This document shows positions 1 through 39,906 of a stretch of 39,906 bases of DNA, piece by piece. The position numbers were made by a program, and so were the translations under genes. Where the stretch lies: positions 1-39,906 of the IMG/VR virus record IMGVR_UViG_3300044580_000234, one strand, 5' to 3'. Position 1 is the first letter of the stretch; every line of letters starts with the position of its first letter. The notes beneath the pieces were generated by a model. That model made no database searches and was not told the origin of the DNA. It saw only the letters and a program-made list of their open reading frames with translations. The stretch comes from a virus (lineage: Duplodnaviria; Caudoviricetes).

Positions 1-82
1 GCTGAATTCTCCTGTTAAAAACATTGAAAGCAAATTGGAAGCAACTTTGGAACGTCGTGGCCGTAAGTTGCTAAACATTTGA
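1..82 (+). CDS. 3' end of a gene truncated by the window edge (…LNSPVKNIESKLEATLERRGRKLLNI*)
   Basis: Open frame from base 2 to TGA at 80-82, converging on the HNH gene; too short to identify. Confidence 0.4.
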   Translation, partial: LNSPVKNIESKLEATLERRGRKLLNI

Positions 83-103
83 ATACCCCCTATCATTTGT
101 AAA

Positions 104-928
104 CTACAAGGCCATCGCAAGCTGTTGTGTTTTACACCCCTCATTCATGTTTAAATATTTTAATATTCTTTTCTTTAATAATTCAGATCTATATGTATAT
201 GTAGAGTACCATTCAAAAAAATCTTTGTCAGACTTATCTACATTACAATCAAAACAAGCCGGAACAATATTATTAATAGTGTATTCTCCGCCTTTGGATA
301 TTGGCTTGAAGTGATCTTGATGTAATGGCAGATCGTGCTCTCTACCACAATACGCACATTTATTATTAAAGTATATTAAAGCTTGCTTCCATTGTCTTTT
401 AGTTAATGAATGTTCAAGTAGTTTCTTTTTTGCTTTTCGCTTATGATTATATATCTTTTTACTTAATCTATCTTTTTTCTTTAATTTATTTCTACATTCA
501 TCCGAACAATACTTTCTTCTCTTTTCCCCAAAACCATTTACAAACTCTTTTCCGCATTTAACACAAACACCTTTTACAGTTTTACACATGTAATCCTTAG
601 ACCTTTTATAAGATCTAAGATATCTACAACTATCGCTACAATACATTGACTGTTTGTCGCCTTTGTATTCTTTTCCGCAATGAGAACACGTTTTTAAAAC
701 TTTTCTCAATTCATGAGCAGTGGCCTTACATTCATCTGAACAAAATTTTTTATGTGCATAAACACCTAAATCTTTACCACATACAGCACACTTCCAAGAG
801 ACTGCTTTCTTGTATTCAAAATTACAAGACCTTGAACAAAACGTAGTTCTATCAGCTTGCGCATGAAATTCTTTTCCGCAATTCTTGCACGTGTATACTT
901 TGCTTTTGTTTTTATTATTTACGGTCAT
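104..928 (-). CDS. HNH endonuclease with four N-terminal CxxC…FCSxxC zinc-finger repeats
   Basis: Repeated CKNCGKEF…FCSRSC-type units; C-terminal CAYCG…HQDHFKPISKGGEYTINNIVPACFDCNVDK HNH motif. ATG 928 preferred because it sits 6 nt after a -10 box. Confidence 0.85.
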   Translation of the reverse strand: MTVNNKNKSKVYTCKNCGKEFHAQADRTTFCSRSCNFEYKKAVSWKCAVCGKDLGVYAHKKFCSDECKATAHELRKVLKTCSHCGKEYKGDKQSMYCSDSCRYLRSYKRSKDYMCKTVKGVCVKCGKEFVNGFGEKRRKYCSDECRNKLKKKDRLSKKIYNHKRKAKKKLLEHSLTKRQWKQALIYFNNKCAYCGREHDLPLHQDHFKPISKGGEYTINNIVPACFDCNVDKSDKDFFEWYSTYTYRSELLKKRILKYLNMNEGCKTQQLAMAL

Positions 929-934
929 AGTATT

Positions 935-963
935 AATATATGCAAAGATTTTATTAAAGTCAA
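935..963 (-). promoter_or_regulatory. Sigma70-type promoter giving a probably leaderless HNH mRNA
   Basis: TTGACT (963-958), 17 nt, TATATT (940-935), 6 nt, ATG; no Shine-Dalgarno. Confidence 0.6.
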
Positions 964-971
964 CATATATT

Positions 972-1186
972 GTTCTATGTAAACAAACAGATACAGAACC
1001 CCCAAACCCCCTTTGCACAAAGCAAGGCTTGAGTTATCATGCAGGTTTTACATTGAGCTGTGATCTTATCTGTTGCTCCCAATGTGGTTTTCGGCCGCCT
1101 GATCGCTGTTGTGTCGTATTGCTACCTGTTACTCAGTAGCCCACAATATCGCCGGATTTATCCCGGGCAGTCAGCGAAACCCCTCG
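972..1186 (-). ncRNA. Candidate structured non-coding RNA ending in GGGGGTTTGGGGG
   Basis: GC-richer intergenic island with several nested helices found by eye; upstream -10 box TATACT at 1197-1192. Confidence 0.45.
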
Positions 1187-1239
1187 ACTATAGTATAATA
1201 TTTGGATTGTAGAAATGAATTTATTTAATAAGAGAAGGA

Positions 1240-1258
1240 AGCCGGAGGAGATCCGGCT
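1240..1258 (-). terminator. Hairpin terminator after the lipoprotein gene
   Basis: AGCCGGA-5nt-TCCGGCT just past the stop at 1264, followed by a pyrimidine-rich run on the - strand. Confidence 0.6.
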
Positions 1259-1263
1259 GAGGA

Positions 1264-1878
1264 TTAATCAATGCCAACAAAAGCTATTCGAATAAACCAA
1301 CTTGTATATCGATCAAGGGTATGAGTCGCCCCGCTGTTATTCGTTACAGATACCATTACAAGTAAATCATCTTCTGCTGTTTCATTGTTCACTATGCCAC
1401 AATCAATATCCATCTCTATCTGATCTCTATAGTTCGTAGTAGTGTAATTGTACTCAACATTTGATGGAGCACCACCAATCATATTAATCTTAAGCCTTAA
1501 ATCACTATGAGTAATCCAGTAATTTAGCATACGCAAATGAACTTTAGACCTTGGTGGTATTTTGCAGTAAAACTGCTGTACGACCCTTGATTCACCATCT
1601 GGAATGCTCATATCTGAGCCCACATTACCAGATATATTTATCGGGCATAAATAATCAACATTGCCTTCCCATCTGTTTACATCTGTTGTCTTTGGTGAAT
1701 CTGCTACTGTCCAATCTGTTTTGGGCTCTTGCCATACTGCCATAGAATCCTCCTGAGTTTTAGCTTCGTTGTTATTTTTGCCAGATGCATCATATTCTAC
1801 CCCTGATGGGTTTCTGCACCCAGCCAATATAATAATTACCAAGAAGGTAACAGCAGTATAAAAAGAAAACTTATTCAT
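1264..1878 (-). CDS. Lipoprotein (lipobox LAG-C) with a phage tail-protein-like WxxPKTDW…DxNRxEGN segment
   Basis: Hydrophobic signal plus LAGC; AAGGAG RBS; second AGGAGG-ATG at 1743. Confidence 0.65.
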   Translation of the reverse strand: MNKFSFYTAVTFLVIIILAGCRNPSGVEYDASGKNNNEAKTQEDSMAVWQEPKTDWTVADSPKTTDVNRWEGNVDYLCPINISGNVGSDMSIPDGESRVVQQFYCKIPPRSKVHLRMLNYWITHSDLRLKINMIGGAPSNVEYNYTTTNYRDQIEMDIDCGIVNNETAEDDLLVMVSVTNNSGATHTLDRYTSWFIRIAFVGID

Positions 1879-2033
1879 GGTTTCTCCTTTTTTATTAAAA
1901 GGTACATGAACAATGTAAAAAAATCCAGTTACATTTTAGTTACACAATTAATTTCGATGACGTTTCAGCTCCTCATCAATTAATATTTTCAAGACATGAT
2001 CCGTATCATCTGAGACTATTATATCCACTATAG

Positions 2034-2417
2034 TCAGGATGGGTGCGGCTTTTTCGGCTGCACCCTAATTCGCTTTTCCCCTGCCTTTTCTTGTGTACTA
2101 CTCTCTGGTGTGCGTGATGGCTGGGTGTATTTATTTTCGGCCTGTTGCCTATCTACAGCAGACCTCAAATCTCTAATCTCGTTCAATATATTTTTAGGCA
2201 TTGGATAATCTTTTGCATCTGGATCTAAAAACCAAAGCTTTTCAGTATCGGACATGTTGCATAACTTAAACAGCCTTATTGCTGTTTTGAGCGGTAGATC
2301 TGCTTTACCCTTTTCGATATTATAGTAGCGGTCCTTCCCTATGCAATCCCTTATTTTTGAATCACTTAAATTATGCATAGCTTGCAGAATTTTAATTTTT
2401 TGGAATAATGACAGCAA
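2034..2417 (-). CDS. XRE-like HTH repressor
   Basis: …DRYYNIEKGKADLPLKTAIRLFKLCNM resembles an HTH_3 pattern; divergent from the early operon; GAGG before the TTG start. Confidence 0.6.
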   Translation of the reverse strand: MLSLFQKIKILQAMHNLSDSKIRDCIGKDRYYNIEKGKADLPLKTAIRLFKLCNMSDTEKLWFLDPDAKDYPMPKNILNEIRDLRSAVDRQQAENKYTQPSRTPESSTQEKAGEKRIRVQPKKPHPS

Positions 2418-2430
2418 TGGCTACCTCATT

Positions 2431-2485
2431 TATTTTCTTATTTTTAGAATATTTTCTTGTTTTGAGAAAAACCGTGATGTATATT
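2431..2485 (+). promoter_or_regulatory. Early rightward promoter with tandem operator-like repeats
   Basis: TTGTTT (2457-62), 17 nt, TATATT (2480-85); imperfect repeats TATTTTCTTATTTTTAGAATA (2431-51) and TATTTTCTTGTTTTGAGAAAA (2450-70) overlap the -35. Confidence 0.55.
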
Positions 2486-2490
2486 GAAAA

Positions 2491-2645
2491 TGTAACTAAA
2501 ACGTATGTTGATTTTATTAGTTACAGAATTTACGGCTTATCTGCCTAGGTCGCCAAACTAAAACAGATAAGCATAACAATAACAACGCCTTAGAGCTATG
2601 CGGTTGCTATATGCACTTACAAATATAGTAATCGTTTTGGCTCTA
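2491..2645 (+). ncRNA. c4-antisense-like structured leader upstream of the antirepressor operon
   Basis: Three hairpins (2491-2525, 2535-2572, 2591-2645); loop GTCGCCAAA is complementary to downstream TTTGGC (2636-41). Confidence 0.5.
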
Positions 2646-2674
2646 TGCAACACTTTTTTAGAGGAGCTAAAACA

Positions 2675-2893
2675 ATGCCTAAAAAGCCCACAAAAATTCC
2701 GCATGGCAGATGGCAGCGCGAAATTGCTGTAATGCCAACAAAAAGCAAAAAAAAGTTTCCGCCGGAAGAGGTTCGCCGGACAATGTTAGCCTTTTATAGG
2801 GCTGCAAAATCCATGGACCGACACCCGAGCATGTCAACGCAAGCAGACGGATCTGTCATTATCACACTTGACACAAAGCGGGGTGCCAAATAA
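2675..2893 (+). CDS. Small basic protein, first gene of the early operon
   Basis: AGGAG RBS before ATG 2675 (MPKKPTK…); stop overlaps the next start. Confidence 0.6.
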   Translation: MPKKPTKIPHGRWQREIAVMPTKSKKKFPPEEVRRTMLAFYRAAKSMDRHPSMSTQADGSVIITLDTKRGAK

Positions 2894-3462
2894 TGAACCA
2901 GCTTCAAACCTTCAATTTCGACACCAAAAAAGTTAGAATTCTTTTTGACAATGGCGAACATTGGTGGTGTGCTTCTGATGTTTGTAGCATTTTATGCTAC
3001 AAAAATGGTCCTAAAGCAATTAGTGACCACTGCAAAACAAAGGGCATAACAAAACGTTATACCCTTACAAATGGCGGAAATCAATTGCTCACTTATATCG
3101 ATGAGCCCAATCTTTACCGCTTAATAATGCATTCGAAAAATAAAGAAGCAGAAAAGTTTCAAGATTGGGTATCATCTGAGGTCCTACCACAAATTAGGAA
3201 AACAGGCTCATATAGTCTGCAAATTCCAAAAACTTTACCCGAAGCACTCAGGGCCTACGCTGCTGAACTTGAGCAGAAAGAACAACTCCAGAAGCAGATT
3301 GAACAGCAGGCACCAAAAGTCGCTCTTGCAGATGCTTGCCTTACCGCAAAGAATAGTCAAACGATTACCCAAACTGCCAAGGTGCTTGGAATTGGCCGGA
3401 ACCACCTCTGTGAATTCCTCAGAGCTGATGGCGTCTTTTACATCCACGCATTAAGCGCATAA
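2893..3462 (+). CDS. BRO-N antirepressor with a truncated KilAC/ANT C-terminus
   Basis: WWCASDVCSIL…IDEPNLYRLIMHS…FQDWVSSEVLPQIRKTGSY; PKTLPEALRAYA; APKV…TAKVLGIGRNHLCEFLR then an early stop. Confidence 0.85.
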   Translation: MNQLQTFNFDTKKVRILFDNGEHWWCASDVCSILCYKNGPKAISDHCKTKGITKRYTLTNGGNQLLTYIDEPNLYRLIMHSKNKEAEKFQDWVSSEVLPQIRKTGSYSLQIPKTLPEALRAYAAELEQKEQLQKQIEQQAPKVALADACLTAKNSQTITQTAKVLGIGRNHLCEFLRADGVFYIHALSA

Positions 3463-3478
3463 TGAAGGGGCTAAAGAA

Positions 3479-3616
3479 ATGTGTGAAATAGCCGGATTAC
3501 TCTTCTCAATTGTCGGCCCACTGGCACTTGTAGTGATCCTGTGGAGTATGTTTGCAATCAACAAAAGAAAACCTCCGAAAAGGAGAAACAATGAAGATCA
3601 AGAACTTTTTATTTGA
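3479..3616 (+). CDS. Small membrane protein (45 aa, not in the ORF track)
   Basis: MCEIAGLLFSIVGPLALVVILWSMFAINKRK…; fills the operon gap. Confidence 0.45.
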   Translation: MCEIAGLLFSIVGPLALVVILWSMFAINKRKPPKRRNNEDQELFI

Positions 3617-3625
3617 GCAAAGACT

Positions 3626-3832
3626 ATGACAACTGGCGCTAAACTCTTTTTATTAGGACTGTTTTTACTACCAGCCCTTTTAATCGGTTCAACAATTGAC
3701 ATTAAACCTGTAAGAAAGCCAGAAAGGCAGAAAAAACAACAGGTTAATGTTAAAGAATTTTACCGGTTTGTTAAAGCTAACAAAGAATGGTTCCCGTTTA
3801 GCTATGGGTTGTTGAAATTTTACTTTGAATAA
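3626..3832 (+). CDS. Small membrane protein
   Basis: N-terminal hydrophobic helix; operon context. Confidence 0.5.
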   Translation: MTTGAKLFLLGLFLLPALLIGSTIDIKPVRKPERQKKQQVNVKEFYRFVKANKEWFPFSYGLLKFYFE

Positions 3833-4217
3833 GGAGATCAAAATGATTATTTGTACAATCGCAATCGTGTTACTATACTTTTTGTTCTGGTCAATCATAA
3901 GAGCCGGAAAGGATAAGGTGACAGCTAAACTGATTGAGAGTAATATTGAACACCCAACATATTTTATCTATGCGCTTAGGGGTGGAATGAATTGGGATAG
4001 ATATTTGTCAACGTTTACAATTCCTGACAAAATACAATTAATACGTCAATATGTGATTGAAAACGGGATTGTCGGAAGTCCTTTAAATGTAACGTCTAAT
4101 CGCTGTTTTCTGTTTTCTGATGGTGAAACTTTGAAATTTTCAGATCAGGGCTGGATTGAATTTCAGAAAGCCTTAACATCTGAAAGTAAATACAGTAAAC
4201 TCAGGAGGGACTTGTGA
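3825..4217 (+). CDS. Hypothetical protein with an N-terminal TM helix (start may be ATG 3843)
   Basis: ORF track; AAGGAG before the internal ATG. Confidence 0.55.
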   Translation: MNKEIKMIICTIAIVLLYFLFWSIIRAGKDKVTAKLIESNIEHPTYFIYALRGGMNWDRYLSTFTIPDKIQLIRQYVIENGIVGSPLNVTSNRCFLFSDGETLKFSDQGWIEFQKALTSESKYSKLRRDL

Positions 4218-4318
4218 AAATAATCCGAGAATTAAGTTGGACAATATTTTCAGTGGCGGCTGCAAGTATAGCAGCTTACCATGCGGCAAACTTATTATAT
4301 CCATTAATTGGGCGGTGA
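4214..4318 (+). CDS. Small hydrophobic peptide (34 aa)
   Basis: AGGAGG RBS; GTG overlapping the previous TGA. Confidence 0.35.
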   Translation: MKIIRELSWTIFSVAAASIAAYHAANLLYPLIGR

Positions 4319-4320
4319 AG

Positions 4321-4605
4321 ATGCAAAAACGAAAACATACTGATGCCTGGAAAATTCATGCGAGCGAAGTAGCGCGCGAATGGTATCACAAAAATAAAGA
4401 ACGACTCAAGCAAGAAAGAGCTAAGGGGAAAAAGGAGGGGGATGATGAAAGAATTATTAGTACCGCACGAAGCTTGCTTAAGGTTTGCGGATTCAGAAAT
4501 CCTGAACAAGTCAAGGATGCAATAGAATGTGTGATGGATCGAGAAAGACTTGAAAGACAAAAGCTAAAACTGAAAAAGATAAGGAGGATGATATGGGGTA
4601 GGTGA
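4321..4605 (+). CDS. Basic hypothetical protein
   Basis: ATG 4321 within the ORF-track frame 4237-4605. Confidence 0.55.
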   Translation: MQKRKHTDAWKIHASEVAREWYHKNKERLKQERAKGKKEGDDERIISTARSLLKVCGFRNPEQVKDAIECVMDRERLERQKLKLKKIRRMIWGR

Positions 4606-4676
4606 TTTACTTCTCAGTCTGTGGGCTGTGTTTGGTTGTCGGGTGTTTGTGCATCTGGATGGCAGGATAGGAGGTT

Positions 4677-5438
4677 GTGTACATGAAAAAGAGATTTACC
4701 GACACAGAAATATGGGATGATCCTTGGTTTCAGTCGTTAGATCCTGTCTACAAGTGTCTTTGGAAGTATCTTTGTGACAAATGCGATAACTCTGGAGTCT
4801 GGAAGGTGAATAAACCACTTGCTGAGTTTCAAATAAAAAGTGCTATAAATTGGGATTCTTTACATGATCTTTTTGGTGATAGGTTTGTGATGATTACAGA
4901 GTCAAAATTGTTTGTTGTGGCATTTATCGAGTTTCAATACGGAGAACTCAAAGAGTCATCAAGACCACACCAACAGGTTTTAAGACTACTGCAATCTCAC
5001 GGCTTAAGATACCCTATCGATACCCTATCTATACCCTATCCAAAGGGTATACATACCCTTCTAGATAAGGATAAAGATAAAGATAAGGATAAAGACAAAG
5101 ACAAAGACAAAGACAAAGATAAAGACAAAGATAAGGATACTGTTGAGTGCCAAATTATTAAATCACCTCTTGAGATGGCTTTTGATAGGTTTCGAGAAAT
5201 GAGGAAAAAGATCAGAAAGCCAATGACGGAAAGAGCTGAGGAATTAATCTGGAAAGAACTTAGTAAGCTTGCCGGAGAAGATAGTGATTTAAAAATTGAG
5301 ATTTTAGAGCAATCAATCAGAAATGATTGGCAGGATGTTTATGCAATTAAAAATAAATCTCAAAGACAATTTGGTAAGCAACAGTACTCAAGGCAGGATG
5401 CTATTGATACCTTTGATTTTTTAAGAGGTGACAAATGA
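4677..5438 (+). CDS. Phage replication initiator
   Basis: KRFTDTEIWDDPWFQSL N-terminus, DK low-complexity linker, C-terminal helical domain (…LEQSIRNDWQDVY); internal iterons. Confidence 0.8.
   Translation: MYMKKRFTDTEIWDDPWFQSLDPVYKCLWKYLCDKCDNSGVWKVNKPLAEFQIKSAINWDSLHDLFGDRFVMITESKLFVVAFIEFQYGELKESSRPHQQVLRLLQSHGLRYPIDTLSIPYPKGIHTLLDKDKDKDKDKDKDKDKDKDKDKDKDTVECQIIKSPLEMAFDRFREMRKKIRKPMTERAEELIWKELSKLAGEDSDLKIEILEQSIRNDWQDVYAIKNKSQRQFGKQQYSRQDAIDTFDFLRGDK
5009..5059. repeat. Iteron cluster / probable replication origin
   Basis: ATACCCTATC x3 at 11-bp period (5009, 5020, 5031) followed by palindrome AGGGTAT-AC-ATACCCT (5044-59). Confidence 0.7.
5064..5138 (+). repeat. GAYAAR hexamer x12 encoding a (DK)12 tract
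   Basis: Directly visible tandem repeat. Confidence 0.95.
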
Positions 5439-6070
5439 ACAAACAAACATTTGCAGTACAGATGCTTTATTTGTATGAATACCTTGAAATAGCACCAAAC
5501 AAAGAAAGGAATCAAAAGTATTGGGATCTCTTGAACCATCTTTCAGATGAGGATTTTTCTAATGCAGTTAAAAATGTTGTAAAAGAGTTTATTCCAACTG
5601 CAACAGTACCGTTTCCGTTGGTTGCTCATTTTCTGAAATACTGCGGTTTAGGTGGTAAAGAACAGGCCTCACACGCAATATCACTGCTCAGAGCTACAAG
5701 ACAGCGCATTGGTGCTTACAACAGTGTTTCTTTTGGTGATCCGGCATTGCACTTTGTTGTTCAGTCTTTTGGTGGATGGCCAGTGATGTGCAGGATGAGC
5801 GACAAAGAATGGGATATTAACGAAGGCAGAATGGTTGAGGCTTATAAATCAGCTCAATTTTCCAATGTTGACGCACCAGACCACTTATCCGGAATATCTG
5901 AAAGTGATGAAGGCCATTTCACGCTTGCGCTTATTCCGCCAACCGGATACCAAAACAGGAAAGAGATTCGGTGCAAGGGAAGTGTTCCCGCTGAACTTGG
6001 TTTTAAACCGTGTAATTCAACCAAAGCCATAGCAGGAATAAGCGATATCATAGCTGGTGTTATCCAGTAG
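5435..6070 (+). CDS. Replication-associated protein (DUF6475-like, helicase-loader position)
   Basis: IGAYNSVSFGDPALHFVVQSFGGWPVMC motif; coupled to the initiator. Confidence 0.6.
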   Translation: MNKQTFAVQMLYLYEYLEIAPNKERNQKYWDLLNHLSDEDFSNAVKNVVKEFIPTATVPFPLVAHFLKYCGLGGKEQASHAISLLRATRQRIGAYNSVSFGDPALHFVVQSFGGWPVMCRMSDKEWDINEGRMVEAYKSAQFSNVDAPDHLSGISESDEGHFTLALIPPTGYQNRKEIRCKGSVPAELGFKPCNSTKAIAGISDIIAGVIQ

Positions 6071-6123
6071 TGGTGCCAGTGTATTAAAATCAAAAATAGA
6101 CACATTAACGGAGGTTTTAAAGC

Positions 6124-6309
6124 ATGAATGATTTAATTGAGGAATTTGTTCAAGAGCTAAGGCAGGCTTCAGGTAAAAATACCGTTGAAATAAGGCTGCA
6201 TGTTACAAGTGAAGGCTACGAAGTTAACGAAGTTGCAAAGTCACCCGAAGCGCTAAAGGATTCGGCAATCACCATGAGAAATATCCGTGGCGAGATGATT
6301 ACATACTAA
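6124..6309 (+). CDS. Hypothetical protein
   Basis: GGAGG RBS; ORF track. Confidence 0.6.
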   Translation: MNDLIEEFVQELRQASGKNTVEIRLHVTSEGYEVNEVAKSPEALKDSAITMRNIRGEMITY

Positions 6310-6334
6310 AACTGCGAAAGGAAGGGAAGTTATA

Positions 6335-6985
6335 ATGTTTTCTTTTGATATTGAAACTATACCTAACGAGGCGATGATTGATCATTTGCCAGAACCAGAA
6401 GTAAAAACTGGCAATCTCAAAGATATTGAAAAAATCAAGGCTAAAGCTGCCGAGGCAAAACAAAAGCAAATTGACGATATGGCATTAAGCCCATTTTACG
6501 GCCGGATCTGTTCAATTGCTACATGGGGTGAATATCAGGGTTACGATGTTATTGACGAAATTTCTGATGCTGCAGAAATTGAGCTGATAACAAAAACACT
6601 TGAAAAAATGAGCTTTGGCGCAACTCAGAGCCCATCTGTAGTTACTTGGAATGGATTAGATTTTGACTTTCCGTTTCTCTACAAACGTGCTGCTCTTTTG
6701 AAAATTGCGATGCCTGCCGGATGCCCTGGACTTAGCTACTGGACAAAAAGATATTCAACGGTTCCCCACTGTGATTTAATGGCTGTTTTAACAGGCTGGA
6801 ATGGTCGATTGAAGCTTGATGAGGCAGCAGCAAATTTTCTTGGTGAAAAGAAACTTAGCCATGACTTTTCAAGGTTTATTGAGCTTATCAAAGGTGGTAA
6901 AGGCCACGAAATAGGTATTTACAACCTTAAAGATGCCGAGTTGACCTTTAACTTATTCACTGAACTTTCACCGTACCTTTTTTGA
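6335..6985 (+). CDS. DnaQ/PolB-like 3'-5' exonuclease
   Basis: ExoI FDIET, ExoII TWNGLDFDFPFL, ExoIII YNLKDA. Confidence 0.85.
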   Translation: MFSFDIETIPNEAMIDHLPEPEVKTGNLKDIEKIKAKAAEAKQKQIDDMALSPFYGRICSIATWGEYQGYDVIDEISDAAEIELITKTLEKMSFGATQSPSVVTWNGLDFDFPFLYKRAALLKIAMPAGCPGLSYWTKRYSTVPHCDLMAVLTGWNGRLKLDEAAANFLGEKKLSHDFSRFIELIKGGKGHEIGIYNLKDAELTFNLFTELSPYLF

Positions 6986-6997
6986 TCGGAGTAAACA

Positions 6998-7840
6998 ATG
7001 GCAACTAACGAAACAGGAGTAACACTTTTGAGTGTATTTGGTGGTGACAAAACAAAATTACAGCAGTACAAAAATACTGTTCAGAAAGTTTTGTCAGATG
7101 ATCAGAATTTTGAACGCTACTGGATGATGTACGCAAAAATTGCACAGGAACAGCTTTGTAGTCCATATATAAAAGACAAACAGTCTGTTATTCAGTGCTT
7201 GTTTAATGCGCCAAAGTTAAAGCTTAATCCAGATCCGGTTTTTGGTGAGATTTACTTTATACCTTATGCTGGTAAACTTACTTATCAAGTCGGATATAAG
7301 GGTATGATCAAGCTCGCTCAAAACACTGGCAAGGTCAAAAATGTTCGTGCTGGCATTGTTTACGAAAAAGACAAGTGGGAGTTCTGGGAAGACGAGAACG
7401 GGCAGCACTTTAAATTTCAACCATCTCTACAGCTTTCAGATCGTGGTAAAGAGATTTTTGTATACTCAATTTTTACCGATGAAACTGGAAAGCCCAATGT
7501 TCACATTATGGAAAGCTCTCATGTGGACAAGATTAAGGCTATGGTAAAGGCTCGGATGAAAGATAAACAGACACCTTGGGATAATGAATTGTTTGAACCT
7601 GAAATGAGGAAAAAAACTTGCATAAGAAGGCATTGGAAATATGAGCCAAAATCTGCTGAAGTTGCACATGTGATTGATTATGAAGAAAAAATTGAACGTG
7701 GCGAAAGATTTAAGGATTTACATCCTGAGCTTGAAGAAATAATCATTCCTGCATCTGACAATATCCCAGAAGGTGAAACCATTAACGACTTGATACCAGA
7801 GTTAATGACCGCAGAAGAAAAAGCAAGATTTAACAAATAA
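6998..7840 (+). CDS. recT: RecT-family single-strand annealing protein
   Basis: LNPDPVFGEIYFIPY…QVGYKGMIKLA…TPW…EMRKKTCIRRHWKYEP. Confidence 0.85.
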   Translation: MATNETGVTLLSVFGGDKTKLQQYKNTVQKVLSDDQNFERYWMMYAKIAQEQLCSPYIKDKQSVIQCLFNAPKLKLNPDPVFGEIYFIPYAGKLTYQVGYKGMIKLAQNTGKVKNVRAGIVYEKDKWEFWEDENGQHFKFQPSLQLSDRGKEIFVYSIFTDETGKPNVHIMESSHVDKIKAMVKARMKDKQTPWDNELFEPEMRKKTCIRRHWKYEPKSAEVAHVIDYEEKIERGERFKDLHPELEEIIIPASDNIPEGETINDLIPELMTAEEKARFNK

Positions 7841-7859
7841 ACTGAAAGGTAATTATAAA

Positions 7860-9215
7860 ATGAAGGTACAGAAAATCAATATCGAAAACTACAAAAACAT
7901 TGGAATCCTTGAGATTCAATGCGATGGCAAAAATTTCACCCTGAGAGGTAAAAATGGAGCTGGCAAAACTGCCGTTATAGAGGCTGTATTCAAGCTTCTC
8001 AGAGGCAAGGGAGCTGTTATATCCGATGCAGTGATGCACGGCCAGGAAGAGGCAAAAATCACTGTAGATATTGGTAATGAAAAGGTTGATCTGTCAGTGC
8101 AGGTTAAGATCAAAAAAGACGGTGACTACAGCATGAAAATGGCAACTGCAATGCCTAACGGTAAGCTCTCAAAATATACTGCCGGAGTAGTTGAGTTTGT
8201 AAAAGGGTTGTTTCATGAGCATAGCATTGATCCGTTAAAGTTCCGCAGTTTATCTGGCAGGGAGCAGGTCGCTACCTTGTTTAAACTCATGCCTGAGCTT
8301 GAAACAGAGTTTAAGCGAATTGATCAAGAAAAGCAATCAATACAACTGGCTCGATCTGTTTTAAAAGAAGAAGGTGAACGAGTGAAGTATGAACTCGAGG
8401 GTCTGGCTTTTACTGCAGGCTTGCCAGAAACCGAAGTCAATCCTGCTGAGTTGATGGAAGAGCTGAATAAGGCGAAAGAGCACAACGGGCAACTTGAAGA
8501 GCTTAAAGAAAAATTGGATCAAACTATAAGTTCTATCTCTGTTTACTCAGATAGAATAAGTTCTTGTCAGTCCAGAATTGACCGCATGAAAGCTCAGATT
8601 AGGCAGATTGAGGAGAGCATTGCAGAAGAGCAAAAAGAGATGGAACGGTACGAAAAAGAAAAAATTAGATCTGAAGAAACTAAAATCAATCTTGAAAAAG
8701 AAATCTCAGATTTTCAGGAAATCCCGGTGGCTCCCATCCAAGAAAAGATCAACAATCTTCAGGCGACAAATCAGAAGATTCGGGATAATCAGCGCCACAA
8801 AGAGTTGTCTGCCAGGATCGAAATGATCAGAGAAGCCTATTCAAAAGGCTTGGAAGATATGAGGGCCAAAGATGAGGAAAAGGTCAATCTGCTCAAGTCT
8901 GTTAAAATGCCGATCGAGGGTTTAACCATTGGCGATAATTGCTTGCTTTATCCAGATCCAAACACTGGTGAGCTGATTGACATTAACAACCTTTCGACAG
9001 GTCAATCAATTCCTGTCTGCGTTTCAATCCTTGCAGCATTCCTGCCAAAATCCAACGAAGGCGTGCGTGCTATGGCTGTCAATCTTAATGAGCTTGACGA
9101 AGATAATAGAGCTATTCTGATGAAGGCTGGAGAAGAAAACGACATCCAATTCATCATGCACGAAACCGTAGTTTCTTCCGACACAAACAGTGTCGAGGTG
9201 ATTATCACAGAATGA
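7860..9215 (+). CDS. SMC/Rad50-like coiled-coil ATPase
   Basis: Walker A GKNGAGKT, long coiled coil, LSTGQ signature. Confidence 0.8.
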   Translation: MKVQKINIENYKNIGILEIQCDGKNFTLRGKNGAGKTAVIEAVFKLLRGKGAVISDAVMHGQEEAKITVDIGNEKVDLSVQVKIKKDGDYSMKMATAMPNGKLSKYTAGVVEFVKGLFHEHSIDPLKFRSLSGREQVATLFKLMPELETEFKRIDQEKQSIQLARSVLKEEGERVKYELEGLAFTAGLPETEVNPAELMEELNKAKEHNGQLEELKEKLDQTISSISVYSDRISSCQSRIDRMKAQIRQIEESIAEEQKEMERYEKEKIRSEETKINLEKEISDFQEIPVAPIQEKINNLQATNQKIRDNQRHKELSARIEMIREAYSKGLEDMRAKDEEKVNLLKSVKMPIEGLTIGDNCLLYPDPNTGELIDINNLSTGQSIPVCVSILAAFLPKSNEGVRAMAVNLNELDEDNRAILMKAGEENDIQFIMHETVVSSDTNSVEVIITE

Positions 9216-9346
9216 CAGACACAGAACTACTAAACCTCTGCAAAGAGCGCCTGAAGGGTTATCCTGACGGCGCTCAGGCGGAGAAAATTAGAATTCAAAT
9301 TAAGAGGCTGGAGGATAGATGCAAAAAGGACCAAGCGAAAAAGTAA
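9212..9346 (+). CDS. Small hypothetical protein (44 aa)
   Basis: ATGA overlap with the upstream stop; MTDTELLNLCKERL…. Confidence 0.4.
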   Translation: MTDTELLNLCKERLKGYPDGAQAEKIRIQIKRLEDRCKKDQAKK

Positions 9347-9507
9347 TAAGGGTTTGCACTGGCTGCGATTATAAAATAATTAAACACAATTTCAAAACCT
9401 GTGTTCAGCCGAAAATAGTTGACAGGGTAATATTTACACCTAATGACGAAACTCCAGAATGGTGTCCGTATAATGATGTTGAGGTGTTAAATGGTAATCA
9501 AATTTGA
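9319..9507 (+). CDS. Small Cys-containing phage protein (CTGC…PEWCP)
   Basis: GGAGG RBS; motif typical of phage early genes. Confidence 0.55.
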   Translation: MQKGPSEKVIRVCTGCDYKIIKHNFKTCVQPKIVDRVIFTPNDETPEWCPYNDVEVLNGNQI

Positions 9508-9910
9508 GGTTCCATGTGTTCCGGTAGCACAACCAAGGCAAAGGCACTCTGTTGTAAATGGTCATGTGAGAAATTACATACCAAAAACAGATCCGGTATG
9601 GGTATTTAAAACGGCTTTGCAATTAGCAGCAAGCACGGTCAGGCCTGAAACAATCCTTTCAGGCCCCATCAGGATAATATTGGATTTCATTTTTCCAAGG
9701 ACTAAGTCAATGATTTGGAAAAATAAACCAATGATTAGAGTTCCAAAGGACACAAAGCCGGATATTGATAATTTGTGTAAATCAGTATTTGACGCACTCA
9801 ACGGGATTTTATTTATAGACGATAGCCAGATCTGGTCTTGTTGCGCAAGTAAATATTTTGCGTCCGGTAACGAACAACCCGGGGTGATAGTGACCATTGA
9901 AGAAATGTAA
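9491..9910 (+). CDS. rusA: RusA Holliday junction resolvase
   Basis: KPDIDNLCKSVFDALNGILFIDDSQI. Confidence 0.92.
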   Translation: MVIKFEVPCVPVAQPRQRHSVVNGHVRNYIPKTDPVWVFKTALQLAASTVRPETILSGPIRIILDFIFPRTKSMIWKNKPMIRVPKDTKPDIDNLCKSVFDALNGILFIDDSQIWSCCASKYFASGNEQPGVIVTIEEM

Positions 9911-9971
9911 TAGATAAAGAGAGGTGCATGTAAGCAATTAGTTGTCAGTTCATAAACCGATGGAGATATAG

Positions 9972-10304
9972 ATGAAAAAGCTGATTGATATTATTGAGGC
10001 TGTCAAAAACAATGAGAAGCCTGACTATGATGAGTTAAGGTATGCAGTATTGGCGCTATCCGCACTTAACACATTTGATTCAATGGCTATCGGTAAACTT
10101 GCAGAAGGTGAAAGAGAAAAGAAAAAGCCATTTTTGACCTATAGTGCTGAATGGCAGCTTAAAGAATCATTCAGAAGGAATAAAGCAGCATTTGGCAAAT
10201 CTCCTAAAGAGTGGTTAGGGTGGAATAATGATCCTGAGAATCCTGAGTATCAAAAATGTAGAAAAATTTCAATAAAAATTTTTGATAAATTTTTAAAGGA
10301 CTGA
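9972..10304 (+). CDS. Hypothetical phage protein
   Basis: GGAG RBS; ORF track. Confidence 0.65.
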   Translation: MKKLIDIIEAVKNNEKPDYDELRYAVLALSALNTFDSMAIGKLAEGEREKKKPFLTYSAEWQLKESFRRNKAAFGKSPKEWLGWNNDPENPEYQKCRKISIKIFDKFLKD

Positions 10305-10308
10305 ATAT

Positions 10309-10479
10309 ATGCCAGATAAAAAGCTGATTGATTTTGAGACGTTGTGTGAAATAATACACCTACAATGCGATCCTAATTGTGACGGCCTAATTAATCATTG
10401 TCCAATCTGGAACAGACTGCCGGATGCTAAAGACACGGAAAGGTTTAAGCAATCATGGTTGGAGTATGAAGGATACTAA
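10309..10479 (+). CDS. Small Cys-rich protein (56 aa, CPIWNRL)
   Basis: Read manually; AAGGA RBS. Confidence 0.5.
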   Translation: MPDKKLIDFETLCEIIHLQCDPNCDGLINHCPIWNRLPDAKDTERFKQSWLEYEGY

Positions 10480-10544
10480 CAATTAACTAGGGGGATGCGA
10501 TGTGTTAGTTTCGTTTTAAATGAAAATGTAATGGAGGAAATCTA

Positions 10545-10703
10545 ATGTTGCCAAATGATTATTGTCGCTGTGTCAATCCAGGTTGCGACAAAAAAGAAAG
10601 TTGTTTGCGGTACATCGAGCGCAACAACCGGAGTTTCAGGACTCCGAGTGTTGATCAGATGTGTATTAAAGAGAAAGCGTATTTTATCGAGGTTGATAAA
10701 TGA
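10545..10703 (+). CDS. Small Cys-rich protein (52 aa, CRC…CDKKESCLRY)
   Basis: GGAGG RBS; read manually. Confidence 0.55.
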   Translation: MLPNDYCRCVNPGCDKKESCLRYIERNNRSFRTPSVDQMCIKEKAYFIEVDK

Positions 10704-10837
10704 ATCCAAAACTATTGCCCACAATACTGATGATAATTGATTTCGGTGCAGCACTTCCATATTTCTGCTGCGGAGATTGGAAGCGGGGAATTTACTGGAT
10801 TGCTGCTGGAGTGTTAACTTGGAGCGTGACATGGTGA
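10700..10837 (+). CDS. Small two-TM phage protein (MNPKLLPTILMIIDFGAA…IYWIAAGVLTWSVTW)
   Basis: GAGG RBS; ATGA overlap; read manually. Confidence 0.55.
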   Translation: MNPKLLPTILMIIDFGAALPYFCCGDWKRGIYWIAAGVLTWSVTW

Positions 10838-10839
10838 GT

Positions 10840-10962
10840 ATGAAAAGAGTAAAGATGCTTTCCGACTCAGATATAATAGCAAGCGCAATCGGTATTGAGA
10901 TTGAGGAAAAATACTGCGAGATTGCAGTTGAACGATTAATGCAGGAGGTTTTGGCACTGTGA
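10840..10962 (+). pseudogene. Remnant C-terminus of an N6/N4 DNA methyltransferase
   Basis: AIGIEIEEKYCEIAVERLMQEVL is the usual MTase tail; no DPPY or FxGxG motif is present. Confidence 0.6.
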
Positions 10963-11582
10963 TCTCAACCGAGCTGTTAACTACCGAAGAAGTGGCCAAA
11001 ATATTCAAGCTGGCCGAAAAAACGGTGTATGAATGGGCCAGATTGGGGAAAATTCCCAGCGTAAAATTATTCACTGAAACACGATTCAGAAGGGAGGTGA
11101 TTGAAGATATATGCAAAAATGGATTGCACAAGACTGTGAGCGAGAACAATTTTCCAAAGCCGAGAGCGAAAGTGAAAAAACAGGAGAGAATTGTGGGTAA
11201 GCAAGATATTGCAGAAAAGGTTGAGGATTTTCTATTTGGTGTTGCAGATGCCTTCGATAACATTAAGCGTATAGGATCAGATACTGATGGTCCAGAAGGT
11301 GTTCCGGAGCCGAATATGGCATGCAAATTAAAAGCAAGTGAAATATGTAAGCAGATTTTCGAAGTCTATGAAAAAATGACTGATAGAATTGCACCGACTA
11401 AAGAGGGAGGTGTATTCATTGCTTTTGATTCTCCAAGCGGTAATAAAACACTTTTTATTGAGGTTTATAATGACCTTGAGGCTGGTTATCTTATCAACGA
11501 CAATGAAAATAAGAATATAATCGCATCAGATGATATAACAGATTTTAAATTCGATGATATTTTCCAGTTTATAAATGAATGA
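10959..11582 (+). CDS. Excisionase-type HTH (HTH_17) fused to an acidic C-terminal domain
   Basis: LLTTEEVAKIFKLAEKTVYEWARLGKIPSVK…RFRRE. Confidence 0.75.
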   Translation: MISTELLTTEEVAKIFKLAEKTVYEWARLGKIPSVKLFTETRFRREVIEDICKNGLHKTVSENNFPKPRAKVKKQERIVGKQDIAEKVEDFLFGVADAFDNIKRIGSDTDGPEGVPEPNMACKLKASEICKQIFEVYEKMTDRIAPTKEGGVFIAFDSPSGNKTLFIEVYNDLEAGYLINDNENKNIIASDDITDFKFDDIFQFINE

Positions 11583-11676
11583 CAGTAAAGCTCTCCAGAA
11601 GTATACTCCCTCCGATTATGCTGTAACCGATAATGTCATAATTACCTATTGGATGCCCCTTCCACCACTGCATTAA
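11575..11676 (+). pseudogene. 33-aa chimeric remnant ending in a DUF551-like motif
   Basis: MNDSKALQKYTPSDYAVTDNVIITYWMPLPPLH*. Confidence 0.4.
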
Positions 11677-11702
11677 TGCAATATATAGAGATTAAAAATA
11701 GA

Positions 11703-11769
11703 TTATAAAAAAAGTATTATTTTTATAAAAAATATGTTGCAAATTATAAAAATATGTGTTATATTATAA
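11703..11769 (+). promoter_or_regulatory. Strong promoter of the putative anti-CRISPR operon with phased operator boxes
   Basis: TTGCAA (11737-42), 17 nt, TG-n-TATATT (11760-65); AT-rich UP region; TTATAA at 11703, 11723, 11744, 11764. Confidence 0.7.
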
Positions 11770-11806
11770 GTGTAAGCAAAACAATCACCTAAACAAGGAG
11801 TCTGAT

Positions 11807-12451
11807 ATGGTAGATGCTTCTGGAAACAAGGTAACCCTTTTTGATGAATACGATTTCGACAAGCCATTGACCCATGAGTCAACTGATGATTTTGACGGAT
11901 TACTGAAAAGACTATCTGAATTGGAAGATGAGAACTATGGTGCAATGCTTTTTAAAGGGGTATTTGCACTTGAAGGTTTAGAGGGTCAAGATCTTGGCAA
12001 TGGTGGGCGGCAACATACCTATATTCCACGGAAAAATCTTATCGCTGATAGTTGGGACATAGACGAGGAAAGAGCAATAGAGCTAATTAAAAACGAATAT
12101 CCTGATGCAAATGAAGAACAGCTATGTGTTATAAAGAGGATTGCTATTAATGAGCAATCCATATGGGATATTGTAGAAGCTGAATACGATGGCGAAAATA
12201 TTCTTAGCGAATTAATGAGTGATGATTTAGGCGAAGTTGACTGGATGTTACAAGGCCTTCGTGGGCAAATAGCAGCTGATCAGGGATTTGATGCGATTAA
12301 AATGCGTGATGAACATGGTACGTCTTATCTAATACCTATCGGTAGTAAAGCTCTCTACTTGGGCCAGATAGAGAGCTGGGATGAGTATTATGCAATTGTG
12401 GATAGACTAAAGGGAACCAAAAACGTGAGTGAATTTGAAACTAAAGAGTAA
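11807..12451 (+). CDS. acrIF11: AcrIF11-like ADP-ribosyltransferase (putative anti-CRISPR)
   Basis: WMLQGLRGQIAADQGFDAIKMRDEHGTSYLIP matches the recalled AcrIF11 C-terminus WELQRLRG…GYTSVEMEDEHGTTWL; also LTHES ~ LFHGS and FKGVF ~ FGGLF; AAGGAG RBS; very acidic. Confidence 0.75.
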   Translation: MVDASGNKVTLFDEYDFDKPLTHESTDDFDGLLKRLSELEDENYGAMLFKGVFALEGLEGQDLGNGGRQHTYIPRKNLIADSWDIDEERAIELIKNEYPDANEEQLCVIKRIAINEQSIWDIVEAEYDGENILSELMSDDLGEVDWMLQGLRGQIAADQGFDAIKMRDEHGTSYLIPIGSKALYLGQIESWDEYYAIVDRLKGTKNVSEFETKE

Positions 12452-12479
12452 GCAAACAACAATCAACAAAGGAGTTATC

Positions 12480-13103
12480 ATGGATAAGAAATTGGCAAAT
12501 ATGTACATCTTCCCCGCAGCAGTAGGAGAAGAGAAAAAATCGGTGTCTTCTCTCGTAGTAGAGGGCGACACTGTCAGAATTAATCATGTAGGAGGTTGTG
12601 CACCTTGCTCTTCAAGATTGAATTTCTTCGTCTCCGAAATTGTGGAAATGTACGGAGTCGATGAGCTTCTTAACATGAGGAGAAATAGAAAGTATCCCTT
12701 CAGGGTTAAATGCCGTGAAGGAAAGTCGGGCTCACACGACTATTACATCGAGTATTATAAGGCCGTTGATGGAACTGATTATTACATTCCTATGCGGAGC
12801 GGAAGGCTACATATTTCAATGTACTGGAAGCTCAATCAACCCATAAAAATATGGGTAGGTGACTTTATTGAAATAGCGTACTATAACCAAAAGGACTGTG
12901 ATGAAGGTGTCGATATGGGAGAGGAATCTCTTAAAAAGTACCTTGAGTATACACTGGATAACACCAGCGTTGATGATGATGAATATGGGATTGTCAGAAA
13001 ACCTCTTCTGACAAAAGAAGATTTGGAGGGAGCGGTTGTTAAAGGCAGACCGCACAGGGTGATTAGGAGGGAAGAAACGGTAAAAGAGGGAGTTGAGAAT
13101 TAA
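12480..13103 (+). CDS. Unknown 207-aa protein within the anti-CRISPR operon
   Basis: AAGGAG RBS before ATG 12480; no family recognised. Confidence 0.75.
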   Translation: MDKKLANMYIFPAAVGEEKKSVSSLVVEGDTVRINHVGGCAPCSSRLNFFVSEIVEMYGVDELLNMRRNRKYPFRVKCREGKSGSHDYYIEYYKAVDGTDYYIPMRSGRLHISMYWKLNQPIKIWVGDFIEIAYYNQKDCDEGVDMGEESLKKYLEYTLDNTSVDDDEYGIVRKPLLTKEDLEGAVVKGRPHRVIRREETVKEGVEN

Positions 13104-13109
13104 CTAAAC

Positions 13110-13127
13110 CGCTCCCTGCGGGGAGCG
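13110..13127 (+). other. GC-rich intergenic hairpin without a U-tract
   Basis: CGCTCCC-TGCG-GGGAGCG. Confidence 0.7.
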
Positions 13128-13188
13128 TAACACTTAAAAATCAACAAGAGAGTGAAACTACTTCAAACCTTTTTAGAAAGGAAATAAA

Positions 13189-13743
13189 ATGAAACTATTA
13201 AATGCTCTTAGTCTTAATATGTATGATGCTGATTCTCTTTTTCCAGTTGCTGAGAAGATATCTATTGAGAAAGTAAAAGATCTTCTTTTTCCGGTTCATT
13301 GTGACAGTGGAGAATATAGTCTTTCACCACTGTCAAGAGCAAGACTTGAAAATAAACCAGAAATTACACAATTTAATAATTGTGAATCTTGTATCGGCCA
13401 TGCCGATACTGCAAATGTTTTATCTAATCTATTACAAAATGAAATCCCTTGCAATAGAGTTACAGTACAATTAAAACAAAATGAAAAATGTATTGTAGCT
13501 CAATATATAGGCCCAAGACTTCCTTCTGGAAGTCTAAGACTTCCAGAAGGTTCAAATATTGAATTCTTCCTTGTAAAAATGGAATCAAGAAAATCATTTG
13601 AAAAAATGATATCTTTACAAAAAGATATTTACGATTTGGCACATGCTATTGCAGGTTGGGGTGATTCTATTACAATAGATGATGTAAAAAAAGTTTTAGA
13701 AAAGCATTTTCCACATTATTTTTGTGAACATGCTTTTGATTAA
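13189..13743 (+). CDS. acrIII-1: AcrIII-1 / DUF1874 viral ring nuclease with an insertion and a C-terminal extension
   Basis: LLNALSLNM, SCIGHADTA (GH motif), NRVTVQL, AQYIGPRLP…LPEG…IEFF. Confidence 0.85.
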   Translation: MKLLNALSLNMYDADSLFPVAEKISIEKVKDLLFPVHCDSGEYSLSPLSRARLENKPEITQFNNCESCIGHADTANVLSNLLQNEIPCNRVTVQLKQNEKCIVAQYIGPRLPSGSLRLPEGSNIEFFLVKMESRKSFEKMISLQKDIYDLAHAIAGWGDSITIDDVKKVLEKHFPHYFCEHAFD

Positions 13744-13791
13744 GAAGAAAAGGGGCTTTCATAAACAATTTCTGATCTGAAAGGAGATAAA

Positions 13792-13950
13792 ATGCTAAAA
13801 GACACAAAAAAGTATGCGTACCCAATCGATCCGGTACGTAAAAAAAGGATCGATAAAATGTGCGTAAAGCACAATAAGAGTATCAAGCAAGTGCTTGACA
13901 AGGCACTTGATGATTATTTAGACAAACTCGAAAAAACCGATCCGGTATAG
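13792..13950 (+). CDS. Ribbon-helix-helix protein, candidate Aca regulator (52 aa, not in the ORF track)
   Basis: AAGGAG RBS; KKYAYPID strand, then RKKRIDKMCVKH and SIKQVLDKALDDYL helices. Confidence 0.7.
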   Translation: MLKDTKKYAYPIDPVRKKRIDKMCVKHNKSIKQVLDKALDDYLDKLEKTDPV

Positions 13951-13960
13951 GGGGGGGGTT

Positions 13961-14002
13961 AAAAAAGCCCATTCCTGAGTTACAGTGGGGCTTTTCAGGA
14001 AT
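13961..14002 (+). terminator. Probable terminator / structured 3' end of the acr operon
   Basis: AAAAGCCC…GGGCTTTT stem; overlapping alternative ATTCCTGA…TCAGGAAT. Confidence 0.5.
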
Positions 14003-14026
14003 AAACTTAAAACTTGGAGGTATTTC

Positions 14027-14125
14027 ATGAAAAAAGTTAAACTTATTCTGTCAAGCATTCTGTTTTACATTGGCTTTATGTTGATACATCTTTCTGGCAT
14101 AATGTGCAAAGGGGTGCAAGAATGA
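14027..14125 (+). CDS. Small membrane peptide (32 aa)
   Basis: GGAGG RBS; MKKVKLILSSILFYIGFMLIHLSGIM…. Confidence 0.45.
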   Translation: MKKVKLILSSILFYIGFMLIHLSGIMCKGVQE

Positions 14126-14418
14126 ATAAAATCATATTGTTAGGGGTTTTATTGCTGTCTAACTGTTGCTCTCGCTCTCCAGTAAAATTTCTGGTGAAAT
14201 TATCAGATACAGTAAGCAGTTCATCTGCTGCTGGGGCTGCCAAGTATATTTGTCAGGAAGCAGAAATTGCTGCTATTAATGGGGAGCGGGAAATTATTAA
14301 GCGGGTAGATCAGGAAGAAATTCAAAGGGTTATCGATGAACTACGGAGGATCGACAGAAGATTTAAAACAGAGATCAGGCAGGATAGTATTTACACTGAA
14401 TTGATTGTGAGGTGGTGA
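14122..14418 (+). CDS. Putative lipoprotein
   Basis: MNKIILLGVLLLSNCC signal; ATGA overlap. Confidence 0.55.
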   Translation: MNKIILLGVLLLSNCCSRSPVKFLVKLSDTVSSSSAAGAAKYICQEAEIAAINGEREIIKRVDQEEIQRVIDELRRIDRRFKTEIRQDSIYTELIVRW

Positions 14419-14546
14419 TGTATTATAAGCGATACACAGCCGGACTCGGCCAAAAAGCAAAAGAGTTGCCGCCTGAACATCGATGCTACACGGTAGCCGA
14501 GGTAGAACTTATAATCAGTCGGCTTTCGCTTGATATTCGGGCGAAA

Positions 14547-15865
14547 GTGACACACCACGGGGCAAGCCCCGTGGCTTCTCGTTTCAATGACTGATGCAAC
14601 CGTCTGTCTCCACGAGCGTATTAGATTTGGACTTGTCCAGCCCTATCAAATTTTGTTTGTCAAATGCAAAATCCCTTATATTACACGCAGCTAAAAAATC
14701 CCTATCATGTTTAGCACCACACTCACAAACCCATTTTCTATCAGAAAGTTTCAACTCTTGATTTACTTTTCCACACACATTACAAATCTTTGAAGAAGGT
14801 TCAAATCTATCTATTCTCAATATATTCTTACCCTCCCATTCTGCTTTATACATAAGAAAAGAAATAAATGTACTCCACCCAACATCTCCAATAGATTGTG
14901 CTAAACAATGATTTTTCATCATGCCTTTTACATTCAAAGTTTCAAGACAATATGTATTGATTTGGTTTTCATCAATTAGTTCTCTTGAAACCTTATGCAA
15001 AAAATCATTTCTCTGATTTGTTATTTTTTCATGAATCTTTGCTACTCTTTTTCTCTGTTTATTTCTTCGATTACTTCCTTTCTTTTTCCTGCTTAATTTT
15101 TTTTGTTCTTTCTTTAATTTACATATAGACTTTTTCAAATGCTTGGGATTCTCAAACGACTTACCATTACTACAAACAGCAAAATCTTTTATACCCAAGT
15201 CAATTCCTATTGCTTTGTTTATATCTGGTTTTTCTTTTTTCGGTTCTGGTATGTTTTCTTCAACTAATATTGAAGCAAAGTATTTATCTGTTTTTGTTTT
15301 GTTTACCGTTACAGTTTTTATTATCCCTTCAAATTGTCTATGAAATCTACATTTTATTCCTTCTCTGAACTTCATCACGTGAAGTTTATTATTTTCAAAA
15401 TCAACTTTGTTTTTTTGTGGAAATTGACATGATTGTTTGTCATGTTTTGATTTAAATTTAGGGAATCCATTCTTTTCTCTGAAAAATCTTGTATATGCTT
15501 GGTCAAGGTTTACTAACGATGCTTGGAGTGACTGGCTATTTACTTCTTTCAGCCATTTAGTTTCTTTTTCATTTTTTAGAGAAACTAAATCTTTTTGTAT
15601 TTCAAATCGGGAAAGAGTTTTCTTTTCCTTTGTATAATGTTCTATCTTTTTTGCTAAGGCATAGTTATAGATATATCTGCAACAACCGAAATGTTTTGAC
15701 AGCAATTCTTGCTGCTGTTTATTAGGATAAAGTCTATATTTGTATGCTTTTAGTATTTTCATATTTATAATATACTACATTATTTAGAATTTGTCGAATG
15801 GCTTTTGAAATTATTTTGCCAATTCATCCTCGGGGCAAGCCCACGAGGATTTCTTGGCAGTTCCT
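14547..15865 (-). mobile_element. IS200/IS605-family tnpB-only (IS1341-type) element
   Basis: Related subterminal hairpins CCTCGTGGGCTTGCCCCGAGG (left end) and CCACGGGGCTTGCCCCGTGG (right end); right end TCAC; TTAA upstream of the left end; no tnpA. Confidence 0.85.
14584..15762 (-). CDS. tnpB: TnpB RNA-guided endonuclease
   Basis: KAYKYRLYP HTH, GIDLGIK (RuvC-I), CLETLNV (RuvC-II), CNVC…CEC zinc finger, HDRDFLAACNI (RuvC-III). Confidence 0.95.
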   Translation of the reverse strand: MKILKAYKYRLYPNKQQQELLSKHFGCCRYIYNYALAKKIEHYTKEKKTLSRFEIQKDLVSLKNEKETKWLKEVNSQSLQASLVNLDQAYTRFFREKNGFPKFKSKHDKQSCQFPQKNKVDFENNKLHVMKFREGIKCRFHRQFEGIIKTVTVNKTKTDKYFASILVEENIPEPKKEKPDINKAIGIDLGIKDFAVCSNGKSFENPKHLKKSICKLKKEQKKLSRKKKGSNRRNKQRKRVAKIHEKITNQRNDFLHKVSRELIDENQINTYCLETLNVKGMMKNHCLAQSIGDVGWSTFISFLMYKAEWEGKNILRIDRFEPSSKICNVCGKVNQELKLSDRKWVCECGAKHDRDFLAACNIRDFAFDKQNLIGLDKSKSNTLVETDGCISH

Positions 15866-15897
15866 TTAACACCTGAAGAATTTAAGAAAGTCGAGCT

Positions 15898-16260
15898 ATG
15901 CCTAAAAGAGCATTGAGACCATGCAAGCAGCCCGGATGCCCCGCCCTTGTGGAATCCGGGTACTGTGATAAGCACAGGGGTAAAGAGATTGATCATAAAC
16001 AATCTTTGCGGTCTCTGAAGTCAGAGAATGAGGCTTTCTATCACACCAATCGATGGAAAGAAACATCTAAGGCTTTTAGGGCTGCAAACCCATTCTGTGC
16101 GCCTTGCAAAAGGTCTGGAATTATCGAGCGAGTACACACCGCCCACCATGTGCCGGATCTATCTGTTTTGCTGAAAGAGGGGAAAGATCCTTACGATTGG
16201 CAATATTTAGAAGCGGTATGTTTTAACTGTCACCAGAAAGAACTAAAAAAGAAAAGATAA
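15898..16260 (+). CDS. Terminase-associated HNH endonuclease (HK97 gp74-like)
   Basis: MPKRALRPCKQPGCPALVESGYCDKH…FYHTNRW…NPFCAPC…AHH…CFNCH. Confidence 0.85.
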   Translation: MPKRALRPCKQPGCPALVESGYCDKHRGKEIDHKQSLRSLKSENEAFYHTNRWKETSKAFRAANPFCAPCKRSGIIERVHTAHHVPDLSVLLKEGKDPYDWQYLEAVCFNCHQKELKKKR

Positions 16261-16338
16261 CTACAAATGCGCCAAGGAAGCCGAAAGATAACATCAAACC
16301 GCCGCCAGCTCCACCACCGCCGCCGCCTAAAAAATAAA

Positions 16339-16352
16339 GCCCCTTTCGGGGC
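16339..16352. terminator. Hairpin terminator at the early/late convergence point
   Basis: GCCCC-TTTC-GGGGC with an A-run on the left (U-tract on the - strand). Confidence 0.65.
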
Positions 16353-16365
16353 CACCGGAGGAGAG

Positions 16366-16851
16366 CTAAACTTTAGATAAAACACCTTTCCGATAATCTG
16401 GAAAAAGCGGCCTCAATTTACTTGTCACACCAATCAGGCTTCTTGTATTCATCACAGTTTCTATTGTATGCTTGCGATATCCAGCCAGCTTTCCGCCAAC
16501 TCTGACTGCACTGTACATTAAATTCCTTTTAACCCTGTTCACTCCGGCCGCTTCCATGATTGCCAGAAATATTTTATCATTAACTTTTCTGTCAAATATT
16601 TCTCCGGCGTACAGGAAATCATGCACCAGGGCAGCCGCAGCATAGTCAGGATGGTAGGGCTGCAATGTATTCCAGAACCCCCAAGGAATTGACGCGTGAT
16701 CATATTCAAAACCTGCCGGAATTACATTCAGGTCGCCATTAATAATTATTTCAAAATCCTTTTCCAGAACAAACTTCGGCCTTCTATTTTCAAATTTATC
16801 AATCCCGTAAATGTTCGGTATCTTTTCGATTAATCTGATTTTGTATTCCAT
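16366..16851 (-). CDS. DUF1353-family protein
   Basis: IPAGFEYDHASIP…AALVHDFLY…DKIFLAIM…MYSAVRVGG. Confidence 0.85.
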   Translation of the reverse strand: MEYKIRLIEKIPNIYGIDKFENRRPKFVLEKDFEIIINGDLNVIPAGFEYDHASIPWGFWNTLQPYHPDYAAAALVHDFLYAGEIFDRKVNDKIFLAIMEAAGVNRVKRNLMYSAVRVGGKLAGYRKHTIETVMNTRSLIGVTSKLRPLFPDYRKGVLSKV

Positions 16852-16862
16852 AATCCCCCCCC

Positions 16863-17153
16863 TTAAAAACCTGCGTAGCTGTCCGGAAACACCATAAACC
16901 AGACCGCCTTGCAGTAGTTAATTGTTGATTGGAACCATGACAGATCAATACCGCTCAGAATCTTATATATCCCGGACCCAACCAGAGCGCCGACAGTTGA
17001 CCAAGTTGCAATTGTAATCTTTATTTTAGATAACTCTTTCTTAGAATTCTCATGGTCGTCATGTATATCCTGAATAAATTTCTTGTTGTTTCTGACTTCA
17101 GTTTCCACAACAGCCATCCTTTCAACTAGCCCAGTATGTTTTTCGCATGTCAT
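16863..17153 (-). CDS. Holin-like membrane protein
   Basis: Coiled coil followed by a hydrophobic C-terminus, adjacent to the putative endolysin. Confidence 0.45.
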   Translation of the reverse strand: MTCEKHTGLVERMAVVETEVRNNKKFIQDIHDDHENSKKELSKIKITIATWSTVGALVGSGIYKILSGIDLSWFQSTINYCKAVWFMVFPDSYAGF

Positions 17154-17626
17154 TTTTTATCCTCGATCAAAGGCTTGACGACCAGTTTTCCTTTTTCACC
17201 CACAGTAAACAGTTCCATAAATTCCGGCCAGAGATCAGGCGCTAACGTGAGGCATCCTGCGCTGCCCCGCCAATTCGGGTTATTTCCGGTACCGCCTGAA
17301 TGCACGAAAACCTCTGTAAATATTGTTCCGTTTGCGTTTTTTATCGGATTCCGGCTCTTAACCTCGCCGCCCTTATTTATCAGCAAGCATTTGCCATATT
17401 TAGGATGTTCTACACACTCCCATTCACATTCCTGATAATCAATCCAATCATAGACCAGCTTCCATGGGATTGGATGGCCCTGACCGTTAAGCTTGTACGG
17501 GTTCGGGCAACAACTCGCATGAGATCCCCAGAGATTCTTTTTGCCTTCGTCAACAGTTATATAGTCCCCGTATCCCATTTCTGGGTTATCGGGCTTGCTT
17601 AGACTGTGGAGAGTTATTGTTTTCAT
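17150..17626 (-). CDS. Putative endolysin with an L,D-transpeptidase-like motif
   Basis: VFVHSGG…GSAGCLTL (HxG…SxGC); lysis-cassette position. Confidence 0.55.
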   Translation of the reverse strand: MKTITLHSLSKPDNPEMGYGDYITVDEGKKNLWGSHASCCPNPYKLNGQGHPIPWKLVYDWIDYQECEWECVEHPKYGKCLLINKGGEVKSRNPIKNANGTIFTEVFVHSGGTGNNPNWRGSAGCLTLAPDLWPEFMELFTVGEKGKLVVKPLIEDKK

Positions 17627-17629
17627 AGT

Positions 17630-17905
17630 TTACCTTTGTCGAATGGCAATTTTAATACTGTAATCTTCAATCCGGCCGAGTTGTGATACTGTTCTGCATG
17701 TGATAATATACGCTTTACCTGCAGTACCGCCTGAACACCAGAAGGTAACTTTGTTATTTGTAATTGTCGGTGATTCAACAGTGATACCCTCAGGCGCAAT
17801 AATTTCTGCACTTGTAACAGTATCGTCGTCTACAAAGTGCTCTGTATAATCAAGGGTGAAATCCACCCTTGAATCCGGATCTTTAAATTTAATTGGAGTT
17901 TCCAT
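17630..17905 (-). CDS. Small virion adaptor protein (KDPD…DY family)
   Basis: KDPDSRVDFTLDY…WCSGGTAGKAYIITC motif seen beside phage fibre genes. Confidence 0.6.
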   Translation of the reverse strand: METPIKFKDPDSRVDFTLDYTEHFVDDDTVTSAEIIAPEGITVESPTITNNKVTFWCSGGTAGKAYIITCRTVSQLGRIEDYSIKIAIRQR

Positions 17906-17908
17906 ACA

Positions 17909-18412
17909 TTACCCCGCCGCTGCTGTACAAGTGACAGTGACGCTTAGAGTGTCGCCGTTAGACAGTGTTTTGTTACCGCCTGCAAATGCTCCTCCCCCGT
18001 ACAGAACGCCCGAAGTGCCACTCTTGTTAGCATTTGATACAATGAACGCTCCCCCGATCTGGGTATTGTCTGCGTTTATAGTGTACACCGCCTTGTTAGC
18101 AGAATTATTCACAGAACCACCGGTTACTTCACTAAACACTAAAGCAGGTCTCGAAGTCTCACTGTATGCTGTTACTTCATTCCATCCTGCATGGGATGCC
18201 ATTGTATCACCTGCAGCGAATACAGGACTTGCTCCCGATAATCCTAAATACCACGCGGCAGAGTAATTGCTACCCTTTAAGTGTTTATCAAGCGAATCAT
18301 TAAGACCTTCGTTAGTAACTAAGTTTGTGAAGCTTTCAACCCATTTTAGATTGCCGTTTTTATCCCTGCATTCTATTTCGTAATAGTTTTCGAGCTTCTT
18401 TTGAATATCCAT
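17909..18412 (-). CDS. Virion structural / fibre-associated protein
   Basis: NLVTNEGLN…WYLGL…GDTLSVT; Gly/Thr/Ala-rich beta protein. Confidence 0.6.
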   Translation of the reverse strand: MDIQKKLENYYEIECRDKNGNLKWVESFTNLVTNEGLNDSLDKHLKGSNYSAAWYLGLSGASPVFAAGDTMASHAGWNEVTAYSETSRPALVFSEVTGGSVNNSANKAVYTINADNTQIGGAFIVSNANKSGTSGVLYGGGAFAGGNKTLSNGDTLSVTVTCTAAAG

Positions 18413-18420
18413 AACACCCC

Positions 18421-19140
18421 CTATTTAATTTTTATGGTTCTGTTTTCAAATGGTACTTTTATTATTCTATTTTCAAATAATATTTTAATAATTCTTTCAG
18501 ATGGAGTAATTATTGTTATAGTTGAATCTGTTGCATTTAGATCTATTAATACCGAGTATCCAATGTTCAAAGCCGCTAAACCGATAGCTTGAGATATTAG
18601 ATCTATCGATAAATCTTTTTCTACTGAAATACTTGCTGAAGCGGCAGAGTTGGCCGATGAAATAATTGACTTTATTGTGCTTAATGCAACGTCGGTCTGG
18701 TAGTTTCCTGTGCTATTTGCCGAACTATCAAGCGACTTAGACAGCGATAGTTCTACGTCATAGTTTGATCCGTTAGTTGTACTTACCTGTTTTATTGCGG
18801 CCAGTATAACAACTGCGTCTGTTGTGGCTTGAGAGGATTCCAAAATAGACAATAGTTTGTCTATTGTTAATACAGCTTGAAGTACGCTTGTAGCCGAATA
18901 TTCGTTTGTAATTGACTTACTCAGAGATATTAAGTCGTTAAAGTTTCCAATGCCGCCCGAATCATATTCTATACTTTTGGAAAGATCAATTGAAGCGTTA
19001 AACATAGCGTTTACACCAGACAAAATTGATGATGATCTGGAAATGGTTATAGTTTCCTCGTATACAGTTCCACCACCAGAGGGCACAAACTGCAGTGCTC
19101 CAATATCCCAACCACCTGATTGTATCGCTCCAATGTCCAT
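18421..19140 (-). CDS. Ser/Ile-rich fibre-like protein
   Basis: Periodic L-S-K-S-I repeats; C-terminal ENRIIK repeats. Confidence 0.5.
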   Translation of the reverse strand: MDIGAIQSGGWDIGALQFVPSGGGTVYEETITISRSSSILSGVNAMFNASIDLSKSIEYDSGGIGNFNDLISLSKSITNEYSATSVLQAVLTIDKLLSILESSQATTDAVVILAAIKQVSTTNGSNYDVELSLSKSLDSSANSTGNYQTDVALSTIKSIISSANSAASASISVEKDLSIDLISQAIGLAALNIGYSVLIDLNATDSTITIITPSERIIKILFENRIIKVPFENRTIKIK

Positions 19141-19142
19141 AG

Positions 19143-20129
19143 TCAGTATCCGTACGGGTTGATTCCTGCATTAATACAAGGTGATGTTGATTGCAATCGT
19201 AAATCTTCATTTCCAGATACTTCTGATATAAACAAAGGATCAGAATGGATATTACCATGCCCTGAAACAGTGCCTAAATCAGTATCACCTAATGAATTAT
19301 TAGAAAAGCAATTATTAAAATATTTCATTACAAACAATGGTGTATTATGCGTATGAATAGCATATCCTAAATTTAATCTAAATATATTATTAACAATTGT
19401 TAGATATCTATTCGCTTCAGAGTAAAACTGTATTGCGTTTCCAGTACATTTAAAAAAAGTATTACCATTAATAAAATTCCCGTTTATTGCCACATTAGCT
19501 CTTATAGCAATATTGTTTCCAATAAATATATTATTAATAATATGCGTGTTCGTCCCACAATAAATACCTATTCCGTTATTTACAATTTGACAGCCCATGA
19601 CTATGGAATTACTAAATCTTGACGTATTTGATGAGCCAACACCTACTGAACACTCAGTAAATTTTGAAAAAAATATTTCAAATATTGATAAGGACGAAAT
19701 TGTAATAACTCCATATCCAGCACAATTTTTGAAATCGCATCTATTGATTCTACCATATACTGTGTTTGTACCTGTATAAATTGCATGTTGTGGCGAATTT
19801 CTAAATTCAATGTTTTCTATTTCAAAACATTGATTAGCAACATTAAATCTAAATATATCGCTACCTGTTGTCAATGTTGCACCGTTTAAAACAGGTTTTG
19901 TCCCATCAATTATTCCATAAGCATTCGCACCAATTACTCTGACATAACCAGAACTACTACCGGCTACAGGAAATGATAAGGGAGAAGATACTATATATTC
20001 ACCGTCTGCCATTATTATAATATCATCTCCAGCAACAGCATTAGCAACTGATTCAGATAATGTCCAAGGTGAAGACAAAGAGCCATCACCTCCACCTATT
20101 GCAAGACTTGATACGTAGTAAACTGCCAT
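19143..20129 (-). CDS. Right-handed beta-helix (pectin-lyase-like) spike / depolymerase candidate
   Basis: YYVS…GDGS..SPW, Asn-ladder repeats, DPLF…LRLQSTSPCINAG. Confidence 0.75.
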   Translation of the reverse strand: MAVYYVSSLAIGGGDGSLSSPWTLSESVANAVAGDDIIIMADGEYIVSSPLSFPVAGSSSGYVRVIGANAYGIIDGTKPVLNGATLTTGSDIFRFNVANQCFEIENIEFRNSPQHAIYTGTNTVYGRINRCDFKNCAGYGVITISSLSIFEIFFSKFTECSVGVGSSNTSRFSNSIVMGCQIVNNGIGIYCGTNTHIINNIFIGNNIAIRANVAINGNFINGNTFFKCTGNAIQFYSEANRYLTIVNNIFRLNLGYAIHTHNTPLFVMKYFNNCFSNNSLGDTDLGTVSGHGNIHSDPLFISEVSGNEDLRLQSTSPCINAGINPYGY

Positions 20130-20133
20130 AACT

Positions 20134-20451
20134 TTACCCTATCGGATTAGGAGCGATTTTCAAAATAGAATTCAATTTTGTCTTGTTTGACTCTTCAAAC
20201 TCAACAATCAGGTCTTGTAATGTGTAAATCATACAAGTAACATCATTACCAGTAATTACTGGTCTGCCATCAGTAGTTGAGCCGTCGTCAATAATATCAT
20301 TACTAACAGGGATTATTTCACCCATATTATTAGCGAGCCACTCATCTACTGTAGCCTTTGCAAAATAATACGCACGAGCTAGCTTATCAGCCGCAGCCCT
20401 AATGTTTTCGTTGCAGAACTTGACTGCCTGTGGATTGTCAATGTTTGCCAT
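20134..20451 (-). CDS. Hypothetical virion-module protein
   Basis: ORF track; operon context. Confidence 0.6.
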   Translation of the reverse strand: MANIDNPQAVKFCNENIRAAADKLARAYYFAKATVDEWLANNMGEIIPVSNDIIDDGSTTDGRPVITGNDVTCMIYTLQDLIVEFEESNKTKLNSILKIAPNPIG

Positions 20452-20453
20452 AC

Positions 20454-20687
20454 TTACCTATCTCCAGTCTCTTTCTTTTCTTCTTTGTTGACATTTGTCA
20501 CCTTCTCCTGATTTTTCAGGATCTTGACCTCTGCCTCAAGATCACCAATTCGTTTGTGCGCATCAAGTAGCAAGCTAAAAAGGGGTTGAATGATATTACT
20601 CATTACCCTTGCTCTATAATCGATCGTTTCAATCTCAAAGGCCCGTTGAACGTCTGCCAGTGTTATCTGAGTTTCTTTCTCTACCAT
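20454..20687 (-). CDS. Small coiled-coil protein
   Basis: AGGAGG RBS; ORF track. Confidence 0.6.
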   Translation of the reverse strand: MVEKETQITLADVQRAFEIETIDYRARVMSNIIQPLFSLLLDAHKRIGDLEAEVKILKNQEKVTNVNKEEKKETGDR

Positions 20688-20707
20688 AATCTCCTCCTGT
20701 TATCTGC

Positions 20708-20746
20708 AATATAATAAATATTTATCAAGTTTGATTTTTTTAATTT
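20708..20746 (-). promoter_or_regulatory. Putative phage late promoter (copy 2)
   Basis: AAATTAAAAAAATCA-N16-ATTATATT; both boxes and the spacing are identical to 35616-35654. Confidence 0.6.
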
Positions 20747-21240
20747 ATGTGCTGAGCATTGCAAAAATGAATAGCTTTTGACCGGTCAAACATCGCAAAG
20801 CTTTTACCCCTGTTTTGTTGAAATCGAATTAGGGCTGGCATTAGATCGAGTCTGCCAGCTTTTGCATCGACCGGCATCAATTCTTTAACCTTTCGGAAGC
20901 TCTCCAACTCGTCGCCGTTATAAATCATGCACTCTGGCGGCAAATGGTATACATGTGGCTCTGTTTCATCTAAAGCGAAATCTGGGTAAAAATAGAAATC
21001 CCAATCAACAACTAATACTCTGGGCTCTGTCGATAGAATGTCAACTTTAATGTGTTCTGAAACATTGCGATGCCACAGGTATTTTTGCTTCTTATCCTCT
21101 GGAGGAGTACCGTATTTTTCAGGCACATTTATTACTTGTTCATAAGGAGCATTACGGTTAACACACCACTGCATTACAGAGCTAATGCAGTGCTTTAAAT
21201 GTTCGGGTACAGATCCGAGTATTATCTGTTTTACTATCAT
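20740..21240 (-). CDS. DxD glycosyltransferase-like protein
   Basis: HCISSV..WC…SEHIKVDIL…LVVDWDF; ATG 21240 overlaps the fibre stop. Confidence 0.5.
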   Translation of the reverse strand: MIVKQIILGSVPEHLKHCISSVMQWCVNRNAPYEQVINVPEKYGTPPEDKKQKYLWHRNVSEHIKVDILSTEPRVLVVDWDFYFYPDFALDETEPHVYHLPPECMIYNGDELESFRKVKELMPVDAKAGRLDLMPALIRFQQNRGKSFAMFDRSKAIHFCNAQHIN

Positions 21241-23189
21241 GGCTCTAACTCCCAATGTACTGTAGAGTATATAAAACCGTAAACAAATGCAGGATAGTAA
21301 GCACCACCGTAATTGGTCTTTCCGAAGCATTTTAGTATTAAGCCATTGTTTGGAGAAACAGTTATACCTTCATAATCAGAGGAAAACTTTACCATGACAA
21401 CAATAGGCAGTGAGTCGTACTCATTGAAAACCCATACCTCGTCACCCTCCTGAGCATTATTAAAGAATATTGCTGGTGAGGGATGTAATGTTGTTTTGAT
21501 TCTGAAATTCCACGTAGTTTCATTATCAAGGTTTATCTCAGTATAGTTAAGACTGAGCGTCTTTCTTACAAAGGCCCCAGTGTTGAGTTTGTTAGTTTTA
21601 AGCTTGCCATTTACAAGTGTATTACCCTCAACCTCAAGCCTATTACCGCCGACAAAAGTGTTTTTACCAAAAGCAGTATTACCACTTAAGTTGGTATAGA
21701 TTGCAGGTGTTAATGTTGCTATTCCATCAGCAATACTATTACTTGCAACTTGCACACTAAATTGATTATGCGCAAGCGTTGTAATAACCCCACCTGAATT
21801 GGTAGAGCCATACCTATAACGCCAATTACTACCGTCATGATATAAGTTGTGCATAATGTTCAATGCGGTTGATGGCAGGCCATACAAAGTATTATGCTGA
21901 TCAAGTGCTAAAGTCCATCGGTGATCATTTGCTGGTCTTGTGCCAAAGTACATTCTTGGATTAACTCTTACAGCCCCAGTAATTGTGCCATTTCCATCAC
22001 CTGCTATTAGTTCTAAATTACCATACCCATCTGTTGATTCGTTGCCTCTGAGAGCGATTGTCGCTCCTCTTGTAGATTCATATGAACAACCACCGCTGAG
22101 TAACAATGTTTTAGTATCTGAACCATCTGTTGTATTATTAACGATTCTCAATCCAGCAGCGCCGCTACCGATTATTGATCCTGCAAACGTGGCATTTGCG
22201 GAAAAGGTTTTTGCTCCGCTAATAGTTTGAGTATTGTCAGTATAAACTATATTGCTAGGGAGTTTAGCAGATGACAAACTGGGCAAGTCAGCCTCTTCCA
22301 GCGCTCGCCGGGTCCAGTTCGTCCCGTTTGATATTAACACATGCCTATTGCTGTGAGTAAGTGCAGCGATTGTCGTTAAATCAGAGTCAAGGGGCTGTTT
22401 GCCGTCAAGAGCAGTCTGTAAATTTGTGACATCTGCTATAGCATGCGTATGTGCTGCTGGTGCAAATACACTGGGTTTGTCTGAAATCTCTGACCACGCA
22501 TGACTGTGACTTATTGCTGCTGCTCCAATATCAGCACGCACTTGAGCGGCGGTTCTGGTCTTAATTGTATTTTCTTCGTGAGTAAGAAATACTGATGCTG
22601 CCGTTGATTTTGCTACAATCGTATTTACTTTTAAATCTGAATTTAGAATAGTGTTCGAAACGCTGCCTGTTTTTTGAAATTTTGCTATTTCAAGATACTG
22701 CCCTGGCTCACTTGGGTTTTCAGTCTCTATAACAATTGGTCTGTTGTACTGTGTCCTTATTACATAAGAATCACCAACAACACCAATATTCAAGCCATCG
22801 TGCTCACCCGATCCTGTTGTCGTGTTAGTCAACTTTATAAGAGCGTTTGCGCTTGACGCTTGGTGCAAATGGAGCTTTGCACCAATTGCCGGAGAAATAC
22901 CAATTCCCAGTTTTTTATTTATCGAGTCGTAAATTAAAACACTATCAGAAGATGCTGCACCCTCCGAATCTGAAAAAAATACCCGTGATGCTGGAGTGTT
23001 AGAAGAACCGGAAGCGTCACACATCAACTTACACAAATTTCCGACACCATCTTTTATAAACAACTTTCCAAGCTCATTTACAACCTTGCTTTTCAGTATT
23101 GGCATAGCTTGAGCGTCAGCGTAAGTTCCATTTGAAAAGTAAAATTCAATTTCCTCTGCACCAGGTATTGTTATCGCATTTGCTGCCAT
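21237..23189 (-). CDS. Tail fibre / receptor-binding protein
   Basis: HSHAWSEISDKP…HTHAIADVTNLQTALDGK fibre repeats; QTISGAKTF; LGIG…LEVEGN shaft motifs. Confidence 0.85.
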   Translation of the reverse strand: MAANAITIPGAEEIEFYFSNGTYADAQAMPILKSKVVNELGKLFIKDGVGNLCKLMCDASGSSNTPASRVFFSDSEGAASSDSVLIYDSINKKLGIGISPAIGAKLHLHQASSANALIKLTNTTTGSGEHDGLNIGVVGDSYVIRTQYNRPIVIETENPSEPGQYLEIAKFQKTGSVSNTILNSDLKVNTIVAKSTAASVFLTHEENTIKTRTAAQVRADIGAAAISHSHAWSEISDKPSVFAPAAHTHAIADVTNLQTALDGKQPLDSDLTTIAALTHSNRHVLISNGTNWTRRALEEADLPSLSSAKLPSNIVYTDNTQTISGAKTFSANATFAGSIIGSGAAGLRIVNNTTDGSDTKTLLLSGGCSYESTRGATIALRGNESTDGYGNLELIAGDGNGTITGAVRVNPRMYFGTRPANDHRWTLALDQHNTLYGLPSTALNIMHNLYHDGSNWRYRYGSTNSGGVITTLAHNQFSVQVASNSIADGIATLTPAIYTNLSGNTAFGKNTFVGGNRLEVEGNTLVNGKLKTNKLNTGAFVRKTLSLNYTEINLDNETTWNFRIKTTLHPSPAIFFNNAQEGDEVWVFNEYDSLPIVVMVKFSSDYEGITVSPNNGLILKCFGKTNYGGAYYPAFVYGFIYSTVHWELEP

Positions 23190-23190
23190 T

Positions 23191-25197
23191 TTAACCTCTG
23201 TCCTGCACTATTATTGTTGATTCGTCAATGTCTTGCCACATTTCTGAGCTATCATCAATATCTTGGTATTTTGTAGCTATATATTCAGTTTCTATTTGCG
23301 ACACCTTTCTTGCGCTTGTCGTGCACCTTATTGACCCATCGTACTGCAATTGGTTTTTAGTTACAACAAAGTTACCAACGGTATTTACGTCTCCCTTTTG
23401 ATACTCTGGTATTCTTATTGTATCAGCAAGTTCAAGTGCTGGATTCCCACGCCAATCAATATCTACATCTTTTTTGGGTAGCTTGTATGACTGCAAAAGA
23501 ATATTGCCTACACTTTGAGCCACTGCTTCTGTCTGTATCAAATGATTCTCTTGCAACTCATGTTTAATTGTGCCGTTTTCCCTAATACTTTCAGGGTCGC
23601 TTACAATTACAACCTGCTCGCCCTGTACTGAGTATTTTTGGCCAACTATTTCTATTTTGAATGTTCCGTTTACAATTGCTGCGTTATTAATTGTAACTAT
23701 TGCACCCCAAGCATAATATTGGGCGCTTTGAATGGTTACACCTGGAGTCGTATCCTCTGATACCAGTGTTGCGGTTGCATTTACACATGGTGCGCCATTG
23801 TATTTTGCCTCCACCTCAATAGTTGAGTATGCCGCTATTGTTGTTTTCTTGCCTGTATATATTTTATCTTCAGCATTAAGCTCAAGGGGTTGGGTTGTGA
23901 TTTCTATATAATTTACAAGCTCATCGGACTTTGCCGGCTGATTTTTTGTAAAGTAATCATCTTGGGTTATTTCCAAATCTGGAACTTCTGCTTCAATTAA
24001 AGGGTTTGCCTTTAGCTGCAAAACCCCGTCTCTGTCACAGTAAGCAAACCCAAGACACGCACCCATCAATTCTTTCAGGCACTTTTGATATGATTGTCTG
24101 GGAAAATAAGCAACGGGTATGATATACGAAGTGAGTAAAGAGTCTATGTTATATTTTAAATCTGGCATCACAAGACGAGCTGATTCAAGCAGATTTACCG
24201 CAAGATTGTAAACTGATATATTAAGCCAAACCTGCGATTTATAATATGTTAATTTATTTAAAAGCCCAATTCTGTCTCTTGCGGTTGTGCTTGCTCCGTT
24301 ACCCTGCTCTGGCGTATCCCAATCGCCAGACCAAAACACACCAAGTGGCAACATCTCTTTGCTTCCATTTGGATATTTAAAACCGAGCCATGCCTTTATT
24401 TTACGATTACTTCTAATAAGCGTGTGCAATATTGAATCAGTGTTTCCTGTGAAAAATCTATCTGTAACATTTTCAAGTGACAAGTCAAGCTCGTTTGCAG
24501 AAACGTTACCTATAGGTATTGTCCCATCTTTATACTCAAGCTCTTCAAGCAATTTAAGAGATAATATGTCGTCATCTTCGTAAGTCCTAACAATTGCAGT
24601 GTAAAACTCTGAAATCTTTACAACTGTTCCAGGCTTACTCCATTTTTTTATTACAATGTCAATTCTATTAGCTTCAAGTATATTTAAGTTATGTAAATCT
24701 GCTTCATACTTCAACTGATCATTTCCAGCGACAATGTGAGTTGCAGTCAGCACACTTTCAGTGTAAACGTAAATGTCGAAATCAACCGGATACTCGTTAT
24801 AGGCAGAGTCGCCAACAACAGTAACGGCAAACACTGGCCTTTTCGAGTGCTCAACTGTCATTGTAGGATATGGCGCAGAAAATGCACCACCGACACCAGC
24901 AACACTCGCCCCCCACCAACCCATCTGGTAATTGAGCGCCTCCTCTTCTGTTCCTGGTGCAAAATGATAATTACCATCAAACCAAGTTGATTCTTCGTCA
25001 ATGTGCAAATACTTATATGGCACAACATCTATTAGGTCAGCGACTTGTTTATTCCAAGATGTATAATTCTGCTCGTTTGGAGTTGCTCTTATTGATAAAT
25101 CCAAATACGGATCAGTCCATGTAATCTCTACTTTTGCACAAGGCCAACGAACAGAGGCAACGGCTGTGTTTTGAAATTGTTCTGAAGTAGAAAGCAT
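23191..25197 (-). CDS. Tail tip / baseplate hub protein
   Basis: IGNVSANELDL, PLGVFWS, WRGNPALELAD motifs; follows the Dit-like gene. Confidence 0.75.
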   Translation of the reverse strand: MLSTSEQFQNTAVASVRWPCAKVEITWTDPYLDLSIRATPNEQNYTSWNKQVADLIDVVPYKYLHIDEESTWFDGNYHFAPGTEEEALNYQMGWWGASVAGVGGAFSAPYPTMTVEHSKRPVFAVTVVGDSAYNEYPVDFDIYVYTESVLTATHIVAGNDQLKYEADLHNLNILEANRIDIVIKKWSKPGTVVKISEFYTAIVRTYEDDDILSLKLLEELEYKDGTIPIGNVSANELDLSLENVTDRFFTGNTDSILHTLIRSNRKIKAWLGFKYPNGSKEMLPLGVFWSGDWDTPEQGNGASTTARDRIGLLNKLTYYKSQVWLNISVYNLAVNLLESARLVMPDLKYNIDSLLTSYIIPVAYFPRQSYQKCLKELMGACLGFAYCDRDGVLQLKANPLIEAEVPDLEITQDDYFTKNQPAKSDELVNYIEITTQPLELNAEDKIYTGKKTTIAAYSTIEVEAKYNGAPCVNATATLVSEDTTPGVTIQSAQYYAWGAIVTINNAAIVNGTFKIEIVGQKYSVQGEQVVIVSDPESIRENGTIKHELQENHLIQTEAVAQSVGNILLQSYKLPKKDVDIDWRGNPALELADTIRIPEYQKGDVNTVGNFVVTKNQLQYDGSIRCTTSARKVSQIETEYIATKYQDIDDSSEMWQDIDESTIIVQDRG

Positions 25198-25547
25198 CAG
25201 ACTTCCTCCAGCTCACAAACAAAACCTGTCCAAAGTGTTCCATTTACACAAAGCAATCTTTCTCTGTCAAACGGTTTCATCATAACTATTTTGGTTTCGG
25301 GGTTTTTGTGTTCGTGGTATATTAGCAAAGTCAACTCCTGGTGCAGATTATAAAGAGCTTCAAAAAGCTCAATGTTTGCTCCAGTAATAATGCTGTAGTC
25401 CATAATGTAATTATGTTTTATTGCTTTAATATCTTTTACAAGTCTTGCTGATGCGGTTCTATCTGTTCTTGAAAACTCTTGCTTTTTAATTATAAGCCTA
25501 CGGCCATCGGCAGGTGTCAACCAATTATTTATATATATATTATTCAT
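25197..25547 (-). CDS. Distal tail (Dit-like) protein
   Basis: RTASARLVKD…LEEV; position after the tape measure. Confidence 0.6.
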   Translation of the reverse strand: MNNIYINNWLTPADGRRLIIKKQEFSRTDRTASARLVKDIKAIKHNYIMDYSIITGANIELFEALYNLHQELTLLIYHEHKNPETKIVMMKPFDRERLLCVNGTLWTGFVCELEEV

Positions 25548-28036
25548 TGACCCCTCCGGCTTAATTCAGACGTTCTGTAGAGTTCGAGCCTTCTTTCCAG
25601 TTGTTTGTATCCAGAGTCATCACCAACAAGAGTGCCAATATGATAATGGTTTTCCGTAACATAGGTGGTACTGCCAATTACAGATGCAGGTGAGATTGCC
25701 CTATCTGTACTACCTATGCCTTCAACTAATTTTTTTACCATCATATCAACACCTGTTTCAAGTGGCAGTACAAGCTCGTCCTGCCTACCTTCACCAACAA
25801 TGGTGTTTACCCCTCCGGGAACAGACTCAACAAGTCCACCCTTTGCAAGTGGTATAGGTTGCGCTGCCACAACTGCCGCTTGAGCAGTTCCAAGTGTTCC
25901 GACCACTGCCGACTGGATAGCAGCTATGTACCATGGAAGCTCAGTCCAAGCCTTCATAATGGCCTGTGCAGTACTTATGATTATATTAAAGATTCCAAGG
26001 GCTTTGTTTTGCTTTGCCTGCCTACGCTTTGCATCCTGCTCTCTTTTTGCCGCCTCTTCTTCGAGTGCTTGTAATTTAGCTTCCTTCTCCTCTTCTGAGA
26101 GCATACTATTTTCAATTTCCTCTCTCTGCCTTGCTTCCCATTGATCTATCTCATCAAGCCTGTTGGAGTTAAACATTGACAATATAGATCCAAGCTGGTT
26201 AAAAGAGTCGGATATAAAGCTAACTACTTCCCATGTTTGCTGCTTTCTTTCTTCAGCGACTTCTCTCTCAAGCCGCCTTCTTGTTTCTGCAAGCTCTTTG
26301 TCAATTTCAGCAATTCTATCGGCTGTCTTCTGCGCTTCTTCAACTTCTTTTCTTTTATCAGCTTCATACTCATATGTAGCTTGGTCAATTATCCTTTGTT
26401 TTTCTGTTTGATACCATTTTTCAATATTTAACTTATCTGCGCCGAGTTCCTCAGCTCTTAGCAATTCTTCTCTATATTTTTTGTCCAACAACTCTATGTC
26501 ATTTGCATGTTGCTCAAAAACCTTATTAGCATACTCATCTTCAAGGGCTGACCTAGCCTCTAAAGTTTGCCTACGCCTTTCAAGTAGTTTTGCTTGCTCT
26601 TCCTCAAGCGCCTTTACTGCATCTGCGTTTGTATTTGTGCTGTCAGTGTTTTCACTTATCTTTGTAGTCAAATCGTCAACAATATTAGCAGTTTCACCAG
26701 TGGTTAAATTTAAATCTGTCAAAACGTCTTCGGCCTGGATCGATTTATTTATAAACGACCCTGTAAATTCATACCCTAAATCAGCCAAATTGGTTTCAAG
26801 TTCTTTGATCCTCTTGTTGACTGCAATAAAATTTTCTTCACCCCTTGCGGCAACATCTTCACCTAATGCAAGTTCATTATAAAGCGGAATAAGCTCCTCA
26901 AGATCTTTTTTCATCTGCTCAACTTGCTTATTCTGAACTTTTTGACCGATTTCAGCTTTCCACTTTTGCCAAGCAGATACAGTTTTCCCAACTGCAATTG
27001 CAATTCCGGTAATGGCCAAAGCAGCAATTCCAAAAGGGTTGCCAAGCAACAAAACATTTAGCGATTTAATCACTATCTGCAAATCTTTAAACAATACCAA
27101 GGCCTTGCCAAGACCTAAAAGCAAAGGCCCAATCGCAGCAGCCGCAAGGCCCATTCCGATCGCAAAGTTTTTAATTTCTGGAGGGGTTTCCTTTATTGCC
27201 TTTGCAACATTTTTAAGTATTGGCAAAAATTCATCTCTAAATATTTTTACAGCTCTCAAAACTACAGGGATAAACTCTTTCCCAAATCCATCCGCCAAAT
27301 TTTTAATTTCAGCAGCAAGTATTCTTTTCTGGTTTTCCAACTGCCCAGAGGTTCTGGCAAAATCACCCTGTACATCAGAAGACTGCTTCATAATCAATGC
27401 AGATGCGGCCAATACTTTTTGCTGTGGAGTCAATGCCTCTTTGGTGGTTTTAACAATGCCTAATCGCAACGCCTCTTGCCTCATAGATACATCGTCAAGA
27501 AGCACACCATATTTCCGTATAGGTTCATTTTCGCCACGAAAAGCCGCACCAATAGCGGTAATTGCTTCCTCTGGAGAAGTGTTATAGAATGATGCAAAAT
27601 CTGAGGCAAGAGCAGTAAATTGAGTGCTAAATTTTACAAGATCATCGCCAGTTTTGCCTGCTGATTTTCCAAAAATTGCGAATGTCGAAGCTGCGTCGAT
27701 TGCTTGCTTTTTAGATTGTCCAAATGCAGTTGCAGAGGAGTTTGACCACTCGTCAATTTGCTTTGCAGCATCTCCAAAAATTTGCTGAGATTTGGATATT
27801 GCTTCACTTAAATCGGAAGCGCCATCGGTAAGCTTTAAAATTCCTGCGGTAGCTGCAGCAACAGGCAAAGTAATCATCATTGACATTTTGGAGCCGATAG
27901 ACTCAATTTTTTGGCCTGTCTGCACCAATGTCTTAGAGAGCTTTTTAGCTTCTTTTTCAGCAGTATTAAGGCCATTTCTGACCCCTTCCAGGCCCTCCAT
28001 TGTTATCACTGCAGCAAGCTTAAACAACTCTTTCAT
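25544..28036 (-). CDS. Tape measure protein
   Basis: 830 aa, Ala-rich helical; ASFYN…GENEPIRKYG; LAKGG…VGEGRQDELVLPL. Confidence 0.92.
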   Translation of the reverse strand: MKELFKLAAVITMEGLEGVRNGLNTAEKEAKKLSKTLVQTGQKIESIGSKMSMMITLPVAAATAGILKLTDGASDLSEAISKSQQIFGDAAKQIDEWSNSSATAFGQSKKQAIDAASTFAIFGKSAGKTGDDLVKFSTQFTALASDFASFYNTSPEEAITAIGAAFRGENEPIRKYGVLLDDVSMRQEALRLGIVKTTKEALTPQQKVLAASALIMKQSSDVQGDFARTSGQLENQKRILAAEIKNLADGFGKEFIPVVLRAVKIFRDEFLPILKNVAKAIKETPPEIKNFAIGMGLAAAAIGPLLLGLGKALVLFKDLQIVIKSLNVLLLGNPFGIAALAITGIAIAVGKTVSAWQKWKAEIGQKVQNKQVEQMKKDLEELIPLYNELALGEDVAARGEENFIAVNKRIKELETNLADLGYEFTGSFINKSIQAEDVLTDLNLTTGETANIVDDLTTKISENTDSTNTNADAVKALEEEQAKLLERRRQTLEARSALEDEYANKVFEQHANDIELLDKKYREELLRAEELGADKLNIEKWYQTEKQRIIDQATYEYEADKRKEVEEAQKTADRIAEIDKELAETRRRLEREVAEERKQQTWEVVSFISDSFNQLGSILSMFNSNRLDEIDQWEARQREEIENSMLSEEEKEAKLQALEEEAAKREQDAKRRQAKQNKALGIFNIIISTAQAIMKAWTELPWYIAAIQSAVVGTLGTAQAAVVAAQPIPLAKGGLVESVPGGVNTIVGEGRQDELVLPLETGVDMMVKKLVEGIGSTDRAISPASVIGSTTYVTENHYHIGTLVGDDSGYKQLERRLELYRTSELSRRGQ

Positions 28037-28400
28037 ATCGCGCCTTTTTAAGTTTTTCGATCACTTTGTCAGACTTTTTAAGGTCTCTTTCTCGGTCTTC
28101 CTTGGTGTACCTGTTTTCCGGTTCGCCAATACCAAGATTGTTAATCAACTTGCTCCAGCTCTTCTCTTTAAATTTTCCCTGCAAATACTCTGGAAAAACT
28201 GCGGCCTGCATGAGTTCTCGCCGCCTCTCTGCCCTTTCTGACTCAATCATTTTTGAGTAAAAAAGAGTTTCTGAAAATTCAAGCTCACCAAATTGCTTTC
28301 TGGTGAGCCTTAAATAGTATCTTACTTCATCTTTCCTTTTAGCAATTTCTTGCCGTACTCTTTTATCCACTTGAACGCCAGAGAGGCACCAGAAAAAAAA
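28020..28400 (-). CDS. Tail assembly chaperone frameshift extension (gpGT-like)
   Basis: The -1 frame is open from the T8 slippery run at 28400-28393 to the stop at 28020. Confidence 0.75.
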   Translation of the reverse strand, partial: FFFWCLSGVQVDKRVRQEIAKRKDEVRYYLRLTRKQFGELEFSETLFYSKMIESERAERRRELMQAAVFPEYLQGKFKEKSWSKLINNLGIGEPENRYTKEDRERDLKKSDKVIEKLKKARYERVV

Positions 28401-28747
28401 TCAGCAAACTCCTTTGATTCGAGCATTTGGCTAATGATAATAAAATCAGCGCCAAAAGGTAATTTCCCATAGTCTTCTGGTTTTACACCAGCAAGATCGG
28501 CAAATAATGCGCGAAGTTCTGTTTTGTATCTTACCCTCAAAGCACCAAGCAGCTTTTCGGCAAGTGGCAATACAGAGTTAACCTGTTCACTGAGATCGTC
28601 TGTTTTTTGTATTGTTTCACATGCAGGTATTATCATTTCAAGGACACTTTTCATATCCTCGCTTTGCCCAAGCTTTACAATAAGTTCAGCAATTTTATCG
28701 CTGTCATCATTGGTTAAAGCGCGTATCTTAATCTCTCTCTCCTCCAT
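28322..28747 (-). CDS. Tail assembly chaperone (gpG-like)
   Basis: Between major tail and tape measure; ends with …ADFF slippery codons. Confidence 0.8.
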   Translation of the reverse strand: MEEREIKIRALTNDDSDKIAELIVKLGQSEDMKSVLEMIIPACETIQKTDDLSEQVNSVLPLAEKLLGALRVRYKTELRALFADLAGVKPEDYGKLPFGADFIIISQMLESKEFADFFSGASLAFKWIKEYGKKLLKGKMK

Positions 28748-28757
28748 AGTTCACTCC

Positions 28758-29327
28758 TTATTCTATATCAACAGGCATGTAAATTTCGAAAGGTACCTCT
28801 GTAAGATCAGATCCATCAAAATGCCCTTCAAAGGTTATTGCGATAACACCCTCTTCTTTTTCGGTACAACTTATTCCAAGTGGACTATTTGCAAGAGCGT
28901 TTTTAATCACAACTATTGCAACGTCAGTCTTACCATTTACCTCTGCTACAAGAGCAATGTTTTTGTATTCGCTGGAAGCAATAGTAAGCGATGCTGTCAG
29001 CAAATCATGTGTTTTAGCGCCAGGAGATACAGGATAATCTGCTGCACCAAGCCCTGGAGTTGCCAGCTTTAGAATGTCTGGGGTAACTTCCAGAAGATTT
29101 ACATCGAGAGTTACCGTTGCGCCGACAATGCGCTTCATCCCCATTACTTTACCGGGTGCTCCATCAAATCCAATATCTTTAAGCTCAGGTGTGTAGGTAA
29201 ATGTGTTACCGCCTCTGGTAGCTCCAATTAGCGTGCCGAGCGAAGCAGGGCTTTCAAAGCCGGCATAAAGCTTGCCTGCATCCAAAAGTAAATGCTGTGG
29301 TGTTTTTGCTGAATATCCGTTTAACAT
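28758..29327 (-). CDS. Major tail tube protein
   Basis: LLLDAGKLY…IGATRGGNTF…DG…VPFEIYMP. Confidence 0.85.
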   Translation of the reverse strand: MLNGYSAKTPQHLLLDAGKLYAGFESPASLGTLIGATRGGNTFTYTPELKDIGFDGAPGKVMGMKRIVGATVTLDVNLLEVTPDILKLATPGLGAADYPVSPGAKTHDLLTASLTIASSEYKNIALVAEVNGKTDVAIVVIKNALANSPLGISCTEKEEGVIAITFEGHFDGSDLTEVPFEIYMPVDIE

Positions 29328-29340
29328 ATAATCCCCCTTT

Positions 29341-29754
29341 TTAGGATAAGTTTTCTAACCATTCTTTTTCTGTCGCTCTCGCTTCAATTCTCACACTGTA
29401 ATGTATAGCCCTGTGATCTGGTTCGGGTACTTGGATAATATCAGCCTCGAAATGTCTAATATTTGACAATTGCTCAGTGTGAAAAGTTTTATACTTAAAA
29501 AGATTTTCGATTATTGCAACTGCCCTATGTGCGCCTGTTGCGTCAAGGCCAAAATCAAAAAGATCTATCACTAAATTGTATCTGCTGATTGCACCGTCAA
29601 CACCGTACTTGTCGATTCTGTAAACAACATAACGAAACGGAACACCCTCTGGAGCAGATCTTTCAAAAATTGACGGCTCGCCACTGTATTCTGAAAGCAA
29701 AGATACAAGTTCTGCATTGCCTGTTAATGTGCTATATACAAGTTCGCCGTACAT
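29341..29754 (-). CDS. Tail terminator / completion protein
   Basis: Position; APEGVPFRYVVY motif. Confidence 0.7.
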   Translation of the reverse strand: MYGELVYSTLTGNAELVSLLSEYSGEPSIFERSAPEGVPFRYVVYRIDKYGVDGAISRYNLVIDLFDFGLDATGAHRAVAIIENLFKYKTFHTEQLSNIRHFEADIIQVPEPDHRAIHYSVRIEARATEKEWLENLS

Positions 29755-30221
29755 TATAATATCGGTTCCGAAAGAGTCTCTTTGATTTTGTCAGTATTTT
29801 CAACTAACGTACTTACAAAAAACGGCCTCGGCTCAACATGGCCAACGTGTCGCGGCTTGCTTAATGGCTTGCCGTTTACCTCTGTCTGATACCTGGCATC
29901 AGTGCCGAACTCCATCAAGTGAGCATGGTAAGCAGGCCGATGAAAGCCAACTTGCGTTTCGATGTCCTGCGCATGTCTGTCGTGTGCAAACCCTATACCC
30001 TTTTGTAGTCTACCAGATTGCTTTGCAGGAGGTTCTCCAGCTATCGACCTGTAACCCTCAAAGTACTCATCTCCGACCTTTTTCTTAAGCTCTTTTACAA
30101 CAAACCTTGCAGCTTTTGATTGGTTTTTCAAAATACCATCTTTGATCTGTTTGTTAATCTCTCTAACATGGCTTTCGAAAGCTCCAATAGGCTTGATTCT
30201 TTTTCTACCTCTGCCAGCCAT
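29754..30221 (-). CDS. HK97 gp10-like neck protein
   Basis: GEPPAKQSGRL, HAHLMEFGT, PRPFF; GAGG RBS before ATG 30221. Confidence 0.8.
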   Translation of the reverse strand: MAGRGRKRIKPIGAFESHVREINKQIKDGILKNQSKAARFVVKELKKKVGDEYFEGYRSIAGEPPAKQSGRLQKGIGFAHDRHAQDIETQVGFHRPAYHAHLMEFGTDARYQTEVNGKPLSKPRHVGHVEPRPFFVSTLVENTDKIKETLSEPIL

Positions 30222-30559
30222 CACCGCACCTCTTTGCATTCAATATTTAAATCAAAGTTGCGCTCTTCATCGTTTGAGATTGTTAGGATCTCAAAGATTC
30301 TACCATCAAACAATATTCTATTTGTTTCAACAACAGGTATTAGTGCACTAATGTTGACAAGATGAGTCATTTCTGCGCTGATAGTCTGATATTTAAATGT
30401 CTGTATTGCGCTTTTGGGCAGGATCTGTGCCCACACTGTATTTATAGTCTGCCAAGTCTCAATGCGACCGCCCCTACCGTTAGACTCAGAAGAAACCTGC
30501 TGAATCTGTATCCGGTGACACCGCTTTGTCGCATTGCCTTTTTTAGCAAACTTTTTCAT
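30221..30559 (-). CDS. Head closure (head-tail adaptor) protein
   Basis: HRIQIQ…GG…W…VWAQI…RILFDGRIFEI. Confidence 0.85.
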   Translation of the reverse strand: MKKFAKKGNATKRCHRIQIQQVSSESNGRGGRIETWQTINTVWAQILPKSAIQTFKYQTISAEMTHLVNISALIPVVETNRILFDGRIFEILTISNDEERNFDLNIECKEVR

Positions 30560-31110
30560 AAATAAAGCCTGTCCGGTTTAAGATATCCAAATAGCTCTTC
30601 AGGAAATTTTTCCGCTTCCCTGTTGGCATTTTTCCAAGAGCAACAAAGCAGAATTGTGTCTCTAATTTTTGCCGGTACATCTTCGCCAGAATCCCCGTAT
30701 CCAGCAGTGTACCTGATTTTTACAGAGTTAATCGGGCGAAGTGTTACACTCGGCCAAGTTTTTAAATAAGCATGGTCTATGCGTGCCGGATCGCTGTCCA
30801 AGTCAATCACAAACTCTGATAGATCCATCACTGTAGATTGATTTTGGTAATCAATGTATGTGATAGATGTAACAGTGCTTACTGGTGACATCGGCAATCT
30901 AATCGGCAGCACCGGGAAAGTATCAAAAGAAAGCTCCAAAACCCTCGAAACAAAAGCTCTTCTCATGTAGGCCTCAGCCTGCTCCCTTGCTGAAACAATC
31001 CACATTTGCAAAAGTGAATCGTCCTCACTGTAGTCAATCCTTGTCATATTCTTAACATCTTCTACAGTTACAGGCTCTAGAGATGGAGGAGTTATTGTTT
31101 TAAGGCTCAT
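30556..31110 (-). CDS. Head-tail connector protein
   Basis: EPVTVEDVK…DDSLL…AREQAE…YTAGYG…VPAKIR. Confidence 0.85.
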   Translation of the reverse strand: MSLKTITPPSLEPVTVEDVKNMTRIDYSEDDSLLQMWIVSAREQAEAYMRRAFVSRVLELSFDTFPVLPIRLPMSPVSTVTSITYIDYQNQSTVMDLSEFVIDLDSDPARIDHAYLKTWPSVTLRPINSVKIRYTAGYGDSGEDVPAKIRDTILLCCSWKNANREAEKFPEELFGYLKPDRLYL

Positions 31111-31337
31111 TTTCTCTTTTTCTCTGATCTGATTTCTTTCTCAGGGTCAACAGCTCTAACGCTTTGCGGCTCAGTTGCAATTTCTTTTTGATTTGTAACA
31201 GCTTGCTCGAATCTGCCACCAATCACACCATGCCTTCGCAGTTTTGCTGCTCTTTGATCGTCTGCTTTCACTGAATCGCCCATCATTTTAAAGCTTCCGT
31301 CAATATCTCTGAAAGGTTTTATTACTTTGTATTCCAT
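31107..31337 (-). CDS. Small head-module protein
   Basis: YKVIKPFRD…GD…RA..L motif typical after capsid genes. Confidence 0.65.
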   Translation of the reverse strand: MEYKVIKPFRDIDGSFKMMGDSVKADDQRAAKLRRHGVIGGRFEQAVTNQKEIATEPQSVRAVDPEKEIRSEKKRK

Positions 31338-31350
31338 AATTACTCCAAAT

Positions 31351-31366
31351 AGGGGCTTGCGCCCCT
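31351..31366 (-). terminator. Hairpin after the decoration gene
   Basis: AGGGGC-GCAA-GCCCCT followed by ATTT on the - strand. Confidence 0.55.
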
Positions 31367-31373
31367 TAAGGTG

Positions 31374-32090
31374 TTATGCCTGACTTGCTGCAACTACTTG
31401 ATTAGCCGAATATCTGCTTTGTCCTCTCAACAAAACTGCACTACTTAAAATGGCTGCACTGTTTGTTAATCTGACAGCCACATGAGTATAGCCATTGTTT
31501 GTATCGAGATTTTCAGCATCAACTTCAACATAAGCAACAGCGCGAGCGGTACTTGGCACTCCTGTTGCTTGTGCGGAAGCAACAAGAGTAATAGATGTGT
31601 CGCCCGGTTCATCTGCTGTAAGTGTTAGTACTCCGGCTGCTGCAGTTGCCAAAACACCAGGCACTCCAATAGTTGCGTCATTGATCTTTGCTGCAAGGTT
31701 TGCGGTTGATGCAGTTTCATCGGCACCAATTGCGTAAGTTCGAGTGCCGGGGACATCTGCTGCTGCTGCAGTAAACACAAGGCCATTTATGGTGTATTTT
31801 TCACCAGCAACGTGCTCATCAGCAGAAGTAAGTAAGGCAGCCTGAACATTTGTATTCGCAGTGATAGTTGCGGTACTTGGTGTAACAACTTTTGCTCCTG
31901 TACCTGCAGCGTCCTGTGCCTGCATCACCTGAATTTCGCTTGTTTTCCCAGCAGCCATAGCGCCAACATTAACTACAAAGAGTGCTTTTCTGTGCAGATC
32001 CATCCGAAAATATTCGCCTGTGCCAGCCCCGTTCAAACTAACCGGAGTCAGTGCAGTATCAATTTTTACTTTATCACAAATTCTTTCCAT
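31374..32090 (-). CDS. Probable capsid decoration protein
   Basis: Ala/Thr-rich beta protein directly after the major capsid gene. Confidence 0.55.
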   Translation of the reverse strand: MERICDKVKIDTALTPVSLNGAGTGEYFRMDLHRKALFVVNVGAMAAGKTSEIQVMQAQDAAGTGAKVVTPSTATITANTNVQAALLTSADEHVAGEKYTINGLVFTAAAADVPGTRTYAIGADETASTANLAAKINDATIGVPGVLATAAAGVLTLTADEPGDTSITLVASAQATGVPSTARAVAYVEVDAENLDTNNGYTHVAVRLTNSAAILSSAVLLRGQSRYSANQVVAASQA

Positions 32091-32107
32091 ACTGTAATCC
32101 CTTCATT

Positions 32108-32129
32108 AAAAAGGGAGGGGTTCCCCTCC
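32108..32129 (-). terminator. Intrinsic terminator after the major capsid gene
   Basis: GGAGGG-GAAC-CCCTCC followed by CTTTTT on the - strand. Confidence 0.65.
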
Positions 32130-32134
32130 GGTTA

Positions 32135-33385
32135 TTATTTGAGTACAACAAAAGGCGAAACTGTGCTCTGGCCATCTCTCTGAAGCATTGGAGTAGTCAA
32201 CATTGGCTGACCGTCAACGTTCCAGAAAGCATAAATTCGAGTTACGCCATTAATTTTTTGGGTATACGGATCAATGAAAATTGCAAGTGGGGCTCCGTCC
32301 TTGATTGCATAATAATTGAGATCTACAAGTGCAAGGTCACCTTCGCTTCCAAGTACTGGTGACTGATCGTTGTAAATAAGAGGAATTCCCAATAATGTTC
32401 CGGGCGCACCTTCACGCGCATTGGGTTGCCATATATGGTTGTTTCCAGCGTCAACCATTCCCATAAGCTGCGGCAAAATTGTTTGTGAAGCAACCCAAAT
32501 AAGAGAGCCTCCAAATTTTGCACGTGCATACATCCCAATTACATCGGCATAAGAAATAGCGCCAGCGCTAGCACGTGTGATCGGAATTGTTGCAGAATGA
32601 CCAATAATTCCAAGGGGCTTTCCAACTCCATCTCCGGTATAAAAAGCATCCTCTTCTGCACCAAGAATAGCCCCACGCAAAAGTCTTTCGCACATCGAAC
32701 CAACAGCAGCAGCATTTCTGAAAAGCTTGTCAGAAATGTCAATATAGCCAGAAACTTCCTTGGGCTCTATTTTAATTCCTCTGATTGAAGGATCTCCGGC
32801 ATCCTGACGTGTGTCTTTTTCACCAACCCATCGGACGCTTACGCCTGAATAAACACCCTTGGCGCCATCTTGATCAAGAGCCATAAGGTTAAATGCTGCA
32901 TCAGGTGGATCGCCAGCAGGAATAACCATTGCGCGAGGTCTGAAGATAGCTTCTGCAGCATCCCACATTCTTATTGTTTTGTCGTACTGTTCAGGAACAA
33001 GAATACCAGCAGAGGGACCGTTGTCAAACGTCAAAGCTCGTTTGCTGGATTTTCCATCGTTTTGACCAAGATCTCGATACTCAAGATACTGGCTATTTGG
33101 ATTGAATCTTGCCTCCTGCAAAAATTCCCCAAAGGAGCGTATTTCGTCCCCAGTTGGCTCTTTGTACCCATCCCCAGCGCTGCCATTTTCAAGAGCCTGA
33201 AGCTGCTCTTCACGCTGAATGTCCGCATCTCTGCGGTCAACCTCTGCCTTTAGGTCGTTGTACTTTGTCTGCTCTTCAGAAGTCAGACTCTTTTCTGGCC
33301 TCTGCTCTGCTGCATCGATAATAGAGCGCATTTGATCGATTACAGCTTTGCGTTCCCGTTTCATTTTTTGAATATCTCTGGGCAT
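32135..33385 (-). CDS. HK97-fold major capsid protein with delta domain
   Basis: N-terminal coiled coil, AGILVPEQ, GDGVGKPLGII, TLLGIP. Confidence 0.95.
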   Translation of the reverse strand: MPRDIQKMKRERKAVIDQMRSIIDAAEQRPEKSLTSEEQTKYNDLKAEVDRRDADIQREEQLQALENGSAGDGYKEPTGDEIRSFGEFLQEARFNPNSQYLEYRDLGQNDGKSSKRALTFDNGPSAGILVPEQYDKTIRMWDAAEAIFRPRAMVIPAGDPPDAAFNLMALDQDGAKGVYSGVSVRWVGEKDTRQDAGDPSIRGIKIEPKEVSGYIDISDKLFRNAAAVGSMCERLLRGAILGAEEDAFYTGDGVGKPLGIIGHSATIPITRASAGAISYADVIGMYARAKFGGSLIWVASQTILPQLMGMVDAGNNHIWQPNAREGAPGTLLGIPLIYNDQSPVLGSEGDLALVDLNYYAIKDGAPLAIFIDPYTQKINGVTRIYAFWNVDGQPMLTTPMLQRDGQSTVSPFVVLK

Positions 33386-34014
33386 TATGCACCCCTTTCC
33401 AATAGGTTAAGCTCCAGCTTTCTTAATTCTAAATTGCTTTTTTTCTCAGGTTCAATTTTACATCTTTCCTCAAATTCTTTTTTCAAATCATCTTCACTTC
33501 TTAATCCAACCTTTGTTTGTGGGTAAGCAGGGTTAGTTACAGGCCCAATTTCATAAATTGTAGCCTTAACAATTTCTCTATGATAAACTCCATGCTCATC
33601 ACGTGTAACGATGTCACCTTCATCATCAACTGAAAATTCAAACGATGCACCTCTTACGTTTTTGCGCTTAAGGTTTACTTCCAAGTCTTTCCCGTAAGTT
33701 GTTGGAGGTATTGGAGCCTTAAACCTTAAGCCCTGCTCAGTATCAGTAATTTCCAACATTGGCTTACTTTTAGTAGTAGCAAGAACCTGATTTCTGTCAT
33801 GATTAAAAAAGCTTTTTATTTCATTACCAGATGACAAAGCATCTTTAAAAGCCCCTTTGCGAATTTTTTCTCTGTATCCGGGCCATATTTCAACCTCTTT
33901 GTCGTAAACTACACCAAGGCCCTCAACAAAGCGCTGTTCGCTGTTTTCGCCCTCAGCTCTAAATTCAATCTCTTCTATTTCGAGAGTTCTTGTCTCTCTT
34001 TTTTCTACAGGCAT
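33385..34014 (-). CDS. HK97-family prohead protease
   Basis: FNHD, GASFEF, EIGPVTNPAYPQT. Confidence 0.93.
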   Translation of the reverse strand: MPVEKRETRTLEIEEIEFRAEGENSEQRFVEGLGVVYDKEVEIWPGYREKIRKGAFKDALSSGNEIKSFFNHDRNQVLATTKSKPMLEITDTEQGLRFKAPIPPTTYGKDLEVNLKRKNVRGASFEFSVDDEGDIVTRDEHGVYHREIVKATIYEIGPVTNPAYPQTKVGLRSEDDLKKEFEERCKIEPEKKSNLELRKLELNLLERGA

Positions 34015-35276
34015 TATTCCTCCTGTTCTTTGTTATCTTGACTTGTTGCATTTGGATGCTTTGGTTCAGCCATAAGAGCCTTTTCTACTGGCTGCATATT
34101 AACTGGTGCCCAATAGGTGTTACCGTTTGGTATTGGATTCCAGTTTTCTATTTCAGCAATCTGGTCGGGACACATAAAAGAGTTGTTGATTCCTATTTTA
34201 TAAGACTCAAAACGCTCTTTCATTTTTCCACGAAGCAAGCCTTCAATAAGAAATTCAACAAACAACTTCTCATCAAAAATCAACTTCCTTTTAAGTTCTT
34301 GCTCCCATTGAACTAAATAAGGGCGCAAGGTAAAAGTAACAAAGCCCAAATTCATTTCTTCAAGCCCAGTACCCCAAGAAGTTGATTTTTCATGATCTTG
34401 AAGTAAATGGAGAGGTACGTTGTATATTCTTGCAATTTCTGCAATGTCAAACTTTTTTGTTTCAAGATACTGTGCATCCTGTGGAGGCAGACCAATTCTT
34501 TCGAATTTCACACCCTCCTCAAGTGCCATAATTCTATGCGAGTTACTTAACCCCTCATAACCTTCTTTTATGGCAAGCAACGCCTCTTTTTCGTTGTCTT
34601 TGTTCTTAAATTTTAACCCAGTAAGAATACCAGAAGGGTTTGTACCCTGTCCAAAAGTTCTTGCTCCAAATTCTTTTACCGCCATTGCAGCGCCAATAGT
34701 TTCCCTGTGTACTCCTATAGGTGTCAACCAATAATCTTGACTCGTTGAAAGCGATTCGAAGCAGACAACTTGATAAGGCCTAAGGTAATAAGTCTGTGTC
34801 TCAAGGTTAACCTCATAAACCAGCTCTTTGTTTCTATCTCTTTTAGGTGTAACTCTCCAAGGAGGCAATGGCCAAAGTGCAACAGGATAGCCAAACCTAT
34901 CAAATTCTATTTCAGATATTCCAGCACCCCACAAATTTTGATGTACACTTGTTAATGATCGATATTGAAACGAGGTCTGCTCTCCATTTGGAGTGTCGTG
35001 TAATATTTTGTAAATTAATTGATCGGTTGCACGCTCTTTGCCTCTTGGGTCAAGTTTTCTGTATGTGTGAAGGGGTAAAGAAGCCATAGTCCACGCAATT
35101 ATTTTAACACAAGCCCATACAGATGTTAGGCTTAAGGCTAATCTTTCATTTACATTTGAGCCTGATTTGGTGGCTTGAGCACCAAGCATATTAACAAGCA
35201 CTTCGGGTGGGCTTTTAAGACTCACAGGAGTGTTACCAGACCTGTTTTCCCGAATAATATCAGTCAAAAAACCCAT
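34014..35276 (-). CDS. HK97-family portal protein
   Basis: VWACVKIIA…LPLH, DAQYLETKKF…IARIYNVP. Confidence 0.95.
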   Translation of the reverse strand: MGFLTDIIRENRSGNTPVSLKSPPEVLVNMLGAQATKSGSNVNERLALSLTSVWACVKIIAWTMASLPLHTYRKLDPRGKERATDQLIYKILHDTPNGEQTSFQYRSLTSVHQNLWGAGISEIEFDRFGYPVALWPLPPWRVTPKRDRNKELVYEVNLETQTYYLRPYQVVCFESLSTSQDYWLTPIGVHRETIGAAMAVKEFGARTFGQGTNPSGILTGLKFKNKDNEKEALLAIKEGYEGLSNSHRIMALEEGVKFERIGLPPQDAQYLETKKFDIAEIARIYNVPLHLLQDHEKSTSWGTGLEEMNLGFVTFTLRPYLVQWEQELKRKLIFDEKLFVEFLIEGLLRGKMKERFESYKIGINNSFMCPDQIAEIENWNPIPNGNTYWAPVNMQPVEKALMAEPKHPNATSQDNKEQEE

Positions 35277-35470
35277 TAATCAGCCTTTTTGTTAGTTTTT
35301 GGCAAGAAGGCCCACAAAATCATTAGTCCACCAATTACAAACGAAGCTGGTTGATATATTTCATAAATGCCGTAAACAACACTTGAAAAGCCGCAAACTA
35401 TCATAAAGTCACCGAAGTTCGACTTTAAAGCCTTACCTATCGAGGACATTTTCGGTAATTTTAACTTCAT
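35276..35470 (-). CDS. Small two-TM protein between TerL and portal
   Basis: …SVVYGIYEIYQPASFVIGGLMIL; AAGG before ATG 35470. Confidence 0.65.
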   Translation of the reverse strand: MKLKLPKMSSIGKALKSNFGDFMIVCGFSSVVYGIYEIYQPASFVIGGLMILWAFLPKTNKKAD

Positions 35471-35490
35471 TTGTCGCCTTTTTGGGCATG

Positions 35491-35531
35491 AAAAAAAGGG
35501 TGATACAACCATACAGTGCTGTATCACCCTT
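35491..35531 (-). terminator. Strong intrinsic terminator in the portal-operon leader
   Basis: 12-bp perfect stem AAGGGTGATACA/TGTATCACCCTT followed by a U run. Confidence 0.75.
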
Positions 35532-35615
35532 AAATTCTTGACCACTTTAATTGTCTGGCCGGACCCTTAAAATGGCTGCCCGATTTTAGTAATCAACAAT
35601 CAACCTCACAACCGT

Positions 35616-35654
35616 AATATAATATGTTTTTTATAAAAATGATTTTTTTAATTT
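35616..35654 (-). promoter_or_regulatory. Putative phage late promoter (copy 1)
   Basis: AAATTAAAAAAATCA-N16-ATTATATT directly after the terL stop. Confidence 0.6.
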
Positions 35655-35655
35655 T

Positions 35656-37398
35656 TTATACAAAGAAAACTCGACCACCAGTTTCAGGTTCATTCACTAA
35701 CGCTCTAACAAGAGCATTTATAACTGCAGCGGCCAGATCTATTCTTTGCGAGTCATCTTTGTGCTTTTTGTTTAACTTAATATTTCCATTGTTATCGGAG
35801 ACCTCGACGGCGTTTGATAGGCACCAGGTAAGAAGAGGGTTGCCATCATGAACAACTTTCCCTTGCAAAATAAGTTCTCTCAATTTTTTTGTTGGCTCAG
35901 AAAGCGTTTGAACACCTTGGCGAATCTCAACTCTTTTATATCCTTCACTCTCGAGCTCTTGGGTAAAGTGTGAAGCGTTATAAGGGTCATAACAAACTTC
36001 TAAAATATTTAAATTGTATGTCAACTCAGTATCGCTCATATGTGTTTTTATGTAATTATAATCTGTAACAGCTCCTTCGGTCAGTGTGCACCATCCTTCT
36101 TGTGCCCAATGTTTATATGGTACCCTATCGCTATGTTCATGCTGAGTCGCCCTTTCTTCAGGCATAAATCCATGAGCAGAAACAGCCAGCCTACCATCGT
36201 CAAGCCAGAAGACCTGTGCATCTGCAGTCAAATCTGTTGTCTTGGATAAGTCGAGACCGTAATAAACATCTTTCCCTTTCATTAATTCTGCAAATTTTTC
36301 ACGGGAAACAGCCAAAGATTTCCACTTATCCATACAGCCAGACATATATTTGTTTTCTGAGTTAACCTGCCACCTGTTAACCCTTTTTATCATCCATTCT
36401 CGTATTTTTGAAGGGTCGCCAGAGCCAAAAGCAAGATCGTGCTCTTCTTTTACAGTATTGTACAGCTCTTGAGAATATTCGTTCTTGTTTCTAAAAATCG
36501 GATTTGCTTTAATCCAACACTTTTCATCATGAGGATCATCTTCATCGTCTATCTCTCTAATTACCCCAAAATATGTTTCACTTGGCAGTTCGCCAGAAAG
36601 AATTTTTTTAACAGTATCATCTTCAATCTTACAAGGTTTGTTTTCAGCATCTTCTCCGGCAGTGGTGATAATAAATTCCAAGCACTGAGAACGTTTGCCC
36701 TTGCCGGAAGATGTAACGCGCTTTACTAAATCAGTAGGGTGTGCATGGTACTCGTCTATTATTATTATGCAAGGAGCACCACCATCTTTGTTTTTTGTGT
36801 CTTTGGAAAGCCTTTTAAGTTCTCCACCTCTTGTTTTGTGGCTTATTTTTGTTTTCTGAACCCTCAGGCGCTTTAAAATATCAGGGGAGGCAAGAGCCAT
36901 ATCCTTAGCGTCGTCCCAAACAATTTTTGCCTGCTCTTTATCAACTGCTCCGCAAACAACTTCAGGCTTCATTTCGTATTTTGCAAGCTCTATGTGTCCG
37001 GGAGGATAAAACGCATCTCCAGTCATCCCATAATTGGCAACACCTGACATCATGGTTGACTTGGTGTTGCCTCTTGCAACTCTTATGTATGCAGTTTTAA
37101 ACCTTCTTTTTCCAGAATCAGCTCGAACCCATCCAAATATCGATCCAAGGTCAAACTTTTGCCAATCTTCCAGCTCAATTGGATCTCCAGAAAAAGGACC
37201 CCTTACATGCCTACACAGTTTAAAGTAGTCAAATATCCGGTTTGCCCTTGTCTCATCAAATACGTAAGGAAATTCTGGTGTATTTTGCCTTTCAAGGTCT
37301 CTTAGGTGTCGCTTGCAGGCTAAAATTTCCCATTTGCAGGCCAGTATTTTGCCATAAACAACATCGGTTGCATATTGGGTGGTGGGGTGCTGGTTCAT
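35656..37398 (-). CDS. terL: Terminase large subunit (Terminase_1, cos type)
   Basis: VARGNTKST Walker A, IIIDEYH Walker B, ITTAG, GLDLSKTTDLTA, RIDLAAA. Confidence 0.96.
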   Translation of the reverse strand: MNQHPTTQYATDVVYGKILACKWEILACKRHLRDLERQNTPEFPYVFDETRANRIFDYFKLCRHVRGPFSGDPIELEDWQKFDLGSIFGWVRADSGKRRFKTAYIRVARGNTKSTMMSGVANYGMTGDAFYPPGHIELAKYEMKPEVVCGAVDKEQAKIVWDDAKDMALASPDILKRLRVQKTKISHKTRGGELKRLSKDTKNKDGGAPCIIIIDEYHAHPTDLVKRVTSSGKGKRSQCLEFIITTAGEDAENKPCKIEDDTVKKILSGELPSETYFGVIREIDDEDDPHDEKCWIKANPIFRNKNEYSQELYNTVKEEHDLAFGSGDPSKIREWMIKRVNRWQVNSENKYMSGCMDKWKSLAVSREKFAELMKGKDVYYGLDLSKTTDLTADAQVFWLDDGRLAVSAHGFMPEERATQHEHSDRVPYKHWAQEGWCTLTEGAVTDYNYIKTHMSDTELTYNLNILEVCYDPYNASHFTQELESEGYKRVEIRQGVQTLSEPTKKLRELILQGKVVHDGNPLLTWCLSNAVEVSDNNGNIKLNKKHKDDSQRIDLAAAVINALVRALVNEPETGGRVFFV

Positions 37399-37400
37399 AA

Positions 37401-37892
37401 TTAATCACCAAACATCACCGCGTTGGGATCTTTTTCGGATTCACTACTTTTTGGTATCACATTTTTTACTTTAGCTAATGGAGTCAAAAACAGCCTATCC
37501 TCCATTTTTATTAGTATGTCCATTTTTTTATTTATATTATTTTCAAGATTTAACTCTGTTATGGCATGATAGGTCTTTACTTTGTCCCAACCCTTTTTAA
37601 GTATTTCAGATTTTACCTCTTGTAAGTTTATGTATTCGGCATAAGTAAGACAATACCTTTCAAGTATTGTTACATCTGAAGTTGTCACTATGTCTACGCC
37701 GTAGTTTTTGTATAAATTAATAATTTCATTCCATTTATTTTTTGCGTGTTTATTTTTTTTAACAATCTGTGGAATAACAAAATTATGATCACCAATCCTC
37801 AATTCAGATTGCTGTCTTTTTTCTATCTCTTCTTTAGTTAGCCTATTTGGATTACCTTTATACAGGTGTAATCCAATTGGTAATGCATTCAT
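37401..37892 (-). CDS. terS: Terminase small subunit (P27-like)
   Basis: GNP…AKNKW…LERYC..Y…LFLTPLAK. Confidence 0.85.
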   Translation of the reverse strand: MNALPIGLHLYKGNPNRLTKEEIEKRQQSELRIGDHNFVIPQIVKKNKHAKNKWNEIINLYKNYGVDIVTTSDVTILERYCLTYAEYINLQEVKSEILKKGWDKVKTYHAITELNLENNINKKMDILIKMEDRLFLTPLAKVKNVIPKSSESEKDPNAVMFGD

Positions 37893-37912
37893 AATAACCT
37901 CGCAATAAATCC

Positions 37913-37941
37913 TTGCTTTTCTGTTTTTAAACTTGTATACT
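37913..37941 (+). promoter_or_regulatory. Promoter of the radical SAM gene
   Basis: TTGCTT, 17 nt, TATACT; AGGAG RBS downstream. Confidence 0.55.
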
Positions 37942-37998
37942 CAATACATAGGTTCTTGATCTTATTAAACTTACAAACATTTTTCATAGGAGTTAAAA

Positions 37999-38772
37999 AT
38001 GTCTTTAATTTACGAACCAGCTGGCAAAGCCAGAGAATACAGCCCTTTGGCGTTAAATGTTTATAATGGATGTGATCACGGTTGCGCATATTGCTATACC
38101 TGTCTAATTAAACGATCTGCTGATACCAATAAAGTTGTCCAGATTCGAAAAAGTTTTGTAAATACTCTTGAAAAAGAGCTCTCCAAAACCCAACACAATA
38201 AACAGATACTATTGTCATTTATGTGTGATCCATACTGCAAAGCTGATGTAGATTTAAAAACTACCAGAGACGCATTGTTTTTGCTCAATCTCAAAAAAAG
38301 AGCTGTTGCAGTTTTAACAAAGGGTGGCGAAAGATGCTTAAGGGATATAGACATTTTCAAATCTTTTGGAAATAGGTTTAAAATAGGTGCCACATTGACA
38401 CTTTTAGATAGCTCTGAAGTTGAGCCGGAAGCTGCGCCAACAGAAGAAAGGTTAAGCACGCTAAAAAAACTACACCAAAACAATATAAAGACATGGGTTA
38501 GTATCGAACCAGTCATTGACCCTGTGCAATCAATTGAATTAATTAGTAGATCCATGCCTTACGTTCACCATTTTAAAGTTGGTAAGATGAATCATTTTGA
38601 AAAAAGATTTAGTAGTAATGTTGATTGGACTAAATTTCTTTATGATGCAATTAAGTTGCTCAGAGGCAATAATAAACCATTTTACATAAAACACGATCTG
38701 CAACAATTTGACACTAATCATATACTAACACCAATAGAAAAAGACATGGATTTTTTAAACGTTACTATTTAA
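37999..38772 (+). CDS. Radical SAM protein (spore-photoproduct-lyase-like family)
   Basis: YNGCDHGCAYCY (CxxxCxxC), CDPY, LTK, EPEAAPTEERL, SIEP. Confidence 0.85.
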   Translation: MSLIYEPAGKAREYSPLALNVYNGCDHGCAYCYTCLIKRSADTNKVVQIRKSFVNTLEKELSKTQHNKQILLSFMCDPYCKADVDLKTTRDALFLLNLKKRAVAVLTKGGERCLRDIDIFKSFGNRFKIGATLTLLDSSEVEPEAAPTEERLSTLKKLHQNNIKTWVSIEPVIDPVQSIELISRSMPYVHHFKVGKMNHFEKRFSSNVDWTKFLYDAIKLLRGNNKPFYIKHDLQQFDTNHILTPIEKDMDFLNVTI

Positions 38773-39843
38773 TAACTCTGCTGTCAAATTATATTTTGAA
38801 GTCATTCTGTTTATTATAATTTGACAGTTTTTTGGTTCTAATTCCATAGTATAACAAATTCTATTTAGCTGCTGACAAGTTGCCATTGTTGAACCAGAGC
38901 CTCCAAACAAATCCAAACAGATCATTCCTTCTTGTGAATAATGTGTTATAAATTTTGAAATAAAATTTATTGGCTTTTGGTGCTTATGTCCAAACTTCTC
39001 TTCTTTGTTTCTAAATCTATATTCTAATTTTATAATACTGCCTATACCGTCATGTAAATTCTGATGCTTGATAGCATCTCCGTTTACTTCATGAGACACT
39101 AATATGTGATTTAAATAAGGATCGTTACCACGTGGAGAGCTAAATTGAAAATTAGCAACAAAAAATTGTTTAAATAGCAATTTACTTTTTCTTAAATACT
39201 CAACAATACCTCTATCGTCGTGCATTACAAAAACGTGAGCGTTTTGAGTAAATAGATAAATATTATTTACATACCCTTCATCTTCTAAATCGTAAGGTGG
39301 GTCTGTGAAAACAATAGATGCCTTTTCATTTTTCATTAATTTTTGCACATGATCTGAATTAAAAGAGTTGCCACACATTAAAAAGTGATTCCCAATTTTA
39401 TAAACATCACCTTCACATATAGATGTTTCTACTTGTAACTCTGGCTCGTAATCATCTTCCTTGGCTTCTTGTTTTTTTATCTCAGGACAATCTAAACCCC
39501 ACTCTGACAGATCATTTAAATCCCACTCATTTGCAAGTCGTTCCCAGTCCCATTCTCCGCCAGAAACATTATCCTTTATTATGAATTCCTCTTGTTGTCT
39601 TTCTGATAAATTACCAACAAAAACAACTGGAACTTCCTTTAACCCAGCCGCCTTACAAGCCTCAAATCTCATATTGCCGCCAAGTATTACCCCATCAGAA
39701 TTGGCAACTATTGGCCTTATTTCTAACATTTCTGGGAAGCTTTTTATTGAATTTACCAGTTTTTTAAACTGTTTGTCTTTTATGATTCTTGGGTTTTTCG
39801 GGTTTTTAAGTAAGTTTTCAACAGGTGTCAAAATTGATTGCAT
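38755..39843 (-). CDS. ParB-like N-domain fused to an N6-adenine DNA methyltransferase
   Basis: NPKNPR…ILGGNMRFEA; FTDPPY; HQKP; DLFGGSGST. Confidence 0.9.
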   Translation of the reverse strand: MQSILTPVENLLKNPKNPRIIKDKQFKKLVNSIKSFPEMLEIRPIVANSDGVILGGNMRFEACKAAGLKEVPVVFVGNLSERQQEEFIIKDNVSGGEWDWERLANEWDLNDLSEWGLDCPEIKKQEAKEDDYEPELQVETSICEGDVYKIGNHFLMCGNSFNSDHVQKLMKNEKASIVFTDPPYDLEDEGYVNNIYLFTQNAHVFVMHDDRGIVEYLRKSKLLFKQFFVANFQFSSPRGNDPYLNHILVSHEVNGDAIKHQNLHDGIGSIIKLEYRFRNKEEKFGHKHQKPINFISKFITHYSQEGMICLDLFGGSGSTMATCQQLNRICYTMELEPKNCQIIINRMTSKYNLTAELLNSNV

Positions 39844-39890
39844 GGTAGTTCCTTAAATATTTTCAAAAACGAAATTTTCTCACAGTCGAG

Positions 39891-39906
39891 AGATCGGAAG
39901 AGCACA
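39891..39906 (+). other. Illumina TruSeq adapter read-through (artefact)
   Basis: AGATCGGAAGAGCACA at the extreme end. Confidence 0.95.

Follow-up and report, generated by a model that had tools for sequence, protein, structure and literature searches.

The window analyzed here is the whole 39.9-kb record of a tailed phage from a sludge digester. Its terminase, portal, protease, capsid and tail genes lie on the minus strand. The plus strand carries a replication and recombination arm with an antirepressor, an exonuclease, RecT (a RecT-family protein according to a profile search) and RusA. The far end of this arm is made up of an island of four genes (g1 to g4), whose neighbors are an IS605 tnpB gene and the terminus of the late, minus-strand block of genes (Table 1). 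A preliminary description of this DNA had proposed four co-oriented genes, each with its own ribosome-binding site, and this is what the locus contains: all four ORFs have the same orientation and AAGGAG or AAGGAA is found shortly 5' of every ATG. The 3' side of the island holds three small ORFs, the tnpB gene and an HNH gene, and small plus-strand ORFs run on past g4 up to position 14594. No cas family was detected among the 30-36 window proteins scanned.

Table 1. Features of the island, with positions in the window
Feature	Position	Strand	Basis or remark
Four TTATAA palindromes at 11703, 11723, 11744 and 11764	11703-11769	.	Spacing 20, 21, 20; spans the promoter
Promoter-like site, sigma-70 type, TTGCAA-17-TATATT with TG	11737-11765	+	Promoter scan; site count not above chance
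g1, stand-alone ADP-ribosyltransferase of AcrIF11 fold, 214 aa, acidic (pI 4.3)	11807-12451	+	Structure-sequence and NCBIfam matches
A/C-rich leader and RBS, of a type common to other phage cassettes	12452-12479	+	Junction with g2 present or absent
g2, orphan alpha/beta protein, 207 aa	12480-13103	+	Candidate counter-defence gene by position only
Stop codon, CTAAAC and GC hairpin (13110-13127)	13101-13135	+	Recurring inter-cassette element; no U-tract on the plus strand
g3, AcrIII-1/DUF1874 homolog, 184 aa	13189-13743	+	PF08960, 45.8 bits (cut-off 26)
5-bp inverted arms around a 4-nt loop, loop inverted relative to related loci	13519-13532	.	DNA alignment with 7 related loci
g4, basic protein, predicted ribbon-helix-helix (RHH), 52 aa	13792-13950	+	Candidate Aca-like repressor
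Weak closing hairpin, then a short T run	13963-13995	+	-12.2 kcal/mol

Some observations concern the surroundings of the island. The tnpB gene (IS605 family, 14584-15762, minus strand) lies beside it and is missing from this slot in two related loci (L003 and L004). The closest relatives of this tnpB (82% and 77%) come from bins labelled Bacteroidales and 'Actinomycetes', respectively, which is insufficient for a host assignment. The comparison of positions 1-19900 with five genomes gave matches at the tnpB/IS region and one 32-nt match. The latter was considered as a CRISPR spacer and rejected: its site lies in coding-like sequence, outside any CRISPR array. Further away, a divergent HTH-like gene and a Bro-N/KilAC antirepressor (1264-3462) suggest a temperate layout; no integrase was found among the window proteins scanned. 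Near the terminase genes, a radical-SAM gene (37999-38772, plus strand) faces a ParB-methyltransferase fusion (38755-39843, minus strand).

The proposal that g1 is an AcrIF11-like ADP-ribosyltransferase (ART) is borne out by its matches to both solved AcrIF11 structures (6kyf, E = 2.3e-5; 8dwq, E = 2.3e-4; profile E = 4.2e-8) and to the AcrIF11 equivalog family NF052490 (55.4 bits, cut-off 50). H23, F53 and D168/E169 of g1 align with H7, F26 and D115/E116 of AcrIF11 (the residue offset was inferred from the tag). According to 10.1101/2024.08.26.609590, D115/E116 are catalytic in AcrIF11 and the identity of the active-site residues varies in Pae2, an active homolog. Compared with the AcrIF11 described there (6KYF, 8DWQ), g1 has the same ART fold, catalytic D-E pair, first histidine and phenylalanine, but it is longer than the approximately 130-145 aa of AcrIF11, the second histidine is replaced by an asparagine (N63) and its nearest kin are domains of polyvalent proteins. 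The chemistry of AcrIF11 is likely shared by g1.

The type I-F target that had been attributed to g1 fares less well. The profile search produced 433 matches, the best 150 of which were examined. Among the 30 top relatives scanned, six carry polyvalent-protein domains (InPase, PBECR5, ART-PolyVal and LPD were found beside the g1-type domain) and 24 have no Pfam match. The NF052490 cut-off is passed by 23 of 30 relatives scanned against NCBIfam, including five of the seven proteins longer than 900 aa. A quick tree (144 of 153 rows, nine short matches having been dropped; midpoint root; Pae1/Pae2 absent) places g1 in a clade (support 99) with three stand-alone or short relatives and one protein of 4338 aa. 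This clade is nested in a larger one of 55 rows, 18 of which are proteins of more than 600 aa, and under the midpoint root g1 stands apart from the two best AcrIF11 scorers, P0166 and P0193. The grouping of g1 with ART domains from large polyvalent proteins of phages means that Csy is not necessarily its target, and since such domains pass the AcrIF11 HMM cut-off, the label 'AcrIF11' does not name a target. Polyvalent proteins are a known class in phages (PMC5512222); in the present phage the domain stands alone as a gene of its own, within a non-structural island. One cluster of 11 members (P0070) contains a copy of g1, 85% identical, with about 63 extra N-terminal residues and no Pfam match. 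We take this extension to resemble a phage head-core protein.

The identification of g3 as an AcrIII-1 homolog also stands, as its model (pLDDT 83) matches 6scf in Foldseek (E = 2.7e-6, target TM 0.70) in addition to the Pfam match. It is carried on a mobile element (terminase, portal and capsid genes are present) and not in a cas locus; cas-locus homologs are Crn2. In SIRV1 gp29, His47 is catalytic and N8, S11, N13, T50, R66, Q81 and R85 bind cA4 (10.1101/778746). The catalytic and cA4-binding residues named in that source are matched in g3 by H71, N5, S8, N10, T74, R90, Q105 and R110, and the position of S49 is occupied by D73. The cA4-binding residues are conserved across the g3 subfamily. 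Thus, g3 shares the fold, the catalytic histidine and the cA4-binding residues of SIRV1 gp29 (6SCF; 10.1101/778746), but its predicted model adds an insertion of about 30 residues (low-confidence, residues ~37-62) and a helical C-terminal tail of about 50 residues, and a serine (position 113) stands where gp29 has Glu88, a residue of the closing loop over cA4. The tail motif of this long subfamily is present in 23 of 65 homologs. Glutamate occupies position 113 in 62 of the 65 homologs and in all seven aligned loci. The DNA alignment shows that Ser113 replaces glutamate because the 4-nt loop between two 5-bp arms is inverted, and a perfect 14-nt inverted repeat (13522-13550) overlaps this site. 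The Ser113 allele was found in no other sequence, the exact g3 protein is absent from the searched collection and the Glu allele is present in runs X1, X3 and X7; as the allele was seen only here, it may be an assembly error. In the journal version of the AcrIII-1 study, Glu88 is said to aid catalysis. For g3, binding and cleavage of cA4 are predicted, with the Ser113 allele likely performing them less well. The native anti-CRISPR action of the family is itself disputed: according to 10.1101/2023.01.10.523387, natively expressed SIRV2 AcrIII-1 did not act as an Acr and SIRV2 gp37 binds a host methyltransferase.

The two remaining proteins are less well characterized by homology. The preliminary description called g2 an unknown gene, and it belongs to no Pfam, PHROG or NCBIfam family. 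Its AF2 model (pLDDT 67) has no fold match (best Z 4.5) and no match was found in the Atlas, the PDB or the phage records, which does not by itself mean a new fold. Only close kin are known, namely a 35-member 90% cluster and two clusters at 73-74%. A counter-defence role may be suggested for g2. The assignment of g4 to the RHH proteins agrees with its Atlas feature matches to RHH clusters (0.91-0.93); its match to Pfam RHH_9 (E = 0.053) lies below the Pfam cut-off. The g4 cluster has 24 members, and this predicted RHH gene sits last in a cluster of acr type. Beside two sister islands (L004:3379-3537 and L007:776-961) there are other small basic genes, RHH-like on visual inspection and with no Pfam match.

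The island had been described as having one promoter and a closing hairpin. There is a promoter-like site in front of g1, and its layout resembles that of the promoters ahead of the small-gene arrays in L002 and L004. Nevertheless, such sites are no commoner between 10500 and 15500 than in shuffled sequences (14 versus a mean of 16.0) and others occur at 11692, 12435 and 13162, so that a single promoter is not established. This site is spanned by four TTATAA palindromes that form the sole chain of this kind within the window. Four equal palindromic hexamers with this spacing appeared in none of 5000 dinucleotide shuffles of 11690-11790, and four equal hexamers of any sort in three of 5000. This array could be the operator of g4; it was found in none of 12 other loci checked, none of which has a close g4 homolog. 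Regarding the closing hairpin, the sequence can fold as proposed, but the structure is weak, given that 16 of 200 shuffles fold equally well and the terminator scan did not flag it. The strongest hairpin of the island had been missed: it is internal, between g2 and g3 (z = -3.3 for 13095-13190), terminator-like on the minus strand only, and its stem recurs in L003 and L004. An integron attC reading of this internal hairpin was rejected by eye, as it lacks the RYYYAAC/GTTRRRY pair that constitutes the attC consensus. The leader of g2 is identical over 24 of 24 nt to the AcrIII-1 leader of L002. No Rfam ribozyme was found between 11500 and 14150.

The distribution of the island was studied in environmental sequences. 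Digesters, bioreactors, sludge, compost and soil account for 20 of the 24 listed island-bearing runs, from 12 studies, and the four intact ORFs have near-unchanged copies in runs of 12 studies. Parts of the island also appear in RNA runs as contigs only, which is no measure of transcription. The IMG/VR scans with g1, g2, g3, the promoter and the hairpin gave no match, the scan with g4 gave three partial matches (42%), and the GTDB scan with g3 gave none. PF08960 is absent from five related phage records, whose terminases are 53-72% identical and which are 35-93% complete.

Homologs of g3 with 80-93% amino acid identity were found in nine metagenome loci (three others, L010-L012, were dropped from the initial 12 as 27-residue, 48% matches). 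Several of the nine are short, with three ending within g3, and two of them (L003 and L004) are almost the same sequence. In all nine, g3 lies among other small genes, and none carries g1, g2 or g4. L003 has late genes in common with the window at 82%, and its g3 occupies the same slot among other genes. In L005 and L008 the g3-g4 spacer is kept (96%) ahead of different genes. No known anti-defence Pfam family was detected among 23 other small genes of these sister islands, one of which encodes a pentapeptide-repeat protein; a 24th gene encodes DUF932.

The gene junctions were surveyed in the contigs of eight runs from six studies. In six runs and five studies (X1, X2, X14, X3, X4, X7), g1 (~99% identity) leads directly to the internal hairpin, without g2, through joints at 12456->13102 and 12466/7->13101. 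The hairpin is joined to g4 in three of the eight runs, all from one study, and it lies 5' of g2 in three (joints in X16 and X7, a loose end in X3). Promoter-to-hairpin and hairpin-to-promoter (13137->11687) junctions were each seen in one contig, and X6 has no rearranged joint. Single contigs bridge g2-hairpin and hairpin-g3 (X6 record 18, X2 record 29). Among the contig pieces listed, none bridges g1-g2 by 31 nt on both sides and none contains the full g1-g4 combination intact. The contigs that contain these joints have 85-88% likeness, and the short sides of the joints measure 24-32 nt, for which other organisms or repeats are possible sources; the joints are read here as arrangements in other phage genomes, not as recombination events. 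The summed depth of the contigs increases at the junctions, which is expected of shared sequence, depth not being equivalent to copy number. A stable, self-contained unit is not supported, since other phage genomes lack some of the genes or hold them in another order.

The junctions themselves recur. A motif made up of a stop codon, ACYAA and a GC hairpin, derived from the very loci used for the count, has eight matches (five distinct elements) in 37 kb of g3 loci and one in the window, as compared to eight in 738 kb of other viral loci and none in 283 kb of bacterial loci; shuffles had at most one match each, with one in 20 shuffles. Leader and hairpin elements recur in L003, L004 and L007, and the joints end at both.

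Two sister islands have ribozyme matches at their junctions. In L004 (1982-2038, plus strand) a Pistol match (35.2 bits, gathering threshold 34.5) lies 3' of a small gene, and the arms of its P3 stem are those of the window hairpin (13111-13126). In L002 (2147-2209, plus strand) a type II hammerhead-like RNA (32.3 bits, below the gathering threshold of 37; E = 0.0044) lies directly 5' of the RBS of AcrIII-1, and L003 and L004 contain a truncated copy of the 5' half of this RNA. A literature search on ribozymes with anti-CRISPR yielded one unrelated review. L004 (2115-2180, plus strand) also contains a tRNA 3' portion, Pro-GGG on visual inspection (26.8 bits in Rfam, below gathering), which is a possible attP and host clue, and L001 (4415-4675) has 20-nt AT-rich tandem repeats, iteron-like, 5' of its small-gene array.

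Parts of this organization have precedents. Shuffled clusters of two to four acr genes are already known, and the acr-aca loci described in PMC7648647 resemble the island in having two to four shuffled small genes before a small DNA-binding gene, with differences between related phages. The loci presented there use HTH proteins, whereas the island has an RHH protein and a ring-nuclease homolog, its RHH gene is itself exchangeable and its setting is the digester. An Aca of the RHH type, which had been thought new, is already described as Aca14 in a 2026 preprint (10.64898/2026.07.27.740549), including a csx20-rhh operon with a ring-nuclease homolog. As in the Aca14 system of that preprint, an RHH gene accompanies a ring-nuclease homolog in the putative anti-defence operon of the island, and the AT-rich operator of Aca14 over the -10 element has a candidate counterpart here; in contrast, this candidate consists of four hexamers two helical turns apart. 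The shuffling mediated by PeSLs in T4-like phages is known too: in PMC2839356 and PMC4122927 these are short promoter/leader/stem-loop elements which, like those of the island, lie between non-essential genes and mark indel end points. Yet the phage studied here is small (~40 kb) with a long-tail-type gene set, its hairpins have no U-tract on the coding strand, its promoter and hairpin do not form one fixed unit, and the elements are common across genomes more than within this one. New here are the TTATAA array over the promoter and the recurring leader and hairpin junctions that resemble T4 PeSLs. The pairing of AcrIF11 with AcrIII-1, presented earlier as apparently undescribed, is indeed not evidently in print, the papers listed as naming both (seven of nine) being reviews or tool papers by their titles. 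The combination is, however, likely one draw from a pool.

Several scenarios may account for the island. The most probable, in our view, is that it is a variable accessory island of a tailed phage, whose genes are combined and ordered differently in the DNA of related phages, and that it likely serves counter-defence. Its content likely represents one selection from a common pool of exchangeable counter-defence genes, as opposed to a fixed anti-CRISPR operon with two targets. The preliminary description favored an operon, co-selected against the type I-F (g1) and type III (g3) CRISPR systems of a single host and controlled by a new Aca. The significant matches of g1 to AcrIF11/ART and of g3 to DUF1874 leave both Acr family memberships standing; g1 is acidic, stand-alone and above the equivalog cut-off, g3 keeps His71, the RHH gene comes last, like aca genes, and shuffling is compatible with a function in this genome. 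Nevertheless, the same cut-off admits most of the scanned relatives of g1, very long proteins included, g1 is distant from the best AcrIF11 scorers in the quick tree, g3 lacks the conserved glutamate and the intact combination was not recovered among the contig pieces listed. A stable unit and the I-F target are the parts that are not supported, and we regard such an operon as unlikely.

T4 Mod and Alt modify housekeeping targets, and g1 could likewise do so in a general host-takeover island, with g3 acting through a non-CRISPR partner and any CRISPR inhibition being incidental. The nearest g1 relatives (best 150 of 433) include ART domains of polyvalent proteins of 1000-4300 aa, the g3 subfamily adds a helical tail, and the SIRV2 gp37 partnership (10.1101/2023.01.10.523387) would fit this scenario. 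Yet the conservation of the cA4-binding residues across the g3 subfamily speaks against it and no host-takeover family was matched, making this explanation quite unlikely. Finally, the region could consist of decaying or neutral ORFans, or be an assembly mosaic of co-occurring phage strains. Shared repeats can yield chimeric assemblies, the Ser113 allele was seen only here and the g1-g2 joint is unbridged by 31 nt on both sides among the contig pieces listed. Nevertheless, four intact ORFs, near-unchanged across 12 studies, and single contigs that span the g2-hairpin and hairpin-g3 joints make this very improbable.

If the island is an accessory set of swappable counter-defence genes, its function may be pictured as follows. 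A strong promoter would fire upon DNA entry and the four genes would be co-transcribed early, the cassettes supplying counter-defence enzymes. The g1 enzyme would ADP-ribosylate a host protein, likely a defence protein though not necessarily Csy, and g3 would degrade cA4, probably with reduced efficiency as the Ser113 allele. Then g4 would bind the four TTATAA boxes, repress the promoter and shut the block down. As has been proposed for T4 PeSLs, recombination at the short shared junctions may exchange cassettes among phages that infect one host. A broader and more tentative possibility is that unrelated phages infecting the same anaerobic-digester host exchange individual counter-defence genes through a shared leader/hairpin kit, some junctions of which carry self-cleaving ribozymes (Pistol in L004, type II hammerhead in L002). 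In that case, the junction motif would offer a sequence tag for the mining of novel anti-defence genes, g2 being an example. Likewise, g1 would be an AcrIF11-type enzyme that was recently excised from a polyvalent protein of the virion and redirected to a new target.

The admission of ART domains of polyvalent proteins by the AcrIF11 HMM cut-off is a warning for annotation. The island yields testable material. This comprises g2 as an orphan candidate inhibitor, an extended subfamily of AcrIII-1 in which the active-site loop has a natural variant, a predicted RHH regulator whose candidate operator is sharply delimited, and the junction sequences at which genes are swapped.
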